Assembly (NCBI GenBank): GCA_029066805.1
Contig: JAIEFT010000013.1
Coordinates: 1,167-65,166, forward strand
DNA: 64,000 bases
Origin: Clostridiales bacterium
GTDB lineage: Bacteria; Bacillota; Clostridia; Christensenellales; Pumilibacteraceae
Reading direction: 5' to 3'
Shown here: piece after piece, positions 1-64,000 of the stretch
Layout of the letters: every line of letters begins with the position of its first letter
How positions within the stretch are numbered: position 1 is the stretch's first letter
Notes under the pieces: generated by a model
What the model saw: the letters and a program-made list of their open reading frames with translations, nothing else
Told to the model about the DNA's origin: nothing
The model's database searches: none
Program-made: the position numbers and the translations under genes

Positions 1-642
1 GCGGTCTACCTTGACCCGCCAATCACCCGCGGTGATCATCGGCTCGACGCATATGCACATTCCCGCTTTGAGCGGCGAGCCCGTGCCGTGCCTGCCGTAG
101 TTGGGGACTTCGGGCGGCTCGTGCATTTTGTGCCCGATGCCGTGACCGGTGAGCGCCCTGACTACGCCGAACCCGTGCAACTCCGTATACAACTGAACCG
201 CGGCGGATATGTCGCCCACCTTGCCGCCCGCCTTGGCGTACTCGATTCCGGCAAAGAACGCCGCTTTTGCCGCGTCCATGAGTTTGATGTCGGCTTCAGA
301 CGCTGTACCTACGGCGAAAGTCCGCGCCGCGTCACCTTGATATCCGTTTAAAAGTGCGGTAATGTCTACAGACACTATGTCGCCGTCCTTGACCGTTTGT
401 AGCGACGGTATTCCGTGGACGACTACGTCGTTGACCGATATGCATGAGGCGTTGGGATAGCCGTGAAAGCCCTTGCTTGACGGCGTTGCACCGTGGCTGC
501 GTATGACTTGCTCGACAACCGCGTCGATCTCCAGTGTTGTCACACCGGGCTTGATGAACTTTTCCGCCTCGACGAGCGCCGCTTTAACTACGCGGCTCGC
601 CGCGCGCATGCCTTCGCGCTCTTTGTCGGACTTGACTATCAT
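1..642 (-). CDS. map: methionine aminopeptidase type I (3' end runs off window)
   Basis: Minus-strand frame is open from ATG 640-642 (ATGA overlap with adk stop) to the window edge. My translation starts MIVKSDKEREGMRAASRVVKAALVEAEKFIKPGV and contains ALTGHGIGHKMHEPPEVPNYG. Position after adk as in spc operons. Confidence 0.85.
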   Translation of the reverse strand, partial: MIVKSDKEREGMRAASRVVKAALVEAEKFIKPGVTTLEIDAVVEQVIRSHGATPSSKGFHGYPNASCISVNDVVVHGIPSLQTVKDGDIVSVDITALLNGYQGDAARTFAVGTASEADIKLMDAAKAAFFAGIEYAKAGGKVGDISAAVQLYTELHGFGVVRALTGHGIGHKMHEPPEVPNYGRHGTGSPLKAGMCICVEPMITAGDWRVKVDR

Positions 643-1256
643 TTAAGCGCTGCCTCGATCGCTTGGTTGACCTGCTCTATCGACTGCATGCCGTCGATGT
701 TTTTGAGCACGCCTTTGTTGTTGTAGTAATCGACGAGCGGTGCGGTGTTCTGTTCATAAACCTTTAAGCGGTTTTCCACAACTTCGCGTTTGTCGTCGTC
801 GCGAATAACGAGTTTATCGCCGCACGCCTTGCAGATGCCGTCGGGCGCGTCCTGCGCACTCGTAGTGTATCCGCACTTGAGGCATACTCTGCGGCTTGCC
901 ATGCGGTCGGCTAACTTGTTAAGATCGGTTACAAGATTGAGCGCTACGTCGATATTGACAATTTTGCCGAGCTCGTCCGCCTGCGCCTTGGTGCGGGGAA
1001 ACCCGTCCAAAAGGAAGCCATTACCGCAGTCAGCCTGCTCTATCCTGTTCTTTAACAGCGCGATAACCAATTCGTCGGGAACAAGCTTGCCCGCGTCCAT
1101 GAACGCCTTGGCTTGCTTTCCCAGCTCAGTGCCGTCCGCTATGTTCTTGCGGAGCAGATCGCCCGTCGAGATATGCGGTATATCGTGTGTCTTGCAGATG
1201 AGCGCCGCTTGCGTGCCTTTGCCGCTGCCCGGCGCACCCATAATTATCAAATTCAT
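639..1256 (-). CDS. adk: adenylate kinase
   Basis: MNLIIMGAPGSGKGTQ P-loop and Cys4 lid (CLKCG...CKACG). Start trimmed from the track ORF (GTG 1367) to ATG 1256, because the upstream part reads through a repeat. Confidence 0.95.
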   Translation of the reverse strand: MNLIIMGAPGSGKGTQAALICKTHDIPHISTGDLLRKNIADGTELGKQAKAFMDAGKLVPDELVIALLKNRIEQADCGNGFLLDGFPRTKAQADELGKIVNIDVALNLVTDLNKLADRMASRRVCLKCGYTTSAQDAPDGICKACGDKLVIRDDDKREVVENRLKVYEQNTAPLVDYYNNKGVLKNIDGMQSIEQVNQAIEAALK

Positions 1257-1289
1257 GTGCTGCTCCATAAAAAGGATTAGTGTTGTTGT

Positions 1290-1428
1290 ACAGAGCGTAT
1301 TTGAGAGTGCGGAGATGCGAGTAAGACAAGGAAGTCCGAGTGGCGGCGAGCGGGAGTGTAGAACCACCTACATGACCCGAGACGCCACGACGGCTGACGC
1401 CGTATTACGACGCATATACGCGCTCGAA
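1290..1428 (-). repeat. structured intercistronic insert (family A-prime) between secY and adk
   Basis: The 173-bp spacer shares aaggaagtccgagYggcgRcga..gggagtgta..tacatgacccgag..cgacggctgacg with 7275-7419. Core hairpin tgtag-aaccac-ctaca at 1357-1372. Confidence 0.7.
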
Positions 1429-1429
1429 A

Positions 1430-2731
1430 TTATTTCAAGAATCCCTTATACTGCTTCATCATCAGCAAGCTCTGCAACTGCTTTTCAAACTCGAGCGCGA
1501 CGGAAACAACGATCAGCATACCTGTTGCCGAAAACGCGTTGACGAGCGAGGAGGTGTTGCCGAGCACTGCGGAAAATATGACCGACGGCACAAGCGCGAT
1601 AAACGCGAGGAAGATTGCGCCGAACAGTGTGAGACGCTTGGAAATTCTGTTGAGATATTCGGTTGTCGGCTTGCCCGGGCGAATGCCGTTGATAAAGCCG
1701 CCGTACTGCTGAATATTGCGCGAGATGTCCTCGGCGTTGAACTCTATGCTCGCATAGAAGTACGAGAAACCGAGAATCAAAAGCGCGACAATAATCGAAT
1801 ATATCCAAGTGCCTGCGCCGAGCCAGGTCATCCACCAGATGTAGAACGAGCTGTTAGGCGCGATCATTTGCGCGATCATTTGCGGAAGCGTAAAAAGCGC
1901 AGTCGCAAAGATAATGGGCATAACGCCGCTGGCATTGACCTTGATGGGAATAAACGTACTCTGTCCGCCGTACTGTTTTCTGCCCTTGATCTGTTTGGCG
2001 TACTGTACGGGAACGCGGCGTTCCGCGCCGTCAATGAACACTATCAGCATGAACACGGCAACAACCATGATTACGAACCCGACGAGTTCCCATATAGCCA
2101 TTTGATCGCCCGCGACCGAGTTCTGTATGGTCGCAACAATGCTCATGCCCGCCGAAGCGATAATACCGATGAATATTAAAAGGCTTATGCCGTTGCCCAC
2201 ACCGTAATCGGTTATGCGCTCGCCCAACCACATGGTGAGCATAGAGCCCATTACCATTACGATTGCGACGAATATGCCGATAAGCCATGTCTGAGTCATC
2301 GGTCCGAACACTTCGTTGGAAAGCGCGCCCGCACGACCGTACGACACAGTGACCGCCGTCGCTTGCGCAACAGCAAGCGCCAATGTGATGTAGCGCGTGA
2401 TTTGCGTTATCTTCTTCTTGCCGTCGTCACCTTGCTTTTGGTATTCCTGCAAGCGCGGTATCGCGGCGGTGAGCAGCTGCAAAATAATTGACGCGTTAAT
2501 ATACGGCGTAATACCTATTGCAAACAGAGCGCCGTTCTGGAGCGCGCTACCCGTAATACCGTTGAGCAAACCCAACAGCCCGTCGGCATTGTTACTCTGA
2601 TAAGCCAACGGGTTGATGCCGGGAATGGGTATCCAGCAGCCCAATCTATATATAAAGAGCAGCGCGAGCGTGATTAGAATCTTCTTGCGCACGTCTTTAT
2701 TTTTGAAAGCGTTTTTTAGCGTTTCAAACAT
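1430..2731 (-). CDS. secY: preprotein translocase subunit SecY
   Basis: 433-aa multi-pass membrane protein with GITPYINASIILQLL. Lies between rplO and adk. TAATG overlap with rplO. Confidence 0.97.
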   Translation of the reverse strand: MFETLKNAFKNKDVRKKILITLALLFIYRLGCWIPIPGINPLAYQSNNADGLLGLLNGITGSALQNGALFAIGITPYINASIILQLLTAAIPRLQEYQKQGDDGKKKITQITRYITLALAVAQATAVTVSYGRAGALSNEVFGPMTQTWLIGIFVAIVMVMGSMLTMWLGERITDYGVGNGISLLIFIGIIASAGMSIVATIQNSVAGDQMAIWELVGFVIMVVAVFMLIVFIDGAERRVPVQYAKQIKGRKQYGGQSTFIPIKVNASGVMPIIFATALFTLPQMIAQMIAPNSSFYIWWMTWLGAGTWIYSIIVALLILGFSYFYASIEFNAEDISRNIQQYGGFINGIRPGKPTTEYLNRISKRLTLFGAIFLAFIALVPSVIFSAVLGNTSSLVNAFSATGMLIVVSVALEFEKQLQSLLMMKQYKGFLK

Positions 2732-3174
2732 TAGATGACCTCGACAGTGCCGCCCGCTTTTTCGATCTTTTCTTTTGCGGAAGCCGTGAACTTAGCCGCC
2801 TTGACGGTCAGTTTTTTGGTGAGTTCGCCGTCGCCCAAAACCTTAAGTCCGTAGGCTTCGACCTTTTTAACCACGCCCGCCTCGACCAAAAGCTTCAGGT
2901 CGACAACAGCTCCGTCGTCGAACATGTTGAGCTTGTCGATGTTGATAACACTGAATTCCTTTTGGAATTTATTGTTAAAGCCGCGCTTGGGAAGACGACG
3001 CATAAGCGTAATCTGTCCGCCCTCGAACCCGGGACGAACGCCGCCACCGCTGCGCGCCCACTGTCCTTTATGACCCTTGCCCGACGTTTTGCCTAAGCCC
3101 GAACCAATTCCGCGACCCAAACGCTTGGCTTTGGTGCGCGAGCCGTCTGCCGGCATAAGTGCGTGCATTTTCAT
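2731..3174 (-). CDS. rplO: 50S ribosomal protein L15
   Basis: [19 protein letters not shown]...GFEGGQ motif. AAGGAGA SD upstream of the ATG. Confidence 0.96.
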
Positions 3175-3234
3175 GATTTAAGTCTCCTTTTCTAATAGTT
3201 CTTGTCCGATTGCCGCAAAAGCGACCGACCAAGC

Positions 3235-3441
3235 CTAAGCTTCGGTAACCTCTACGAGGTGAGTGACTACGCGTATCATACCGCGCATTGCAGGGGTATC
3301 CTCTACAACAACGGACTGATGCAGCTTTTTAAGCCCAAGCGCCTCAACGGTGCGCTGCTGCTTGACAAGTCGTCCCGCCGTGCTCTTAACGAGCGTGACC
3401 GTAAGCTTCTTGTTTTCTGTTTTTTCAGCTTTCTTTGCCAT
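3235..3441 (-). CDS. rpmD: 50S ribosomal protein L30
   Basis: [27 protein letters not shown]. Start moved to ATG 3441 (GGAGA SD 5 nt upstream); the track ORF begins at an upstream TTG. Confidence 0.9.
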
Positions 3442-3509
3442 TTTGTTCTCCAATATGGGTCAAGCCCATTTAGATTTTTGTATTACACCATCTCGCAATT
3501 TGCTTTACA

Positions 3510-3669
3510 GTAGGATACGAGCAAGACGGTGCATTTAGATTGCGTTAGCGATTTTTCGCGGTTGCAAGACGCGGCGACGAAGTCGTAGCAGCGCTACGTC
3601 GAGAAGCCGCAACACAGCAAACGCCAAAATCGATAGCAAGATAATGCACAAGGATTGTGAGTATCCTAC
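3510..3669 (-). repeat. structured intercistronic insert between rpsE and rpmD
   Basis: Long-range inverted repeat GTAGGATAC (3510-3518) / GTATCCTAC (3661-3669) plus GTGCATT (3529-3535) / AATGCAC (3643-3649). Internal gcggcgacga + hairpin gtcgtagc-agc-gctacgtc (3582-3600). Confidence 0.6.
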
Positions 3670-4187
3670 AATATCTCATCAACCGTCTTTCCGCGCATGG
3701 CGGCAACTTGGTCTAACGTCCTCAAGCTCTCCAAAGCGTTCATGGTAGCTTTGACAACGTTGATGGGGTTGCGCGAGCCGTAGCACTTGGTTGTGATGTT
3801 GTTTATGCCGCAAAGCTCCAACACCGCACGCACACTGCCGCCGGCGATAACGCCCTTACCTTCGGGAGCGGGACGGAGCAGCACCTTACTGCAAGAGAAC
3901 TCGCCGATCGTTTCGTGCGGAATAGCCGTGCCGTTAAGCGCGATCTTTTTCATATCGCGGCGAGCCGCCTGCTCTGCCTTTTTGATAGCTTCGGGGACTT
4001 CGGTGGCCTTGCCCATGCCGATACCCACTCTGCCTTTACCGTCGCCCGCAACCACGAGCGCCGCAAAGCTGCTGTTGCGACCGCCTTTAACGACCTTGCT
4101 GACTCTACGCGTAGTGACAAGCTTGGTCTTGATGCCGTCGTCGACAACTTCTTTTTCTCTTTTCTTTCTGAATTCTTCGCGTGCCAT
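3666..4187 (-). CDS. rpsE: 30S ribosomal protein S5
   Basis: VSKVVKGGRNSSFAALVVAGDGKGRVGIGMGKA. Conserved operon position. Confidence 0.96.
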   Translation of the reverse strand: MAREEFRKKREKEVVDDGIKTKLVTTRRVSKVVKGGRNSSFAALVVAGDGKGRVGIGMGKATEVPEAIKKAEQAARRDMKKIALNGTAIPHETIGEFSCSKVLLRPAPEGKGVIAGGSVRAVLELCGINNITTKCYGSRNPINVVKATMNALESLRTLDQVAAMRGKTVDEIL

Positions 4188-4196
4188 GATGCTCTC

Positions 4197-4559
4197 CTAA
4201 AACTTTAATCCCGCAGCACGAGCCGCGTCGGCGAGCGCTTTGACTCTGCCGGTGTAAAGGTAACCGCCGCGGTCAAACACCACTTCGGTAATACCCTTGT
4301 CTTGCGCCTTTTTAGCAACGTCGCCACCGACGTATTCCGCCTGCTGTGTTTTGGTTTTGCCGGCAATATCCGCGCCCTTTACGAGCGTGCTGCTGCTGCA
4401 AAGCGTAACGCCTTTTTCATCGTCGATTACCTGAGCGTAAATGTGGCTGGTCGAACGGTAGACTGCAAGTCTCGGACGAGCAGCCGTGCCCTTAACGTCA
4501 TGGCGCAACCGCACGTGACGCTTCATACGAATTTTGTTTTTATCAATCTTCTTAATCAT
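4197..4559 (-). CDS. rplR: 50S ribosomal protein L18
   Basis: [23 protein letters not shown]...[26 protein letters not shown]. Confidence 0.96.
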
Positions 4560-4570
4560 TTGCCACTCTC

Positions 4571-5116
4571 CTATTTCTTGCCTGCGGTCTTAGCCTCTTT
4601 GCGGAGGACTTTTTCCGTGCTGTAGTGCAGACCGTAGCCATGGTACGGTTCTACAGGGCGCTTGGACTTGATTTGCGCCGCAACCTCGCCGACAAACTCC
4701 TTGTCGATGCCGCTGACAACAATGGTGAGCGGATCGGGGCAAGCGATGGAAACGCCGCCGGGAATAACGTATTCGACGGGCTTGCTGTAGCCGATGTTCA
4801 TTATGAGTTTGTTGCCCGTGACTGCGCACTTGTAACCGACGCCTGCCACAATGAGCGTTTTGGTAAACGCCGTCTGAACGCCTGCAACCATGTTGGCAAT
4901 GAGCTGACGATACAAGCCGTGGTACGCTCTTGTCTGCTTGTCGTCGTTGGCGCGCTCAACATTGACCACGCCCGAACCTACAACCACGTTTATATCCTTG
5001 CACTTTATTTCCTGTTTGAGCTCGCCAAGCTTGCCTTTTACCGTGACAACGCCGTTTTCGAACGTGACGGTAACGCCTGCGGGCACATCAATATGCTTTC
5101 TGCCTATACGCGACAT
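4571..5116 (-). CDS. rplF: 50S ribosomal protein L6
   Basis: [18 protein letters not shown]. Start at ATG 5116 behind AGGAGG. Confidence 0.95.
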
Positions 5117-5126
5117 ACTGCCCCTC

Positions 5127-5522
5127 CTACCATACATAGGCGAGCACTTCGCCGCCTACTTTGAGCTCGCGCGCTTTTTTGTCGGTCATGACGCCGCGCG
5201 AAGTGGAAATGATAGCAATCCCGTAACCGCCGAGCACCTTGGGCAGGTCCTCACAGCCGCAGTAAACGCGCAAGCCGGGCTTGGAAATGCGTTTAAGATT
5301 GGTTATGGCGTTGCGGTTATCGCTGTATTTGAGCACAACTTTAATGTTGCTGTGACCCTGTTCCTCAACAACCTCACCCGACGCCACAAAGCCTTCGGCG
5401 ACAAGAATATCGACTATAGCCTTTTTCATCTTGGACGCGGGTATGGAAACGGTATCGTGTCTTGCAGTAATAGCATTACGGATTCTCGTGAGCAAATCCG
5501 CGATAGGATCTGTTGTAACCAT
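5127..5522 (-). CDS. rpsH: 30S ribosomal protein S8
   Basis: [17 protein letters not shown]. Start at ATG 5522 behind GGAGGA; the track ORF is over-extended. Confidence 0.95.
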
Positions 5523-5536
5523 TTTGTACCTCCTCC

Positions 5537-5722
5537 TTACCAGCTCGACTTCTTTACGCCGGGGATTTCTCCCTTGTACGCAAGTTCGCGAAAGCAAATT
5601 CTGCAAATGCCGTACTTTCTGAGCACGGAATGCGGACGACCGCAAATATTGCAACGCGTGTACGCGCGAGTGCTGTACTTGGGCGTTTTTTGCTGTTTAT
5701 TTATCATCGCTTTTTTAGCCAT
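5537..5722 (-). CDS. rpsN: 30S ribosomal protein S14, zinc-binding type Z
   Basis: 61 aa with CNICGRP...CRIC Cys4. Confidence 0.95.
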
Positions 5723-5732
5723 AATTTTCTCC

Positions 5733-6359
5733 TTAATTCTTGAACGGCATGCCGAGCTTGGTAAGCAACACCTTTGCTTCTTCGTCGGTAGCGGCAGTAG
5801 TAACGATGTCTACGTCAAAACCTCTGATCTTTTCGATAAGCTCATACGAGATTTCGGGGAAAATCGTCTGATCCTTAATGCCGAGCGCATAGTTGCCTCT
5901 GCCGTCAAAGGACTTGCCGGAAATGCCGCGGAAGTCGCGCACGCGCGGGAGCGCGATAGATACAAGCCTGTCTAAAAACTCGTATGCCATTTCGCCGCGA
6001 AGCGTAACCTTAATCGCTATGGACTGACCTTCGCGCAGCTTGAAGTTACTGACCGACTTTTTGGCCTTTACCAAAACGCTGCGTTGTCCCGAAATAGCGT
6101 CAAGCTCGGCTTGCGCAAGCTGAATGCTTTTGGAATTGTCCTTAATATCGCCCAAGCGCATGTTAAGCACTATCTTTTCGATTTTGGGGACTTGATTGAT
6201 ATTTTTGTAGCCACGCTCCTTCATGAGCTGCGGGACTATTTCCGCTTTGTAACGCTTTTTCAGGCGGTATCTGTCCGGATTGTCCGATTTAACAGGTCTG
6301 CCTGCTTTTGCTGACGCTATGGGCGCTTTGTCCTTGGCCTTGGTCGCTTTTTCTGCCAT
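5733..6359 (-). CDS. rplE: 50S ribosomal protein L5 with ~28-aa basic N-terminal extension
   Basis: [17 protein letters not shown]...VLNMRLG core. The ATG at 6359 has an AAGGAG SD, so the extension [28 protein letters not shown] looks real. Confidence 0.93.
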
Positions 6360-6372
6360 TACCGTTTACTCC

Positions 6373-6882
6373 TTACTCTGTTTTACCGTCGGTACTCTGT
6401 TCGACGGGAACTTCTTTTGTTTCGGCCTTTTTGGTCTTTTTAGCCGTTTTTGTGCCTTCCTTTTTCGCCTTGGTTTCTTCCTCGGCTACTTCGGATTCGG
6501 CTTTTTTAGCCTTTTTTTCGGCTGCCTTTTTGGCTTTTTTGTCGGCTTTTTCTACCTTTAACGCCGCGTCGAGGCTAGCGCCGCACTTGGCGCAGATCCT
6601 CGCGTTTTTGCCGTCAACTTCCTGATGACGAATACGCACGCTCTTTCCGCACGACGGGCAGATTATCTGAACGTTGCTGGCAGCAAGCGGCGCTTCCACC
6701 TTTTTCCTTCCGCCCTGCTCGGTAGCTGAGCGCGGCTTGATGTGGTGAGTAGCAATGTTAACGCCCTCAACAAGTACCATCTGCGTTTTGGGATCGGTAG
6801 CCAAAACTTTGCCGGTCTTGCCCTTGTCCTTGCCGGTCAAAACCTTTACGTTATCGCCTTTTCTTACATGAAGATTGTTCAT
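6373..6882 (-). CDS. rplX: 50S ribosomal protein L24 (Cys4 zinc-ribbon form) with ~65-aa Lys/Ala/Glu-rich C-terminal tail
   Basis: KOW motif VRKGDNVKVLTGKDKGKTGKV and CPSCG...CAKCG. 169 aa, versus my recollection of ~100-105 aa for typical L24. Confidence 0.93.
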   Translation of the reverse strand: MNNLHVRKGDNVKVLTGKDKGKTGKVLATDPKTQMVLVEGVNIATHHIKPRSATEQGGRKKVEAPLAASNVQIICPSCGKSVRIRHQEVDGKNARICAKCGASLDAALKVEKADKKAKKAAEKKAKKAESEVAEEETKAKKEGTKTAKKTKKAETKEVPVEQSTDGKTE

Positions 6883-6893
6883 GAGATCCTCCG

Positions 6894-7262
6894 TTAAAGT
6901 ACTTCGGGCGCCAAAGATATTATCTTTGTAAAGTCGCGGTCGCGCAGCTCACGCGCGATTGGTCCGAATATACGAGTGCCGCGCGGCTGCTTTTGGTTGT
7001 CTATAATTACGGCGGCGTTGTCGTCAAAACGGATATGCGATCCGTCGGGACGGTTTACGCCCTGGTGCGTGCGCACGATAACAGCCTTAACAACGTCACC
7101 CTTTTTAACGGTGCCGCCCGGCTGTGCGGACTTGACCGACGCAGTGATAATATCGCCGATATTGCCGCTCTTGCGCAAACTGCCGCCCATAACCTGTATG
7201 CACATTATTTCTTTCGCGCCGGTATTGTCGGCGACTTTAAGATACGATTGGGGTTGTATCAT
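6894..7262 (-). CDS. rplN: 50S ribosomal protein L14
   Basis: [22 protein letters not shown]. Confidence 0.97.
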
Positions 7263-7274
7263 GATTTCTCATGT

Positions 7275-7419
7275 TCTCCTTTACAGAATTGCTTTTGAAT
7301 TCGCAGTCGCTCGCAAGAGAAGGAAGTCCGAGCGGCGACGACGGGGAGTGTACTTCGCGTACATGACCCGAGGCGACGCGATGGCTGACGAACTATTGCG
7401 AGATGAATGCGATTTCAAA
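7275..7419 (-). repeat. structured intercistronic insert (family A-prime) between rpsQ and rplN
   Basis: 157-bp spacer, sibling of 1290-1428. Hairpin tgtac-ttcgc-gtaca at 7349-7363 replaces tgtag-aaccac-ctaca (compensatory change). Outer stem gaattcgca.../...tgcgatttc. Confidence 0.7.
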
Positions 7420-7680
7420 TTATTTAGCCTTTTCTACAATCTTGCTAACGCGCCAGCACTTATCCTTGGAAATAGGACGAGTTTCGACGATCTCTACTCT
7501 GTCGCCGACGCCGCACTCGTTGTTCTCGTCGTGCGCCTTAAACTTTTTGGTGCGGGTGACCGTCTTTTTGTAAAGCGGGTGCTTGTACTTTTCCACGACG
7601 GACACGACAACCGTTTTGTCCATTTTATCGGATACGACCACGCCTTCACGCGTCTTTCTGTCGTTACGTTCGATTTCCAT
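7420..7680 (-). CDS. rpsQ: 30S ribosomal protein S17
   Basis: [29 protein letters not shown]. Confidence 0.96.
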
Positions 7681-7886
7681 TACTTAGCCTCCTTGTTAGC
7701 GCGGAGCTCACGTTCTCTTATGACCGTCTTTACGCGCGCTATGTCGCGGCGGACGTTCTGGATCTGCTTGGGGTTGGCAAGCTGACCTGTCGCGTTGGAA
7801 AACCTAAGGTTGAACAGCTCGGTTTTAAGCGACGCCAGCTTCTGTTGCAACTCGTCATCTCTTAACTCATGAACTTTCTCTTTCAT
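7680..7886 (-). CDS. rpmC: 50S ribosomal protein L29
   Basis: [22 protein letters not shown]. Confidence 0.95.
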
Positions 7887-8341
7887 TATTCAACCTCCTC
7901 TTTTGCCTGTGCCTGTGCCTCGGCCTCTTCAAGCTCGCGCTTGACGACTATTTTGCAGCGCACGGGCAGTTTGTACGAAGCAAGCCTAAGCGCTTCGCGT
8001 GCAATCGGTTCTGCCACGCCCGCCATTTCAAACATGACAGTGCCCGGTTTTACGACTGCCGCCCAGTACTCGGGCGCGCCTTTACCGCTACCCATACGGG
8101 TGTCGGCAGGCTTTTTGGAATACGGCTTGTGCGGGAAGATATCGATCCACACTTTGCCGCCACGCTTGGTGTAACGCGTCATTGCGACACGCGCCGCCTC
8201 GATCTGATTGGAAGTGATCCTGCCCGGATCTTCGCTGACCAGTGCGTACTCGCCGTAAGAAATCTTGTTGCCGCGAGTAGCCTTGCCTTTCATTCTGCCG
8301 CGCTGAACTCTGCGGTGTTTAACCTTGTTGGGACTTAACAT
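7886..8341 (-). CDS. rplP: 50S ribosomal protein L16
   Basis: [19 protein letters not shown]... Confidence 0.96.
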
Positions 8342-9018
8342 TATTCGCCCTCCTTGTTATCGGCTGCCGGAGCAGGTGCAGGGGTCGCGCCCAAAACGTC
8401 GCCCTTGTAGATCCACACCTTGACGCCCAAAACGCCGAACGTGGTGCGCGCAATGCAGTAACCGTAATCGATATCCGCACGCAACGTTTGCAGAGGTATA
8501 GAACCTTCTTGGTAGTGCTCGGCACGCGCGATTTCCGCGCCGTCAAGCCTGCCGCCGACCATGACCTTAACACCTTTCGCGCCGGCGTGCATAGCCTTAC
8601 TCATGGCTTGCTTCATGGTGCGACGGAAGAACGCGCGCTTCTCCAGCTGTGCCGCGATGTTTTCCGCAAGGAGCTTGGCGTTGAGGTCGGGATGCTTAAC
8701 CTCTATGATATTGACGTAAATCTTTTTGCCGCCGACAAGTCGCTCGAGGTTCTTTTTGAGCTCGTCGATGCCGACGTGCTTTTGACCGATGATCTTGCCG
8801 GGGAACTGTGCATGAATAGAAACCTGCACCTTGCCCTGGGGACGTTCTATAACGACCTTGCTGATGCCGCAGGATTTATATTTATTCTCGATATGCTCAC
8901 GAATCTTGTGGTCTTCGATAAGGAATGCGGCAAACTCGTCCTTACCCGCATACCATTGGGAATTCCACTTTTCGATGATGCCGACGCGCAAACCGTGGGG
9001 ATTGACTTTTTGACCCAT
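8341..9018 (-). CDS. rpsC: 30S ribosomal protein S3
   Basis: [14 protein letters not shown]... Confidence 0.97.
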
Positions 9019-9020
9019 GA

Positions 9021-9413
9021 TTAATTGTCCTCCTTGGTGTCGAGAATAACGGTGATGTGGCTTGTGCGCTTAAGGATGTGGTGCGCTCTGCCCTTGCTGA
9101 CCGGCTGATAACGCTTGAGCGTAGGACCTTGATCGGCATACGCTTCCGCTACATACAAATCGTCAACCGACAGCCCGTTGTTGTGTTCGGCGTTGGCAGC
9201 GGCGGAATTCAATACCTTGAATACCTGCTCGCTCGCCGCTTTGGGCGTGGCCTGGAGTATAGCCATGGCTTCCGATACCGACCTGCCGCGAATAAGCGCG
9301 AGCACAATGCGAACCTTGTCGGGAGCAATGCGCACATGCTTGGCAGTGGCGTGAGGACGTTTTTCGCGCAACTGCTCTACGCGCTGCGCTTTTTCTTTCA
9401 TTCTTGTTGCCAT
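9021..9413 (-). CDS. rplV: 50S ribosomal protein L22
   Basis: [30 protein letters not shown]. Confidence 0.95.
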
Positions 9414-9424
9414 AACGTATCTCC

Positions 9425-9703
9425 TTATCTACCCTTGGTCGTCTTTTCGCCGCCGTGACCGGTGAAGGTACGAGTGGGCGCAAATTCGCCAAGCTTGTGT
9501 CCGACCATGTCGGTGGTGACATATACCGGCACAAACTTCTTGCCGTTGTGTACGGCAAAGGTAAGACCTATAAACTGCGGGAATATGGTGGAAGCGCGCG
9601 ACCACGTTTTGATGGGACGCTTATCCGCTACCGCCGCCATCGCCTCGGCTTTTTTCATAAGCTTGGCGTCAACATAATAACCTTTTTTAGTCGATCTTGA
9701 CAT
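9425..9703 (-). CDS. rpsS: 30S ribosomal protein S19
   Basis: [12 protein letters not shown]...[21 protein letters not shown]. Confidence 0.97.
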
Positions 9704-9716
9704 TTTTTAACGCTCC

Positions 9717-10544
9717 TTAATTAACGCGTTTGACAATAAACTTGTCGGAAGCCTTGTGCTTGGATCTTGTCTTCTTGCCCAGAGTCGGCTTGCCCCAAGG
9801 GGAAACAGGACTGGGTCTGCCTATCGGGCTCTTACCTTCGCCACCGCCGTGAGGGTGGTCGCAGGGGTTCATAACCACACCGCGGACGGTGGGTTTAACG
9901 CCCATGTGGCGTTTTCTGCCCGCTTTGCCCAAGGAAACAAGCTCGTGGTCGAGGTTGCCCACCTGTCCGACCGTAGCTTTGCAGCGCTGAAGCACCATGC
10001 GCATTTCGCCGGATGGAAGCCTGAGCGTTGCGTACTTGCCTTCCTTAGCCATAAGCTGCGCCGCCGCACCCGCCGAGCGAACCATCTGTCCGCCTCTGCC
10101 CGGTAGCATCTCTATGTTATGCACAAGCGTACCTACGGGAATATTGGCAAGCGGCAAGCAGTTGCCTGCTTTGATATCCGCATTTTCGCCGGATATGACC
10201 TTGTCGCCCTTCTGAAGTCCGACGGGTGCAAGGATGTACCGTTTTTCGCCGTCCGCGTAAGACAAAAGCGCTATAAACGCCGTGCGGTTGGGATCGTATT
10301 CCACGGTAGCGACGCGCGCTTCGATATTGTCCTTGTTGCGCTTGAAGTCTATAACGCGGTACTTTTGACGGTTGCCGCCGCCGATGTGACGAACGGTAAT
10401 CTTGCCCGAAAAGTTGCGTCCGCCGTGACGGCTCTGCTCTCTTAAAAGCGGCTTGTACGGCTTGTCGCCTGTAAGCTCGGGTGCGGCAATAACGGTTTTG
10501 AACCGCGAGCCCGGCGTAATCGGTTTATATCTCTTAATAGCCAT
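9717..10544 (-). CDS. rplB: 50S ribosomal protein L2
   Basis: [15 protein letters not shown]...[14 protein letters not shown]. Confidence 0.97.
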
Positions 10545-10596
10545 TTATGTTATTAACCTCCGTGATTGTAGAGCTTGTTGTCGCTTATCCTTAATC

Positions 10597-10654
10597 TTGT
10601 CCTACGCAGCAAGCCTTTTGACTTATTCCGAGCGAAGAGCGAGGAATCTAGGAT
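10597..10654 (-). repeat. family B hairpin unit inserted between rplW and rplB
   Basis: ttgtcctacgcagcaagcc...ttattccgagcgaagagcgaggaatctaggat matches the unit at 26470-26520. The spacer is 127 bp. Confidence 0.6.
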
Positions 10655-10671
10655 TATACGCGACTTCAAGC

Positions 10672-10962
10672 TTAGGACAAAGTCTCAAAGAACGGTATCG
10701 CCTTTGACTCGGCTTTAAGCGTAACGTACGCTTTTTTGCCCTTGGACGTGTAGCCCTGCGTTCTGCCCTGTCTTTTGAGTTTGCCGCGGACATTGATCAC
10801 GTTGACCGACTCGACCTGAACGTCGAATATGCTTTCGACCGCAGCTTTTACCTGCACTTTGTCCGCGCGAGGGTCTACCATGAACACATAGCGTTTGATA
10901 GCCACGCCGTCGTTTGACTTTTCAGTCAGAACCGGACGAATGATGATGTCTTGTGCCGTCAT
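10672..10962 (-). CDS. rplW: 50S ribosomal protein L23
   Basis: IIRPVLTEKS...FMVDPRADKVQVKAAVE. Confidence 0.95.
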   Translation of the reverse strand: MTAQDIIIRPVLTEKSNDGVAIKRYVFMVDPRADKVQVKAAVESIFDVQVESVNVINVRGKLKRQGRTQGYTSKGKKAYVTLKAESKAIPFFETLS

Positions 10963-11603
10963 TATTGCGCCGCGACCTCCTTTGATGTGTATTTCTGTTC
11001 AATAGCCTTGATGGCTTCCACGGTCGTAAGCATGACCGTGTTGGCTACTACGTCGTAAACGCTGAGCTGATCGCTGTTGGCTGTGCGAACGTTGGGAATG
11101 TTGCCCGCCGCCCTTACTGCGTTGACGCTGCCGTTGGGAAGAACCAAAAGCACGCGGCTCTCTATTTTGAGCGCCTTAAGCACCGCCGCCATCTGCTTGG
11201 TCTTGGGCTCGATGTCGAGCTTGTCAAGCACTACGAGGTTGCCGTCCGAACGTTTTGCGGAAAGCGCGCTCGTAATAGCGGTTATGCGCATGATTTTGGT
11301 GATTTTTTTGCGAAAAGAACGCGGCTTCGGCGCAAAAACAACGCCGCCGCCCTTCCACTGCGGTGCGCGGATAGAGCCCTGACGAGCATTGCCGGTGCCC
11401 TTTTGACGCCACGGCTTTTTGCCGCCGCCCGTAACTTCCGTGCGGGTAAGCGTGCTTTTTGTTCCCTGGCGCGCGTTAGCCATCTGCGCGACTACTACCT
11501 GGTGAATAATCGACTCCTTGTACTCAGCGCCGAATACGCTGTCGTCCAGCTCCATAGTACCGGCGGAGCTGCCGTCCTGTTTAAATATCTCGATTGTAGG
11601 CAT
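10962..11603 (-). CDS. rplD: 50S ribosomal protein L4
   Basis: GGGKKPWRQKGTGNARQGSIRAPQWKGGG. Confidence 0.96.
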   Translation of the reverse strand: MPTIEIFKQDGSSAGTMELDDSVFGAEYKESIIHQVVVAQMANARQGTKSTLTRTEVTGGGKKPWRQKGTGNARQGSIRAPQWKGGGVVFAPKPRSFRKKITKIMRITAITSALSAKRSDGNLVVLDKLDIEPKTKQMAAVLKALKIESRVLLVLPNGSVNAVRAAGNIPNVRTANSDQLSVYDVVANTVMLTTVEAIKAIEQKYTSKEVAAQ

Positions 11604-11626
11604 AATTTCCTTAATTCTCCTCGTCC

Positions 11627-12256
11627 TTACTTAACGGTTTCCTTAACGGTAACCAGCCCGCCTTTAGGTCCGGGCACAGCGCCGCGGATCAAAAGCACGC
11701 CTCTCGCTTTGTCCACCTTGACAACCTTAAGGTTTTGGATGGTGACGTTCTCGTGACCGTACTGACCGGGCATTTTAAGGTTCTTAATGCGGCGCGACGG
11801 ATTGGAGTTAGCGCCGGTAGAACCGACCTCGCGGTGAACAGGACCGGTGCCGTGCGTCATCTTAAGGCGGTGGTGATTCCAGCGCTTGATAACGCCGGTG
11901 AAACCGCGGCCCTTGGTAACGCCGCTTACGTCAACCATATCGCCCTCGCCGAACATGGTGCAGTCGATAACGCTGCCCACGGTATACGAATCCGCATCTT
12001 CATAGCGGAACTCGCGCAAATAGCGCGCGGGCTTAGCCTTGGCCTTTTTGTACAAACCTGCTTCGGGTTTGTTGAGCTTGCCTTCTTTTATCTCCTCGAA
12101 CGCGCAGACTACCGCGCTGTAACCGTTGCGGTCAACAGTGCGAAGGTCGACAACCGTCATCGGTCCGCATTGAACAACCGTGACGGGAATGGCAACGTCG
12201 TTCTCGCCGAATATCTGCGTCATGCCGAGTTTTTTGCCTAAAATAGCTTTTTTCAT
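11627..12256 (-). CDS. rplC: 50S ribosomal protein L3
   Basis: ILGKKLGMTQIF...VSGVTKGRGFTG. Confidence 0.97.
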   Translation of the reverse strand: MKKAILGKKLGMTQIFGENDVAIPVTVVQCGPMTVVDLRTVDRNGYSAVVCAFEEIKEGKLNKPEAGLYKKAKAKPARYLREFRYEDADSYTVGSVIDCTMFGEGDMVDVSGVTKGRGFTGVIKRWNHHRLKMTHGTGPVHREVGSTGANSNPSRRIKNLKMPGQYGHENVTIQNLKVVKVDKARGVLLIRGAVPGPKGGLVTVKETVK

Positions 12257-12272
12257 TATATATCGGCTCCTT

Positions 12273-12581
12273 TTACAGCTTTATCTTGATGTCTACGCCT
12301 GCCGGAAGGTCGAGCTTCATAAGAGAGTCGACCGTCTTGCCCGACGGACTGTAAATGTCGATGAGACGCGAATACGTGCGAAGCTCGAATTGCTCGCGCG
12401 AGTCCTTGTGCTTGTGTACGGAGCGCAATATCGTAACCACTTCCTTCTGCGTAGGCAGAGGAATCGGCCCGCAAACCTTAGATCCGGTCTGCTTGGCTGC
12501 ATCGACGATCCGCTGTGCGGAACTGTCGACCAGTTCATGATCATACGCTCTTAGCTTGATTCTGATTTTCTGGCTTGACAT
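12273..12581 (-). CDS. rpsJ: 30S ribosomal protein S10
   Basis: [23 protein letters not shown]... Confidence 0.97.
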
Positions 12582-12734
12582 ATGTTTCTCCTTGTGTCCG
12601 CCCGACGTGCCGTACCCAATATATTGTATGGGCGTTCACGTGTTCGGGCGTGCCGTTTTGTGCGAATTTTTTTCGGGGCTTCTCGGCCCCGGTTTCTGTC
12701 CACAAAATCGCCACGCACACTGCGCAGCTTGTCT

Positions 12735-12763
12735 ATTGTACCAAACTTGTCCACCCTTGTCAA
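12735..12763 (-). promoter_or_regulatory. sigma-70-type promoter of the S10 operon
   Basis: Minus strand reads TTGACA (12763-12758), 17-nt spacer, TGgTACAAT (-10 at 12740-12735). About 150-nt leader containing the hairpin ccggggccgagaagccccgg. Confidence 0.7.
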
Positions 12764-12790
12764 CTGTTTTACGCTATCTTTTTAAAAAAA

Positions 12791-12873
12791 TTCAGAATTA
12801 AGAATGCAGAATGCAGAATTGGAGTTCTATCCTACTTTTGTCACTTCGAGCGATGCGAGGAGTCTCATCCGCT
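12791..12873 (+). repeat. family B element (GAATNNN heptamer array + hairpin unit)
   Basis: ttcagaattaagaatgcagaatgcagaatt, then ttttgtcacttcgagcgatgcgaggagtctcatccgct. Confidence 0.8.
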
Positions 12874-12918
12874 CTCCGCTATATAATATATGCTATATAA
12901 TATATAATGAAAGGAGAA

Positions 12919-13188
12919 TTATCGAATACAAAGTATTTCGTTGGCGTCCAAGTCGAGTATCACGCAAAGATTGGCAAACGTATCGAGTGCCGGCATTTTG
13001 TTCAAATTAAGATAATTCGATACGCTTTGTTGGCTTATTTTCAAACGGCGAGCAATTTCTGTCTGCGTAAGTCCGCTTAGTTTTATCGCCTCTTGGAGCT
13101 TTTTCCTAATTTGTTCAAGTACTATCACTATAACACCTCTAAAAAATTTTACAACCATTAGGTGTAATTTTGCTTGACTTACAATCAA
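12919..13188 (-). CDS. XRE-family helix-turn-helix transcriptional regulator
   Basis: LSGLTQTEIARRLKISQQSVSNYLN HTH. The real start is probably GTG 13128 behind AGAGGTG (70 aa); the track start at 13188 is a TTG inside the operator. Confidence 0.8.
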   Translation of the reverse strand: MIVSQAKLHLMVVKFFRGVIVIVLEQIRKKLQEAIKLSGLTQTEIARRLKISQQSVSNYLNLNKMPALDTFANLCVILDLDANEILCIR

Positions 13189-13224
13189 TGATTGTAGTAT
13201 TATATATTACAACTATTGATTGTA
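13174..13224. promoter_or_regulatory. divergent promoter region with two operator palindromes
   Basis: Perfect palindrome TACAATCAaTGATTGTA (13180-13196) fills the spacer of TTGACT(13174)-18-TATTAT(13198). Second near-palindrome TACAACTAtTGATTGTA at 13208-13224. Confidence 0.6.
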
Positions 13225-13617
13225 AGACAGGTATAATTCAATGCGCGAAAATCAAAAACAAACAGAAACGCCGAAGAAGATTGTTTACAGCAAGCTAAGT
13301 TTATCTTGGTACTTAGCCGGAATATATCTCGACATTATGCGCGGCTTGGGGATCTTTTCGTGCGACAAGTAATTTAAAAGACTTTTCGGCGAGCTTCGCG
13401 ATTATGTGGATAAACAATTCTTTTTGCAATGCGAAGGAGAAATAAACGATATATTTGTAGTTGCAGAACAAATAATAAAATCCGACAAAATAAATTACAA
13501 TTAAATTAATAAATTTAAAATACGCCGACCGCATGGTTGCGATGCCATCAATATATTTGTGCATTATCCGATAACTAATTAATCGAATTTTTAGCGGTTT
13601 TTCGAATTTTACACAGC

Positions 13618-13653
13618 AAAAAAGCACAAAAACGCTTGTTTTTGTGCTTTTTT
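13618..13653 (-). terminator. intrinsic terminator after the DUF2207-like gene pair
   Basis: 11-bp stem agcacaaaaac/gtttttgtgct, 4-nt loop, with A-run and T-run flanks. Confidence 0.7.
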
Positions 13654-13655
13654 GT

Positions 13656-14702
13656 TTAGAACATGAGAGTGTCGCGCAGCTCGCCCAAGTACCAGCTGGG
13701 ACCGTCGGTGGTAATTTTATCGAATTTTTCTTTTAATTTTTTCGTTATTTTTAATATATAGCAATACGGTAAAATATCGAAATAATAATTGGGATTTTCT
13801 TCTATCAACGTTTCCAATTGATCTTTTTCCGCGTCGAGCAAAAATTGTTTGAAAGCTCTTATCCTGCCGTAGATCTCGATATTTTTTTCCGAGCGGATAT
13901 CTATATGCGACGATATCAGCACGGTTGCTATAGACGCCGCCATACCTATTCCGATAGTAAGTGCGCTGTAGTACGGCAAGAATATGAGAACAACAGCCAG
14001 CGGCGCACCGCCCCATACGGCAATAAACGGATATTTTAGCATTACTTCAATAGGTTCGTCGTTTGGAATTGCTTTAAATAGTATTATGGCAATTATGGGA
14101 AATAGCATGACAGCATATATTCCGTCGCCGTCATAAACCGCATAATTTATCAGCGTGATTGCTATTATCGATAGCTCCGCAAAAACCAAGCTCAGTCCGG
14201 CGAGCCAGTCCGTCTTGCCCGTTCGGCGCTTTTTTGCTTTTTGCTTACAGCTTTCCATAAGCTTTTTGTTGACGTCTTTAATAGACGAAAGCGCGGCGAG
14301 CGTGTAAAGCTCTATGCTAGGCTCAAACAATCCGTCAAAATACTCCTTTTCTATTTTGAAGTTATTCCGCATCTGATTGGTCATTTCGCTTTCGTCTACT
14401 TCGGGCGGCTCAAGCTCTTTCAGCTTTGTGATCTTAAGCCCGCGCTTGCAGTCCTCTTCGATTTTTACAAATCCACGCGAAGCCCAGTACAGCATTAGCG
14501 GATTGATTATCTCGTGTGCTCTCAAGCGGTGCGAATAATACTTATTCATCACGTCTATCGGCGAATACCCGCGCGGCGGATAGAATTCTATCGGTCTTAA
14601 CGCGCGATTGAGCCTGAGCTTGCCGATAATGAGCGGCACAAGTGCGAACATTACCGTGCATACCGAAATGAGAATGCAAACGACAAAAACCCAAGTCTTC
14701 AT
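13656..14702 (-). CDS. membrane protein, DUF2207 C-terminal-domain-like
   Basis: N-terminal TM, PPRGYSPIDVMNKYY...WASRGFVKIEED, 4-5 TM block, FKQFLLDAEKDQL...ILPYCYIL. Start set to ATG 14702 (ATGA overlap with the upstream paralog). Confidence 0.65.
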   Translation of the reverse strand: MKTWVFVVCILISVCTVMFALVPLIIGKLRLNRALRPIEFYPPRGYSPIDVMNKYYSHRLRAHEIINPLMLYWASRGFVKIEEDCKRGLKITKLKELEPPEVDESEMTNQMRNNFKIEKEYFDGLFEPSIELYTLAALSSIKDVNKKLMESCKQKAKKRRTGKTDWLAGLSLVFAELSIIAITLINYAVYDGDGIYAVMLFPIIAIILFKAIPNDEPIEVMLKYPFIAVWGGAPLAVVLIFLPYYSALTIGIGMAASIATVLISSHIDIRSEKNIEIYGRIRAFKQFLLDAEKDQLETLIEENPNYYFDILPYCYILKITKKLKEKFDKITTDGPSWYLGELRDTLMF

Positions 14703-15751
14703 AGCAGTCGCCCCCTTCCTTCGGGATCGCCGCTGTACCATTTGGGCGGCGGAACGCCTTTGAACTTGCGCCCTACTATCCATTTGATATTGAAAGCGTA
14801 CAAAAACGGCAGCGCGGAATAGTATTCTTCGTCGTTCAGCTCGTATGCCGCGTCTTTAAATAGGAATTTTCTGTAATTGATCAAATCGGAATATTCGTCG
14901 AGATTTATTTTTTCGCGGTAATCCACAAACCGAATGAGCACTATCGGACCGACAAACAAAATTGTGACGGCTACGTATATCACGCCCAGAACGTCGTTGA
15001 CCTCCAGTCCTACCCACATGGCGATAGACCAGCCGATCGAAACGCCCAACCACATTCCGCACCAAACCGCTTTGAACAAAATGGGCATGCCCTTTACGAA
15101 TATCAAAACGATAAGCCCTATCAGCGCCATAAAAAACATTATAAGCATAAAATACATTCCGGTGAGCGCGCCGATCAACAACGCCGACAGCAACAACGGC
15201 AGTATGGAAAGCACAAACGTCACGACCTTGAGCGTATAGTGCGTCGAAGAATAAACGCCCTCGTCTTCCCTTGCGGCAAACTTATTGGAAATTCGCGTTA
15301 CCTCTGCTTTGGAGATAAGCGGCAAATGTATATTGATAGGTTTGCCGTAAGCGGCTTTTTTCATTGCTGCGTTGAACACCTCGCGATCGCGCACATACGT
15401 GCCGCGGTCGAAAAATACGGCTTTGTCGTTGTAGTGCATGGGCATGCTTTTTACTTTTTTCAGTATGACCGTGTGCGGCGTGACGTACTCGACCTTTATA
15501 TATCCCATTTGCGCCCAATGCGTTATCAGCGCGGCGGTCAGCCGCCTAGGATAAGTTTTGCCAATGAATATGCGCTGAACGTCGAGCGGCGAGAAGCCTT
15601 TTGGCATTTTTGTCACTTGCTCGTTTTTTACATTGCGCCTAGCGCGTCTGCCAAACACCAACGCGAGAATAAGTATGGCTACTACGCATGCATATATGCC
15701 CGCCGCAAAACTGTAATATATTATTGAACTGCTGTTCGATAAAAATGCCAT
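14699..15751 (-). CDS. membrane protein, DUF2207 C-terminal-domain-like (paralog)
   Basis: Same architecture: PKGFSPLDVQRIF...HWAQMGYIKVE, TM block, YRKFLFKDAAYEL...LPFLYAF. Confidence 0.65.
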   Translation of the reverse strand: MAFLSNSSSIIYYSFAAGIYACVVAILILALVFGRRARRNVKNEQVTKMPKGFSPLDVQRIFIGKTYPRRLTAALITHWAQMGYIKVEYVTPHTVILKKVKSMPMHYNDKAVFFDRGTYVRDREVFNAAMKKAAYGKPINIHLPLISKAEVTRISNKFAAREDEGVYSSTHYTLKVVTFVLSILPLLLSALLIGALTGMYFMLIMFFMALIGLIVLIFVKGMPILFKAVWCGMWLGVSIGWSIAMWVGLEVNDVLGVIYVAVTILFVGPIVLIRFVDYREKINLDEYSDLINYRKFLFKDAAYELNDEEYYSALPFLYAFNIKWIVGRKFKGVPPPKWYSGDPEGRGRLL

Positions 15752-15890
15752 AGCTTTTTCCGTACTTCCGTTTTCGGTTGTTTTTGAGGTAGAAAAATCG
15801 GCTCACGCCCAACAGTATTGTATCACGTTACGATTTACTCGTCAACAGTCTGCAATATTTCTTTCGCACCGCAAATGAACTCTGATCAAT

Positions 15891-16300
15891 ATGTTAAAAA
15901 ATCCTGATTTACTAAACCGTCGGTTTAGCTGAACGATGGGGTATACAAAGATTTAGCTTGTCCCAAAAATTTTTTGAATGAGAACGCCGAAGATAATTAA
16001 GAATTAAGAATGCAGAATTAAGAATTATAATACAAATGATATTACTCGGAGGTTCTTTGAATGATAAAGTGAATTTTACCAAATTCTTCACTACTTTTTG
16101 TCACTCCGAGCGCAGTAAGGAGTCCCAACCGCTTTACTCTGCATTCTGCACTCTTAATTCTGCATTCACAAAAATCCTAAAAATTTTATACAAAATCGCA
16201 CATTATTATCTTGTTACAAAATTTTTCCGCTCTGAGCTTAATGTCGAAAAATCACGATTTGCTAAACCGTCGGTTTAGCGTTACGGTAGGGTATACAAAA
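15891..16300 (+). repeat. composite ~415-bp repeat, copy 1
   Basis: End to end it aligns by eye with the reverse complement of 26230-26652. Contains ~48-bp direct terminal repeats, each with the palindrome CTAAACCGTCGGTTTAG (15912-15928, 16262-16278), heptamer arrays and a family B hairpin unit. Confidence 0.8.
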
Positions 16301-16402
16301 GTTTCTATTCTTCATGTAATATTCCGAGTAAAACCGTCGTAAAATCGCGTGAATTTTGCGCAACAAAAAATCGCCGACGTATATCGACGATTTTTGTACT
16401 TA

Positions 16403-16663
16403 CTATTTTTTATCTTGTTCTTGCAGATGAGCTGTTGCATCTGTGTTTTCGGTCGCTTGCTCATCCGCTTTGACCTCGGCTTTGTCGACATTGTCGGCTT
16501 CGACTGCGCCGTCGGTTTTATCGGCGTTCTGTTTGTTCTTTTTTCCAACCCAAACCATATATAATGCGACCGCGCCGAAGATAAGCAGCAGGAAAATCAC
16601 GCCCACTACATAGTACCAAGGGTCGGACGGATCGTTAAATACATTTGAAATAAACGGTAACAT
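16403..16663 (-). CDS. small membrane protein with acidic/Lys-rich tail
   Basis: ATG with AAGGAG SD 9 nt upstream. One TM (YYVVGVIFLLLIFGAVALYMVWV), then a low-complexity tail. Confidence 0.55.
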   Translation of the reverse strand: MLPFISNVFNDPSDPWYYVVGVIFLLLIFGAVALYMVWVGKKNKQNADKTDGAVEADNVDKAEVKADEQATENTDATAHLQEQDKK

Positions 16664-16792
16664 ATTCTTTTGCTCCTTTAAGCCTCTTTCGGCTAAATAA
16701 CATCAGTTGAAATACGGCGCGAAATCGCCCTTGCAATCAAGCAAATCTACTTGTATTATACAAAATTTCGCGTGGCGTGTCAAGCCGATAAT

Positions 16793-16947
16793 AATTCGGA
16801 ATTAAGATAATGATGAGACTCCTCACTACGTTTGGAGTGACAAAAGAGATTTGTTTAGCGTAATCAAAAATTTTTGTCACCTCGAGCGCAGTCGAGAGGT
16901 CTCATCCGCTTCATTCTGCATTCTGAATTCTTAATTCTGCATTAATT
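16793..16947. repeat. family B palindromic element (array - inverted hairpin units - array)
   Basis: gatgagactcctcactacgtttggagtgacaaaag ... tttttgtcacctcgagcgcagtcgagaggtctcatcc, then cattctgcattctgaattcttaattctgcatt. The right-hand array overlaps the last codons and stop of smpB. Confidence 0.8.
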
Positions 16948-17428
16948 CCCTTGCCGCAGTCCTGTTTATATCGCGCTCTTTAATAACATTTTTCTTTTCG
17001 TAGTTCTTTTTGCCCTTAGCCAAGGCGATTTCCACCTTGACAAATCTGCCTTTCATGTACATTTTGACGGGGACTATAGTAAAACCTTTCTCCGCCGCCT
17101 TGGACGCGAGCCGCTGTATCTGCGTTTTGTGTAGCAGTAATCGCCGCGTTCTGGTAGGGTCGGGAGCGAAAGCTCCGACGTTCTTATACGGGGTGATCCG
17201 GCAATTCTTAAGCTCGAGGTTGCCGTTTTCCATAAAACAAAAGCTGTCGCGCAGCGACACGTCGCCAACCTTTACCGACTTGACCTCCGATCCTTCGAGC
17301 GCGATTCCTGCCTCGAAGGTCTCCACAAAAAAGTAGTCAAACGCCGCCTTTTTATTAACCGCCACCGTTTTTATCGCAGTTTTAGACTCGGCTTTCTTAT
17401 TATTTTTTCGTTCTATTTTATTTTTCAT
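16931..17428 (-). CDS. smpB: SsrA-binding protein SmpB
   Basis: NKKAAFDYFF..FEAGIALEGSEVKS...GFTIVPVKMY. Start at ATG 17428, 1 nt after the mnmE stop. Confidence 0.93.
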   Translation of the reverse strand: MKNKIERKNNKKAESKTAIKTVAVNKKAAFDYFFVETFEAGIALEGSEVKSVKVGDVSLRDSFCFMENGNLELKNCRITPYKNVGAFAPDPTRTRRLLLHKTQIQRLASKAAEKGFTIVPVKMYMKGRFVKVEIALAKGKKNYEKKNVIKERDINRTAARELMQN

Positions 17429-17429
17429 A

Positions 17430-18764
17430 CTATTTTCCCACACAGAACCTTTCAAATACTTCGGAGAGAATGCTCTCGTCGGCGCGATCTCCGTACAGCT
17501 CGGCTATAGCAGAATACGCCTCGTATAGCAACGCCGCCACAATTTCCAGTCCTTCGGCTTTTTTCGCCTCGATTTTGGCGGCGTTCAGGCTATCGTAACA
17601 GCGCACGACACAATCGTATTGGCGATGATTGCAAACCGAGCCGAAATCCGCGGGGCAGAGGTCAAAAAGCCTCTGCTTGAGCGCAGTGATATTTATTTTT
17701 TCCCGCGCGCTTATGCAAATCCATTCGCCGTCGCGCGCCGCATTATAGTCTATTCCCACGTCTTTTTGGCTGTCGCACTTATTTTTTACCGACACAAACC
17801 GCGAAAACGCACTTTTATCTATATTAATATCACTACCATCAGTGACTAAAACCACCGCGTCTGCGTCTTTTGCCGCATTGATGGCGCGTTCTATCCCGAT
17901 TTTTTCCACCTGATCGTCTGTGTTTTCATTCAGTCCCGCCGTATCCGTAACGGAAAACTTACGCCCATTGTACACGTAATCGCCGTCAATCGTGTCACGT
18001 GTCGTGCCGGCAATAGGCGTTACTATAGCGCGGTCGCTGTCGGTCAACGCGTTGAGCAGGGTAGACTTACCCACGTTTGGCGCGCCGATAAGCGCCACCT
18101 TGAATCCGTCGTTTATTACCTTTCCTCCCGCAAAACCCGCAATTTCTTTTTCCAGCACGTCGGCAGCTTCGGTCACCGCAGCCAAAACAGCGCTCATTTC
18201 CGCACCGTCAACCTCGTTTTGTTCCATTTCGTCACTGTAGTGCAGTACCGCTTCTATAGAGCTGAGCGCTGTCTTAAGCAATTGCTGCACGGACGACAGC
18301 GACTTAAACTCGCCGGAATATCGCTTATTTCCGTATTCAAGCTGCTCCGCCGTCTGCGCGTCTATAATGTCGGCAAGCGCTTCACATTGCATCAGGTCGA
18401 GCTTTCCGTTAAAAAACGCGCGTTTGGTAAATTCTCCGCGCTCGGCAAGTCTTGCGCCGCCGCTAAGCAAAGCTTTAATAATAGTATCGCAAATAACCGG
18501 ATTCCCGTGCGGAAACAACTCAACAAGGTCTTCGCCTGTATATGATTTTGGCGCTTTGTACGCTACCGCCATAAGATTTTCGGTAAAACTTCCGCTAATA
18601 AATGTATTAACGCGCAGCATTCCCACCTTTAGCGGCTTAGCCAAAAACCCACTCAAAAGCTCGACACAGCCGTTACCGCTTATCCTGATTATCGCTACCG
18701 CCGACTTGCCGTACGGAGAGGCTAGCGCGGTTATTATATCGTTTTTTCTGTTTAAACTGTTCAT
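17430..18764 (-). CDS. mnmE: tRNA uridine-5-carboxymethylaminomethyl modification GTPase MnmE
   Basis: GAPNVGKSTLLNAL, DTAG, and the C-terminal FCVGK motif. Confidence 0.95.
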   Translation of the reverse strand: MNSLNRKNDIITALASPYGKSAVAIIRISGNGCVELLSGFLAKPLKVGMLRVNTFISGSFTENLMAVAYKAPKSYTGEDLVELFPHGNPVICDTIIKALLSGGARLAERGEFTKRAFFNGKLDLMQCEALADIIDAQTAEQLEYGNKRYSGEFKSLSSVQQLLKTALSSIEAVLHYSDEMEQNEVDGAEMSAVLAAVTEAADVLEKEIAGFAGGKVINDGFKVALIGAPNVGKSTLLNALTDSDRAIVTPIAGTTRDTIDGDYVYNGRKFSVTDTAGLNENTDDQVEKIGIERAINAAKDADAVVLVTDGSDINIDKSAFSRFVSVKNKCDSQKDVGIDYNAARDGEWICISAREKINITALKQRLFDLCPADFGSVCNHRQYDCVVRCYDSLNAAKIEAKKAEGLEIVAALLYEAYSAIAELYGDRADESILSEVFERFCVGK

Positions 18765-19050
18765 AGCTTTTTACAACTTTGTAGAAAAGTGTGGTTTTTA
18801 TTATACTTCCATTATTTAAATTATTTTAATTTTCAATTAATTGACGGGTTCTAAAATTTTGTGCACATTGTTTTTAACAAAGTTATGCGGCATTTCTACC
18901 GTGTTTTTACACATATTTATTCATAAACGAGCCGCTCTTTCGTCGAATGTTTTAAATTTTACACCATATATTGTGTGAAATAGGATTTATACACATTTTT
19001 ACCTTGCTTATTATACATAACTACTAATAAATAATATATAAACTCAACAC

Positions 19051-19680
19051 CTACAGCTTCTCGTAAATAAATAGTCTTCGATTAATGTCTGTATAAGGCA
19101 GTGTATAATCTTCGGCTACGATTAGCCGCACGTTCAGTTTTTTTTCGGTTTGTGAAGTTGCCGGACTGTCGTTTTGAGTCTTGTACAGTATAACTTTGCC
19201 GCCTTTTTTGGCAAGCGGAGCGCAGAACGCCAATGATTTATCCGTGTCTGACACAGCTCGTGCGCTGACAGTATCGAAAGAAACACCTTGCTTTGCCAGA
19301 TCCTCCGACCTTGAATGACGGGTCGTAATGTTATTAAGTCCCATTTCCTTGACGCAGCGATTGATTAGAGCTAACTTTTTGCCAACGCTGTCCAGCCCGA
19401 CGTATGAGCAATCTGTGACGAGCGCAAGCGGAAGGCAAGGAAACCCGCCGCCGCACCCGACGTCGCAGCACGTTCCGCTGAAATGCTTGTACGGATAGAT
19501 ACTATCCAAATAATGTTTGAAGTATACGTCGCTTTCGTTGCGGATTGCGGATATATTTATTACAGAGTTAACCTCAAAGTAAAGCCTGGTTAGCGTTTCA
19601 AATTTATTAGGCAGGGTAGAATTATCGAAATTTTGCTGTAAAAATTCTATAAACGCCCGTTTTCCGTCGATCAATAACAA
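19051..19680 (-). CDS. rsmG: 16S rRNA (guanine527-N7)-methyltransferase RsmG
   Basis: HYLDS..., DVGCGGGFPCLPLAL SAM motif. Confidence 0.9.
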   Translation of the reverse strand: MLLIDGKRAFIEFLQQNFDNSTLPNKFETLTRLYFEVNSVINISAIRNESDVYFKHYLDSIYPYKHFSGTCCDVGCGGGFPCLPLALVTDCSYVGLDSVGKKLALINRCVKEMGLNNITTRHSRSEDLAKQGVSFDTVSARAVSDTDKSLAFCAPLAKKGGKVILYKTQNDSPATSQTEKKLNVRLIVAEDYTLPYTDINRRLFIYEKL

Positions 19681-19704
19681 AATGTTACCTTCCTAAGTTA
19701 TATA

Positions 19705-20352
19705 TTAATAAACAATAGATAAAACTTTATATTTTACTTTTTCGATCGGGAGAGTGCCGTAATACCTTGAATCTTTGGAGACGTTGCGGTTGTCGCCCAT
19801 AAAGTAAACATGATTCTTTGGAATGTATAAAATGAATGGGTCGATTTTTGAATAAGTTTGATGAGAAAGAGTATCGAGGTTATAATCTGTAAGCTCTGCG
19901 TTATATTCGAGTATCGGCGTTTGGTAAAAGTTGATTGCTGCGTAGCGCATATTTTCTTTTATATACGGCTCGTCTATCTTTACAAACTTGTTGTCACCGT
20001 TCTTGCAGATGTACACGTCCACATCGACGTTGTTTTGTGCGCGCATAAAAATCAGTTTATCATCCGATACTGCTATCACGCGCTTTACAATGTCGTGCTC
20101 CGGTTCGCCGTCTTTAGCAGTGTCCACTATAACAATATCGCCGCGCTCCACACCAAACAATTTGCGCTGGACAAAACAATACTGATTGTCGTGGATGGTA
20201 TTTTCCATGCTTTCGCCTTGAATTGGAATAAACGAAAATAAATATAAAAATATCAGTACCGCAATCAGAACAAAAATAACAATCAATGTCAAAACGTTTG
20301 ATTGTTTTTTTCTGTTTAACAGCAGCTCGCCGCCGGTAATGTCGTCCATCAT
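19705..20352 (-). CDS. lepB: signal peptidase I
   Basis: N-terminal TM, GESMENTI, VKRVIAVSDD, FMGDNRNVSKDSRYYG. Confidence 0.92.
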   Translation of the reverse strand: MMDDITGGELLLNRKKQSNVLTLIVIFVLIAVLIFLYLFSFIPIQGESMENTIHDNQYCFVQRKLFGVERGDIVIVDTAKDGEPEHDIVKRVIAVSDDKLIFMRAQNNVDVDVYICKNGDNKFVKIDEPYIKENMRYAAINFYQTPILEYNAELTDYNLDTLSHQTYSKIDPFILYIPKNHVYFMGDNRNVSKDSRYYGTLPIEKVKYKVLSIVY

Positions 20353-20353
20353 T

Positions 20354-21967
20354 CTATACCCAAAGAACCGAACCTAATATGAATTGTTTATCCGAGGTAA
20401 ATTCCAATAACAAAATCTGCGACCAGTCGTTAAGCATGCCTGCCGAACCCTTAAAATTCATATGCGAAAGCGAAAATTGATGCCAATCATCTGCGGATTT
20501 TATATCGATAGTGCACTCATATTTGTTTGTTTTGTCAATCACGGCGACGGTTATTGCTTGAGGCTCGCCGCAAAGCATTAGTTGGAGCAGTGTATCGGGC
20601 GGAACACGGAACAGCGGATCGCCGGGCTTAAACGTTATTAACGAGCCGCTAGAACTTGTTACGCCGTCAATGTCATACGGACCTTTTACTTGCGTAACAG
20701 GGCTTCCGTCGCGCGACGTCCAGCCGTCTTCGCCCATACTGCCGTCGTAAATTTTTCTGTGACTTACGCCCGGGCGAGCTTGCACACCGATTGACTTGGG
20801 AATAACGCTGAGCATGTCTGACGAGCAAACGATTTTGCCGTCGTAAATTACATTGGCAAAAGCATATATAGGCTTGTTGTCTTGGCAAACATTGATTTTT
20901 GCCATGCAATTATCTTTGCCAAGGCTGATAATAGGTATGCTCATCCAATTGCGAAACGGCGCGTCGTCTATGCAGAACGACACGTATAATTTTACGTCTA
21001 GCTTACGCTCGGATTCTTTCGAGTTGTCTATATCGATATTGATATATAAATTTTTTTCGGAATTAGACGCCGTCAAAACAGGACGCGGCTCATACGGTAA
21101 GTTATTTGCACGCTCGTCAAAGAACGAAAGAATATTATCGTATACGGCTTTAATTCCGCCGGCGAATGCGCGTTCCACAATGCGAAAATGCTTTAGCGAC
21201 TCCGTGTTTTCTGCAAGCTCAGCCATGTCGTCCAGCGAACCGTCGACGTCGTTTGAACAAATCGCCATAAACATTGGAACTACGCTAATGGGCGCATATG
21301 CGCTGTTATCCAGCGATGCGCGATAGTTTATCAACGAATTACCTTCGCCTTTGACATTAGGAATAATATTTAGCAGTGTGGCGCATGCGGTAAGCCCGTC
21401 GTTAAAAGCGGCAAGCTTGTATACCGTGCTTCCGCCAAGCCCCGTGCCGAGCGCAAAAACGGGTATTTCTGCATATAGCTCTTGCAGCAGCTTTACGGCA
21501 CGGCGTGATATGCACGTCCAAATATACCAATTGCTTGTGGCGTCGCCAAGTATAGTAAATTCTTCCACGCCGTCCAAATTGCAGTCGGATAGCGATTTGG
21601 GGTACAGAGTAAACCGCGCTCGATCCGATTTGCCTAAATAATCCAAAACAGCAACGGAATAACCAAAACTCAGCATTTTAGACACGAGTTCGCTATTTGC
21701 TGCGCCTGTTTTGTCAGCAAGGTACAGCACTGCGCCTTTCATTTCTGCTGCTTCGTAAATTTTTATATAAGCGCGCGCCCGTCCGTCAACGGTAGTATAA
21801 CCGTCAAAGTAGTACTCCTTGACGGCAGCGCCTAATTCGGATTTTGCGGAAAGCGCCGTCTTATTAAGCGGCAGCGCCAAAACATCGTAGTCTTTCCATA
21901 GTGTGATAGGACTGTTAATATCCACCGAACACGCTCCGAGCGGCAAACGCAGGGCAAGCCCGCGCAA
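20354..21967 (-). CDS. uncharacterised protein, N-terminal alpha/beta-hydrolase-like fold (acetyl-xylan-esterase-like) without a clear GxSxG
   Basis: 537-aa ORF abutting lepB. AVLYLADKTG...VAVLDYLG...FALGTGLGGS. The track start is a TTG; GTG 21925 behind GGAG is an alternative. Confidence 0.5.
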   Translation of the reverse strand: MRGLALRLPLGACSVDINSPITLWKDYDVLALPLNKTALSAKSELGAAVKEYYFDGYTTVDGRARAYIKIYEAAEMKGAVLYLADKTGAANSELVSKMLSFGYSVAVLDYLGKSDRARFTLYPKSLSDCNLDGVEEFTILGDATSNWYIWTCISRRAVKLLQELYAEIPVFALGTGLGGSTVYKLAAFNDGLTACATLLNIIPNVKGEGNSLINYRASLDNSAYAPISVVPMFMAICSNDVDGSLDDMAELAENTESLKHFRIVERAFAGGIKAVYDNILSFFDERANNLPYEPRPVLTASNSEKNLYINIDIDNSKESERKLDVKLYVSFCIDDAPFRNWMSIPIISLGKDNCMAKINVCQDNKPIYAFANVIYDGKIVCSSDMLSVIPKSIGVQARPGVSHRKIYDGSMGEDGWTSRDGSPVTQVKGPYDIDGVTSSSGSLITFKPGDPLFRVPPDTLLQLMLCGEPQAITVAVIDKTNKYECTIDIKSADDWHQFSLSHMNFKGSAGMLNDWSQILLLEFTSDKQFILGSVLWV

Positions 21968-22094
21968 TTCGCTACCAAAGTTTATTGTCCTATATTATAT
22001 ATCATGCAATCTCATTTGTCAAGTATAGACGGGTAGTGCAACAACACCATTTTTGCCGAACATTACGCGCCGTGCGCAACGTTTTAGGTTTTGC

Positions 22095-22123
22095 TTGACA
22101 ATCGCGGGCGATACGTATATAAT
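22095..22123 (+). promoter_or_regulatory. consensus sigma-70 promoter of parB
   Basis: TTGACA (22095-22100), 17 nt, TATAAT (22118-22123). It excludes the ATG at 22124 from the mRNA. Confidence 0.7.
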
Positions 22124-22150
22124 ATGAAAAAAACAACGGAGGACATTTAT

Positions 22151-23032
22151 ATGACGCCAATCAGAAAAGGTGGATTAGGCAGAGGCTTAGGCGCTCTACT
22201 CAGCGATATAGAGGAAGAATCTGTAATAAACTCGGTGGAAACGTCGGAAATGCTGCTTTCCAACATCGAACCCAACATCGATCAACCGCGCAAGCAGTTT
22301 AACGACGATGCGCTTGCTGCTCTTGTGGAGAGTATAAAAACACACGGTGTTATTACGCCGCTTATTGTCACACCCAAGCCCGACGGAAAATATATGATAA
22401 TAGCAGGCGAGCGCCGTTATCGCGCCGCCACCGCCGCAGGACTTGTTTCCGTGCCGGTATGCGTGCGCGAGTGCACGCAGGTTCAAATTGACGAGCTTTC
22501 GTTGATAGAAAACATTCAGCGCGAAGACCTTAATCCCATGGAAGTAGCCCGCGCCATAAAGAAGCTTATGGATGACTACGGATATACTCAGGAGCAAGCA
22601 GCCGAGCGTATAGGCAAAGCCCGTCCTACAGTTGCAAACCTACTGCGCCTTATGGACTTATCCGACGCGGTGCAAAAAATGGTGGAAGACGGTCAGCTTT
22701 CGGCGGGACATGCACGTTGTCTTGTTACGGTAGCCGACGCAGAAATACAATGGGAGCTCGCCCAAAAAGCCAAGGGCGACAAAATGAGCGTGCGCGACTT
22801 TGAAAAGTTGGTCAAAAACACCCTGAATCCCAAAAAGAAAGTCGAAGGACCTAAGCAAAGCCTCGAATTGCGCGATATGGTTGTCCGTATGCAAAGAACT
22901 TTTGGAACAAAAGTATCACTTTTGGGCAACGATAGCAAAGGGCGTATCTTTATTGACTACTATACGTCGGACGACTTGAGCCGAATAGAGAGTATGCTTA
23001 GCTATTTGGAAAGCAATTACAACAAAGAGTAA
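22151..23032 (+). CDS. parB: ParB/Spo0J-family chromosome partitioning protein
   Basis: GGLGRGLGALL, IIAGERRYRAA, HTH. Start at ATG 22151 behind GGAGGA. Confidence 0.92.
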   Translation: MTPIRKGGLGRGLGALLSDIEEESVINSVETSEMLLSNIEPNIDQPRKQFNDDALAALVESIKTHGVITPLIVTPKPDGKYMIIAGERRYRAATAAGLVSVPVCVRECTQVQIDELSLIENIQREDLNPMEVARAIKKLMDDYGYTQEQAAERIGKARPTVANLLRLMDLSDAVQKMVEDGQLSAGHARCLVTVADAEIQWELAQKAKGDKMSVRDFEKLVKNTLNPKKKVEGPKQSLELRDMVVRMQRTFGTKVSLLGNDSKGRIFIDYYTSDDLSRIESMLSYLESNYNKE

Positions 23033-23033
23033 A

Positions 23034-23049
23034 TGTTCCACGTGAAACA
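23034..23049. promoter_or_regulatory. parS site 1
   Basis: TGTTCCACGTGAAACA matches the consensus TGTTNCACGTGAAACA and starts 2 nt after the parB stop. Confidence 0.9.
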
Positions 23050-23074
23050 TTGTTTCAATCCAAAAAAAGCCCAT

Positions 23075-23090
23075 TGTTTCACGTGAAACA
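23075..23090. promoter_or_regulatory. parS site 2
   Basis: TGTTTCACGTGAAACA, a perfect 16-bp palindrome. Confidence 0.9.
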
Positions 23091-23112
23091 ACGAATATTA
23101 CCTAAAATTAAA

Positions 23113-23128
23113 TGTTCCACGTGAAACA
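23113..23128. promoter_or_regulatory. parS site 3
   Basis: TGTTCCACGTGAAACA. Confidence 0.9.
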
Positions 23129-23129
23129 A

Positions 23130-23155
23130 AAACGCCGCTATCACTAGCGGCGTTT
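23130..23155. terminator. bidirectional terminator hairpin between convergent genes
   Basis: aacgccgcta-tcac-tagcggcgtt with A/T flanks. Confidence 0.65.
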
Positions 23156-23169
23156 AGTATTTGCGGCAA

Positions 23170-24429
23170 TTACGGCTGTTTTTTGCGTCCCAAGTCTACG
23201 TTGTCCTCTTTTCGGTTGCGCAGAGCCTTGACAGGGTGGTCGGCTACGGTAAAGCGGTAATCCTCGCCGAATTCGGTAATATAGTTGTCTATTACTTTGT
23301 GGCTCGCTACGGACGACGGAGTTTTGTTGACCGCCGAATTGTAGCGGAAGTACTCGTAATCGTCGGGGACGTTGGTAATGTCGGTGTATTCTTCGAGCAC
23401 GGCGGTATTATTGACCGTGTTCTTCAGTACGTTGCGCACATAGTGTTTGTTCTTTTCGCAGTTGTCGTTAAAGGTGAGCAGTGTAGGAAATTCGGCGTTG
23501 GGTATGACCTGTGCCCACTCCTTGCCCTCGTATTTTTTGAGCAGTTCTGCGGCGTAGTGCAGGTGCGCAAGCTCTTGCTCGAAGTGTAGAGCCCAAATCT
23601 TTTTTGCGATGTCGTTGGTTTCCTCGCTCATTGCGGAATAGTAAAGGTAGCACTCGCAGTACTCGTGCATCAATAGGCATTCCAGCCAGGTGGCGGTGGA
23701 ATCCATCAGCGATTCGTATTGCGTTACGTGCTGTTCTTCTACCATGCCGATCTCAAGGAACAGCTTGCGTCCTATATCGGACGTAGCATAGAACGTACCG
23801 AGGTTCATATAAAAGTTCATGGTTTGCTGTTCTGCCGCGGTTATTATCATGGTGTGCAGCTTTGTGGAAAGCGCCGCATCCGGCGTTATGGGACGGCGAA
23901 CGTCGTCAAACGGATGTCGGTGTTCTGATATGGTGGGGCGACCCGGCATGATTTCGGTATAACTGCCGACAAGCTTTTCGCCCTTAACGCCTTGCTCCAT
24001 TTCCAAAAGGTCGCTAAAGCGGTACAGGTGGTCAAAGTCTTCAAGTAGAGCAAAGTCGAGCGCGGCTTTGACGTACTTGTTCTTTTCGGTTTGAGCGAGA
24101 ACTGCAGTCAGATCTACGGCAAGCTGTTCGTACGATATTGTTGTTTCTAACATGCTCTCGTCCTTGGGCTTGAAAAACGAAATGCGTTTTTGCTGTTGCT
24201 GTTCGAGCTTGCGCAGGAACGCGACGTCGCGGCGAAGATTGTTGTCTACAGTGTGGCGGGACAGCTGATGCATGAACCAGCATTCTTCAAACTCTGCGCC
24301 GTTAAGCAGAATTGTGCGCACCTTTGTGTACGCGTCGGTTTCGTTTTTGTCGTAAGCGGTTGGATAAATTTTTCGCCAATCGTTTACGCACTTGTCGATC
24401 TTGTAAGATTTTTCGTTAAATGGATTCAT
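23170..24429 (-). CDS. ferritin-like di-iron carboxylate protein (function unknown)
   Basis: 419 aa with repeated helix motifs bearing E / ExxH: LLEDFDH, MVEEQHV, EQELAHL. GGAGGTT SD. Confidence 0.6.
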   Translation of the reverse strand: MNPFNEKSYKIDKCVNDWRKIYPTAYDKNETDAYTKVRTILLNGAEFEECWFMHQLSRHTVDNNLRRDVAFLRKLEQQQQKRISFFKPKDESMLETTISYEQLAVDLTAVLAQTEKNKYVKAALDFALLEDFDHLYRFSDLLEMEQGVKGEKLVGSYTEIMPGRPTISEHRHPFDDVRRPITPDAALSTKLHTMIITAAEQQTMNFYMNLGTFYATSDIGRKLFLEIGMVEEQHVTQYESLMDSTATWLECLLMHEYCECYLYYSAMSEETNDIAKKIWALHFEQELAHLHYAAELLKKYEGKEWAQVIPNAEFPTLLTFNDNCEKNKHYVRNVLKNTVNNTAVLEEYTDITNVPDDYEYFRYNSAVNKTPSSVASHKVIDNYITEFGEDYRFTVADHPVKALRNRKEDNVDLGRKKQP

Positions 24430-24542
24430 ATTTAACCTCCGATAGCTAAATTGTTAGCAATCCGTCGGATATTTAAACAGCAAATTTTTTTGCTAATAGG
24501 GTAGATTTTTTGCGACAGGCATGATACAATATTAATATCTAT

Positions 24543-25994
24543 ATGAAAACACTTTACAGAAAAAAAGCGATTGCTTTATACGAAACGCATATGCGCGTGG
24601 GGTTTGTGGTTAAAACCGTTGTATTCTATTTGATTGCCGCCGTGCTGTGGTACATAATTGCGGTTATCGCGCCGTACACCGCAACCATGGAAGTGACTGC
24701 TTCACAGAATATTGTACTGACAAGAACGGCATTTTCCGCAACGGAAAAGGATATTAACATTCCCATTGAAAATAAAGAGCGTGCGCTTTTGATGCCGACC
24801 GGGGAAAGCTCGTTCTGTCGCAGGCTGCGGCTGATAGAGGACGCAAAAAGCACGATAGACTTTATGGTATATTTCGCATCGAAAAGCGAATATTCCGATT
24901 ATTTTTATACCGCGCTTGTCCGTGCCGCCGATAGAGGCGTGAAAGTTCGCATAATCCAGGACGGCAAAATGGGCAAGCTCGACGGCTATGTCGCAGACGG
25001 AATTGCTAATATAATATATAATCATAATAATATAGAATTATATTATTTTAACTGTATTAATATTTTAGATCCGGCAGGCTTGGCAACAATCATGCACGAC
25101 AAGGTCGTTATTGTAGACGGCGACAAAATGATAGTTGGCGGCGCGAATATGGGCACGTCGGGGTACTTATATAATTATGATATGGAAGTATTAATTACCA
25201 ATAGCGGGCAGCACGGCAGCGTCGGGCAAGCGCAACGATATTACAATAATATGTTAAAAAGCGAGCTTACCGAGCGAATAAAATCGAAAAAACGCGATTT
25301 TTCGCAGAAAAGCAAGTACGAACAAAAGTATTTGACCTTCTATAACAAATGCGAATTTGCGCAGAAAAAAATAGATTATAACGCACTAGGCGTGCCCGTA
25401 GACAAAATTACATACCTTACAAATCCTATCAGCTCGACCAAAAAGACGCCAATGATACTGCAAGCGATGTTTAACATGATGGAAAGCAGCGAAAAGTCTA
25501 TAGTAATAACGCCCTATTCCTTGCTGGAAAACGACAAAATCAAAAAGCTGCGTGCATTGGCGGCAAAGAATAAACAGTTTACGCTGATAACAAACTCGCT
25601 GTATAACTCAAGAAACGTCGGATATGCCGACTATTATTATAATCGTGATAAATATATAAACTCTAATATAGATGTATATGAGTTTCAAAACGATATTCAA
25701 CTGCACGCCAAAGTATTTTCATTTGACGACAGATACAGCGTTATCGGCTCGTTCAACCTTGACGAGCGTAGCGCGCACATCGATACCGAGAGCGTAGTAA
25801 TTATCGATAGCGAGGAATTTAACAAGGGATTGCAGGATTATATTGAAGATACGTTCATTGCCGACAGCCTTAGGGTGAGCGATAATAACGAGTATATTCA
25901 TAGCGATACCGTAAAGTCGCACGAAGTTTCCGCCAAAAAGAAATTCACATACTTTTTATACCGCGCTTTGGGCGTAGTCAGATGCCTGATATAA
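24543..25994 (+). CDS. phospholipase D / cardiolipin-synthase-family protein, membrane anchored
   Basis: Two HKD motifs, MHDKVVIVDGDKMIVGGANM and LHAKVFSFDDRYSVIGSFNLDERS, with an N-terminal TM. Confidence 0.85.
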   Translation: MKTLYRKKAIALYETHMRVGFVVKTVVFYLIAAVLWYIIAVIAPYTATMEVTASQNIVLTRTAFSATEKDINIPIENKERALLMPTGESSFCRRLRLIEDAKSTIDFMVYFASKSEYSDYFYTALVRAADRGVKVRIIQDGKMGKLDGYVADGIANIIYNHNNIELYYFNCINILDPAGLATIMHDKVVIVDGDKMIVGGANMGTSGYLYNYDMEVLITNSGQHGSVGQAQRYYNNMLKSELTERIKSKKRDFSQKSKYEQKYLTFYNKCEFAQKKIDYNALGVPVDKITYLTNPISSTKKTPMILQAMFNMMESSEKSIVITPYSLLENDKIKKLRALAAKNKQFTLITNSLYNSRNVGYADYYYNRDKYINSNIDVYEFQNDIQLHAKVFSFDDRYSVIGSFNLDERSAHIDTESVVIIDSEEFNKGLQDYIEDTFIADSLRVSDNNEYIHSDTVKSHEVSAKKKFTYFLYRALGVVRCLI

Positions 25995-26130
25995 TTAAGA
26001 ATGCAGAATGCAGAATTAGAAAATAAGAATTGGACTCTTCCCCTTCGCACAGAGACAAAAGGATTTGCGCGCGGTGTGCTATGTTTGTCACTCCGAACAA
26101 GCGAAGCTCGGTGAGGAATCTAATCCTTTT
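25995..26130 (+). repeat. family B element
   Basis: ttaagaatgcagaatgcagaattagaaaataagaatt directly after the stop codon, then tttgtcactccgaacaagcgaagctcggtgaggaatctaatcc. Confidence 0.75.
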
Positions 26131-26229
26131 TCTTTCGTGCAGTGAGGCTACTTCTCGAGAGTAATAACCGCTTTATCTTTATATAATTTTTGGCGTTTTT
26201 ATTCGGAATTTTCCTTGAAAGAGGAAAAT

Positions 26230-26652
26230 TTTTTTATACCCTCACGTGGCGCTAAACCGATGGTTTAGTAAATAAGGATTTTTGTATAAAAAGCTCGGAG
26301 CGGAAAAATTTTGTAGCAAGATAATAAAGTGTGATTTTGTATAAAATTTTTAGACTTTTGTGAATGCAGAATTAAGAATGCAGAATGCAGAGTAAAGCGG
26401 TTGAGACTCCTCGCTGCGCTCGGAGTGACAAAAAAGTAATGAAGCATTTTAAAAATTCTTTTTGTCCTACGTAGCAGCCGTAGGCTATTTCGAGCAACGC
26501 GAGAAATCTCATCCTTATTCTCTTAATTCTGCATTCTTAATTCTTAATTTTCCTCGGCGTTCCCATTCAAAAATTTTTTAGGACAAGCATAGTCTTTGCA
26601 TACCTTACCGTTAGACTAAACCGTCGGTTTAGTAAATCAAGATTTTTTGACA
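26230..26652 (-). repeat. composite ~415-bp repeat, copy 2 (inverted relative to copy 1)
   Basis: Its reverse complement aligns with 15891-16300. Palindromes at 26252-26268 (1 mismatch) and 26616-26632. The internal family B palindrome is larger than in copy 1. Confidence 0.8.
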
Positions 26653-26777
26653 TTTTTTTCGGTATTAAATTCGCTCACGCAAGTGCCTATATAAGCGAGT
26701 TAGTCCATTCTTGTGAAAAATTATGTCACCTAAAAAGCCGAGCTATTATGCTCGGCATTTTAGGCGTAATAAGTAAT

Positions 26778-26927
26778 TTATTTTACGGTGTTGGACTTTT
26801 TGCTTTGAGTGCGCGAAGCCGTCTTGCTGCTCTTGGTAACAGAACTGTCGGACTGAACATTGCTGCCGGACTTTTTAGAACCACAGCAGGTGCTCTTTTT
26901 GGTAGCCGTCTTTTTGGTGTTAGCCAT
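26778..26927 (-). CDS. 49-aa highly basic Ser/Lys/Thr-rich protein (not in ORF track)
   Basis: GAGGAGGAG SD 7 nt before the ATG. MANTKKTATKKSTCCGSKKSGSNVQSDSSVTKSSKTASRTQSKKSNTVK, ending in TAA. Confidence 0.5.
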   Translation of the reverse strand: MANTKKTATKKSTCCGSKKSGSNVQSDSSVTKSSKTASRTQSKKSNTVK

Positions 26928-27132
26928 TTTCTTACTCCTCCTCTAAGAATATGTACTTACCCGTGCGGGTATCGCTCCGCGGTTTTGCGGTTGCGTATTT
27001 TTAGTTTGCGCGGATTGCTGCGGATTATGCAGAGCAATGGCGAAAATCGGACTATAATGGAATAATTGCATGCAAAAAATGAAAATGCAACCGTAAGTTG
27101 CGCAAAAAAATGATATTGCAAACCGAAATTGG

Positions 27133-27161
27133 TTGAAGTTTATGCTGTGCTACTTTATAAT
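27133..27161 (+). promoter_or_regulatory. sigma-70-type promoter
   Basis: TTGAAG, 17 nt, TATAAT, 30 nt upstream of ATG 27191. Confidence 0.6.
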
Positions 27162-27190
27162 ACTTGTATGATTTTTGTCGGGAGGCACAA

Positions 27191-28195
27191 ATGCATATAG
27201 CAAAAAATTTGCAGTACTTGCGTAAGCGAGACAAGATAACGCAAGAGGATCTGGCGGAAAAACTGAATGTGTCGCGCCAGTCTGTATCCAAATGGGAAAC
27301 GGGCGAGGCGTATCCGGAAACAGAAAAGCTGCTCGCCATATGCGATCTGTTTGACGTGTCGTTGGACGGACTTATGCGAACCGATCTGTCTGTAGAGCTT
27401 GTGAACACCAAAGACGATATATCCGATAAAACTCAATCGTCGGGCGAGCTCGGTAAGAATGGCGCGGACGCCCAACCCGAAACTACAGAGCATGCGATCT
27501 TTGCCGAGCATATAAACAAGTTTTCGCGCGGGATAGCGATAGGGGTCATGCTAATACTTTTGGGCATTGCGGTCTGCATAGCTATAAGCGGCTATGCGTT
27601 TACGCTAAGCGGATCGACCGCCGAGCTGACAAGCGTGATGAGCGGAGTAGCTGTTATATTGTTTACGGCGGTCGCGGTATTTCTGTTTGTGTTTAACGGA
27701 CAAAAGCACGATGCGTTCAAAAAGAATCATCCGCTTATAGAAAAGCCGACAGACACTACGCACCGAAATTTTCCGACGATTATGGCGGGGCTTGTATCCG
27801 GAATACTGGTCGACGTGATATACTTGATAACTACGACTTCGCTTATTGACGCTGACGTTATCAAAACATCAAACAAAGATATGGCGTATTGTTATGTTAC
27901 GGCGGCTTTCATGGCGGTATTGGCATTTATAATAGGCGGGCTTGTGTATATGGGTATCCAACATAGCAAGTACGACGTAAAAATATACAATAATGAAATA
28001 CGCCATATAATGAACCCTACGCCGAAGGACAGAATAGCAAGCGCGGCTTGCGGCGCGATAATGATGACCGCAACGGCAATATATTTAGTTATCGGGTTTG
28101 TCGGTAATTATTGGCATCCCGGCTGGGTCGTATTTCCGGTAGGCGGGATTATTTGCGGAATAATTAATACAATTTTTAAAGCAAAAGAAAAATAA
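27191..28195 (+). CDS. XRE-family HTH domain fused to a multi-pass membrane domain
   Basis: ITQEDLAEKLNVSRQSVSKWETGEAYP, then about 6 TM segments. Start at ATG 27191 behind GGGAGG. Confidence 0.8.
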   Translation: MHIAKNLQYLRKRDKITQEDLAEKLNVSRQSVSKWETGEAYPETEKLLAICDLFDVSLDGLMRTDLSVELVNTKDDISDKTQSSGELGKNGADAQPETTEHAIFAEHINKFSRGIAIGVMLILLGIAVCIAISGYAFTLSGSTAELTSVMSGVAVILFTAVAVFLFVFNGQKHDAFKKNHPLIEKPTDTTHRNFPTIMAGLVSGILVDVIYLITTTSLIDADVIKTSNKDMAYCYVTAAFMAVLAFIIGGLVYMGIQHSKYDVKIYNNEIRHIMNPTPKDRIASAACGAIMMTATAIYLVIGFVGNYWHPGWVVFPVGGIICGIINTIFKAKEK

Positions 28196-28198
28196 ATA

Positions 28199-28274
28199 AA
28201 TGCAGAATTAAGAATAAAGAATGCAGAATTATAATAAGGTTGGGATTTCTCGCTTCGCTCAAAATGACAAAAAA
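28199..28274. repeat. family B element
   Basis: aatgcagaattaagaataaagaatgcagaatt, then aaggttgggatttctcgcttcgctcaaaatgacaaaaaa. Confidence 0.7.
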
Positions 28275-28402
28275 CAATCGAATTTTCATATTTTGTATGT
28301 GCAAAATAATGAAAAATGCGCATTTCCGTAAAATTTCGGTAATGCGCATCTCTGTTAATAGGCGATTTTTAAATTAATTAAAAATTAAAATAAATTAAAT
28401 AA

Positions 28403-28927
28403 TTAATAATTTTTTTCGTAATTTTCAATACATTTTTTAATTATTTCTATTGCGTGTTTTTTGTGGCAAATTTCTTTGACCGTTGTTGTTTTGTGCTCGA
28501 GCACTTTGTAGACCTCGAAAAAGTGCATCATTTCGTCGAAAATGTGTTGGGGCAGCTCGTGAATATTTTTAAAGTCCTTATACGTCGGGTCGTTGACCGG
28601 GACGGCTATTATCTTTTCGTCGAGATCGCCGTCGTCAATCATCTTTATCACGCCTATAGGCTCGCAAGTGATCAGCGTCATGGGATAAATTATTTCGTTG
28701 CACAGGACAAGCACGTCCAACGGGTCGCCGTCGTCTGCAAGCGTGCGCGGAATAAACCCGTAATTGGCGGGGTAGACGGTGGAAGTGTACAAAACCCTAT
28801 CCAACCGCAGTAAGCCCGTTTGCTTATCAAGCTCGTATTTTGCCTTGCAGCCTTTCGGAATTTCTATAAGCGCGTCAAATTGCGTTGAGGTAATTCTGTC
28901 TTTGTCGATATCGTGCCAAATATTCAT
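28403..28927 (-). CDS. ppa: inorganic pyrophosphatase (family I)
   Basis: EIPKGCKAKYELDK...YPANYGFIPRTLADDGDPLDVLVL. Start at ATG 28927 behind GGAG. Confidence 0.93.
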   Translation of the reverse strand: MNIWHDIDKDRITSTQFDALIEIPKGCKAKYELDKQTGLLRLDRVLYTSTVYPANYGFIPRTLADDGDPLDVLVLCNEIIYPMTLITCEPIGVIKMIDDGDLDEKIIAVPVNDPTYKDFKNIHELPQHIFDEMMHFFEVYKVLEHKTTTVKEICHKKHAIEIIKKCIENYEKNY

Positions 28928-28999
28928 AAGTAACTCCATTTTGATGTTTTAAAAAGTATATCACAATAATTAATAAATATCAATAATTTTATCAAAAAC

Positions 29000-29035
29000 A
29001 AAAACATCCCCTTTAAAAACAAGGGGATGTTTTTG
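29000..29035. terminator. bidirectional terminator-like hairpin
   Basis: acatcccctt-taaaaac-aaggggatgt flanked by A-runs and T-runs on both strands. Confidence 0.5.
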
Positions 29036-29077
29036 GTGTCGCAACCACGCTGGCTGTAAGCCGCGATTTAATTATAC

Positions 29078-29093
29078 TACAGATATATCTGTA
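29078..29093. promoter_or_regulatory. candidate operator upstream of the XRE gene
   Basis: Perfect 16-bp palindrome TACAGATATATCTGTA, 58 nt upstream of ATG 29151. Confidence 0.5.
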
Positions 29094-29150
29094 AGTAAAG
29101 ACTTTTTACAGAATTTTATGTAACATATTAGAAAAAAGGGAATAGTAATA

Positions 29151-29345
29151 ATGAATTACGGAGAAGCCCTAAAACACCAAAGAGAGATAAGAAATTTAAG
29201 TCAAACGGAGCTTGCAAGAGCGACGGGGCTAAAACAGCAAATGATAAGTCATTGGGAAGCCAATAAAGGATTACCTAATATTGATTTTTGTGTAAGACTT
29301 GCGGAGTATTATGATATAAGCTTAGACGAGCTTGTCGGGCGATAA
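29151..29345 (+). CDS. XRE-family HTH transcriptional regulator (64 aa)
   Basis: LSQTELARATGLKQQMISHWEANKGLP. Confidence 0.85.
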   Translation: MNYGEALKHQREIRNLSQTELARATGLKQQMISHWEANKGLPNIDFCVRLAEYYDISLDELVGR

Positions 29346-29445
29346 GACAAATATAATTTATTATCCTAAAAAATCGAGAAAAAATAGCGCACTATTCTTC
29401 AAAACGAAAATAGTGCGCTACTTGTATATTCAATGCAATAGAAAT

Positions 29446-30327
29446 TTATATTCGCGCGTTTTTGGCGGTTACGGTAAACAAATTGGAAATGTTTTTGTCG
29501 CACAGCCTGGAGAACACCGCTTCGCCGTAGCGGGCGAGCATGTCGTTGGGTGCAAGGTTGGAAGTGATGACGGTGTTTTTCTTCCTGAGCCACCGCTCAT
29601 TTATTATTGTATAAAAATATTCGCGAGTAATATTTTTGAGCACGGTTTCGGTGCCGAGGTCGTCTATCACCAACAGGTCGCACTCAAGCATGGGCGTAAA
29701 CAGGTCGCGGTAATCGTCGATTGCAAATTGCGTGTGGTAGTCCTTGGCGCGCTTTACCATGTCGAACGCGCTGACCGTGACGGTAGCCGCGCCGCGAGAC
29801 AGCATCTCTGTAGCTATCGCCGAGGCGAGCATTGTCTTGCCCGTGCCCGCACTGCCTATAATAATAAAGAAAGGCTTTTTATTGTCGGGATATTCGGAAA
29901 TATATTCCTCTGCCTTTGCGTAAAGCTTGGAAATCGCTTTGGGCGCGGTGGCTTTTGCCGTCGCAAAGTCTACTTGCGGCAAGATCAGATTTTCGGCGTT
30001 AGATTGTATCACGCTTTTAACCACGCACTTGCAATACTTGCCGTTTGCATAACCTGTGTCATGGCACGCCTCGCAGTGGTAGGGCGGATTGAGTATATCT
30101 TTGCTTATCCCCACGCGGCGAGCGTTTTTTTCAAGCTCCTCGCGCGCTTTATCTATATTGTTAGGCAGCTTTTGTGCCTTTTTTACCGCTTCTTCCTGAT
30201 AAAATGCATTGGCGGCGCGAAGCCCCTCGTCGGAAGCGAGCGCTCTGCGCCAAATATCCAGTCCGCTGTCCTTTTCTTCGCGGCGGCGGTCGGTAATTTC
30301 TTTAACTGCGCGTTGGTAGGCATTCAT
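29446..30327 (-). CDS. DnaI/DnaC-like helicase loader ATPase
   Basis: N-terminal Cys cluster CEACHDTG..CKC and Walker A GSAGTGKT; LLVIDDLG. Start trimmed to ATG 30327 (GGAGA SD), because the track ORF reads through repeat 30357-30480. Confidence 0.85.
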   Translation of the reverse strand: MNAYQRAVKEITDRRREEKDSGLDIWRRALASDEGLRAANAFYQEEAVKKAQKLPNNIDKAREELEKNARRVGISKDILNPPYHCEACHDTGYANGKYCKCVVKSVIQSNAENLILPQVDFATAKATAPKAISKLYAKAEEYISEYPDNKKPFFIIIGSAGTGKTMLASAIATEMLSRGAATVTVSAFDMVKRAKDYHTQFAIDDYRDLFTPMLECDLLVIDDLGTETVLKNITREYFYTIINERWLRKKNTVITSNLAPNDMLARYGEAVFSRLCDKNISNLFTVTAKNARI

Positions 30328-30356
30328 TATATTGTGTCTCCTAATTACAGAAGTTT

Positions 30357-30480
30357 TGAAGGGGCAGGCGCGCGTCAGGTGGGCAACAGTTGGCGAGGCG
30401 GTGACGGGAGTGTAGAACCACCTACATGACCAAACCGCCGAACCAAACGTAGCCCGCATCACGCGATGAATGCACCTTCA
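30357..30480 (-). repeat. family A element (124 bp)
   Basis: Minus strand: tgaaggtgcattcatcgcgtgatgcgggctacg...ggtcatgtaggtggttctacactcccg...tgttgcccacctgacgcgcgcctgccccttca. It has terminal inverted repeats. Confidence 0.8.
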
Positions 30481-30483
30481 AAC

Positions 30484-31899
30484 TCAGTCATCATCCTCTG
30501 TGATTCGCGTGAACATACTGTTAAGCTGCTCCTCGGTGTACCGCTCGAATACCACGCCCGTAGGCGCGGTCGGCTGTTGCGTGTTGCCCGTCGGCGGGGC
30601 GGCGGACTTGGCTTTGCTCACCTCGGTAATTCCGTCGTTATGCCAAGATTGAAGAACGGCGTTTATGTACGCGAATGGGTTGGCTTTGTCTGCGGAAATC
30701 TCGGCGGCGTAGTCGATAAGCGCCTGCGGCATTGCCCACTTTTCCGCCCAGTTTGCGTAGTACGCGCGCTGAATATCCTTGACCGCGCCCTTAATATTAA
30801 GAGTTTTAAACAGTTTTTCTATTTTCGCGTCGAACCGATTTTCGTGGTCAACGCTATCGCGCACCTGCTTTTCGGTGGTAAGTCCGCGCTCGAACAGGTC
30901 GCGGATAACTGCGTCGAGGTCGGATAACCGCTTGATGTCCTTTCTCATGCAATAATCGGCCGCGGCTATGATAGCGTTCGGCTCGAAGCCGAGACCGAGC
31001 CACGGCTTGATATACGCGGTGATTTCGGGATCTACGTTATCATAGTATAATCCAAGTGCCTTATTCACGGCTTTGGTCAGCTTGTACAGGTTTTTGCGGT
31101 CTTCCTCGTACTTGTCTATCTGTTCGGCGGTGGTAAGCCCGAGCTCGTAGTAACCCGTCAGCTTGGCGTCTATTGCCGCCGCCCCGCCGCGCTTTACGTT
31201 TTGCGCGACGTGGTAAATGACGTCCTTGTCGAATTTGTAAGTCATTTTCCATTTTTTATAGAACTGAACCGCTTCGTGATCGGGGTGCTTTCCGCCGAGC
31301 ACGCGGAGTAGCTCGTTATAGTAAACGCCGTATTCGTCAAGTCGTTCGCCCACGTCGTCGAATGTGCGGTAGCCGTCGGCGGCGAGGTTGCGCGCAACTG
31401 TGGTTATGTACGGGCAGGACACGTTGTCGCCCTTTAGGTCTACGCAGTACTTGACTATAAGCACCATCGCTTGCCATTCGAGGTCGAGCTTTTCCATGAG
31501 CGCGTAATATTCGTTGTATTCGTTTGGCGAGATTTGCCGCGCGGCGATATATAATTGTGCTTGACGGTTGAACTCGCGGTACTTATCCACGTCGTATTTT
31601 TTTATTTTGGGACGGGCGTTGCGCGGCGAGAAATAGCAGATATCGTCGCCAAGCCTGGACATAAGTCCTTGCTCCGTCCAGTAATCGATAGCGGCGGATA
31701 CCGTATGCTCGTCCAAATCCAAGCGGCGCGCAAGCCTATCGACGCTGTCGTCGGCGTCGCTCTTGCGCGCGGCGAGCGAAAGTCCGTAAAGGTAGACCTT
31801 TACGTAATCGCCGTCGGCGTACGGCATATACTCGACAATGAATTTATTTTCGACGGTGATAGCGCCGTCAAGACTTGCTTCCGACGACAGTTTAAACAT
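30484..31899 (-). CDS. replication initiation and membrane attachment protein (Bacillus DnaB-type, DnaD-domain)
   Basis: 471 aa directly upstream of the loader, as in the Bacillus dnaB-dnaI operon as I recall it. Repeated DnaD/DnaB_2-like helical segments. Confidence 0.7.
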   Translation of the reverse strand: MFKLSSEASLDGAITVENKFIVEYMPYADGDYVKVYLYGLSLAARKSDADDSVDRLARRLDLDEHTVSAAIDYWTEQGLMSRLGDDICYFSPRNARPKIKKYDVDKYREFNRQAQLYIAARQISPNEYNEYYALMEKLDLEWQAMVLIVKYCVDLKGDNVSCPYITTVARNLAADGYRTFDDVGERLDEYGVYYNELLRVLGGKHPDHEAVQFYKKWKMTYKFDKDVIYHVAQNVKRGGAAAIDAKLTGYYELGLTTAEQIDKYEEDRKNLYKLTKAVNKALGLYYDNVDPEITAYIKPWLGLGFEPNAIIAAADYCMRKDIKRLSDLDAVIRDLFERGLTTEKQVRDSVDHENRFDAKIEKLFKTLNIKGAVKDIQRAYYANWAEKWAMPQALIDYAAEISADKANPFAYINAVLQSWHNDGITEVSKAKSAAPPTGNTQQPTAPTGVVFERYTEEQLNSMFTRITEDDD

Positions 31900-31916
31900 G
31901 TACGCGCCTCATTTGC

Positions 31917-31945
31917 TTGAATTATTTTCGGATTTGTATTATAAT
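31917..31945 (+). promoter_or_regulatory. sigma-70-type promoter of sbcDC
   Basis: TTGAAT, 17 nt, TATAAT. Confidence 0.6.
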
Positions 31946-32026
31946 ACCACTAAACAAAAAAATTATCAACAGTTTTTTTCATAATAGGATTGCACAAAAC
32001 GAGCGGACAAAGAGGAGATACCTAAA

Positions 32027-33235
32027 ATGAAAATTTTGCACACCGCAGACCTGCACTTGGGAAAAAAGCTAAACAAAGCGGCGCGATTAGACGAGCAGTG
32101 CGACGTAATTAAACAGCTGTCCGAAATTGCAGATACCGAGGAAGTCGACGTCGTGCTGATTGCCGGCGATATATTTGACACGTCCGTTCCGACCTCGGAG
32201 GCAGAACGCGTGTTTTACCGCAGTATACTTACGCTTGCCGAACGTGGAAGAGCGGTTATTGCGCTTGCCGGCAACCACGACGACGAGCGCAGACTGTGCG
32301 CCGCCAAGCCGCTTGCCGATCTTCAGGGCATTGTGCTTGCGGGCGAGCTGGACTATTCCGCGCTCGGCGAGGAAACTCTGTCCGATCCCACGCCGCCGCC
32401 GTCGCTGTTCGGACTGTTCGACGCGGCGGACTACATACAAAAACAGCGGATAAAGATAGTCGGGCGTTACGGCGGCGTAACGGTAGTAAAGGGTGACGAA
32501 AAGGTGAATATCGCGCTAGTCCCGTACCCCGCGGAATCGCGGCTGTCGCGCTGGGCAAAACAGGACTACAGTATCGACTATTCCGACCGTGTAAAGCAAA
32601 CGCTTGTTTCCGCTTGCGAGTTCTTTGACGATAACTATAATATATTGTGCACGCACTTGTTTTTGAGCAAGTCGGAAGTGGCGGAATCTTTAGGCGGGCT
32701 TGTGTCCCTGCCCGTAAGTGTTCTGCCCGAAACCGCGGACTATGTTGCGCTAGGGCACGTGCACAAGCACTTCCGTGTGAGCAAGCACCCGCTTGCCGAG
32801 TACAGCGGGTCGCCGCTTCAGTACGCGTACGACGAGGGCAGAACCAAATCAGTCAATATTATAGACACGCAAAAGCGAACTGTATCGCAGGTCGTACTTA
32901 CCGCGGGCAAGAACTTGACCGAAACGGACGCGGACAACTTTGACGAATGTATGCACAAGCTGGATTTTTACTCGGGCGATTATGTGCGGTTAAAGTACAG
33001 CGGCGAGCCGCTCACCCGCGACGAAACGGCGCAGATCCGCTCGCACCCCGCGTTCAACGATTTGGTGATTACGGCGACGTTGCGCGGCGAAGCCAAGGTC
33101 GAACGGCGCGCGCACCTATCGGACGCGGAAATCTTCGACATGTACTACAAGCACAGATACAACGTTGAACCTACTGCGGAATTAAAGGCTGTGTTCGACG
33201 AATTAATGGGAGAACTGAAAAATGAAACCCGTTAA
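32027..33235 (+). CDS. sbcD: exonuclease SbcCD, nuclease subunit D
   Basis: MKILHTADLHLG, IAGDIFD, GNHDD, LGHVH phosphoesterase motifs. Confidence 0.92.
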   Translation: MKILHTADLHLGKKLNKAARLDEQCDVIKQLSEIADTEEVDVVLIAGDIFDTSVPTSEAERVFYRSILTLAERGRAVIALAGNHDDERRLCAAKPLADLQGIVLAGELDYSALGEETLSDPTPPPSLFGLFDAADYIQKQRIKIVGRYGGVTVVKGDEKVNIALVPYPAESRLSRWAKQDYSIDYSDRVKQTLVSACEFFDDNYNILCTHLFLSKSEVAESLGGLVSLPVSVLPETADYVALGHVHKHFRVSKHPLAEYSGSPLQYAYDEGRTKSVNIIDTQKRTVSQVVLTAGKNLTETDADNFDECMHKLDFYSGDYVRLKYSGEPLTRDETAQIRSHPAFNDLVITATLRGEAKVERRAHLSDAEIFDMYYKHRYNVEPTAELKAVFDELMGELKNETR

Positions 33236-35978
33236 ACTTACAATAGAAGGCGTAAATTCGTTTATAGAACCGCAGACTTTGGACTTTGAGGCGGTGGGGC
33301 GGAGCAATCTGTTTTGCATAAGCGGCAAGACAGGCGCGGGCAAGACAACCATATTCGATTGTATCATGCTCGCGCTGTACGGCAAAAGCACCAAGGGCAA
33401 TCTTGCCGACGTGGTCAATCTGTCGCTTATGTCGGCGCGGGTCAACTTGGAGTTTACGGAAAACGGCGAGCTGTACGCTGTAGAGCGCACTATCAAGTGT
33501 CGATTCGACAAGGACGACAACGGCAACAAAACGGACAGGCGCATTGCTATAAGCGATTGCTTGCTGTACAAAAACGGCGCGCCCATAGCCAAGGGCGAGG
33601 AAGCCAACGATATAATTCTCGGCATAATCGGCTTGGAGGCGGCGGAGTTCAAAAACGTGTACCTGCTCGAACAGGGCGAATACGCCGAGTTCCTCAAGAA
33701 AACCCCCGCCAAACAGACCGAAGCGGTGGGCAAGATTTTCTCGCTGATGCGGTTTGGCGACGTGCACAAACTGGCGAGCGACCGCACCCGCGAGCTGGCA
33801 ATAGAAATAACCCGAGTGGAGAGCGATATTGCCGCCATGGGCGACGTAACGCCGCAAGCTTTACGCGAGCAAAAGGACGAGCTTAAAAGCCTGCGCACCA
33901 AAACGACCGCGCTTATTAAGGACAGTGAAGCGCGCGCCGAAAGCTTAGCCGTGCTCGAGAAAACGCGGGACATATACATATCCGCGCGGAGCAAGCAGGA
34001 AAACGTAAAGCAGCTTATGCTGCAAGCGGACGAAGCAAAAAAGCGCGAGTATGCCGCAAAGACGGCGTTAGAGGAATTTGAAAAAGCGCTCGATCCCGCC
34101 GACGAGAATAGACTTAAAGGCCTTCGCGACGAGCTTAACAAGCTTTCCGCGCTCAATCAGATAGACAAGGAATACGCCGCTACGGTGGCGCAAATAAATT
34201 CGCGTAGCTTAGCGATAGAGAAAAAGCGCGAGGCTGTTGCCGCCGCGCAAAAACGCTTACAGCAGATTTCGGACAGAAAGCAAGCCGACGAACAAGCTTT
34301 TGCGGATAAATTCGGCGATTTTATAGCGCTGTCGGGCGCAGTCGAACGGAAATCGGATACACTAAAAGCCGTTGTGTCGGATTTTGAAAGCGGAAAGAAC
34401 GCGGCGGCGGACATCGCCGAAGCGCAGTACAGGCTTATGGACGAGCGCAAGACCTACAAGGATATGCAAGAGCGGCAAGCAAAGCTCAAGCAGTTGCTTG
34501 ACGAAACTTGCCGCGAATGCGAAAAGCGGCTCGGCATTATCGAGCGGTACGCTAAGGAAAACGAGAGTATCGCGGAGCGACTTGCGGCGGCGGTGCGGAC
34601 GGTTGACGAGGCGCGAAAAAGGCTTGGCGAGGCGCAGCTGCATTCGCACGCGGCGGCGGTGCGAGCAGAGCTCCATGCGGGCGATACGTGTCCCGTGTGC
34701 GGCGGAGCGTACGACGGTGAAAGTCATGGTGCGACCGACGCCGACGTAGAGCAATGCAAGGCGGCGCTTATTAAAGCCGAAGCCGAGCAAAAAACGGTGG
34801 CTGCGCAAAAAACCGAGTGCGAAAAGCACCATGAGCGCGCCAAAACCGATTATGAAGGCGCGGAAAAATCACGGCAAGCCACGCAAAACGATTTGTCGGA
34901 GATAGAAGAACAAATGAGCTCATCCTGCGTTTTGCCCGAGGTTTACGACGGACTGATAAAAACACTGGGCGAAACCAAGGCGGCGGCGGAAAAATCGCGG
35001 CAGTCGGCGGAGCAGCTGCTAAAGCAAGGATCGGAGGCGACGGTGCTGAAAACCGAGCTGGACGGGCTTGTAGCGGCAGAGGAAGAGCTGAAAAGAAAGG
35101 CGGAATCGTTCCGCACACAGCTCGGCGAAAACTGCGGCAACACCGACGGTAAAATATCCGGCGTTAAGAGCGAAATAGAAAGCTTGGAAAAAAAGTTTAA
35201 CGAAACCGACAGTGTGCGCAAGCGGCTGACGGGCGACGTTACGGCGGCGACGTCGGCGGTCATGGCGATAGAAAGCTCGCTTTGCTCGGCAAAGGCGGAG
35301 TGTCCCGTGGATATGCCGGAGTTTGACGAAGGGACTTACGCCGCGATGCGCGAGGAGAGCGATAGGCTTAAAAAGCAGATTGCGGAAAACGAAAAAGACA
35401 TAGCTGTCAAAGAAATAACGATAGCTACGCTGACCGAAAAGTGCGATAGGCTTGCAGAACTAAAAAAGAACTGCGACAATCTGAAAAAGCGTGCAGGTTT
35501 GTACGACAAGATAGCGGAAATCACGCGCGGCAAGGCTATGCTCAACTACGTAGCCGCCGAATACATAGCCGAGTTTACTTTGGTAGCGGGCGAGATACTA
35601 AACGATCTGTCGAGTGGCAAGTACACAATGAGCTACGACAAAACCAATGGCTTTGTCGTGTACGATTACCTAAACGAGGGCAAGCCGCGCAAAACGGACA
35701 CTCTGTCCGGCGGCGAGCTGTTTTTGGCGTCGCTGTCCGTTGCGATAGCGATCGCGCGTACGCAAAGCCGCGGCAACAATGCGTTCTTCTTTTTGGACGA
35801 GGGCTTCGGCACTTTGGACGAGGATCTAATAGACGTGGTATACGGCGCGCTCGAGGCGCTTAGTAAGGACTGCTTGGTCGGCGTTATCACCCACGCCGAA
35901 GCGCTTATTTCGCGCATGCCGTTTACAGTGACCGTTGCGGAAGCTACCGACACCTGCGGCAGTCGCATCATTCAATGA
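33222..35978 (+). CDS. sbcC: exonuclease SbcCD, ATPase subunit C
   Basis: Walker A GKTGAGKTT, long coiled coil with zinc hook CPVCGG, signature LSGGE and Walker B FFFLDEGFG. Overlaps sbcD by 14 nt. Confidence 0.92.
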   Translation: MKPVKLTIEGVNSFIEPQTLDFEAVGRSNLFCISGKTGAGKTTIFDCIMLALYGKSTKGNLADVVNLSLMSARVNLEFTENGELYAVERTIKCRFDKDDNGNKTDRRIAISDCLLYKNGAPIAKGEEANDIILGIIGLEAAEFKNVYLLEQGEYAEFLKKTPAKQTEAVGKIFSLMRFGDVHKLASDRTRELAIEITRVESDIAAMGDVTPQALREQKDELKSLRTKTTALIKDSEARAESLAVLEKTRDIYISARSKQENVKQLMLQADEAKKREYAAKTALEEFEKALDPADENRLKGLRDELNKLSALNQIDKEYAATVAQINSRSLAIEKKREAVAAAQKRLQQISDRKQADEQAFADKFGDFIALSGAVERKSDTLKAVVSDFESGKNAAADIAEAQYRLMDERKTYKDMQERQAKLKQLLDETCRECEKRLGIIERYAKENESIAERLAAAVRTVDEARKRLGEAQLHSHAAAVRAELHAGDTCPVCGGAYDGESHGATDADVEQCKAALIKAEAEQKTVAAQKTECEKHHERAKTDYEGAEKSRQATQNDLSEIEEQMSSSCVLPEVYDGLIKTLGETKAAAEKSRQSAEQLLKQGSEATVLKTELDGLVAAEEELKRKAESFRTQLGENCGNTDGKISGVKSEIESLEKKFNETDSVRKRLTGDVTAATSAVMAIESSLCSAKAECPVDMPEFDEGTYAAMREESDRLKKQIAENEKDIAVKEITIATLTEKCDRLAELKKNCDNLKKRAGLYDKIAEITRGKAMLNYVAAEYIAEFTLVAGEILNDLSSGKYTMSYDKTNGFVVYDYLNEGKPRKTDTLSGGELFLASLSVAIAIARTQSRGNNAFFFLDEGFGTLDEDLIDVVYGALEALSKDCLVGVITHAEALISRMPFTVTVAEATDTCGSRIIQ

Positions 35979-36089
35979 TGAATTAAGAATGCAGAATTGG
36001 AGTTTTTTAATCTAATTCTAATATTGTTTATATTTTTCTTTAATATATTATAGATACAATATGGTAGGACTACGAGGTGATTTTTTATC

Positions 36090-36848
36090 ATGTTGACGGC
36101 AAAGGATTACAGACAACGCGCGTGGAACGCGCTAAACGGAAAGTGGGGCGTGGTTGTCATCACATATTTTTTGGTTGCGGTAGTGACCGGACTTTGCGGC
36201 GGGCTTAGCTTTATAGGCGTCGGCGCGATTCTTCTGTTTATACTGGAAGGACCTATCCGGTACGGGCTTTCCGTGCAGTCGTTAAATGCGGTTCGAGGAA
36301 AAACCGTGGACGTAAAAGACGTTATGGCGGCACAGAACAGGTTTGCCGATACGGTTATCGCATACATTATAAACTCAATTTACACGTTTTTGTGGGCGTT
36401 GCTGTTTATAATCCCCGGCATAATCGCGGCGTATTCGTACAGTCTTACATACTACTTGATGATAGACAATCCCAAGCTGACCCCCGACCAAGCGCGCAGG
36501 GAATCCATGCGGCTGATGGTAGGACACAAGTGGGAACTGTTTTGCCTGCACCTTAGCTTTATCGGGTGGATATTGCTTTGTACGCTCACCTTCGGCATAC
36601 TTACGTTTTGGGTCATGCCGTATATGCAAGCTGCCACCGCTGAGTTTTACGACTGCATAATCCCCACGCGCCCGACCGTAGAGTGCGTAAAATCCGAAAC
36701 GCCCGACCCGTTCGAGTCCGACTATGTGGAAGTGAACGACGACGAAAGCGCAAAAACAGACGAGCCGTTCTACGTATTCGAGGAAGAACGACCGCGAAAA
36801 GCCGACGAAAAAGAAAGCTACGACACCATTTCCGACAAATGGGAATAA
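36090..36848 (+). CDS. DUF975-family membrane protein
   Basis: N-terminus AKDYRQRAWNALNGKWG followed by TM segments. Confidence 0.7.
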   Translation: MLTAKDYRQRAWNALNGKWGVVVITYFLVAVVTGLCGGLSFIGVGAILLFILEGPIRYGLSVQSLNAVRGKTVDVKDVMAAQNRFADTVIAYIINSIYTFLWALLFIIPGIIAAYSYSLTYYLMIDNPKLTPDQARRESMRLMVGHKWELFCLHLSFIGWILLCTLTFGILTFWVMPYMQAATAEFYDCIIPTRPTVECVKSETPDPFESDYVEVNDDESAKTDEPFYVFEEERPRKADEKESYDTISDKWE

Positions 36849-36868
36849 AAAACTATTGACAATTAAAT

Positions 36869-36909
36869 AAGGTTGAGATTTTTAGCTTAGAAATCTCAAC
36901 CTTATTTTT
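36869..36909. terminator. bidirectional intrinsic terminator
   Basis: aaggttgagattt-ttagcttag-aaatctcaacctt, then attttta. Lies between convergent genes. Confidence 0.75.
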
Positions 36910-36939
36910 AATTATGCATTCTTAATTCCGAATTCTGAA

Positions 36940-37953
36940 TTATTTATTATATATAGGATATGAGTATACCTTGTCCGCGCCGAAAAGCTTACCCACAAAG
37001 TACTTATTTGCGGACGCCTCGTTGGTGACGACCACGCGGTCGTTTGCTATTGTTATGTCCTCGGAAAATGCCGGAAGCTTGAGCGAACGCAACAGCGTTT
37101 TGCCGCCCAGGTAGTACAGCGGCACTTCCTTTTTTTTCGCGGCTTCGTTCTTTTTGAACGATACCGTTATTTTTGCACCGACGTCGATCGGCGCGGTGTG
37201 ATATTGCAGGTCTGAATCGGCAAGCCCGTAGGAGCGCGACAGCATGTACACGCCGTTCTTGACGGCAAAGCCCTGCACAAGCCCCGTCACCGAAATGCAG
37301 TACTCGGGGTAGGGTTGAGCGCCGTCCGCACTGATCATGCCTTGCTCGTCTAGAGAATAGCACGACACTATAGCCTTGTTATCCTCTTTTTCGGGCGTGG
37401 TGTAGTGGTGAGACTTTTCCGTTTCGTAGTTTCCTGCGCGGTAGAACTCGCCCACGTATAAGTGATTTTCGTCGCTGAAGCAGTATGCGGCGCGGTTATC
37501 GACGGGGATGACCTGCGCCACCGTAACTTTCCCGCCAGAGGCGGCGGCTTTGAGCTTGTCGAGCTCGAGGCGGAGTAGCGTGTTGTCGTTGGCGACGTAC
37601 ACATTATTTTTAGTGCACGCCACGCCGCCCGCGTGTCCTTTTGCGGTCTTGCCGTCAAGATCCGTTACTACAATGCGCTTGAAACCTTCGTTTTTGCCGA
37701 TATACAAAACCACGTTGTTGTCGCCGTCGTAGCCGGTCTGAATATACTCATCGCCGGTGTAGGCAATGCCCTGCGGCGCCCAACCGCTGTTGATTTCGGG
37801 AACGACGCACACGTACTCGCGTTCGTCGCGCGCCTCGCCGTACTTGCCCACGCCGATAAGGAACAGGATAAAGTACAAAATTAAAAATAGGCCTATTATG
37901 CTACCAAGCACTATACCTATTATAATAAGCGTTTTCTTTGCTGTTTTATTCAT
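36940..37953 (-). CDS. membrane-anchored extracytoplasmic protein, function unknown
   Basis: 337 aa with an N-terminal TM (LIIIGIVLGSIIGLFLILYFILFLIGV). The remainder is predicted soluble. Confidence 0.6.
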   Translation of the reverse strand: MNKTAKKTLIIIGIVLGSIIGLFLILYFILFLIGVGKYGEARDEREYVCVVPEINSGWAPQGIAYTGDEYIQTGYDGDNNVVLYIGKNEGFKRIVVTDLDGKTAKGHAGGVACTKNNVYVANDNTLLRLELDKLKAAASGGKVTVAQVIPVDNRAAYCFSDENHLYVGEFYRAGNYETEKSHHYTTPEKEDNKAIVSCYSLDEQGMISADGAQPYPEYCISVTGLVQGFAVKNGVYMLSRSYGLADSDLQYHTAPIDVGAKITVSFKKNEAAKKKEVPLYYLGGKTLLRSLKLPAFSEDITIANDRVVVTNEASANKYFVGKLFGADKVYSYPIYNK

Positions 37954-38139
37954 TTTGCTTTTCCTTTATATATATTATAATTAGTATAGCTCAAAAAGAA
38001 AGATAAAGCAATATTTCCCAATCAAATAATTCTTAATTCTGCATCCTGCATTCTTAATTTAAAAAAACTATTGCCTTTTTCAAAAGTCTATGTTATAATT
38101 ACAACGCTAATAAAACTTTTTACGGAGGAGTTGTTTTTT

Positions 38140-38832
38140 ATGCAATATTCACGCGAAGTACAAAACATGCAATGCGTGGCAAAAGGTTGCAATCACGGAC
38201 CGGCGCCTATTCCCGAAGAGGGCAAGTGGGTTCAAGCCTACGATATCAAGGATATCAGCGGACTTACGCACGGCTGCGGTTGCTGCGCGCCGCAGCAGGG
38301 CACGTGCAAGCTTACGCTTAACATCAAGGATGGCATTATCGAGGAAGCGCTTGTCGAAACGATCGGCTGCTCGGGTATGACGCATTCGGCGGCAATGGCG
38401 GCGGAAGTTCTGCCCGGCAAGACTCTGCTCGAAGCGCTCAACACCGACCTCGTGTGCGACGCTATCAACGTGGCAATGCGCGAGCTGTTCTTGCAAATCG
38501 TTTACGGCAGAAGCCAATCGGCGTTCTCGGACGCGGGCTTGCCCGTAGGCGCGGGACTGGAAGACTTGGGCAAAGGTCTTCGCAGCCAGGTGGGCACGAT
38601 GTATTCCACCAAGCTCAAAGGTCCGCGCTACCTCGAAATGGCGGAGGGTTACGTAACCCGCGTCGCGCTCGACGGCAACGGCGAGATCATCGGTTACGAG
38701 TATGTAAATCTCGGCGTAATGATGAAGCTTGTTTCGGAAGGCGTGTCCGGCAACGAGGCGCTCGAAAAAGCCAAAAAGCACTACGGCAGATTTGAAAACG
38801 CCGCCAAGTACATAGTACCTCGGAATGAATAG
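38140..38832 (+). CDS. NifU/IscU-N-terminal-like Fe-S scaffold-type protein
   Basis: GLTHGCGCCAP..GTCKLTLNIKDGIIEEALVETIGCSGMTHSAAMAAE. Start at ATG 38140 behind GGAGGAG. Confidence 0.7.
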   Translation: MQYSREVQNMQCVAKGCNHGPAPIPEEGKWVQAYDIKDISGLTHGCGCCAPQQGTCKLTLNIKDGIIEEALVETIGCSGMTHSAAMAAEVLPGKTLLEALNTDLVCDAINVAMRELFLQIVYGRSQSAFSDAGLPVGAGLEDLGKGLRSQVGTMYSTKLKGPRYLEMAEGYVTRVALDGNGEIIGYEYVNLGVMMKLVSEGVSGNEALEKAKKHYGRFENAAKYIVPRNE

Positions 38833-38846
38833 TGGAGGATTGAATC

Positions 38847-39845
38847 ATGGCTATCACATTTGAAGGATACGAAAGAAGAATAGACAAAATCAATGCCGAG
38901 CTCAAAAACTACGGGATCAAATCCCTGGAAGAAGCGCGCGACATCTGCCTTAAGCACGGCGTAAACGTTGAAGAGATCGTAAAGGGCGTTCAGCCCATAG
39001 CGTTCGAAAACGCGGTTTGGGCGTATACCGTCGGTTGCGCGATTGCGTTCAAAAAGGGCGTAAAGACCGCGGCGGAAGCGGCGGAATGCATCGGCGTGGG
39101 CTTGCAGTCGTTCTGCATTCCCGGCAGTGTTGCCGATCAGCGCAAGGTCGGCTTGGGTCACGGCAACCTCGGCGCAATGCTGCTCCGCGAAGAGACCGAC
39201 TGCTTTGCTTTTCTTGCAGGTCACGAATCGTTTGCAGCGGCGGAAGGCGCAATCGGCATTGCCAGAAACGCCAACAAAGCGCGCAAAAAACCGCTTCGCG
39301 TAATACTCAACGGCTTGGGTAAGGACGCGGCGTACATAATTTCGCGCATCAACGGCTTCACTTACGTTCAGACCAAGTACGATTACTATACCGGCGAGCT
39401 CAAAATCGTGCGCGAAGTACCGTTCTCGGACGGCGAAAGATCCAAGGTTCGTTGCTACGGCGCGGACGACGTCAGCGAGGGCGTGGCGATCATGCGTCAC
39501 GAAAAGGTTGACGTGTCAATAACCGGCAACTCCACCAACCCGACCAGATTCCAGCACCCCGTTGCCGGCACTTACAAGAAATGGTGTCAGGAGAACGACA
39601 AAAAATACTTCTCGGTCGCCAGCGGCGGCGGCACGGGCAGAACGCTCCACCCGGATAACGTAGCGGCAGGTCCTGCCTCGTACGGCATGACCGACACAAT
39701 GGGGCGTATGCACAGCGACGCACAGTTTGCGGGCAGCTCTTCCGTTCCCGCGCACGTCGAAATGATGGGTCTTATCGGCATGGGCAACAACCCCATGGTC
39801 GGCGCGACCGTCGCTTGCGCTGTTGCAGTTAGCCTCGCTAAATAA
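38847..39845 (+). CDS. GGGtGRT-family protein (conserved, function unknown)
   Basis: Contains the eponymous motif ASGGGTGRTLHPDN. 15 nt after the NifU-like gene. Confidence 0.75.
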   Translation: MAITFEGYERRIDKINAELKNYGIKSLEEARDICLKHGVNVEEIVKGVQPIAFENAVWAYTVGCAIAFKKGVKTAAEAAECIGVGLQSFCIPGSVADQRKVGLGHGNLGAMLLREETDCFAFLAGHESFAAAEGAIGIARNANKARKKPLRVILNGLGKDAAYIISRINGFTYVQTKYDYYTGELKIVREVPFSDGERSKVRCYGADDVSEGVAIMRHEKVDVSITGNSTNPTRFQHPVAGTYKKWCQENDKKYFSVASGGGTGRTLHPDNVAAGPASYGMTDTMGRMHSDAQFAGSSSVPAHVEMMGLIGMGNNPMVGATVACAVAVSLAK

Positions 39846-39961
39846 TTCAGAATTAAGAATTCAGAATGAAATAAGGATGAGATTCCTCACGTTGCTCGGA
39901 ATGACAAAAAATCTTTTATTTGTCACTTCGAACGCAGTGAGAAGTCTCATCCTCTTTTTTT
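39846..39961 (+). terminator. family B element acting as a long-hairpin terminator
   Basis: Array ttcagaattaagaattcagaatg, then arms ggatgagattcctcacgttgctcggaatgacaaa (39875-39908) / tttgtcacttcgaacgcagtgagaagtctcatcc (39919-39952), then the T-run tcttttttt. Confidence 0.7.
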
Positions 39962-39974
39962 GCCATAAAAAAGC

Positions 39975-40003
39975 TTGCAAAATTTATGTCGATATGCTAT
40001 AAT
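39975..40003 (+). promoter_or_regulatory. sigma-70-type promoter of the lipoprotein genes
   Basis: TTGCAA, 17 nt, TATAAT. Confidence 0.6.
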
Positions 40004-40016
40004 AAAGTATGACAAA

Positions 40017-40048
40017 GGCGTCGAGGTTGTTTTTCGACGCCGTTTTTT
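40017..40048 (+). terminator. promoter-proximal GC hairpin + T6 in the 5' leader
   Basis: ggcgtcga-ggttgtttt-tcgacgcc followed by gtttttt, between the -10 box and the SD GAGAGGA. Confidence 0.5.
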
Positions 40049-40060
40049 AGTGAGAGGATC

Positions 40061-43000
40061 ATGAAAAAAAGGCTTATTGTATTAATAACGGCAGCAATAA
40101 TGCTGCTTACGGCATCGGTTTTTGCGCTTGTCGGTTGCGACTCGGACGCAGAAAAGGTCGAGTACAGCGTTACCGTGCTTTCGGCTGACGCGCAGCCTGT
40201 AGAGGGCGCGACCGTATCGTGGCAGCAGTCCGGCAAAACGCAGGGCAGTGCGGTGACCGACGCCGACGGTGTTGCCAAGGTGAATATCCCCGCGGGCACG
40301 TACAAGGTGACGCTTTCGGGGATCGGCGATGGAATGGCCTACGACGATATATCCGTAACGCCGTCTATGCGCGAAATTACACTCGTGCTGGAAGTAAAGA
40401 GCGTAACGTACACCGCGACCGTTGTGGATAAGTCGGGCGCGGCGGCAAAGGGCGTGACCGTAACGTGGTCTAGCGGCAGCGCGGTCGCGGGCACGGCGAT
40501 TACCGGTGACGACGGATCGGCTTCGTGCGATCTCGATTACGGCGATTATTCGGTGACGGTATCCGACCTTCCCGACGGCAACATATTCACCGACGCGATC
40601 GACGTTACGGGCAAAGACCCGAGCGCGCGCTTCGAGCTGCGCGGCGGCGAAACCGTGTCTTATACAGTAACGGTAAAGAGCGCGGGCGGACTCAAGTTTG
40701 AGGATATGACCGTGTTTGTTTACAGCGGCGGCAAGCCCATTCATTCGGGCAAGACCGACAAAGACGGCGTGCTTACGTTCTCTCAGCCGGCGGGCAACTA
40801 CACGGCGGACGTGCCCGACGTTCAGGACGGCTACACCGTGACAAAAAAAGCAACGCTTACCGAGTCCGAGCGGCAGGGCGAAGTGGTGCTTTCTTCCGAG
40901 GTAATACTTACGCCTCCGCCTTCTCCTCCCGCAGCAAACAGCAATGAGCCCCCGACCTATGTGACGGGCGATATTATTCACGACTACACGTTTACTACGC
41001 CTTACGAGGTGGACGGCGCAAGAAAAGATTACTCGATTGCCGAGCTGCTCAAAACCAAGCAGGCAGTTGTGATCAACAACTGGGGGACTAAGTGCAGCTG
41101 GTGCGTTAAAGAAATGCCCGCAATGGAAGAGGTTTACGCTAAGTACAAAGACAGGATAGAGCTGCTTGCGATCAGCAACTATAACGGCGGCGATACCGAA
41201 TCGACTATAATTAACTACCGCGCGGCAAACGACTATTCTTTCCCGATGATGCGCGATACCAATTCGTTCGTGCTTCGGTTCGGCATAACCAATTTCCCTA
41301 CAACTATTATTATAGACCGCTACGGCGCGATAGCACATATCGAATCGGGCGCGATACCCGACGCCGAAATCTGGGATCGGCTTATCAGTCGATACGTGGG
41401 CGACAATTATGTTCAAACGTTCACACCGGGCAAGGATAACGAACCTATTACCACCGAGGTTTCCAAGCCCGATATAACCGTTCCCGCCGACCACTACCAA
41501 AAGGTCGCGGCGGCTATCAACGGCTTCACGCCCAACGCTACTACGGATATCGTGTGGAGCGGAGAGACCGAAAACGAAACGATCTGGCCGTTCATACTCA
41601 AGACCGAGGAGGGCGTATCGGAGGATAAGGAGGTTCTTTGCTCGTCCAACTCCAAAAAGCCCAACTCCATGTCCGCACTGTACGGCAATGTTAAAATGCC
41701 GGTCGGCAAGGTTCTTACCTTTGACTACTATTCCGAGTGCGAAACGGACGGCGACATTCTTTCCGTAATTTGGGACGGAAAGATAATCCGTCAGATTTCG
41801 GGCATAAGCGGCGGCTGGAAAACATGCTATTTGTACACCGAGCTGACGGCGGGCGAGCACAGGCTTGCGCTTGCCTACAGAAAGGACAGCACGAGGGACG
41901 TAGGCAAGGACAACGTGTACATCCGAAGCGTCAGGTTTGAGGATTTGTCCGCTGTTGAATTAAATACGGACATGATGCGCGCAGCGGCGTACGGCACGCC
42001 CGAGAAAGACGCGACCACGTTCCCGCACTATGCCGATGTTGAGCTGAAAAACGACGGCTACTATCACGTCAAGCTTGACAAGCTGGAAAACAGCGAGTAC
42101 GCGGGCAACGACCCGTCGCCTATGCTGTTTGTCAACATGACGGGCGTAACCAACTGGAACAACCTTTTGTCCGTAAGCCAGATCGTGTATGCCGTGGACG
42201 AAATCAGCGGCGAATATCTGGTAGATTGTAGGCTTACAATAGACGGAAAAACGCGCGACTACCGCGCCGACATAATAGAATACTGCCGTATCGCGTCGGC
42301 GTCCGATATTCCGGGCTTCATGCCTGTGGATAAGGAGCTTCACGACATACTTGTCGCGTTCACGGCAAAGGCGATGGGCAATCAGTATCACGACAAAGCG
42401 TGGTTAGAGCTGTGCTACTTCTATTCACACTACGGCGCGGGCGAAACGATAGGCAATCCCATAATCGGACTTACTACCAAAACGGCAATAACCGCCGAAG
42501 TCGACAAGACAATGACGGCGGACGTAACGCGCACCATGGCGCCGTTCCCGAGCGCTATATATGCGTTCACCCCTACGGAGAGCGCGGTGTACAAAATACA
42601 GTCGCTCCTCCCGAACAACAGCGATCAGTCGACACAGGTGTGGCTGTACGATGCCGACACCGACGTAGAGCATCCGCTGGTATACAGTGGCGACGGCAGA
42701 TTCTTCCGCGACGGAGTGGATGAGCACAACTTCTCGGTCTACCGCTACTTGACCGCAGGGCACAAGTACTATATAGAGGTTGCGCTGCTCATGGCGGAAA
42801 CCGGCACGTTTAACTTTAAAATAACCAATGTCGGACAATCGGCGACCGAGCTCGTGCCGTGTTCGGATAACGTTTACGAGCTTATCATGCAAGGCAGCGG
42901 CGATAACGAAAGGGTGGTTGGCATTAAGCTTTCCGGCGCGGTGGAATACGGCAAGGATGCGGACGGCTACTACCACGTAAAGAATGCGGACGGCTCGCTC

Positions 43001-43480
43001 GGCGACTTTATCTACTTTGACGTTATGTATCCCACGACGTACACGACTAGGTCAATAACCAAGCTTGTTGACGAAAAGCTCCGCGTACCCGAAATCGGAA
43101 CCGAGCTCGAGTACTATACGTTCGACTTTAGGTACAGAATAGCGTACTCGTCCGCTACCGACGAAAACGGCGAATTGATCTCCGGCTACGATCCCAAATT
43201 TGTCTTTGCCGATCACCCCGTTCAGGGCAGGGAAGCCGAGGACTATATCGACTACACCGATATAATAAAGGAATATATCGCAAAGGCCGAAACGACCGGA
43301 GACAAAGCGGGACTTGTCAAGGTGGACGATAGACTTGTCAAGATACTCAAGCTGTTTATAGAAGTGCGCATCAACATGCTTAACATTACCGATAAAGGTA
43401 TAGAATACGAAGAAGCGCTCGAAAACGAATGGCTCAGGTTCTGCTGGTACTTTAATACACATGACGCACAAAACCCCTAA
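40061..43480 (+). CDS. 1139-aa lipoprotein: 3 CarboxypepD_reg/Ig-like repeats + TlpA-like thioredoxin domain + large C-terminal region
   Basis: Lipobox FALVGC. Repeats of the type YSVTV..DAQPVEGATV..TDADGVAKV..AGTYKVT. Redoxin segment VVINNWGTKCSWCVKEMP...TTIIIDRYGAI. Confidence 0.8.
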   Translation: MKKRLIVLITAAIMLLTASVFALVGCDSDAEKVEYSVTVLSADAQPVEGATVSWQQSGKTQGSAVTDADGVAKVNIPAGTYKVTLSGIGDGMAYDDISVTPSMREITLVLEVKSVTYTATVVDKSGAAAKGVTVTWSSGSAVAGTAITGDDGSASCDLDYGDYSVTVSDLPDGNIFTDAIDVTGKDPSARFELRGGETVSYTVTVKSAGGLKFEDMTVFVYSGGKPIHSGKTDKDGVLTFSQPAGNYTADVPDVQDGYTVTKKATLTESERQGEVVLSSEVILTPPPSPPAANSNEPPTYVTGDIIHDYTFTTPYEVDGARKDYSIAELLKTKQAVVINNWGTKCSWCVKEMPAMEEVYAKYKDRIELLAISNYNGGDTESTIINYRAANDYSFPMMRDTNSFVLRFGITNFPTTIIIDRYGAIAHIESGAIPDAEIWDRLISRYVGDNYVQTFTPGKDNEPITTEVSKPDITVPADHYQKVAAAINGFTPNATTDIVWSGETENETIWPFILKTEEGVSEDKEVLCSSNSKKPNSMSALYGNVKMPVGKVLTFDYYSECETDGDILSVIWDGKIIRQISGISGGWKTCYLYTELTAGEHRLALAYRKDSTRDVGKDNVYIRSVRFEDLSAVELNTDMMRAAAYGTPEKDATTFPHYADVELKNDGYYHVKLDKLENSEYAGNDPSPMLFVNMTGVTNWNNLLSVSQIVYAVDEISGEYLVDCRLTIDGKTRDYRADIIEYCRIASASDIPGFMPVDKELHDILVAFTAKAMGNQYHDKAWLELCYFYSHYGAGETIGNPIIGLTTKTAITAEVDKTMTADVTRTMAPFPSAIYAFTPTESAVYKIQSLLPNNSDQSTQVWLYDADTDVEHPLVYSGDGRFFRDGVDEHNFSVYRYLTAGHKYYIEVALLMAETGTFNFKITNVGQSATELVPCSDNVYELIMQGSGDNERVVGIKLSGAVEYGKDADGYYHVKNADGSLGDFIYFDVMYPTTYTTRSITKLVDEKLRVPEIGTELEYYTFDFRYRIAYSSATDENGELISGYDPKFVFADHPVQGREAEDYIDYTDIIKEYIAKAETTGDKAGLVKVDDRLVKILKLFIEVRINMLNITDKGIEYEEALENEWLRFCWYFNTHDAQNP

Positions 43481-43536
43481 TTCGCTTACAAATTAAATTT
43501 CACTTTTACGATCACCTATTTTAAGGAGGCAAAATC

Positions 43537-46185
43537 ATGACAAAACTGCGTAACAAAATCGTGCTTGTGCTTTTGGCGCTTTGCATAGTCGCATGCTTGG
43601 GACTAGTCGTTGCTTGCGGCGGCGATACTCCCAACGACGGATCGGTTACTTATACCGTTATAGTCAAAGCGGGGGACGACGCGGCAGAGGGAGTACAGGT
43701 CACCGTCAAAAAGGGCAACACTATTCTCGGCAAACCCAACCAAAAAACAGATAAAAACGGCAAGGTCGAATTCAAGCTTGCTGAGGACGCCGGCTATACC
43801 GTGACGTTAACCAATCTTCCCGACGGCTATACATTACCCGAGGGAACGACGCTTGAGTTCGGCTCGAACCGCAAACTTGAAGTCAGCCTGTCGGAAAGCT
43901 TTGCGTACAAGATCAAGCTTGTAAATCCCGACGGCAGTGCTTTTACCGCGGCGAGCGCAATGGTGGGCATATGCACGCTTGAGGGCAACTGCCTCAATCC
44001 CGTGTTCGTAGACAAGGACGGCGTCGGCAAGGTGTATAATGTGGCAAAGACCGATTATCACGTGCAGGTGCTTGAGCTTCCCGCCGACTATGGGTACGAA
44101 TGCGACGGACACGGTTATTCGATTTACAAAAACACAAACGGTCAATACGTTGCGGTCGGCGCGGAAAACACGTACAACAGCCTTTCCGCAACCAAGACCG
44201 AAACGACGGTAACGATTTATCCGGTTAATGTTATCGATTTTAAAACCGCGACCGCGCTCACCGCGGAGCAGATCGCTGCGTATAAAAATCTTAATATCAA
44301 GGGTAGCAAGGCGTATAAGTTTGAGGTTAATCTTGACGCGGGCGCAACCGCGTATTACACGTTCACGTCCGACTACGACGGCGAATATATAGTATACGCC
44401 GCGGACGACGTTGCATCCTACAAGCTGAACGAAACGTTCTTGATCGGCGATTCGTATTTGACGGGAGGCGGCGCGTTCAACAAAAAAGGTCATTATGCAA
44501 CCGTGAGCGCGAACGAAAACTACTATCTTAACGTTACCAACAACGGCAAAGCCGCAGGCAAGGCGGAGTTTATCATCGCCGCGCCCGCCGCGTCCAAAAC
44601 GGAAATCAAGGACAAGGGCACGGTCAAGGCTGTTATCAACCAAAGCGGCGCAAAAGCTGTTGTTGCGCTTGCCCCCGAAGCAGGCGCGGCATACAAGCTT
44701 ACCGTAAAAGGCGGCGCTATCAAACAGGTAGCTAACGAGACCGAAGCAGAAAAAACCACGTTTGCCGAAGCCGACTACAAAGAGGAAAGCTCTTGCACAG
44801 CCAAGTTCACCGAGGACATGAAAGGGCAAAAGCTGTACTTTGCCGTATCGGTTAAGGCTGATACGTACCCCGCAACCGTTGACGTTACCGTCGAAAAGGT
44901 AGCTGAGCTCAAAAACGAAACTAAGGTCGTAACCACGACGGAAACGCTTGTCAAGTACAATCGTCCCGCCGACAAGGAGCTTATTCCCATGCCGCTCGAC
45001 GGCTCGGTCGATCTTGTTTTGGGCAAGGACAAATACTATCATATCGGCAATGAAAACGGTCCGATCGTTGTGGTCAATCTCACCGGCAATCTGGAGGAGG
45101 ACAGGTTCAGCGCGGGCGGCGCGTTGGTGTATATGGAGCTTGCCACTGACGGCAGAGTGTCGCCGTACACTGTTGACGTTACAGTCGACGCCGACAAAGC
45201 AAACATTGAAAAAGGCAAAACGTTTAACGACTACCGCAACTTACTCAGAGGTTTTGACGAGTACAAGTACAACGACAAAAACGAGGCGAGTATTCCCAAT
45301 GATATAACCGTAGATAAGTATTATGCCAAGTACGCCAACGAGGACGGGGTATATCCGCTAACTGCCGAGCTTAGGGACATTTTGGAAAAAATCACCTCCG
45401 TGCTGGCATCCGGTGACTCCGCCGTTATGTTGCCTGTTGCGGAATACGAGTATCTGTGGATGTTTGCATGCTCCTACTACGACGATATTGCGGAAGCGGA
45501 CGCAATAGTGGGCGATTATAAATTTGTCAAATATGTGGACGCGGACGGCTCTACGGTCGCACTCGGCAGCTCCAAGATAATCGGCTGGGACGACGAAAAA
45601 GCCGAAAATATTTTGGGCACTGTGGACGAGGAAGAATACAAGCTTGTAGTTACCAAACGCAACAAATTTGTCATCTATCATCTGGAAAACGACGGCGAGT
45701 ATGAGGAATATCAATCAGGCGCTTGGTCAAAAGACGGGGAAGCATACAAGCTTGTAGTGCCCAACGGTGCAATCAACGAAAATTCCGTATTTGTCGATCT
45801 TGTTTATTCGGTCGTATTGGATTTGGAGGAAGCTAGCCTTTCCCTTGCCGGTTCGGATAACTCGGAATGGTCGTTCATGCGTTCGATTGCGCTCTTGACC
45901 GAGGACGAAAAGGCAAAGCTCGAATTGTACGGCGATAAGTTTAAGTTCTACCAAAAAGAGGAAGGCGAAGGCTTTGTTCAGTACGCTTACGGCAAGCAAG
46001 TCGGCGGCGACGAGGAAAGCCCGGAAATCGAGTTCATCGATAAGCACGACTCGGTTAAAAATGTGGAGCTTAAATTGGGTGTGGAAATCAATGGTGAAGG
46101 TACGGCGGTTTTGCTTAAGGTCAAGGTTTCCTACACCGACGATACCGTCGTAGAGTATGTGTTCGATATGACCGACGTGCTCTAA
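43537..46185 (+). CDS. 882-aa lipoprotein, paralogous architecture (Ig-like repeats + large C-terminal region)
   Basis: Lipobox LVVACG. YTVIVKAGDDAAEGVQVTVKKG..TDKNGKVEF. AGGAGG SD. Confidence 0.8.
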   Translation: MTKLRNKIVLVLLALCIVACLGLVVACGGDTPNDGSVTYTVIVKAGDDAAEGVQVTVKKGNTILGKPNQKTDKNGKVEFKLAEDAGYTVTLTNLPDGYTLPEGTTLEFGSNRKLEVSLSESFAYKIKLVNPDGSAFTAASAMVGICTLEGNCLNPVFVDKDGVGKVYNVAKTDYHVQVLELPADYGYECDGHGYSIYKNTNGQYVAVGAENTYNSLSATKTETTVTIYPVNVIDFKTATALTAEQIAAYKNLNIKGSKAYKFEVNLDAGATAYYTFTSDYDGEYIVYAADDVASYKLNETFLIGDSYLTGGGAFNKKGHYATVSANENYYLNVTNNGKAAGKAEFIIAAPAASKTEIKDKGTVKAVINQSGAKAVVALAPEAGAAYKLTVKGGAIKQVANETEAEKTTFAEADYKEESSCTAKFTEDMKGQKLYFAVSVKADTYPATVDVTVEKVAELKNETKVVTTTETLVKYNRPADKELIPMPLDGSVDLVLGKDKYYHIGNENGPIVVVNLTGNLEEDRFSAGGALVYMELATDGRVSPYTVDVTVDADKANIEKGKTFNDYRNLLRGFDEYKYNDKNEASIPNDITVDKYYAKYANEDGVYPLTAELRDILEKITSVLASGDSAVMLPVAEYEYLWMFACSYYDDIAEADAIVGDYKFVKYVDADGSTVALGSSKIIGWDDEKAENILGTVDEEEYKLVVTKRNKFVIYHLENDGEYEEYQSGAWSKDGEAYKLVVPNGAINENSVFVDLVYSVVLDLEEASLSLAGSDNSEWSFMRSIALLTEDEKAKLELYGDKFKFYQKEEGEGFVQYAYGKQVGGDEESPEIEFIDKHDSVKNVELKLGVEINGEGTAVLLKVKVSYTDDTVVEYVFDMTDVL

Positions 46186-46214
46186 TACCTTTTAATATTA
46201 ATAAACAAGCAACT

Positions 46215-46248
46215 AAAAACCGTTACGAAAATTTCCGTAGCGGTTTTT
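46215..46248. terminator. bidirectional terminator between convergent genes
   Basis: aaaaaccgttacg-aaaatttc-cgtagcggttttt. Confidence 0.7.
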
Positions 46249-46252
46249 ACTT

Positions 46253-47011
46253 TTAGAACACAAAGTATCTGAGAAGTGCAAACGTCACAAGCAGGGCGAC
46301 AATCGCTACGCCCGCACAGACAAGGATTATCGTTGTCTTTTTTGATTTTTTCTCGTCGTAATCGGGCTTACCGTAAATTTTGCGGTTGACCGAATTTATC
46401 AGCCTTGATATTCGCTTGTATACAAGCAGCGTTACGCCTATCGCCACCAAACAGCGCAGCAGGTTAAACGGCAGTACCGACGCCCACAGATAAAAGCTGT
46501 AGAACGTGCTTTCCGTACAAGCGGGGAACAGCGGCTTCATCATGCCGATGAGCGGCGTCCAACTCCCGCCGAAAAACACCTGCACATAAAACGGGACAAG
46601 CACAAGCCAATTGAACAGCATGGCGATTATTACTTCCGCCGCTGTGCCGATTGCCATGCCGACAAGCGCGCCCTTGAACGTGCGGTGTTTTTTGTAGATG
46701 ATGCCCGCGGTAACGGCAAACACGCATGAGGTGACAAGGTCGGACAGCTCGCCCACAAACACGGTGGACGAGCCCTTTATAACAAGCTTTATCAAAATTT
46801 CCACAACCACGATAACCGCGCCGGACACCGGACCGAGCGTGAACGAGCCGATTAGTATGGGTATATCGGACAGCTTAAATTCCAAAAATCCCGGAAATGC
46901 AAACGGCAATGCAAAATCCAGTATGTACAGCACGCCCGCGAGCGTAGCGAACATTGCGATAAACGCGATGTGCGTCGAACTTATTCCTTGCTTTGTGTTT
47001 TGATTAGGCAT
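46253..47011 (-). CDS. ribU: ECF-transporter S component for riboflavin (RibU-like)
   Basis: Six-TM S-component-like protein directly downstream of an FMN riboswitch. Start at ATG 47011 behind GGAG. Confidence 0.8.
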   Translation of the reverse strand: MPNQNTKQGISSTHIAFIAMFATLAGVLYILDFALPFAFPGFLEFKLSDIPILIGSFTLGPVSGAVIVVVEILIKLVIKGSSTVFVGELSDLVTSCVFAVTAGIIYKKHRTFKGALVGMAIGTAAEVIIAMLFNWLVLVPFYVQVFFGGSWTPLIGMMKPLFPACTESTFYSFYLWASVLPFNLLRCLVAIGVTLLVYKRISRLINSVNRKIYGKPDYDEKKSKKTTIILVCAGVAIVALLVTFALLRYFVF

Positions 47012-47075
47012 AATAAAACTCCACAATTATGCTTTGGGGAGTGTGCAATACTAATACGTACGGTATTGAACAAAA

Positions 47076-47194
47076 TTCTTTTATCATCCGGACTATACCG
47101 TCGGTTTGGGAATTTCACCCAATCGGGACTGCCTATATAGGCAATCTTAGTGGACTGTCACCACCGGTGGGGAATTCCACCCCGCCCCAAAGAA
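47076..47194 (-). promoter_or_regulatory. FMN riboswitch (RFN element)
   Basis: Minus strand: ttctttGGGGCGGGGTGGAATTCCCCACCGGTGGTgacagtcc...CCCGATTGGGTGAAATTCCCAAACCGACGGTATAGTCCGGATGataaaagaa. Matches the conserved RFN cores and P1 closes ttcttt/aaagaa. Confidence 0.93.
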
Positions 47195-47209
47195 TGTTTA
47201 TTTGCTTGT

Positions 47210-47238
47210 ATTATATATTAGGATGTTCCTATTGTCAA
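47210..47238 (-). promoter_or_regulatory. consensus promoter driving the FMN riboswitch-ribU unit
   Basis: Minus strand TTGACA, 17 nt, TATAAT. The -10 ends about 15 nt before the riboswitch. Confidence 0.7.
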
Positions 47239-47274
47239 GTGAATTACCGACACAATTTTCCGCATACTAACTAC

Positions 47275-48246
47275 ATGCTTTTTATTGACAAGTACGGCGA
47301 TGCCGCCGCCGCGCTCAACGACGCGCTCAGCGGGACTGACTATGTGGCGCGGCTGGAGCGCGAGCTTTGCGCAATGACGAATAGAAACGCAGTGGCGATT
47401 TCCACGTTTGACGGCGCGGTACATGCCGCACTGCACCTTTGCGGCGCGCGCAGCGGCGACTATGTGTTTGCGCCTACGTTTACGTTTTACTCGTATCTCG
47501 CGCCCATAACCAATATCGGCGCAGTGCCTGTGTTTTTGGACTGCGATCCCGTTACGCGCTGCATTTCTCCGCTCGCGTTGGAGACCGCGCTTGTATGGGC
47601 AAGCCTGCAAAATAAGCCGCCCAAGGCGGTAATAATAGACAACGCGTTCGGCAGCGTTGCCGACTACGACAAGCTGATCCCCATGTGCAAGGCGTGGAAC
47701 ATTCCCACGATCGAGCTGTGCGCCGACGCGCTGTGCGGAGTAGCGGGCGGCAAGCCGTGCGGCAGTAACGGCGACTACGGTGTGTTAGGGTTTGGCTGCG
47801 GCGCTGCAATTGCCGCCGACGACATTCTCCCGATCAAGCAGTTCGCAAGATACGAATACACTGACGGGGAAAACCACGACTACAGACTGAACAACTTTTC
47901 GGCGGCGCTTTGCTGTGCTTATCTTTCCGTCGCGCCCAAAATATACGAGCGCAACAGAGCTAACTTAGCGGCGCTAAGCTCTTCGCTCGACTGCGTGATC
48001 CCTCCGGTCAAGGGCGACGGTGCGACTTATGCGCTGATTAAAACAAATCGAATAAAAGAGCTTGAGGCGGCGGGATTCACTGCGCTGCGCCCGCCGCTCG
48101 CGCATATGCTTACTCGGTATTCGGGCTGTCATTATTTCGAGCACGAGCAAGGCTATTCGGTAAGCGGTGAGCTTAACGGCTGTGTGCTCATCGGGCTTGA
48201 TTTTTCGGCGTTCAAAAGATATAAGCTTATTTCCATGCTCAAATAA
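47275..48246 (+). CDS. DegT/DnrJ/EryC1-like aminotransferase-fold protein, apparently lacking the PLP lysine
   Basis: AVAISTFDGAVHAALHLCGARSGDYVFAPTFTF..VPVFLDCD. Start trimmed to ATG 47275, because the track ORF reads through the antisense of the riboswitch. Confidence 0.6.
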   Translation: MLFIDKYGDAAAALNDALSGTDYVARLERELCAMTNRNAVAISTFDGAVHAALHLCGARSGDYVFAPTFTFYSYLAPITNIGAVPVFLDCDPVTRCISPLALETALVWASLQNKPPKAVIIDNAFGSVADYDKLIPMCKAWNIPTIELCADALCGVAGGKPCGSNGDYGVLGFGCGAAIAADDILPIKQFARYEYTDGENHDYRLNNFSAALCCAYLSVAPKIYERNRANLAALSSSLDCVIPPVKGDGATYALIKTNRIKELEAAGFTALRPPLAHMLTRYSGCHYFEHEQGYSVSGELNGCVLIGLDFSAFKRYKLISMLK

Positions 48247-48287
48247 ATTCCGCATTCCGCATTCCGCATTCTGTATTCTTAATTCTG
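48247..48287. repeat. heptamer array (ATTCNNN x6)
   Basis: attccgc attccgc attccgc attctgt attctta attctg immediately after the stop codon. Confidence 0.75.
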
Positions 48288-48375
48288 TTTAACACTTGCC
48301 TTATCCGTATGGTTGTGCTATACTAGGTAAACAACCTCGTTTGCAATTGCAAAATTTTGGGGCGATGGATGTGCT

Positions 48376-48645
48376 ATGAAGGCGATAGTATCGGTAGTCG
48401 GCAAGGACAGAACGGGCATAATCGCGGCGATTGCCGCAGAGCTTGCTGCTTGCAATATAAATATTCTGGAAATCTCGCAGACCATTATGCAGGGCAGCTT
48501 TGTAATGATCATGCACGTGGACGCCGAAGGCGCTTCGGTCGAGCTTTCCGCGCTGTGCGACAGACTTCAGTCCGCTGTTGACGGCTGGGGTATAACCGTG
48601 CATGTGCAGCATGAGGATTTGTTTGCCAGTATGCAGAGAGTTTGA
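48376..48645 (+). CDS. ACT-domain protein (UPF0237-like)
   Basis: MKAIVSVVGKDRTGIIAAIAAELAACNINILEISQT. Confidence 0.85.
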   Translation: MKAIVSVVGKDRTGIIAAIAAELAACNINILEISQTIMQGSFVMIMHVDAEGASVELSALCDRLQSAVDGWGITVHVQHEDLFASMQRV

Positions 48646-48773
48646 AAGCGCATGGCGTAGCACCACCGGATACGAGCGACGTGCGGCGCCCCGCCTCGGT
48701 CATGTAGGTGGGTCTACACTCCCTTCGGTCGGCTCACCGCCTGTTGCCCGTCTGCGGCGCGACTGCGCATTCA
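48643..48773 (+). repeat. family A element (131 bp)
   Basis: tgaaagcgcatgg...ggtcatgtaggtgggtctacactccc...cgcctgttgcccgtctgcggcgcgactgcgcattca. Its first three nt are the TGA stop of the ACT gene. Confidence 0.8.
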
Positions 48774-48806
48774 AAAACATTTTGCGACAAGAGGTCACAA
48801 CTAAAA

Positions 48807-50159
48807 ATGTTCACAAACAACGAAATACTCGAAACCATAGATATGCTCGACAACCGTCATCTCGACGTGCGCACTGTCACCGCGTCGCTGTCGCTTTTGG
48901 ACTGTATTGACGGCTCGGCAAAAAAGTGCGCCGACAAGGTTTACGACAAAATCACGCGCGTGTGCGCGCGGTTAGTGCCCGTTTGCGAAAATCTTTCCGC
49001 GCGCTACGGAGTTAAGATAGTAAACAAGCGCGTGGCGGTCACGCCCATATCGATAATCGGTTCGGCGTGCGGCGATTACATAGGTTTGGCGCATGCGCTC
49101 GACCGCGCCGGCAAGGCGCTTGGCGTGGACTTTGTGGGCGGATATTCCGCATTAGTGCAAAAGGGCGAAACAAAAAGGGAAGCGGAATTTTTGGATACTC
49201 TGCCGCAGGCATTGTCCGAAACGGATATTGTGTGTTCGGGTATCAACGTCGCGTCGGGTAAGAGCGGTATCAACCTAGACGCGGTGGGTAAATTAGGCAG
49301 GATCATAAAGGACTTGGCGTACAGAACGCGCGACAAGGATTCGATCGGCTGTTGCAAGCTTGTAGTGTTTTGCAACGCGGTGGACGACAACCCGTTTATG
49401 GCGGGCGCGTTCACAGGTCTGTCCGAGGGCGAGTGCGCCATCAACGTAGGCGTGTCCGGTCCGGGTGTGGTGGAATACGAGATAAACAAGCACCCCGACT
49501 ACGACATAACGCAAATATGCGAGCTGATAAAACGCACCGCGTTCAAGATCACTCGGCTGGGCGCGCTTATCGGCGAGCAAGCGGCAAAGGAGCTTGACCT
49601 AACGCCCGGCATTGTCGATTTGTCGCTTGCGCCCACGCCCGCAGTGGGCGACAGTGTGGCGCGCATACTGGAGAGCATAGGCTTGTCGAGGGTGGGCGCG
49701 TGCGGTACGACTGCATGCCTTGCGCTACTTAACGACGCGGTCAAAAAGGGCGGAGTTATGGCGGCAAAGCGCGTGGGCGGACTGTCGGGCGCGTTCATTC
49801 CCGTATCCGAGGACGCGGGCATGATAGAGGCGGCGGAAACGAAAGCAATCACTGTGGATAAGCTGGAAGCAATGACGGCGGTGTGCTCGGTCGGGCTTGA
49901 CATGATAGCCGTGCCCGGCGACACCCCCGCCGAGGTTCTGTCAGGCATGATAGCCGACGAATGCGCTATAGGCATGATAAACGGCAAGACCACTGCCGTG
50001 CGAGTCATTCCCGTTTACGGCAAGACCGTAGGCGAAAAAGCCGACTTCGGCGGACTGCTCGGCACTGCGCCGATCATGCCGATCAACGGCGGCTCGCCCG
50101 AAAAGTTTATAAGCCGCGGCGGAATTATCCCGCCCCCGATACATTCGTACAAAAATTAA
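48807..50159 (+). CDS. UPF0210/DUF711 (PFL-like) protein
   Basis: [25 protein letters not shown]...; a partner gene of the ACT protein in many genomes. Start at ATG 48807. Confidence 0.85.
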
Positions 50160-50161
50160 TT

Positions 50162-50251
50162 ATGAGATTTCTCGCGTTGCTCGAAATGACATTATTTTAA
50201 ACTTTTTTGTCATTCAGAGCGAGCGCGAAAGCGCGAAGCGAAGAATCTCAA
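50162..50251. repeat. family B palindromic element
   Basis: atgagatttctcgcgttgctcgaaatgaca ... tgtcattcagagcgagcgcgaaagcgcgaagcgaagaatctcaa. Confidence 0.7.
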
Positions 50252-50289
50252 CCGCTATTAATAATAATTAAGTTAAGGAGCAATAAAAC

Positions 50290-52062
50290 ATGAAAAGAAG
50301 CGAAATCGAAAACAAGTACCACTGGGATCTATCCGCAATGGTGGACAGCGCCGACACATTCGAAAAGCTGTTCGGCGAAGTGGAAGGCGCGCTTGGAGCT
50401 ATCGAGGCGTACAAGGGCAAGCTGAATAACCGCGAGGACGCGCTTGCGTGCCTCAAGCTGGACGCGGAAGTGTCGCGAAAGTTCGAGCTTATCTACATTT
50501 ACTCGCACATGTACCGCGATGAGGATTCGACTAACGGCGAAGCGGTGGGCTTAGCAGGGCGTACGGAAGGCTTGGCAGGCAAGTACGGCGCGTCGGCGTC
50601 GTATATAAGCAGCGAGCTAGGCGCGCTTGACGGCAGCGTTCTCGATTCGTACATTGCAGACCCCGAGTTTGCCGATTTCGATTTCATGCTGAAGGAGGTC
50701 GTGCGGCAAAAGGCGCATATACTTTCCGATAAGGAGGAAAAGCTGCTCGCTTTGGCGAGCGAGGCGTTGGGCGTTACGTACAATGTGGCGCACATGCTGT
50801 TCGACGCCGACCTCAAGTTTAAGCCGGTCGCCAAGGACGGCAAAAAGGTCGAGCTAAACAACGGGTCTTACGGCGAGCTTTTGGCAGACGGCAACAGAGC
50901 TGTACGCCGCTCGGCTTTTAACAATCTTTACGACGGATATATCGCGCATATCAACACGCTTGCCGCTAATTACGCGGGCAACGTCAAGGCGGATAACTTT
51001 TACGCCAAGGCGCGCGGCTACGGCGATTGCTTGGAGCAGTCGTTGTTCGGCGACGGCGTGCCTACGTCCGTTTATACCAATCTCATCGACGCTGTAGGTC
51101 GCAATCTTGAGCCGCTTCACCGATATATCGGGCTGCGCAAAAAAATGCTCGGACTCAAGGAACAGCACATGTACGACCTGTACGTGCCGATCGTAGACAA
51201 TGCGGAAATGAAGCTGCCCTACGAACAAGCTTGCGAAATCGTCAAGTCGGCAATGTCGCCGCTCGGGCAGGATTACGTTAAGCTTTTAGACCGCGCTATG
51301 ACCGAGGGCTGGATAGACGTTATGCCCAACGACGGCAAGCGCGGCGGCGCGTACAGCTGGTCGGCGTACAGCGCGCACCCGTATGTACTGCTCAACTACG
51401 CGCCCACCACCGAGGATATCTTCACGCTCGCGCACGAGCTGGGACACTGCATGCATTCGTACTATTCGCAAGTTAGTCAGCCGTATTCCAAGTGGGATTA
51501 CAGGATATTCGTCGCCGAGGTCGCGTCCATCTGCAACGAAACGTTGCTCGACGATTATCTTACCAAAAACGTCAAGGACGACAATGTAAAGAAGTATCTT
51601 TTGAGCCTGCGCCTTAACAGATTCCGCACGACGGTTTTCCGCCAAGCCATGTTTGCCGAGTTCGAATACAACGCGCACAAAATGGATCTCGAGGGCAAGC
51701 CGCTCACCGTGGATAACCTCAGCGAAATGTATCTGGAGCTCAACAAAAAGTACTATGGCGAGCACGTCGTTCATGACGACAAAATCGCATACGAGTGGGC
51801 GCGAATTCCGCACTTTTACAAGGCATTCTATGTGTACAAGTATTCCACAGGCATGACTGCGGCTACCAGCATCGCGCACAACATACTGTCGTGCGACGGC
51901 TATGTTGATATTTACAAAACCAAGTTCCTCAGTGCGGGCGGAAACAAATCGCCGTACGAAATTTTGTGCGACACGCAAGTAGATTTGGCGCAGGCAAAGC
52001 CGTACGACGACGCGTTCAAGTTCTTTAACGAAGCGCTTGACGAGCTGGAAAAGCTCGCGTAA
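50290..52062 (+). CDS. pepF: oligoendopeptidase F (M3B)
   Basis: 590 aa with HELGHCMH zinc motif and N-terminus KYHWDLS. Confidence 0.9.
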   Translation: MKRSEIENKYHWDLSAMVDSADTFEKLFGEVEGALGAIEAYKGKLNNREDALACLKLDAEVSRKFELIYIYSHMYRDEDSTNGEAVGLAGRTEGLAGKYGASASYISSELGALDGSVLDSYIADPEFADFDFMLKEVVRQKAHILSDKEEKLLALASEALGVTYNVAHMLFDADLKFKPVAKDGKKVELNNGSYGELLADGNRAVRRSAFNNLYDGYIAHINTLAANYAGNVKADNFYAKARGYGDCLEQSLFGDGVPTSVYTNLIDAVGRNLEPLHRYIGLRKKMLGLKEQHMYDLYVPIVDNAEMKLPYEQACEIVKSAMSPLGQDYVKLLDRAMTEGWIDVMPNDGKRGGAYSWSAYSAHPYVLLNYAPTTEDIFTLAHELGHCMHSYYSQVSQPYSKWDYRIFVAEVASICNETLLDDYLTKNVKDDNVKKYLLSLRLNRFRTTVFRQAMFAEFEYNAHKMDLEGKPLTVDNLSEMYLELNKKYYGEHVVHDDKIAYEWARIPHFYKAFYVYKYSTGMTAATSIAHNILSCDGYVDIYKTKFLSAGGNKSPYEILCDTQVDLAQAKPYDDAFKFFNEALDELEKLA

Positions 52063-52971
52063 ATGCATACCGATTCGGCAAAAAAATCCAAGCGGATCAT
52101 ACTGCTGCTTGCGGTCTGCCTTGCGGCGCTGTTGCTTACGGGCTGCGGCGCAAAGCTTTCCGTGTACGACTACACCGAGGATGGCGTGCGGTACAACCTT
52201 TACGAGCTAAGCATCGACGGCGACACTGTGGCGAACATGGAGCGCACGGCAACCACCGACGCCGACGGCAACAAGTACACTGTGGAAAGCTATTTTGCGC
52301 GGCTGTTCGGCGACTTCGGCTACAGTCTTGTATCCGCGTCGCGCACGGAAGATAAGTACACGGTGCGCTATCGCAAGCCGATCAATAACGGCAACGACCT
52401 TAAAGAGAACGGCACGGAAGTGAGCTTTACCACCACGCATACCGAAAACCCGTTTGTGCGCACGTACACCGCGGTTGCGGAAAATCCGTTTAACGGCGTG
52501 CGGAATAACTACGATAACGTTCAGCCAATGCGGTCTACAACCGTGCTTGAGCGGATAAAGAACGGTGCGATAGCGCATGACGAAAACGGAGAAGAAATAG
52601 TATCGCTGCCCGCTATCGATATCGCTTTCCCGTACCTGAAGGGGCTTGATCCCGACGGGCTGTTGCTGAATTATGTGCGGTACGGGGCGGAGCGAATGGA
52701 AAGCTCGGGGAGCAAGGTTAAGGACGGGGATAAAACGGCGTATGTTTTTTCGCGGTACTTCGATACGACCGAATGCCAAATACAATACAAGTACAAGCGT
52801 GCCGTGCCGTACGGTTGGTACTTGACGGCGATTGCCGCGGGCGCATTGGTATTTGCGGTAATAATAATCGCTACCCGTCCCAAAAAGCAAAAGCCGACGC
52901 TGCTCGACCGCTTCCCGTACAATCCCGAGGAGTATCGAGATTATAACAACAACTTACCGAGCAAATTATGA
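52063..52971 (+). CDS. lipoprotein with C-terminal TM anchor, function unknown
   Basis: Lipobox LLLTGCG. The ATG immediately follows the pepF stop. C-terminal TM WYLTAIAAGALVFAVIIIA. Confidence 0.65.
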   Translation: MHTDSAKKSKRIILLLAVCLAALLLTGCGAKLSVYDYTEDGVRYNLYELSIDGDTVANMERTATTDADGNKYTVESYFARLFGDFGYSLVSASRTEDKYTVRYRKPINNGNDLKENGTEVSFTTTHTENPFVRTYTAVAENPFNGVRNNYDNVQPMRSTTVLERIKNGAIAHDENGEEIVSLPAIDIAFPYLKGLDPDGLLLNYVRYGAERMESSGSKVKDGDKTAYVFSRYFDTTECQIQYKYKRAVPYGWYLTAIAAGALVFAVIIIATRPKKQKPTLLDRFPYNPEEYRDYNNNLPSKL

Positions 52972-53155
52972 AAGCCCATTCATCGCGTGATACGGGCTAC
53001 GCAGCCACAGGCTGACCCTTCGCAAACTTTGGTGTAATATCGAAGTGAGTGATAAACCAAGGTGCGTGCAACATTTGGTTGCTCATGTAGGTGGGTCTAC
53101 ACTCCCGTCGGCGGCTCGCCGCCTGTTGCCCGTCTGACGCGCGACTGAGCTTTCA
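52969..53155 (+). repeat. family A element (187 bp, with internal insertion)
   Basis: tgaaagcccattcatcgcgtgatacgggctacg...ctcatgtaggtgggtctacactcccg...cgcctgttgcccgtctgacgcgcgactgagctttca. Its first three nt are the stop codon of the upstream gene. Confidence 0.8.
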
Positions 53156-53184
53156 TAACAATTCTGAATTATTCGGAGAAAACT

Positions 53185-54714
53185 ATGCCTAAAAGAGATG
53201 ACAGAGAAGAGTTTATAAAGAACCACCCGCACGTTGTTGCGCGCGAAACGCCAAACAACTACGAGGCGGAAACCGCACTGCTCGGCGGCATGCTTATTGA
53301 CGGGCAGACTGCGAGCAAGTTCATGCCGCAGCTGACCGCCGACGATTTTTATACGCCTGCGCACAGATACGTGTACGAGGCGCTGGCGGATCTGTTCACT
53401 GCGGCTAAGCCGATCGACTTTGTCACTGTGGTCGGCGCGTTGGAAAACAGCGGCACGCTCGCGCTTTCGGGCGGGGTGGAGTATCTGTCAAAGATGATAG
53501 CGGCAGTGCCGTCGGTAGCCAACTCCGATTACTACTTCGATCTTGTAAAAAAGACGGCTAGGCTGCGCGCTATTATAGACATTGCCAAAAGAATGGCGGA
53601 CGAGGCTTATGCGCTCGACCCCGATGACAGTGCGCTCACGCGCGCGGAAGCGGCATTGTACGGCTTGGCGGAATCCACACGGCGCGGCAAGCCCGAACGC
53701 TTGGAGGGCTTTGTCAAGACCGTGCTCGAGGATCTTAAGCAGCGCGCAACCGAAACGACCGTTTTTCGCGGCGTGCCTACGGGATTTTCCAAGGTGGACA
53801 GCATACTCGGCGGAGGATTCCAAAAGAGCGACCTTATCATACTTGCCGCACGTCCCGGTCAAGGCAAGACCAGCTTTGCCATGAACTGCGCGGTAAACGC
53901 GGCGCGGCGTAAGCGTCCCGACACGGGCAAGCCGTTTTCTGTTGCGGTATTCTCGCTCGAGATGAGTGCGACGCAGCTTGCAAAGCGTATACTGTGCTCG
54001 GTGGGCAACTACGATATGTCGCGCGCCAACCGCGCAATCGTCACCGAGCAGGAGTGGGACAGGCTGTATTCCGCACGCGACGAGCTGGTCAGAACCAATA
54101 TGTTCATAGACGAATCGGGCAACATTACGCCCGCTGAAATCCTGAGCAAGTGCCGCGCGCTCAAGCATTCCAAGGGTCTGGACTTTGTCATGATAGACTA
54201 TCTTCAGCTCATGCAGAGCGGCAAAAAGGTGGATAACTTTGTTCGCGAAATCGCGGAAATCACGCGTGCGCTTAAATTGGCGGCAAAGGAATTGGACGTG
54301 CCTATACTTCTGCTCTCGCAGATGTCGCGTAGCATAGAACAGCGCAAGGGCGCGGACAAGGAGTCCAAGCTGTCCGACCTTCGCGACTCAGGCGCAATCG
54401 AGCAGGACGCGGATATCGTTTTGTTTATCGACCGCAAGGAAATTCCGAGCGGCGGCGACGACAAAGCCGCCAACACCGAGGTGTACCTCAATATAGCCAA
54501 GCACCGTAACGGCGAGACCGGCAATGTTAAGCTGATATGGAACGCGGCTACAACTACCTTCCGTTCTCCCGACGATAGGGGCACGCCCGACGCGCCGCCT
54601 GCATACTATTCGGGCAGGGACGCAGGGTTTGAGGAATCCGCGCCTCCGCCCGACGACCCCATGGACGGCGGCGACGGCGACTTCGACCCCATTGACGCGG
54701 GACTGCTCGACTAG
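53185..54714 (+). CDS. dnaB: replicative DNA helicase
   Basis: PNNYEAETALLGGML, Walker A ARPGQGKTSFAMN, IDYLQLM, SQMSRS. Confidence 0.95.
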   Translation: MPKRDDREEFIKNHPHVVARETPNNYEAETALLGGMLIDGQTASKFMPQLTADDFYTPAHRYVYEALADLFTAAKPIDFVTVVGALENSGTLALSGGVEYLSKMIAAVPSVANSDYYFDLVKKTARLRAIIDIAKRMADEAYALDPDDSALTRAEAALYGLAESTRRGKPERLEGFVKTVLEDLKQRATETTVFRGVPTGFSKVDSILGGGFQKSDLIILAARPGQGKTSFAMNCAVNAARRKRPDTGKPFSVAVFSLEMSATQLAKRILCSVGNYDMSRANRAIVTEQEWDRLYSARDELVRTNMFIDESGNITPAEILSKCRALKHSKGLDFVMIDYLQLMQSGKKVDNFVREIAEITRALKLAAKELDVPILLLSQMSRSIEQRKGADKESKLSDLRDSGAIEQDADIVLFIDRKEIPSGGDDKAANTEVYLNIAKHRNGETGNVKLIWNAATTTFRSPDDRGTPDAPPAYYSGRDAGFEESAPPPDDPMDGGDGDFDPIDAGLLD

Positions 54715-54748
54715 TAGAATTAATAATTAAGAGTTAATAATTATAATC

Positions 54749-55678
54749 ATGCCGATAGATTTTACCAAAAAATTCAACGTCGGATTGACGCTTAAGACGT
54801 CGCTGCGTACCGCCGACAAGTTTTTCGAGCGGTACGGTTCGTACATAAACGAGGTGTATTTTTCCGCGCCGCTCGGCAATCGCTTCCACACGCGCAGGGG
54901 TATACAGCAACAGCTATCCAAAAAACGCATAATAGATAAGTTTTGGAAGCTGCTCGGCTTAGTCAAAAGCCACGGTATCAGACTGGAAATGGTGCTCAAC
55001 ACAAACATGCTGTCCGAGCAGGATATAGAAAGCGCGCGCGACGTGCTTGTCAAACACAACGTAGATATAGATTCGGTGTGCTGTATGGAAGAGTACTACG
55101 ACGCAGTGAAACGTGTGTTCCCCGGCAAGGATTACATCTGTAGCTTCAATAATGTTTTCAGATCGGTCGCCGATATACAAAAGGTACAAAACGAGTACGA
55201 CAGCTATGTGCTCGGCGGCGCGCTCATTCGCGCTAACGACGCGTTTCGCTGCGTGCGCGAACAAAAGCACGCCAAAGTTGTGTTGCTCCTCAACAACGGC
55301 TGTTCGTTCAATTGCCGCGGCTGCCGATCGGCACAGCACTGCAAGCCGGTGTTTATGGCTAACCTGAAAAAGCATTCCGTTGATTATCTGTATGCGTTAC
55401 AGAGCGTGTTGCCGCCGGAAATATACGACGGCAGTATTGACGTGGACAGCGTCGATTACTTTAAGATATCCAATCGTAGCAGCAAGCTTAGCTATCTTAA
55501 AAAGTGTATGGATAGCTATATGACAAATAGCACGCTCAAGTATTTGCGCCGCGGGTTTATGAACTACTCGCTGTGGGCGCGCATGGGGCATTTTTGGTCG
55601 AGGTACATAAAAATCCGCCGCAAAAAAATGCTCGCTTATAAAGCGGAAATACTCGGGCATGAGCTTGAGCTTAAATAA
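54749..55678 (+). CDS. uncharacterised protein with Cys cluster CSFNCRGCRSAQHC; weak peptidase-U32-family resemblance
   Basis: 309 aa. Alternating beta/alpha-like pattern (EVYFSAPLG...HGIRLEMVLNTN...DIDSV) and CX3CX2CX5C at residues 185-198. The family assignment is tentative. Confidence 0.45.
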   Translation: MPIDFTKKFNVGLTLKTSLRTADKFFERYGSYINEVYFSAPLGNRFHTRRGIQQQLSKKRIIDKFWKLLGLVKSHGIRLEMVLNTNMLSEQDIESARDVLVKHNVDIDSVCCMEEYYDAVKRVFPGKDYICSFNNVFRSVADIQKVQNEYDSYVLGGALIRANDAFRCVREQKHAKVVLLLNNGCSFNCRGCRSAQHCKPVFMANLKKHSVDYLYALQSVLPPEIYDGSIDVDSVDYFKISNRSSKLSYLKKCMDSYMTNSTLKYLRRGFMNYSLWARMGHFWSRYIKIRRKKMLAYKAEILGHELELK

Positions 55679-55767
55679 TAATGCGGTTTGTCGCGGGCGG
55701 AGATTAAATAAATACACCCGTATTTCGCCAAAATTCGTGGCGTTATGTGAAAATATTTGTAAACTAC

Positions 55768-55797
55768 TTGACAAAACTCACATACCTAATATATACT
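55768..55797 (+). promoter_or_regulatory. sigma-70-type promoter of the radical-SAM operon
   Basis: TTGACA (55768-55773), 18 nt, TATACT (55792-55797). The first candidate start codon (TTG 55807) is only ~10 nt downstream. Confidence 0.55.
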
Positions 55798-55806
55798 TAA
55801 AGTACT

Positions 55807-56424
55807 TTGATTGACAGAGCGGTGTACGAAATCCCGACCGATCTTGCGGAATATACGGAGCGTATTCGCAGCGGCAACTGGCAGCCCGACGGGCTGACCC
55901 CGCCAAGCGACGGCAATGTTTATACCGCGGCGCTTTTGGTTTTGCGCGGCAGGCTTCGGAGGAAAAGAGCGGTCAAGCGCTTGTTCAAAACGCTTATCGC
56001 ATCGCGTTACATCCGTGATTGTAAGTTAAAGTTTAGGCTGTGCTCCAAACAACCGGCGTACATGACCGACAAAGGGCTTGTGTGCTTTTCGCTCGGCAGT
56101 ATATTCGGCGGCGATGGCGCGCATGTGCTCAAGCTTGTTTTTCACGAAGTCGCGCATTTGTGGCTTAGCGAACAAAACGGTTACGACAGTCTCAAGGCGC
56201 TGCAAAAAGCCTTTCGTGGCGAAAACGGCAACAATGTTCCCGCTGTGTTTTTGCCAATAGAATACTATGCGGTATCGCTGTCGGCAATAATGCTGGAAAA
56301 GCTTTTGTGCGTTCTGCCAAGCGGAACGGAAGCGGCAGATATCACCAATCAAATCAACTGCGAAAAATCCAAACTTGTCGATTTTCGCGACCTGTCCGAT
56401 TGCGGACCAAAGGAGAAACCATGA
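55807..56424 (+). CDS. HExxH-motif protein (putative zinc metallopeptidase)
   Basis: VFHEVAHLWLSEQNGYD. Start uncertain (TTG 55807 or GTG 55822, no clear SD). The stop overlaps the next ATG (ATGA). Confidence 0.55.
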   Translation: MIDRAVYEIPTDLAEYTERIRSGNWQPDGLTPPSDGNVYTAALLVLRGRLRRKRAVKRLFKTLIASRYIRDCKLKFRLCSKQPAYMTDKGLVCFSLGSIFGGDGAHVLKLVFHEVAHLWLSEQNGYDSLKALQKAFRGENGNNVPAVFLPIEYYAVSLSAIMLEKLLCVLPSGTEAADITNQINCEKSKLVDFRDLSDCGPKEKP

Positions 56425-56567
56425 AAGACAACAAGACCACTCAAAAACCTGAGGATTGTGACGAGCTTCTCAAGCAATACTATGCGCAGGTAGACAGCGA
56501 CGACGATGTACATACATATCATATCGACGGATATACTTACGGGGACTATACCGACAGCTGCTGCTAA
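56421..56567 (+). CDS. 48-aa acidic Asp/Tyr-rich peptide ending in Cys-Cys (candidate precursor peptide)
   Basis: AAAGGAGAAACC, then ATG. MKDNKTTQKPEDCDELLKQYYAQVDSDDDVHTYHIDGYTYGDYTDSCC. Same frame as track ORF 56307..56567, but the SD-preceded ATG is at 56421. Confidence 0.65.
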   Translation: MKDNKTTQKPEDCDELLKQYYAQVDSDDDVHTYHIDGYTYGDYTDSCC

Positions 56568-56583
56568 GCCGCTGAATTAGAGC

Positions 56584-57570
56584 ATGTTTGGATATTTCAG
56601 ACCGTATGATGCCGGTCTTACTTGCAGTCAACTAAGGACTTTTCGCGCGTATTATTGTAGACTGTGCTGCGGCTTGCGCAGTATGGGCGGACAGCGTGCG
56701 CGGTTTTTAACAACGTTTGACGCAACCGTATACTATATGATTTACAGCATGGCGAGCGGGTTACCCACACCGCCATCTTTTCGTTGCGAAAAACTTTCCA
56801 AAGCGGGCATGCGCATATCGGAAAAGGACGAGCTTGCCATGCGGTTTGTGCGCGGCATACTTGTAGCACTCGGCGAAAAAATGCGCGACGATCGCTTGGA
56901 CGGCGATAGATTCAAAGCGAATATCCTAAAGCTGATGGTAGGCAAAATCATAAAAAAGGCGCAGGAGTCCGAGCCCAATCTGGCAAGGGTCACTTACGAA
57001 GGGATAGAGCGCATCAATCGTTTGCAAGAGCGCAAGGCGGCGGTGCTCGATTTGCTTGACGCTTACGGGGAAACCATGGCTGACAGCCTGCGCTGTATAG
57101 GCGAAGTGCCTAAAAAATATGAGGAACTTCAAAAGGCGATCGCCGCTTGGACGTTCTATGTGGATATACTTTGCGATTACGACGAGGATGTTAAAACAAA
57201 CAAGTTCAATCCGCTAAAGCAAGACGATTCGCCTACGCTTGAAGTTTTGTTCAACAACGAGTACGCCATGCTTTTCGAGCTTAACCGCACAGTCTGCGGC
57301 AGAGTGGTGGACGCACTTAACGCGACCAAAAACCAAAGCACGGAATGGTACGCTATTCGCGGCATACTCACTCACGCCATGGTAAGCGTCGTGCCCGATA
57401 TATTGGAAGGCAAGGACGTCAAGTTCAAGTACTTCCGCGAGCTAACCAAAAACATGCGCGCCATGAAAAAGAGTCGCAAAAGGTTTGACGAGGCGGACAG
57501 GTATGTTCAACGCACGACGGGCGAGGAGCGGAAAAACGGAAAGGGAGAAAAAGGTGGAGAATCGGATTAG
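56584..57570 (+). CDS. DUF5685-like protein
   Basis: N-terminus MFGYFRPY...YYCRLCCGL is the pattern I associate with DUF5685. Asp-rich motifs DDRLD (56887-56901) and DYDED (57175-57189). Confidence 0.6.
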   Translation: MFGYFRPYDAGLTCSQLRTFRAYYCRLCCGLRSMGGQRARFLTTFDATVYYMIYSMASGLPTPPSFRCEKLSKAGMRISEKDELAMRFVRGILVALGEKMRDDRLDGDRFKANILKLMVGKIIKKAQESEPNLARVTYEGIERINRLQERKAAVLDLLDAYGETMADSLRCIGEVPKKYEELQKAIAAWTFYVDILCDYDEDVKTNKFNPLKQDDSPTLEVLFNNEYAMLFELNRTVCGRVVDALNATKNQSTEWYAIRGILTHAMVSVVPDILEGKDVKFKYFRELTKNMRAMKKSRKRFDEADRYVQRTTGEERKNGKGEKGGESD

Positions 57571-57573
57571 AAT

Positions 57574-58722
57574 ATGGACAGAATAAACATTATTGTAAAG
57601 GTCACGGAGGCGTGCAACCTCAGGTGCAAATATTGCTATAACAAGGATTCGGACTACTCGGCGCAAGTGCTCGGCTTGGAGCGGTTTACCAAGCTTATAG
57701 ATATCGTCGCACCGTACCGCAAGGACATACACATAATCTGGCACGGCGGCGAGCCGCTCACAGCAGGATTAGAGTACTTTGAAAACGCCATGCGCATAGA
57801 GGACGCAGCGCAAACCAAATATCGCGTAACTATAAAGAATCAGATTCAGACCAACGGCACGCTCATTGACAAAAAGTGGATAGAGTTGTTTAAAAAATAC
57901 GACATAAAGCCGGGTATATCGTTTGACGGACTGCAAAACGACAAGTACAGGCAGAGGACGGAAGATACACTAAGGGCGTTTAAGCTTCTCGCCAAAAACG
58001 GTATGCGGTCGGCAGCCATGGCTGTTGTCGCCGACGACGATTACGATATTTTGGAAAACTACAAGTACTTTGCCAAGCTCGGCATCAATGTTGAATTCTC
58101 GCCCGTGTTTGAGGAAGGCGGGGCGGCGGAAATGGGCAGCCGTGCACAGCGGTTTGCCGAAAATATGACGGAGCTTTTCGACTACTGGCTGTACGATAAA
58201 AACGGCGTGGACGTACGCTTGTTCGCTACGTATGTGTCAATGGCGCTTGGTACGAATTTTCGCATTTGCAATAATTCATCCTGTCACGGCAAATATTTGG
58301 GCGTTGCGCCCGACGGCACAATCTACAACTGCGGCAGATACTCGGTCACGCAGTATCCGTTCGGGAATGTGGACGACTTTTCCGATCTTAACGAGATCTA
58401 CCGTTCGGACGGGTTCATGGGGCTTGTTGCGGGCGCGTTCGAGCGTCGGCAAAAGTGCAGGGAGTCTTGCGAGTACTTCAACCTTTGCAGCGGCGGCTGC
58501 ACCGACTGCGCTTTAATAGAAAACGGACTCAACAATATTCCGCAACAGAGCTGCATGTATTTTAAAACGCTGTACCCGCATATCAAGGCGGCGGTCGATA
58601 AGATTCTTGCGGAAAAACAACCGCTCGACGGCTTTAATCCATTTTTCCGCAGAGCGGTAATAAAGAGCTTTGCAGTCACCGACGACGCTACGGGCGCAGA
58701 CATTCAGGATAAGTACAAATGA
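57574..58722 (+). CDS. radical SAM / SPASM-domain enzyme (AnSME-like maturase)
   Basis: CNLRCKYC (CX3CX2C) near the N-terminus. C-terminal SPASM pattern CHGKYLGVAPDGTIYNC ... CRESCEYFNLCSGGC ... C. Confidence 0.88.
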   Translation: MDRINIIVKVTEACNLRCKYCYNKDSDYSAQVLGLERFTKLIDIVAPYRKDIHIIWHGGEPLTAGLEYFENAMRIEDAAQTKYRVTIKNQIQTNGTLIDKKWIELFKKYDIKPGISFDGLQNDKYRQRTEDTLRAFKLLAKNGMRSAAMAVVADDDYDILENYKYFAKLGINVEFSPVFEEGGAAEMGSRAQRFAENMTELFDYWLYDKNGVDVRLFATYVSMALGTNFRICNNSSCHGKYLGVAPDGTIYNCGRYSVTQYPFGNVDDFSDLNEIYRSDGFMGLVAGAFERRQKCRESCEYFNLCSGGCTDCALIENGLNNIPQQSCMYFKTLYPHIKAAVDKILAEKQPLDGFNPFFRRAVIKSFAVTDDATGADIQDKYK

Positions 58723-60218
58723 GCGAAACAACAAGAATACTGCTCGGCTACATTTTGTCGTTTGCATACATGATTTTTGTAATGCTTGTCGGCGAGGTGT
58801 TAAGCCGTAAGCTCGGAGTGGAAAGGGAAATATCACGCAAAATTTCGCACCTGCTGTCAAGCGCGTGCTGGATCATCTGCTATTTCTTTTCCGGTCCGAC
58901 ATACCATACGGTAATCATCAATGCCGCGGCGCTCATGCTGGTCGCGGCGGGCGAGTTCAGCGGCAAACTAAAGTCGGCGGTGCGCGAGGGCGACGGCGGC
59001 GAAGAGCGAAAGTCGAGCAAGGGATTCGGCATGAGCTTTTTTTGCTTTAGCACGTTAGTTGCAATGTGCATAACAGTGTTTGCGTACCCGCAGCTTTTTG
59101 CCACTACCGGCGTGGCATACTACAGCCTCGCGTTGGGCGACGGGCTTGCGCCTATCGGTAAGCGAATAGCCGGCAAGTATAACATCAAGGTGTTCGGCAA
59201 TAAAACGCTCGTCGGCATGATAATGGTGTTTGTCGTGTCGTCGCTCGTTGCCATGACGATAAGCCTTATCTTCGGTCTGGGCTATGACGCGCTGTTCATA
59301 ATATCGCTTGGTGCGCTCGCCGCGGTTGCCGAGCTGATAGGGACGCGCGGTACGGATAATATTCTGGTCGAGTTTTTTGTGTTCGCATATGCGGCGATGT
59401 TTGCTTTCGGCGTAGTGCCGCAGGCGCTCGAGGTAGCCATAATAATAGCCGCGCCCATGTTTGTGGTGGACTCGGTCAAGCAGACGCTCACGCCTGCCGC
59501 CAATATAATATCGTATCTGTACTTGCTTGTTTCGGTGTTTTGCTTGGGATATGTGTTCTTGGTCACGGCGGTATGCCTGTTCGCCGCGGAAGCGGTAATT
59601 TCGCGCGTGACCGGCAAAATATTCAATAGCAAAAATGAGGACGGCGACGCGGAAAAGTCAACGCGCGGCGGCTGGCAGATTTTGGTAAACAGTGTGGTAA
59701 TCATGCTGTTTACACTGCTGCTCCGTGTGCTCGACGTAAGGGCGCTCGCGTTTGTCGCGTTTGCCGTTTTGGTGGAAGAGTTTACCGACAGCGTCGCTTC
59801 GGACGTCGGGCGGCTCGCCAAAAAACCGCCGATAGATATACTCAGGTTCAGGCGCGTCAAGGCGGGCGTAAGCGGCGGAGTAAGCCTGCTTGGGTCTTGT
59901 GCCGCAGTTATTTGCGCGGCGGTCGGTGCGGCATTGCCGTTTGTATTCTTTGCATTCGACATAAGAGCGTACTTTGTAATACTTGGATGTGCGGTGCTCG
60001 GCATGGTTATAGACAGCGTGCTCGGGTCGTCGATTCAGGCGTTATATAAGTGCTCGGTGTGCGGAAAGACGACGGAAAGATCCGAGCATTGCGGTACGGG
60101 CGCAGAGCTTGTCAAGGGTGTAAGGATTGTCAATAACAGCATGGTAAATCTGTTAAGCGCGGTCACAACCGCCGCGATTGCCGTGACGATTTTGATGTGC
60201 TGCGGGATTGCGATGTGA
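58719..60218 (+). CDS. fused polytopic membrane protein: VTE5/dolichol-kinase-like N-half + DUF92 (VTE6-like) C-half
   Basis: N-half: SRKISHLL, LGDGLAPIGKRIAGK, GNKTLVG. C-half: RGGWQILVNS, EEFTDSVASDVGR, GVSLLGS, IDSVLGSSIQ, plus zinc-ribbon CSVCG..HCG. ATGA overlap with the rSAM gene. Confidence 0.7.
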   Translation: MSETTRILLGYILSFAYMIFVMLVGEVLSRKLGVEREISRKISHLLSSACWIICYFFSGPTYHTVIINAAALMLVAAGEFSGKLKSAVREGDGGEERKSSKGFGMSFFCFSTLVAMCITVFAYPQLFATTGVAYYSLALGDGLAPIGKRIAGKYNIKVFGNKTLVGMIMVFVVSSLVAMTISLIFGLGYDALFIISLGALAAVAELIGTRGTDNILVEFFVFAYAAMFAFGVVPQALEVAIIIAAPMFVVDSVKQTLTPAANIISYLYLLVSVFCLGYVFLVTAVCLFAAEAVISRVTGKIFNSKNEDGDAEKSTRGGWQILVNSVVIMLFTLLLRVLDVRALAFVAFAVLVEEFTDSVASDVGRLAKKPPIDILRFRRVKAGVSGGVSLLGSCAAVICAAVGAALPFVFFAFDIRAYFVILGCAVLGMVIDSVLGSSIQALYKCSVCGKTTERSEHCGTGAELVKGVRIVNNSMVNLLSAVTTAAIAVTILMCCGIAM

Positions 60219-60970
60219 TGGGAAAACGCGAAAAACAACTGATAGAAATAGAAAACAGCGACATCGGCATTTTGCGGTTTTGCTTGAAAGTGCTGTACGA
60301 GCACGACAACGACGAGCTTGCTTGGCGGCTGATTGAACGGTTCGGCGGAGTGTCGGGAATTTTCAGCGCGTCTCACGAGGAGCTGATGCAGATCGACGGC
60401 ATGACGGACAGAGTGGCAACGTTTTTCACTGTTATGCGCCCTTTGCAAAGACAGGCGCAGCTTCGCGCCGTAAAGGACTTTAAGGTGACGTCCGAGCGCG
60501 ATATGGCGGAATACGCCGCGGTGTATTTTATGAACGAGTACAACCCTGCGGACGTGTGCGCGTGCTTGGATAAAAGAGGCAGGATTATCTGCGCCGAACG
60601 ACTGGGCAAGGAGGAGTGCGTGCGCGAGATTGCTGCGCTCGCGTGCAAAAGAAACGCGCAAAAGATTGCGCTATTGCGGTTTGAGCCGAGACTGAACAGA
60701 AAGGCAGTGCTGCCCGCGCCCGAAACTCAAAAGACGTTGATGCGGATTACAAAGCTGATTGGGTCGCTGGATATGGACTTTGTGGATTATGTCGAGTATG
60801 CGAAAAATATGTTCTTTTCGCTAAGACGCGCAGTGAGCGGGGATATCGGCGTGTATCATGTTTTTAACGCAAAAGAGGAAAAGTATAAACTGTGGAATAG
60901 TGTTTCCGACGACATTGCCAAGTACTACTCTGTGTGCGTTGCCCACGCGATTGAGCAAGGACTTAAATAA
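60218..60970 (+). CDS. RadC-like protein with degenerate JAB/MPN motif
   Basis: FGGVSGIFSASHEELMQIDGM (HhH-like) and ...CVREIAALACKRNAQKIALLRFEP where RadC normally has HNHPSG. Start at ATG 60218 (TGATG overlap). Confidence 0.6.
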   Translation: MGKREKQLIEIENSDIGILRFCLKVLYEHDNDELAWRLIERFGGVSGIFSASHEELMQIDGMTDRVATFFTVMRPLQRQAQLRAVKDFKVTSERDMAEYAAVYFMNEYNPADVCACLDKRGRIICAERLGKEECVREIAALACKRNAQKIALLRFEPRLNRKAVLPAPETQKTLMRITKLIGSLDMDFVDYVEYAKNMFFSLRRAVSGDIGVYHVFNAKEEKYKLWNSVSDDIAKYYSVCVAHAIEQGLK

Positions 60971-61028
60971 ATCAATAGAAATAGCGGCAGAGTAAAATCA
61001 CTAATTGTAAATAATTTCGATAAAGCAT

Positions 61029-61057
61029 TTGACAAAACGCACCCGATGTTGTAAAAT
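61029..61057 (+). promoter_or_regulatory. sigma-70-type promoter of tRNA-Pro
   Basis: TTGACA, 17 nt, TAAAAT, 21 nt before the tRNA 5' end. Confidence 0.6.
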
Positions 61058-61078
61058 AGTCATACACAAAAAATGTGC

Positions 61079-61154
61079 CGAGGTGTAGCGCAGTTGGTAG
61101 CGCGCATGGTTCGGGACCATGAGGCCGCGAGTTCGAGTCTCGCCACTTCGACCA
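61079..61154 (+). tRNA. tRNA-Pro (anticodon CGG), CCA encoded
   Basis: Hand-folded cloverleaf: acceptor CGAGGTG/CACTTCG (C1-G72), D stem GCGC/GCGC, anticodon stem CATGG/CCATG with loop TTCGGGA, T arm GCGAG-TTCGAGT-CTCGC, A73, CCA. 76 nt. Confidence 0.9.
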
Positions 61155-61259
61155 GCAGGGCAAAAGCCCACGTAAAAAGGCTATCCTTAACCACAGGACA
61201 GCCTTTTATCATGTGTTTTGACCACTCGCGCGCTCATGATAAATCGTTTTCGGTACGTT

Positions 61260-61282
61260 TTAGTGTCAAAATTAGTGTCAAA
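61260..61282 (+). repeat. tandem 11-bp direct repeats TTAGTGTCAAA x2 (candidate integrase arm sites)
   Basis: 61260-61270 and 61272-61282, with a third degenerate copy aatgtcaat at about 61303. Lies between the tRNA and the int stop. Confidence 0.5.
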
Positions 61283-61306
61283 TACCGGAGCGAATAAACG
61301 GTAATG

Positions 61307-62440
61307 TCAATCGTCGGAGTCCGACGGATCTTCGGCGAACAGAGAATCGAGCTTAGCCGCCTCGGATAAACTTAATTCACGACTAACATCACTGTAAATA
61401 TCAGCCGTAGTACTAATCTCACTATGCCCAAGCCATGTCTGAACTACTTTTATAGGCACTCCTGCTTCTAACGCCCTTGTGGCGAACGTATGCCGAAGAT
61501 CATGCAAGTTATGAGCCGGACAAAACTTTTTAAACTGCCGAGATACATAATCGGACTTAAAATCAAACAGCTTCCCGATGGATGGCAGCACGGATAAAAT
61601 TTTTGATATAGTGTCAAACAAGGGTATTACCCGGTCCGACAATTCAGTTTTTGTGCCGCGAATATGTATTGTCTTTTGTTGCTCGTCTATATCCTCGCGG
61701 CGAACTGCCAAAGCTTCATTCCGGCGACAACCACTATATAGACAAAACAAGTAATAATATTCAAGCTTGTCCCCGCGAATAGCTTGAATAAACTCCGACT
61801 GCTCGGCTACTGAGAGCGCCATGCCTTTATCCCGCTTAGCCTTTACGCGCTTTACGGCAAGCATAGGATTGTAATCTATAAGCCGCTCGGCAACCGCTTG
61901 CCGAAACGCTCCTGTCAAAAGATTATGCACGCTCTCCCGCGTTCGAATAGCTTCTATAGAGCTTAACAGTTTTTGTATATCCATAGGCTTGACTACGGCA
62001 AGCGATATAGCGTTATCTATATGAGGAATAACATGCAGCCGAATATTACGCTCCATTTGCTTGTAAGTCTCGGCGGCGACTTCGCCTTGCTTATATGTGC
62101 GAATAAACTCAGTCAGCCATTCTATGAGAGTGTACTCTGAGGATACGGCTTTGTCTCTAAGCTCTATAGCCTTATTGAGCTTTGTCAAACAATCATCATA
62201 AGCGCGAGCATAAACAGAACGCTGTTTCCCATCCTGCATATACCGCCCCTCATACCGTCCGTCCCTGCGCTGCAATATGCAGCCTTCTTTTGGTTTTTTC
62301 CTACGTGGTGTCATGATTAAGATTTTATCCCTCCGTTCCTGTACTTCGATGTCGATATCGTTCAAAAGCGACACGAGCTTAAACGCTATCTTGTTGAGCT
62401 GTTCGGCATATTGCCGAATTAGTTGTTCATTTGTATTCAT
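61307..62440 (-). CDS. int: tyrosine-type site-specific integrase
   Basis: C-terminal HDLRHTFATRALEAGV...LGHSEISTTADIYSDV (R..HxxR..Y). Start at ATG 62440 behind GGAGGT. Confidence 0.9.
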   Translation of the reverse strand: MNTNEQLIRQYAEQLNKIAFKLVSLLNDIDIEVQERRDKILIMTPRRKKPKEGCILQRRDGRYEGRYMQDGKQRSVYARAYDDCLTKLNKAIELRDKAVSSEYTLIEWLTEFIRTYKQGEVAAETYKQMERNIRLHVIPHIDNAISLAVVKPMDIQKLLSSIEAIRTRESVHNLLTGAFRQAVAERLIDYNPMLAVKRVKAKRDKGMALSVAEQSEFIQAIRGDKLEYYYLFCLYSGCRRNEALAVRREDIDEQQKTIHIRGTKTELSDRVIPLFDTISKILSVLPSIGKLFDFKSDYVSRQFKKFCPAHNLHDLRHTFATRALEAGVPIKVVQTWLGHSEISTTADIYSDVSRELSLSEAAKLDSLFAEDPSDSDD

Positions 62441-62485
62441 ATACTTTACCTCCATGGGCAAAGTATAACGATATAAATTTAAACT

Positions 62486-63754
62486 TTAAAACGGATGCTC
62501 AAGCTTATCAATTTCGCGACATTCCTCGAGCCATGCCCTAAATAAACGCTTGGATATAAACGTAATATTCTTATTCTTTAAATCATGCATTAGCTTTTCC
62601 AGCTCCACAGAAGTATTTACTTCGGGTTTTTCAAACAGCCTTAGCCTTGCTAAAACTTCGGCATAAGCTTCCTCGACACTAGCATCCACCTCGTCGTTTT
62701 CGGCAACACGGTACAACAAACCATACCCTTGCATGACCTTGCAGCGATACAACACGCTATACAACACTTTAAACTGTTCATAAGTAAGAAACGCCGCGCC
62801 GTCTTTGGTAAGCTTAGTCACATACTTAAATACCTCGTGCCAACCGTCGTCCTCAACTTCATTAAGTGTGCAGCTGTAGCCGTCCGGCATAGTGGATATG
62901 TTCTCAAGATTGACCTTTGTATTATTTAAAGCTAAAAACCATATCTTTTGTATGAGAATCTCAAGCTCGGAAAATATACGCTCAAGCTTGCCGTGATTGA
63001 AGCTGTAGCAATTAACGAACTCCTTATAAAGCGGCAAGTCTTTTTTTAAAAGTATGGCACTATGTATATGCGGATGAAAGTCCGTAGGATTCGTGACTAT
63101 TTCCAAACACCGAACCGCGCCACCATATCCGTACTGCGCAAAATCCACACCTTTTATTTTTGCGTCGCCGGAGAAGTAGCGAATAAGCTTTTTAAAAGCA
63201 TTAAACATACTGCCCACTGTTTTTTCTAATACGGTGCCGCCAACGTTTGGAACAGTTAAAGTCAAGTGATATAAATCATATGTATTACGCAGTTCGTCAA
63301 ACACCGGAGTGAATCGCATAAGCCGGGAAGCTTGCTTAAGGTGCTGACAGTTCACGCAGAATTTATCATGACAGAGCTGTACGTTCTTTACGTCAAAAAC
63401 TCGCTGAAGGCGGTAGTGATCACCAAACCAAAACTTGTTGCAATTATGTACACGCTCGCCAAGAGTCCGATACTTATTAAGATTTGTCTCGGTATATAGC
63501 CGCTCGTAATACTCGCTGTAAATATCATTGAAATCGCGATTATGCGAAACGGTATCAACATAATCTTCGGTAATCTTGAGTTCTTCCGGAATTTCATAAT
63601 ACAAATCATTGCCGACAGCTCGTTCGGCTTGACGCTCGTGCTTAAGCTGCTCTGCTTGTGCCGACAAAATCTTCCGTTTACGCGCACCATTCTCGCGTGC
63701 CTTTGCAAGCCTTGCTGCACGTTGTGCGGATTTCTTGAACTCCCCAAGTTTCAT
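62486..63754 (-). CDS. rep: rolling-circle replication initiator (Rep_1/pC194-pUB110-like HUH protein)
   Basis: HUH motif DFHPHIHSAILL and downstream EVFKYVTKLTK (catalytic Tyr motif). GGAGA SD. Confidence 0.75.
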   Translation of the reverse strand: MKLGEFKKSAQRAARLAKARENGARKRKILSAQAEQLKHERQAERAVGNDLYYEIPEELKITEDYVDTVSHNRDFNDIYSEYYERLYTETNLNKYRTLGERVHNCNKFWFGDHYRLQRVFDVKNVQLCHDKFCVNCQHLKQASRLMRFTPVFDELRNTYDLYHLTLTVPNVGGTVLEKTVGSMFNAFKKLIRYFSGDAKIKGVDFAQYGYGGAVRCLEIVTNPTDFHPHIHSAILLKKDLPLYKEFVNCYSFNHGKLERIFSELEILIQKIWFLALNNTKVNLENISTMPDGYSCTLNEVEDDGWHEVFKYVTKLTKDGAAFLTYEQFKVLYSVLYRCKVMQGYGLLYRVAENDEVDASVEEAYAEVLARLRLFEKPEVNTSVELEKLMHDLKNKNITFISKRLFRAWLEECREIDKLEHPF

Positions 63755-64000
63755 GTTTACTCTCCGATTTTAAGCTCGCGTGGGAGCTTAATTCTAATAT
63801 CTCAAGAGGTTGCCCTTCGCGGCGCTGCGCGCCGCTCGGTCAACCCGGTCCACGCCCGCCGACCGGGCAAGCCTTCCGTTCGGCGGGACGTGAGTATTTT
63901 GTAGCCGCCATGGGCGGCTCGGATGCCAGGCTCGCTCAGTTCGGACTGCTTGTCCGTTCGTTCGGCTCAGCATTATTTCGTGGGCTGCGCAGTTGCGAAC

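Follow-up and report, generated by a model that had tools for sequence, protein, structure and literature searches.

A candidate peptide-modification cluster combining a radical SAM/SPASM enzyme, a DUF5685 protein and a putative prenol kinase fusion

The trans-IDS-like peptide prenyltransferases, which include those of the Bacillus ComQ/ComX system, PalQ and ChrPC, use a diphosphate donor to prenylate a peptide with a C10–C20 group, and all that have been characterised modify Trp (PMC13290415). The locus described here is like ComQ/ComX in that a short precursor gene lies beside the gene of a protein with Asp-rich motifs and a probable isoprenoid-synthase fold. It differs in that the sequence of this protein, a member of the DUF5685 family, is not detectably related to polyprenyl synthases, in that most of the precursors lack the Trp that is the target in ComX, PalQ and ChrPC systems, and in that the cluster adds a radical SAM/SPASM enzyme and a putative prenol-to-prenyl-diphosphate kinase fusion while lacking a ComP/ComA-type sensor. 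Prenylation of C-terminal cysteines is familiar from eukaryotes, where it occurs on Rab proteins ending in CC or CXC, on CaaX proteins and on yeast a-factor, a short precursor that is prenylated and trimmed by the M48-type zinc metalloprotease Ste24. Here, too, a C-terminal Cys or Cys doublet or triplet is invariant in the precursor core, and the cluster's HExxH protein has weak similarity to M48 peptidases and minigluzincins. The eukaryotic prenyltransferases, however, do not have the class-I isoprenoid fold, being heterodimers that are built as alpha-alpha barrels and use Zn in catalysis, and the cluster encodes no homologues of them, of Rce1 or of ICMT; we infer that the peptide may be S-prenylated.

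The best-scoring named relatives of the radical SAM enzyme are the maturases of dynobactin and darobactin (DynA, DarE) and of triceptides (XyeB, GrrM, FxsB, AmcB, YhhB), whose substrates the precursors presumably resemble in the repeated aromatic-x-x and His-x-Tyr/Phe motifs of their cores. Against the curated cutoffs of DynA/GrrM-type systems its scores nevertheless come to only a third or so, and the dynobactin, darobactin and triceptide systems lack DUF5685, prenol kinases and a terminal CC(C), all of which are present here. The enzyme is also like anSME in its size, its lack of an RRE domain and its eight-Cys SPASM region, and it scores as well against anSME as against DynA. Substrates of anSME carry the motif C/S-x-P/A-x-R, whereas the partner here is a small peptide that does not resemble them. 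The membrane fusion has the same two domains as the salvage kinases of plants and cyanobacteria, in which the VTE5/FOLK type is a CTP_transf_1 prenol kinase and VTE6 a DUF92/COG1836 prenyl-phosphate kinase (PMC9782597, from which we take the function of the DUF92/VTE6 family). As with those kinases, its genomic company is always isoprenoid-related, distant copies adjoining IspD/IspF genes and, elsewhere, CrtI-like and SQS_PSY genes; unlike them, the two domains are fused in one polypeptide, occur in non-photosynthetic gut anaerobes and are dedicated to a peptide cluster. No paper in the literature searched describes this combination of enzymes, which agrees with the earlier note's remark that the accessory set fits no known RiPP class.

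The window (the whole 64,000-nucleotide stretch of DNA analysed) contains six consecutive forward-strand ORFs, which encode the HExxH protein (55807–56424; 205 aa, TTG start, containing FHEVAH), the precursor peptide (56421–56567; 48 aa), the DUF5685 protein (56584–57570; 328 aa), the radical SAM/SPASM enzyme (57574–58722; 382 aa), the membrane fusion (58719–60218; 499 aa) and a RadC-like protein (60218–60970; 250 aa counted from ATG). The first two and the fourth and fifth overlap in ATGA (56421–56424 and 58719–58722), the last two meet in TGATG (60216–60220), and gaps of 16 nt (56568–56583) and 3 nt (57571–57573) separate the DUF5685 gene from the peptide and radical SAM genes, respectively. 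A Shine-Dalgarno sequence, AAGGAG, can be read directly at 56410–56415, 5 nt before the ATG of the peptide. Upstream, a sigma-70-like forward-strand promoter is predicted at 55768–55797 (TTGACA, 18 nt, TATACT), with 11/12 consensus matches, the joint best within 53000–62600, and both hexamers are kept in L001, a relative with 76% identity in the DUF5685 protein. All of these ORFs, junctions and signals had been proposed in the earlier note, and they hold, the promoter as a sequence match. As the TTG start of the HExxH gene lies only ~10 nt past the -10 hexamer, this first gene would be nearly leaderless, or else another start or promoter is used. No terminator-like site was found between the six-ORF block and the preceding gene for an accessory four-Cys protein of 309 aa (54749–55678, forward strand).

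For comparison we used 16 distinct loci with unrelated flanks from metagenome-assembled genomes of gut and rumen Clostridia and Erysipelotrichaceae. DUF5685 and the radical SAM/SPASM enzyme occur together in 16/16, the membrane fusion (~485 aa) in 15/16, the HExxH protein in 14/16 and the 309-aa protein beside the cluster in 7/16, and no further gene recurs in the 16 loci. The DUF5685, radical SAM and fusion genes overlap by 4–16 nt in most loci. By this comparison the cluster is a genuine conserved unit, and the neighbourhood analysis that had been proposed thus returns the same gene set with different flanks. Of the operon proposed earlier, the DUF5685, radical SAM, peptide, fusion and HExxH genes stand as members and the RadC-like gene does not. 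The latter is found only in the window locus and in L001/L002; its RadC match is sub-threshold (20.7 bits vs 22.1), as are all its matches, and the metal-binding His-x-His that a RadC JAB domain is expected to carry is absent from residues 91–204, the JAB-aligned stretch of the translation. Judged from its distribution, this degenerate gene is a neighbour limited to the closest relatives, outside the conserved system.

The 309-aa protein, an accessory member that the earlier note had not included, has no Pfam or NCBIfam match and belongs to a family of 174 representatives in 1.84 billion proteins. The family conserves the motif LLLNNGC-x3-C-x2-C-x5-C, with C185, C189 and C198 invariant and C192 nearly so among 71 sequences, and in L006 and L028 its gene overlaps that of the HExxH protein. 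A beta/alpha-barrel metallo- or Fe-S enzyme seems likely, although the single-sequence model reached a pLDDT of only 40.8. In the HExxH protein, H113, E114, H117 and E152 are invariant across 14 homologues. It matches minigluzincins and HtpX weakly (E = 0.045–0.58), and members of its family weakly match Peptidase_M48 (4/14, best 1.1e-4) and SprT-like (8/14), which makes this soluble zinc-metallopeptidase-like protein a candidate leader peptidase.

The N-terminus of the precursor is rich in Lys, its leader bears the motif LLxxYxxQ, its core is acidic with many His, Tyr and Asp residues, and its C-terminus is CC. Seventeen homologous peptides of the 16 loci, 43–56 aa long, have in common this leader motif and a CC or CCC at the C-terminus, and such an ORF lies directly upstream of DUF5685 wherever that region is present, so that a conserved small ORF, as asked for earlier, is seen at every locus where it could be. 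Some of these peptides had been overlooked by gene callers. The radical SAM enzyme carries CNLRCKYC (CxxxCxxC) and eight conserved C-terminal auxiliary Cys, and matches Radical_SAM with E = 8.7e-20, in agreement with its earlier assignment to the SPASM type. Its best NCBIfam matches are DynA, anSME, GrrM, AmcB and PapB; it aligns full-length to DynA (167 bits, cutoff 450), anSME (166.8 bits, cutoff 349) and GrrM (135 bits, cutoff 310), far below their cutoffs, and homologues 45–100% identical to it form at least 120 clusters. These features mark it as a candidate radical SAM/SPASM peptide maturase. A sulfatase maturase, the identity against which the earlier note had advised a check, was rejected, as no sulfatase gene adjoins the enzyme in the 16 neighbourhoods and its score falls far under the anSME cutoff.

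The DUF5685 protein matches PF18937 with 90.3 bits (cutoff 26.7). Invariant in its family are D102/D106 of a DDxxD motif, D194/D198/D202 and N209 as well as C25/C28/C68, and the family also conserves a second motif, DxxxDxDxD...N. Foldseek places its AF2 model (pLDDT 86.7, pTM 0.82) closest to MoeN5, isoprenyl diphosphate synthases, UbiA, Ord1 and terpene synthases, and prenyl-diphosphate enzymes account for at least 47 of its 50 best fold matches in the PDB. The match to MoeN5 has probability 1.0 and TM 0.43–0.53. Over all matches the best Foldseek E is 1.4e-2 and none reaches 1e-3, with TM of about 0.5 and rmsd of 6.5–7 A. The protein thus probably has a class I isoprenoid-synthase-like fold, by a weak match at the level of fold only. 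Its profile showed no relationship to E. coli IspA or a Bifidobacterium SQS_PSY protein, and a profile search of PDB sequences gave nothing relevant. Canonical DUF5685 proteins, 24% identical, adjoin a DnaJ-domain gene and not isoprenoid or radical SAM genes.

The fusion's C-terminal half (59454–60218, forward strand) resembles polyprenyl-phosphate kinases, matching PF01940 (DUF92; VTE6/COG1836 family) at residues 246–485 with E = 6.3e-36 and carrying a conserved CxxC...HCG insert. The N-terminal half (58719–59453, forward strand), which has no direct Pfam match, is assigned by profile-profile comparison to the CTP_transf_1 superfamily of polyprenol-, phytol- and dolichol-kinase-like proteins: hhalign relates it to the N-terminal half of P0074 (99.4% probability, E = 4e-21), which itself scores 28.3 bits on PF01148, a family matched directly by 3/13 fusion family members. 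The family keeps R40-K41-x2-H44, G140-D141-G142 and D213-N214 without exception, and K162 almost without exception. The earlier description of fused isoprenol kinases is thereby supported, directly for the DUF92 half and by profile-profile comparison only for the other.

We suggest, at a confidence that we would put in the middle of the scale, that the cluster makes a ribosomal peptide that is probably cross-linked and to which an isoprenoid may be attached as well; the earlier inference of a RiPP-type locus came through every computational test proposed for it. An unlikely alternative is that the radical SAM enzyme alone modifies the peptide, forming cyclophane or thioether links, perhaps with the terminal Cys as sulfur donors, while DUF5685 acts without catalysis, as a scaffold or by binding the leader, and the fusion has some other function, for example in immunity, in remodelling of the membrane or in recycling of lipid carriers. 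That a separate protein binds the leader is plausible because the radical SAM enzyme has no N-terminal RRE domain, its core beginning at residue 9, and the DUF5685 and radical SAM genes are always adjacent and overlapping among the homologous loci. PapB, a ranthipeptide maturase that makes Cys-Asp thioethers, is among the matches, the cores are Asp-rich and Cys-ended, and the weak fold match and negative sequence comparisons of DUF5685 also favour this explanation. It does not account, however, for a two-step prenol kinase fusion kept in 15/16 loci and translationally coupled to the radical SAM gene, for the invariant DDxxD and second Asp cluster of DUF5685, or for the twofold recruitment of a UppS-like cis-prenyltransferase, embedded at different positions in two different lineages (L028 and L021).

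We hold it quite unlikely that, instead of a natural product for secretion, the cluster makes a cofactor or metallophore bound to the membrane, the precursor being a sacrificial scaffold, as with PQQ or mycofactocin, of which a few His, Tyr and Cys residues become a prenyl-tailed redox-active or metal-binding moiety used inside strict anaerobes. Across the 16 loci the surroundings of the cluster show no recurrent exporter, immunity gene or regulator, and its neighbours include housekeeping genes (DnaB, seryl-tRNA synthetase, ferritin, rubrerythrin). The core, rich in His, Tyr, Asp and Cys, has an invariant His and an invariant Asp besides the terminal CC, and the 309-aa protein might serve as a tailoring enzyme that needs no oxygen. 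Mycofactocin and QhpD maturases are among the radical SAM matches, the only ones of cofactor type by NCBIfam name, and rank far below the top. Against this reading, the surroundings conserve neither a partner dehydrogenase nor any other evident client enzyme. The cores, moreover, vary considerably in sequence and length between lineages, and L003 and L017 hold two precursors each, which is more typical of natural-product RiPPs. That the small ORF, radical SAM and lipid kinase genes are adjacent by chance, the small ORF being no substrate, is very improbable and effectively refuted by the comparative data. Nothing was found in its favour beyond the usual warning that neither ORF lists nor consensus promoters prove function. 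Against it, the 16 loci come from several families and hold the set between unrelated flanks, with rearranged gene order and stop/start overlaps, and their peptides have the leader motif and the terminal CC(C) in common.

For the cross-linked and possibly prenylated peptide that we favour, the sequences show gene order, coupling, domains and the set's conservation, and we infer each chemical step as follows. The precursor would be bound through its LLxxYxxQ leader, and the radical SAM/SPASM enzyme would take a hydrogen atom from the His/Tyr/Asp-rich core to form one or more cross-links, those of its nearest named relatives being aromatic-to-C-beta (cyclophane), His-Tyr and thioether. The membrane fusion would phosphorylate a free polyprenol twice, to polyprenyl phosphate and then polyprenyl diphosphate. 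DUF5685, with its helical fold, DDxxD and second Asp-rich motif, would ionise the diphosphate and move the prenyl group to the peptide, most likely, at a guess, to the invariant C-terminal cysteines, which could alternatively be radical SAM thioether donors or metal ligands. The HExxH...E metallopeptidase would cut off the leader and, since no exporter is encoded, the product would probably remain in or on the membrane. DUF5685 is, because of its isoprenoid-synthase-like fold, probably the user of the kinases' product, a candidate prenyl-diphosphate-using transferase, and in that role it would tie together an otherwise odd accessory set.

The six open reading frames (ORFs) that the earlier note had described as one translationally coupled operon were recovered unchanged when the sequence was re-read, with junctions of ATGA (56421-56424), a 16-nt gap, a 3-nt gap, ATGA (58719-58722) and TGATG (60216-60220). 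The promoter-like site at 55768-55797 also holds up, matching the consensus at 11 of 12 positions and being the joint best such site in 53000-62600, and both of its hexamers are kept in the relative (L001) whose DUF5685 protein is 76% identical to that of the window. The HExxH gene starts with TTG (55807) about 10 nt past the -10 hexamer (window 55797-55809), as it does in L001, so that either its mRNA is almost leaderless with a non-AUG start codon, or the start is wrongly assigned, or transcription begins further upstream. No terminator-like site was found between the six-ORF block and the gene before it (54749-55678), which encodes a 309-aa protein.

With the DUF5685 protein, the 499-aa membrane fusion protein and the radical SAM enzyme (rSAM) as seeds, we collected 16 distinct loci from MAGs of Clostridiales, Christensenellaceae, Pumilibacteraceae, Oscillospiraceae and Erysipelotrichaceae, originating from human gut or from goat or buffalo caecum. 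Occupancy, counted from a tblastn map and all-against-all clustering of the neighbouring ORFs, is complete for DUF5685 and rSAM (16/16 each); the membrane fusion is present in 15 of the loci, the sole exception being cut by a contig end, the HExxH gene in 14, and the gene for the 309-aa protein in seven. Overlaps of 4-16 nt join DUF5685, rSAM and fusion genes in most loci, and the fusion gene is sometimes divergent and upstream (L003, L021, L028). The flanks are wholly different from locus to locus (DnaB, xanthine permease, phospholipase D, ferritin/desulfoferrodoxin, seryl-tRNA synthetase and chromate transporters, for example), and among the clustered neighbours of the 16 loci no other gene recurs, be it for an ABC transporter, a methyltransferase, a regulator or a sulfatase. 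The small ORF and the kinase fusion proposed in the earlier note thus travel with DUF5685 and rSAM through differing surroundings, and the gene set forms a conserved unit rather than an accidental operon. An orphan DUF5685 gene of the rSAM-linked type (40% identical) was also seen in a Clostridia MAG (L020:7001-7909), with precursor, rSAM, fusion and HExxH genes absent within 7 kb.

The sixth ORF, the RadC-like gene at 60218-60970, does not keep the place in the cluster first given to it, because it is confined to the window and its closest relative; we regard it as a mere neighbour. Its product falls under the cutoffs of Pfam (20.7 against 22.1) and PRK00024 (41.3 against 180), and in the window translation the stretch aligned to the JAB domain lacks His-x-His, the metal-binding motif expected in the RadC JAB domain (JAMM). 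Beyond it, spanning 61079-63754, lie a tRNA-Pro(CGG) gene on the forward strand and, on the reverse strand, genes for a tyrosine integrase (61307-62461) and a 422-aa Rep-like protein (62486-63754); L001 has an integrase gene and a weak REP_ORF2-G2P gene at the matching place beyond its own RadC-like gene. These genes appear to form a small element, integrated at the tRNA-Pro gene, that borders the cluster and is separate from it. We rejected the idea that the cluster is cargo of the element, because integrase genes are absent from other loci and the tRNA-Pro gene separates the cluster from the element. Elsewhere in the window, an FMN riboswitch is found on the reverse strand at 47072-47198 (Rfam, 109.9 bits, E = 1.1e-24).

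The 48-aa ORF, MKDNKTTQKPEDCDELLKQYYAQVDSDDDVHTYHIDGYTYGDYTDSCC, is preceded by AAGGAG at 56410-56415 and has no match in Pfam or NCBIfam. One or two ORFs of 43-56 aa lie directly before DUF5685 in every locus with its upstream region present, several of them missed by gene finders, so the conserved small ORF that a peptide-modification system calls for is there wherever it could be seen. An alignment of 17 such precursors from the 16 loci, always adjoining DUF5685 and rSAM, shows a Lys/Glu-rich N-terminus, a common leader motif LLxxYxxQ, i.e. (L/I/V)(L/M)xxYxxQ, a variable, acidic core rich in His, Tyr and Asp and often containing H-x-(Y/F/H)-x-H-V-D-(G/W)-Y, and an invariant CC or CCC immediately before the stop codon; only 3 of the 17 contain Trp. 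A RiPP cluster is generically made up of a short precursor gene beside modifying enzymes, the precursor having a conserved leader but a variable core. The conserved precursors, the rSAM and the gene set in 16 loci support and sharpen the earlier RiPP-type interpretation, and we consider it highly probable that the cluster is a genuine peptide-modification system.

The rSAM is of the SPASM type, as first proposed: it carries C15-x3-C19-x2-C22 (CNLRCKYC) and eight conserved C-terminal cysteines, it matches Radical_SAM at E = 8.7e-20, and many of its homologues match PF13186 (SPASM). It has no N-terminal RRE domain, and its family, larger than the first search implied, comprises at least 120 clusters (90% identity) at 45-53% identity. 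Aligned over their full length, its best matches among named equivalogs all score far under the curated NCBIfam cutoffs: DynA (167 against a cutoff of 450), the anaerobic sulfatase maturase anSME (166.8 against 349.45), GrrM/OscB (135 against 310), AmcB (117 against 425) and PapB (113 against 340). YhhB (94 against 445), DarE (91 against 650), XyeB (85 against 450) and FxsB (80 against 370) likewise fall below theirs. Judged by these scores it belongs to none of the named equivalogs, and we therefore place it in a new subfamily near the anSME, cyclophane and dynobactin enzymes. A sulfatase maturase was considered and rejected, given the score under the anSME cutoff and the fact that a sulfatase gene is near none of the 16 loci. 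The chemistry could be an aromatic-to-C-beta, a His-Tyr or a Cys thioether cross-link; from the His/Tyr-rich motifs of the precursors we favour a cyclophane or dynobactin-like cross-link. Directly downstream of one cluster (L028:8439-14157) are genes for a PqqD-like 115-aa protein, a 1433-aa PA14 protein, an 83-aa ORF and a ScmC-like protein, which may constitute a second, unrelated peptide-maturation locus.

The 499-aa protein had been described as fused isoprenol kinases, a description supported by its DUF92 half, by its isoprenoid context and, through profile comparison, by a probably CTP_transf_1-type N-terminal half. The DUF92 match (PF01940) covers residues 246-485 (E = 6.3e-36, 124.5 bits against a cutoff of 27.5). 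CTP_transf_1 (PF01148) is a family that includes phytol, farnesol and dolichol kinases; the N-terminal half of the window protein has no direct Pfam match, and PF01148 is matched directly by 3 of 13 relatives of this half. A profile of the 13 sequences aligns with the N-terminal half of a Bifidobacterium homologue (P0074) at an hhalign probability of 99.4% (E = 4e-21), and P0074 itself passes PF01148 (28.3 bits against a cutoff of 24); a PDB sequence search with the N-terminal kinase-like domain gave nothing relevant. DUF92 is the VTE6/COG1836 family of phytyl-phosphate kinase (PMC9782597). Inside DUF92, all cluster-associated fusions conserve a zinc-ribbon-like insert, C-x2-C...T-E...H-C-G (window 60045-60120, residues ~443-468), and the Cys pair is absent from the corresponding stretch of P0074.

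The genomic context everywhere supports an isoprenoid role for the fusion. A distant copy adjoins IspD and IspF genes on another Clostridia contig (L031:3916-7437), and the Bifidobacterium copy directly follows genes for CrtI-like and SQS_PSY proteins (L032:2469-6455), both consumers of prenyl diphosphate; such distant copies beside isoprenoid genes suggest that bacteria use the CTP_transf_1-DUF92 fusion generally to supply prenyl diphosphate. In addition, two clusters have a gene for a UppS-like cis-prenyltransferase (MDGNGRWA motif) embedded in them, one from Oscillospiraceae (L028:3569-4267) and one from Erysipelotrichaceae (L021:7585-8265), 46% identical and at different cluster positions in different lineages.

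The DUF5685 protein matches PF18937 at 90.3 bits (gathering cutoff 26.7; residues 1-251, profile positions 1-255 of 272) and no other Pfam family, and represents a divergent subfamily, being 22-24% identical to a canonical member. Invariant in an 11-sequence alignment are C25, C28, C68 and K99, a first Asp motif, the canonical DDxxD (D102-D103-x-x-D106), and residues D194, D198, D202 and N209 of a second, D194-x3-D198-x-D200-x-D202...N209; two Asp-rich metal-binding motifs, DDxxD plus either a further DDxxD or NSE/DTE, are the mark of class-I isoprenoid synthases. An AlphaFold (AF2) model (pLDDT 86.7, pTM 0.82) is all-helical, with both Asp clusters at helix C-termini. The top 50 Foldseek matches of this model in the PDB are almost exclusively prenyl-diphosphate enzymes, including the MoeN5 prenyltransferase, Rv0562 and other isoprenyl diphosphate synthases, UbiA, Ord1 and terpene synthases, but the matches are weak (best E 1.4e-2, TM 0.43-0.53, rmsd ~6.5-7 A). 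A sequence/profile search of the PDB returned only designed helical repeats and nothing relevant, and hhalign gave probabilities of 0.3% against E. coli IspA and 0.07% against a Bifidobacterium SQS_PSY protein; a motif-based impression of SQS/PSY similarity was set aside because these comparisons were negative. With the fold match weak and the sequence-level comparisons negative, we hold an isoprenoid-synthase-like, prenyl-diphosphate-binding role as likely but unproven. The same weakness would suit a cluster in which the rSAM alone modifies the peptide and DUF5685 is a scaffold, a reading to be set beside the invariant Asp motifs and the isoprenoid context of the fusion, and one that we think rather unlikely.

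The wider DUF5685 family occurs in at least two distinct genomic contexts. In L023-L026 (gene L023:6001-6822) a canonical member, 24% identical to that of the window, is translationally coupled to a DnaJ-domain gene with a 215-aa product, while Rrf2 and patatin genes come before it and no rSAM or peptide is linked; the rSAM-linked proteins are therefore a specialised branch. In the literature as available to us, no paper was found that gives DUF5685 a function; it is mentioned once, in an in-silico survey covering uncharacterised proteins of C. difficile.

The HExxH protein is a plausible candidate for the leader peptidase. M48 and minigluzincin zinc metallopeptidases carry HExxH with a Glu ligand further downstream, and H113, E114, H117 and E152 are invariant among the homologues of this protein. 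The window protein has no match in Pfam or NCBIfam; its family gives weak, sub-threshold matches to minigluzincins and HtpX (PDB) and to Peptidase_M48, SprT-like and WLM (Pfam). The orphan family of the 309-aa protein is small, with 174 representatives among 1.84 billion proteins, and has an invariant Cx3Cx2Cx5C after a predicted alternating beta/alpha region. The 309-aa protein has no Pfam or NCBIfam match, PDB sequence searches with its family gave nothing relevant (at best a TIM barrel at E = 0.25), and its single-sequence model (pLDDT 40.8) is too poor for use. About 20 representatives (among P0200-P0228) are 476-600 aa long, with C-terminal extensions of ~170-290 aa; these contain no fused HExxH domain and no Pfam domain, and the extension has no similarity to the HExxH protein.

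Taken together, the cluster is probably an rSAM RiPP system with a new, isoprenoid tailoring module. The sequences establish the order of the genes, their coupled translation, the domains that they encode and the conservation of the set, and the chemical steps are inferred. In the pathway that we propose, the rSAM would cross-link the precursor core, and the fusion would convert a polyprenol to its polyprenyl diphosphate. DUF5685, with Mg2+ held by its Asp motifs, would ionise the diphosphate and prenylate the peptide, and the metallopeptidase would take off the leader. Since no exporter is encoded, the product would stay membrane-associated. That the isoprenoid ends up on the peptide seems to us an even call. 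By analogy with Rab CC/CXC and CaaX prenylation, the invariant terminal cysteines would be the most attractive nucleophiles, but attachment to Cys is a tentative proposal. Equally speculative is the full form of this model, a bacterial counterpart of Rab-type C-terminal Cys prenylation in which a DUF5685 subfamily with the class-I isoprenoid fold S-prenylates the CC/CCC of an rSAM-cross-linked peptide, using a donor from a dedicated fused polyprenol/polyprenyl-phosphate kinase. The result would be a membrane-anchored His/Tyr/Asp-rich lipopeptide, possibly metal-binding or a redox cofactor, in strictly anaerobic gut Clostridia. A cofactor or metallophore made from the peptide and prenylated, which partly overlaps the pathway proposed above and would draw on the same His/Tyr/Asp-rich cores, is unlikely as a separate explanation, and coincidental adjacency is highly improbable given the same set in 16 loci with wholly different flanks.

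In mode of action, its nearest known counterparts would be ComQ/ComX and the newer trans-IDS-like peptide prenyltransferases. The characterised isoprenoid-fold (trans-IDS-like) peptide prenyltransferases all act on Trp (PMC13290415), whereas most of the precursors here have none; DUF5685 has no sequence homology to the ComQ-type enzymes, and the rSAM and kinase partners are new. For these reasons we do not regard the cluster as a member of the ComQ family. Our literature searches, which covered DUF5685/PF18937, rSAM RiPPs with prenol kinases and triceptides with prenylation, turned up no account of this gene set, and it may turn out to form a RiPP class of its own.

If the Rab-type reading is true, DUF5685 would gain its first function, VTE5/VTE6-type kinases would for the first time be found serving a peptide pathway, and an isoprenoid-fold peptide prenyltransferase would have its first acceptor other than Trp. 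The cluster opens a new RiPP class or lipidation chemistry to direct testing, and may give functions to two or three families of orphan proteins (DUF5685, the 309-aa four-Cys proteins and the HExxH proteins), with a product made by abundant, uncultured Clostridia of the gut and rumen.

Follow-up and report, generated by a model that had tools for sequence, protein, structure and literature searches.

A conserved 48-codon ORF beside radical SAM and DUF5685 genes, a putative precursor of a RiPP family in gut Firmicutes

A 48-codon ORF found in a 64,000 nt stretch of Clostridiales DNA (the window) probably encodes the precursor of a previously undescribed RiPP family of anaerobic gut Firmicutes, with a core predicted to be cross-linked in a peptide that may also be prenylated. 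Its conserved neighbours suggest that radical-SAM cross-linking is combined with an isoprenoid lipid step. The ORF is short, is co-oriented with adjoining maturase genes, and is conserved and under purifying selection, which are generic properties of RiPP precursors. Two-part conservation of leader and core and precursor paralogues in tandem are further properties of this type, and repeated aromatic-x-x motifs in the core are characteristic of triceptides. The system is not described in the literature on DUF5685/PF18937, DUF92 with radical SAM, Cys prenylation of RiPPs, or phytol kinase with RiPPs, and is covered by no curated model.

The peptide gene and its family

The features of the region are as follows; positions are those of the window.

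54749–55678, plus strand: 309-aa accessory protein with an invariant C185-x3-C189-x2-C192-x5-C198
55768–55797, plus strand: promoter-like site TTGACA-18-TATACT (11 of 12 matches, consensus scan only)
55807–56424, plus strand: HExxH protein, 205 aa, candidate leader peptidase (minigluzincin-like)
56409–56416, plus strand: Shine-Dalgarno site AAAGGAGA, 4 nt 5' of the peptide ATG, read directly from the sequence
56421–56567, plus strand: peptide ORF, 48 aa, translation matched exactly
56421–56489, plus strand: leader, residues 1–23, with the conserved ELLKQYYAQ (L17, Y20, Q23) after a basic N-terminus of variable sequence, from the alignment
56490–56510, plus strand: acidic spacer, residues 24–30 (VDSDDDV)
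56511–56567, plus strand: core HTYHIDGYTYGDYTDSCC, residues 31–48 and the stop codon, starting at the invariant His31
56584–57570, plus strand: DUF5685 protein, 328-aa form (Pfam PF18937, 1.8e-25, alignment from residue 1)
57574–58722, plus strand: radical SAM/SPASM maturase, 382 aa (Pfam Radical_SAM)
58719–60218, plus strand: integral membrane fusion, 499 aa (PF01940, DUF92, 6.3e-36)
60197–60970, plus strand: RadC-like JAB-domain protein, its gene overlapping the end of the kinase gene

The peptide has 10 Asp, 6 Tyr and 3 Cys residues. An earlier note on this DNA had given the same translation and counts, and both were reproduced. The overlap that it had described between the peptide ATG (56421) and the TGA (56422–56424) of the 205-aa HEVAH gene is also present. 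The spacing of the Shine-Dalgarno site, given there as 6 nt, needs a trivial correction to 4 nt; orthologous peptide ORFs are likewise preceded by GGAG-type sites. The ORF had also been termed unannotated, but exactly the same product is already called by public gene callers and listed in GenBank as 'hypothetical protein K2O04_01335 [Clostridiales bacterium]'.

Comparison with two orthologues that are 75–79% identical gives pN/pS values of 0.09–0.18. Between the window and locus L002 there are 14 synonymous and 3 non-synonymous differences over residues 14–48, i.e., 7 and 1 in codons 14–26 and 7 and 2 in codons 27–48. Judged by these substitutions, the ORF is under strong purifying selection. 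Loss of the ORF or of its frame in related genomes had been named in the earlier note as grounds for refutation; instead, 21 distinct homologous peptides at the equivalent position in other loci, with identities down to ~35%, have the same reading frame, leader motif and Cys tail. No other stop-to-stop segment of 20 aa or longer in the six frames of the window terminates in Cys-Cys. The 48 codons almost certainly form a real translated gene. A longer, 86-aa ORF with a GTG start (56307–56567) was rejected because its extension runs into the HExxH gene and the orthologues all start at an ATG or TTG after the Shine-Dalgarno site. An open antisense frame over the same stretch was also rejected, as the substitutions sit at third codon positions of the plus strand.

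The family has a common layout: a leader with the motif [LI][LM]x[x]YxxQ, an acid-rich spacer of 5–8 residues, an invariant His followed by triplets, and a tail of 2–4 Cys. In 14 aligned members M1, Y20, Q23, H31 and the C-terminal Cys-Cys are invariant and L17 is invariant or nearly so. The Y..Q, the His and the Cys pair recur in all family members outside this alignment. This agrees with the division into leader and core that had been read from the window peptide; conservation of Cys47 and Cys48 at homologous loci had been named there as a check. The window core has the triplets H34-I-D36, Y40-G-D42 and Y43-T-D45 ahead of the tail C47-C48. The aromatic-x-x periodicity pointed out earlier is family-wide in the form aromatic-x-[D/N/E], with 58 triplets observed versus 23.4 expected from shuffled cores, and one paralogue has the repeat expansion YSN-YAN-YSN-YSN-YSE. 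Twelve of the 21 peptides have H-x-Y after the invariant His. The number of Cys (2–4) does not follow the number of acidic triplets (1–7). Paralogues with diversified cores are present in tandem, two or three per locus (L005, L023, L033). The variant in L031 has a 27-residue Cys-rich extension ending in CCW, a feature more suggestive of metal binding or of thioether chemistry.

The peptide is present in ~17 lineages within the gut Clostridia and Erysipelotrichaceae; hosts are Christensenellaceae, Pumilibacteraceae, Erysipelotrichaceae and ruminant Clostridia MAGs. A phmmer search with the peptide against 1.84 billion representatives gave 3 clusters only, and a word-indexed search gave 2 matches only. 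By these searches the distribution is sporadic and rare. The peptide is directly 5' of a special clade of DUF5685 in all loci with readable upstream sequence except L026, where a DUF5685 of this clade is an orphan copy that lacks peptide, radical SAM and kinase genes in its vicinity. Peptide, DUF5685 and radical SAM genes are together in all loci that extend far enough, despite different flanking genes, and the kinase fusion is present in all loci that reach far enough to show its region. This synteny bears out the earlier placement of the peptide in a conserved radical SAM/SPASM cassette. The GC content of the cassette is 0.503 versus 0.495 for the window, with no compositional mark of recent transfer. 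PADLOC gave generic radical SAM (viperin) matches only and PHROGs zero matches for the cassette proteins; the cassette looks unlike a defence system or phage module. No exporter or regulator conserved with the cassette was found across the loci compared.

The radical SAM maturase and cross-linking of the core

The maturase has a C14-x3-C18-x2-C21 motif and eight Cys in its C-terminal part that are invariant in the orthologues compared, which represents a full SPASM Cys set. Since CX3CX2C starts at residue 14, there is no room for an N-terminal RRE. The top NCBIfam models are DynA (5.6e-49; 167 bits, cut-off 450 bits), anSME TIGR03942 (7.3e-49; 167 bits, cut-off 349) and GrrM/OscB (2.5e-39), all below cut-off. 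Among the nearest curated models are the cyclophane formers DynA, GrrM/OscB (135 bits, cut-off 310), AmcB (117, cut-off 425), YhhB (94, cut-off 445), XyeB (85, cut-off 450) and FxsB (80.5, cut-off 370). Every NCBIfam threshold is missed, so that the maturase does not belong to a recognised three-residue-cyclophane family. Its closest solved structure is anSME 4k36 (2.7e-30), and ChlB, a triceptide synthase of solved structure, is matched weakly (2.4e-9) and over the N-terminal part only. From gene position and conservation, the peptide is very probably the substrate of this adjacent enzyme.

Triceptides are RiPPs with three-residue cyclophanes made by 3-CyFE radical SAM/SPASM enzymes (definition and His motifs in PMC11499958). 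The triceptide systems of HaaB, HtkB, YhhB, ChlB, OscB and XyeB resemble the peptide system in the short precursor, the repeated His- or Tyr-led aromatic-x-x triplets and the SPASM radical SAM maturase. However, the maturase here is below all 3-CyFE cut-offs, the triplets end in an acidic residue or Asn, and the Cys tail, DUF5685 and prenol-kinase-like fusion are without counterpart among the described clusters compared. Dynobactin contains a His-x-Tyr cross-link. The H-x-Y after the invariant His is the likeness to this peptide, and among curated models DynA gives the maturase its highest score, although far below the DynA cut-off (the comparison includes darobactin and DarE). The hosts of the peptide system are instead Gram-positive gut anaerobes and its core is much more acidic; to our knowledge dynobactin clusters have no Cys tail and no lipid-related genes. 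A triceptide-like product is favoured because of the triplet periodicity. Cyclophane-type cross-links in the peptide are tentatively proposed as possible rather than probable.

A thioether peptide of the ranthipeptide or QhpC type is unlikely. The sulfurs of the C-terminal Cys would here bond to Asp, Asn or Glu residues nearer the N-terminus, at their beta or gamma carbons, with DUF5685 and the kinase fusion acting later or on something else. Several such residues do precede the invariant 2–4 Cys tail, the L031 variant has many extra Cys, and the NCBIfam matches of the maturase include PapB (1.5e-32; 113 bits, cut-off 340) and QhpD (2.2e-16). Yet PapB, QhpD and the SCIFF maturase model (52 bits, cut-off 425) score below DynA, anSME and GrrM and far under their cut-offs, and the match to CteB is only 4.7e-10. 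By these scores and the absence of an RRE, the maturase is outside the PapB, CteB, SCIFF and sactisynthase families, whose members typically carry an RRE at the N-terminus. Ranthipeptides and sactipeptides call for several Cys donors spread along the precursor with acceptors to match; in this family the Cys stand together at the C-terminus, and acidic residues are candidate acceptors. Cys spacing in freyrasin is that of Cx3D-type repeats, whereas the Cys here are adjacent to each other and vary in number independently of the acidic triplets. Thioether formation would also give no account of why aromatic residues recur periodically or why the His is invariant. The three chemistries offered earlier (Cys-to-Asp thioethers, Tyr cyclophanes and C-terminal Cys modification) were called mutually exclusive, but core triplets and Cys tail could each be modified.

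DUF5685, the membrane fusion and a possible isoprenoid step

The DUF5685 protein of the window belongs to the small peptide-linked clade. Most members of this family of >3,300 (sequence clusters) are found elsewhere, beside Zn-ribbon and J-domain proteins, and are unlinked to peptides or isoprenoid genes. The protein is all-alpha with conserved C25, C28 and C68. In 60 family members D102/D103/D106 and D194/D198/D202/N209 are invariant and form two Asp-rich, DDxxD-type motifs. Foldseek comparison of the AF2 model (pLDDT 88) gives nearly all isoprenoid synthases or prenyltransferases, including MoeN5 and Ord1. The best match, MoeN5, has weak statistics (E = 4.4e-3, TM 0.45–0.53). Profile searches against PDB sequences gave spurious coiled-coil matches only, and hhalign against E. 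coli IspA was negative. The modelled fold and Asp-rich motifs make DUF5685 a candidate isoprenoid-diphosphate-using transferase.

The membrane fusion consists of an N-terminal domain (~1–233) that is CdsA/polyprenol-kinase-like and a C-terminal domain (246–485) of DUF92, to which the plant phytyl-phosphate kinase VTE6 also belongs. The two-step VTE5/VTE6 pathway has been described (PMC11989935). The N-domain shows a weak PF01148 match (9.9e-5) in 1 of 9 orthologues and aligns with E. coli CdsA by hhalign over the GDGxAP...KTxxG signature (E = 6.8e-4, probability 27%); a PDB profile search with this domain was empty. The fusion is a candidate two-step prenol-to-prenyl-diphosphate kinase. In L005–L008 and L027 its gene is on the opposite strand, 5' of the peptide. 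Two other isoprenoid-related genes occur in one lineage each: in L027 a gene for a cis-prenyl-diphosphate synthase overlaps the stop codon of the radical SAM gene, and in L022 a gene for an Rce1-like CAAX prenyl endopeptidase is 40 nt past the kinase gene. Bacteria commonly have membrane proteins of the Rce1-like/CPBP type.

Prenylation had been raised in the earlier note as pure speculation, from the resemblance of the -CC terminus to the Rab motif. The DUF5685 model, kinase fusion, cis-prenyl synthase and Rce1-like gene give the idea independent support. The eukaryotic machinery itself is absent, as Pfam and NCBIfam reveal no Rab-type or alpha/beta Zn-dependent prenyltransferase domain in any cassette protein. 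The likeness to Rab geranylgeranylation (C-terminal CC/CXC) consists of the Cys-Cys(-Cys) tail and a putative dedicated isoprenoid diphosphate source, and that to CAAX processing by Rce1 of the single-lineage endopeptidase gene after the cassette; with neither an alpha/beta Zn prenyltransferase nor a REP-like protein in the cassette, the resemblance is in motif only. Cys prenylation of peptides and proteins is so far known for eukaryotic enzymes only, according to a 2026 review (PMC13290415).

Isoprenoid-synthase-fold enzymes such as ComQ and PalQ do prenylate peptides, including at the C-terminal residue in the case of PalQ, in systems without a dedicated exporter (PMC13290415; PMC10853753). 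ComQ/ComX and PalQ/PalX have in common with the peptide cassette a small precursor gene adjoining an all-alpha, isoprenoid-synthase-like enzyme with Asp-rich motifs and the lack of a dedicated exporter gene, and Ord1, the structural reference for this class, is among the DUF5685 Foldseek matches. DUF5685 differs in having no detectable sequence relationship to polyprenyl synthases, and the radical SAM enzyme and prenol-kinase-like fusion belong to the peptide system. The isoprenoid-fold peptide prenyltransferases described so far act on Trp (PMC13290415). This acceptor is not conserved in the peptide family, where Trp is present in 4 of 21 peptides and forms no conserved column, an observation against prenylation. 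Attachment of an isoprenoid to the peptide is quite possible, if short of probable; attachment at Cys in particular is rather unlikely.

Other neighbours, a proposed route and remaining alternatives

The HExxH protein has H113, E114, H117 and E152 invariant in 9 orthologues and a weak profile match to proabylysin 4jiu over the HExxH region (E = 0.036). Homologues are found in essentially all complete loci. The promoter-like site just 5' of its gene is a candidate operon start. The 309-aa protein is present in some lineages only (window, L001–L011, L024). No Pfam or NCBIfam family was found for it and a PDB profile search was empty; its orthologues show weak Fer4_12 and Radical_SAM matches, and it aligns to the radical SAM enzyme over a 19-aa strand-plus-CX3CX2C stretch only. 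Its single-sequence AF2 model is unusable (pLDDT 41). It is a probable Fe-S enzyme without recognisable family; an assignment as a U32-type Fe-S hydroxylase is unsupported, as a Pfam match is absent. The JAB protein has RadC matches below cut-off (4.5e-4 in Pfam, 1.4e-10 in NCBIfam), and its gene is operonic only in the closest relatives of the window, L001–L004. It is possibly a lineage-specific extra protease, its membership in the cassette being uncertain.

In the proposed route, the leader would dock the peptide on the radical SAM/SPASM enzyme, which would abstract a side-chain hydrogen and so cross-link the core internally. Three-residue cyclophanes between aromatic residue and C-beta would be the likeliest outcome, formed at H34-I-D36, Y40-G-D42 and Y43-T-D45 and perhaps also at H31-T-Y33. 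The membrane fusion would phosphorylate a prenol twice to give the prenyl diphosphate. DUF5685 would bind this through its two Asp-rich motifs and transfer the isoprenoid to the peptide, the foremost candidate acceptors there being the thiols of the invariant C-terminal Cys, and the HExxH protein would cut off the leader. The most specific form of this proposal is doubtful: the first bacterial ribosomal peptide with an S-isoprenylated Cys-Cys(-Cys) tail, with DUF5685 as transferase, a core rigidified by cyclophanes, and prenyl diphosphate from the kinase fusion or, in one lineage, from the in-operon cis-prenyl synthase. If true, the S-isoprenylated tail would parallel Rab or a-factor lipidation in a prokaryote, and the DUF5685 family would gain its first proposed function. 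The proposed route as a whole, if right, would couple the cross-linking of peptides by radical SAM enzymes with isoprenoid lipidation, a combination not found in the literature; it would raise the possibility of Cys prenylation of peptides in bacteria, give a first testable function for DUF5685 and for bacterial DUF92 fusions, and define a new RiPP family from under-studied gut anaerobes. The system is small, with five or six genes, and is directly testable by heterologous expression.

The peptide could alternatively be a scaffold for a small molecule or cofactor, as in mycofactocin, PQQ and 3-thiaglutamate, although this is quite improbable. Only one or more C-terminal Cys would be transformed, by anSME-like C-beta oxidation and then prenyl transfer, and clipped by the HExxH or JAB protease to yield a lipid-soluble product derived from a thiol or an aldehyde. 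Within the core, invariance is highest for the terminal Cys-Cys, the operon has one or two genes for protease-like proteins, a conserved exporter is absent, and a dedicated isoprenoid supply would fit a membrane cofactor. The enzyme anSME is a Cys/Ser oxidase that oxidises the Cys C-beta; besides being the closest solved structure, it is level with DynA as top NCBIfam model, and like the maturase it has a full SPASM domain and no N-terminal RRE. However, its recognition motif C/S-x-P/A-x-R is missing from the peptide, the maturase falls short of the anSME cut-off, and the partner is a 48-aa peptide and not a sulfatase. Peptide natural products, unlike cofactor scaffolds, typically have the kind of tandem paralogues seen in L005, L023 and L033, with repeat expansions and diversified cores; the sporadic, rare distribution also argues against a scaffold.

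That the product is an unmodified acidic His/Asp/Cys-rich peptide, e.g., metal-binding or regulatory, and co-transcribed with enzymes for other substrates, is very improbable. The composition of the L031 variant is metallothionein-like and the neighbouring enzymes have no proven peptide substrate, but the peptide is strictly co-located with the radical SAM and DUF5685 clades across different genomic contexts, has a leader/core conservation pattern and tandem precursor copies, and its start shows translational coupling to the gene of a peptidase-like protein. The short length and the open antisense frame could be cited for a chance ORF that lies in an overlap or intergenic stretch and has no product, but this reading is refuted for practical purposes by conservation, i.e., by the low pN/pS with differences at third codon positions of the plus frame, the conserved Shine-Dalgarno site, and the frame, leader motif and Cys tail retained by all 21 homologues.

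The peptide gene and its family

The peptide gene lies among the following features of the window.

55807–56424, + strand: 205-aa HEVAH gene (HExxH protein)
56409–56416, + strand: Shine-Dalgarno site AAAGGAGA, 4 nt ahead of the peptide ATG
56421–56567, + strand: 48-aa peptide ORF, translation MKDNKTTQKPEDCDELLKQYYAQVDSDDDVHTYHIDGYTYGDYTDSCC

Translation of 56421–56567 reproduces the amino acid counts of the earlier note. The overlap it described between the peptide ATG and the stop of the HExxH gene involves the TGA of the 205-aa gene. A Shine-Dalgarno site is present as proposed, but with a spacing of 4 nt and not 6. The ORF is not unannotated, as had been supposed; the same exact product is called on several metagenome contigs and is a GenBank hypothetical protein of a Clostridiales MAG. 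In the six frames of the 64-kb window, no other stop-to-stop segment of 20 aa or longer terminates in Cys-Cys.

Orthologues in the related loci L002 and L003 are of equal length, show 75–79% identity and overlap the upstream gene in the same way. Nei-Gojobori counts against these two orthologues give a pN/pS of 0.09–0.18, and in codons 14–48 the window differs from L002 by 3 non-synonymous and 14 synonymous changes. An antisense frame is also open across the peptide, but it is rejected as the coding frame because substitutions fall on third positions of the + frame. A chance ORF is effectively excluded. The peptide is constrained by selection, is of the precursor type and is locked to the enzyme set of the cassette.

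Related loci were collected from metagenome assemblies, species-representative genomes and JGI metagenomes, with the neighboring DUF5685 protein as a handle. Wherever upstream sequence is available, DUF5685 is immediately preceded by one to three small ORFs of this type, the orphan in locus L026 excepted. Some were previously uncalled, and one has a TTG start. Two further peptides came from a full HMMER search of 1.84 billion representatives. The family totals 21 distinct peptides in approximately 17 lineages, found in Christensenellaceae, Pumilibacteraceae, Erysipelotrichaceae and unclassified Clostridia from goat and buffalo caecum.

Conservation across homologous loci, which the earlier note had put forward as a check, is seen in the 21 peptides, and the last two Cys are invariant in the 14 that were aligned. 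Also invariant in this alignment are M1, Y20, Q23 and H31, and L17 is nearly so. The N-terminus is variable and basic, and is followed by a leader motif, [LI][LM]x[x]YxxQ, and an acidic spacer of 5–8 residues. The invariant His begins a core in which His, Tyr and Asp abound, and the tail consists of 2–4 Cys. Aromatic-x-[Asp/Asn/Glu] triplets occur 58 times in the cores, compared with 23.4 expected from composition-preserving shuffles.

Two loci display unusual precursors. L033 (approximately 150–780) has three precursor genes in tandem upstream of one DUF5685 gene, with tails CCCC, CCSCC and CCC; the middle one shows a triplet repeat expansion, YSN-YAN-YSN-YSN-YSE. In the outlier from L031 (approximately 375–575), leader and core are normal (…EQLLADYNGQVSGDGKHAYSETSHHDDGSG), and 27 further residues rich in Cys, CNLCNCISGLCNICACCTWCSSGDCCW, extend the C-terminus. 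This extension ends in CCW and looks metallothionein-like or thioether-like in its sequence.

Proteins encoded with the peptide

Gene content was assessed by tblastn synteny and profile searches. The peptide(s), DUF5685, the radical SAM/SPASM enzyme, a membrane fusion of approximately 490 aa and an HExxH protein of approximately 200 aa are kept together despite unrelated flanking genes. The fusion gene is upstream of the peptide on the opposite strand in loci L005–L008 and L027. A protein of 309 aa in which CX3CX2CX5C is invariant occurs in some lineages only, and a RadC-like JAB protein is restricted to the nearest relatives of the window. PepF, a 302-aa ORF and DnaB, all upstream, are conserved in close relatives only and do not belong to the system.

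The 309-aa protein (54749–55678 in the window) has no family match. Its N-terminal half is alternating beta/alpha, and a radical-SAM-like strand with CX3CX2C(X5C) occurs unusually late, at residues 176–198. In L027, the gene for a 428-aa protein without a Pfam family (4101–5387, - strand) immediately precedes that of the kinase fusion, in the operon divergent from the peptide; the protein has 94% identity in L032 and is absent from other lineages. Locus L026, from a higher-GC Clostridia MAG, has a lone DUF5685 of the peptide-linked clade (8001–8909, 40% identity) with no peptide, radical SAM or kinase gene nearby. Possibly this copy is a remnant, or recruitment has given it a different role.

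DUF5685 is a family of more than 3,300 clusters. The bulk have 20–25% identity to the window protein and adjoin Zn-ribbon and J-domain proteins, not radical SAM genes. The proteins linked to the peptide group in a clade that is small and tight. In loci L016–L020 (e.g., L019, 5595–7571) a DUF5685 of approximately 280 aa has as neighbors a Zn-ribbon protein (131 aa) and a J-domain protein (DnaJ, approximately 215–234 aa); this triad recurs in both sampled mainstream lineages (L016–L018 and L019–L020).

56584–57570: DUF5685 gene, 328-aa form

The 328-aa form is favored because the Pfam model aligns from position 1 and the N-terminus is conserved. Public calls give 277 aa and start 51 codons too late, at the equivalent of window position 56737; the 328-aa form has the family-wide invariant MFGY at its beginning, with the CxxC motif. 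Among 60 diverse members, D46, C68, D102, D106, D194, D198, D202 and N209 are invariant and D103, C25, C28 and the N-terminal MFGY nearly so. These residues make up a DDxxD motif and another that is Asp-rich. The AlphaFold2 model is all-alpha (pLDDT 88, pTM 0.83), with both Asp motifs at the C-terminal ends of long helices. Foldseek matches in the PDB are nearly all of the isoprenoid fold. MoeN5, a prenyltransferase, ranks first, and below it come isoprenyl diphosphate synthases, UbiA, terpene synthases and Ord1, with weak statistics throughout (best E = 4.4e-3, TM 0.45–0.53). Profile searches against PDB sequences and E. coli IspA gave no match. An isoprenoid fold is likely but not established.

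The radical SAM enzyme carries C14-x3-C18-x2-C21, together with eight Cys that are invariant in its C-terminal part and compatible with a SPASM domain. It is without an N-terminal RRE. The top curated models are DynA (167.0 bits), anSME (166.8) and GrrM/OscB (135), followed by AmcB, PapB, YhhB, XyeB and FxsB, all far below their cut-offs. The nearest solved structure is anSME (2.7e-30), and ChlB, a solved triceptide synthase, matches at 2.4e-9 only. Given these matches, the enzyme falls, on sequence comparison, within the anSME-like SPASM group but is unclassified there; several cyclophane formers belong to this group.

58719–60218, + strand: membrane fusion gene (putative kinase fusion)

Residues 246–485 of the fusion are DUF92 (6.3e-36), to which the plant phytyl-phosphate kinase VTE6 also belongs. 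In the N-terminal domain, the motifs RK..H, DGxAP, K..G and E...DN are invariant. This domain matches Pfam CTP_transf_1 in one of nine orthologues (9.9e-5), and an hhalign comparison with E. coli CdsA pairs the two over the GDGxAP...KTxxG signature (E = 6.8e-4, probability 27%). With DUF92 and these two matches, a prenol kinase/prenyl-phosphate kinase fusion is plausible, weakly supported for the first domain.

Three lineages, one each, have lipid-related additions. In L027 a cis-prenyl-diphosphate synthase gene (7582–8301; PF01255, 7e-61) has an 8-nt overlap with the radical SAM stop codon. In L022 an Rce1-like CAAX prenyl endopeptidase/CPBP gene (5471–6205; 1.6e-19) is 40 nt past the kinase gene. 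A PLD-family gene follows the kinase gene in L013 and L014, the L013 copy (7106–8824) being two-domain. These agree with an isoprenoid reading as hints, not proof, since each occurs in a single lineage and CPBP proteins are common in bacteria.

In the HExxH protein, H113, E114, H117 and E152 are invariant. Its profile matches proabylysin, a minimal metallopeptidase, weakly over the active-site region (E = 0.036), and it may be a leader peptidase.

Proposed modification and known systems

In the proposed pathway, the radical SAM/SPASM enzyme would introduce cross-links into the core; three-residue cyclophanes at the aromatic-x-acid triplets are their most plausible form. The membrane fusion would provide a prenyl diphosphate; VTE5/VTE6 convert phytol to phytyl diphosphate in two steps (PMC11989935). 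DUF5685 would move the isoprenoid onto the peptide, where the invariant Cys tail is the best acceptor candidate, and the HExxH protein would cleave off the leader. ComQ and PalQ, which have the isoprenoid-synthase fold, are precedents for enzymes that prenylate peptides, in one case at the C-terminal residue, but on Trp only (PMC13290415, PMC10853753). The Cys tail could alternatively form thioethers. The peptide might also be a scaffold for a small prenylated Cys-derived molecule, or an unmodified metal-binding peptide.

The peptide has the generic characteristics of a RiPP precursor. Its core motif is similar to that of triceptides, but the maturase is under every curated 3-CyFE threshold. 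From the anSME, ranthipeptide and ComQ-type definitions it departs in at least one tested feature each. No curated model of the peptide was found in Pfam, NCBIfam, PADLOC or PHROGs, and in the literature searched DUF5685 appears only in a listing of C. difficile hypothetical proteins. The system is best read as a new family of radical-SAM RiPPs whose accessory set is unprecedented and probably isoprenoid-related.

Genomic surroundings

The GC content of the cassette is the same as that of its surroundings. Directly downstream are the following features.

61079–61154, + strand: tRNA-Pro
61307–62461, - strand: Tn916-type tyrosine integrase
62486–63754, - strand: Rep_1 replication protein

Positions 61079–63754 have a GC content of 0.434, compared with 0.495 for the window. 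This stretch appears to be a small integrative element, with tRNA-Pro as its insertion site, and not a part of the peptide cassette. In L003, an integrase and a Rep-like gene occupy the equivalent relative position. Approximately 20 kb at 12001–32000 have a GC content of 0.42–0.47, compared with 0.50–0.54 elsewhere in the window, and may represent a further acquired region.
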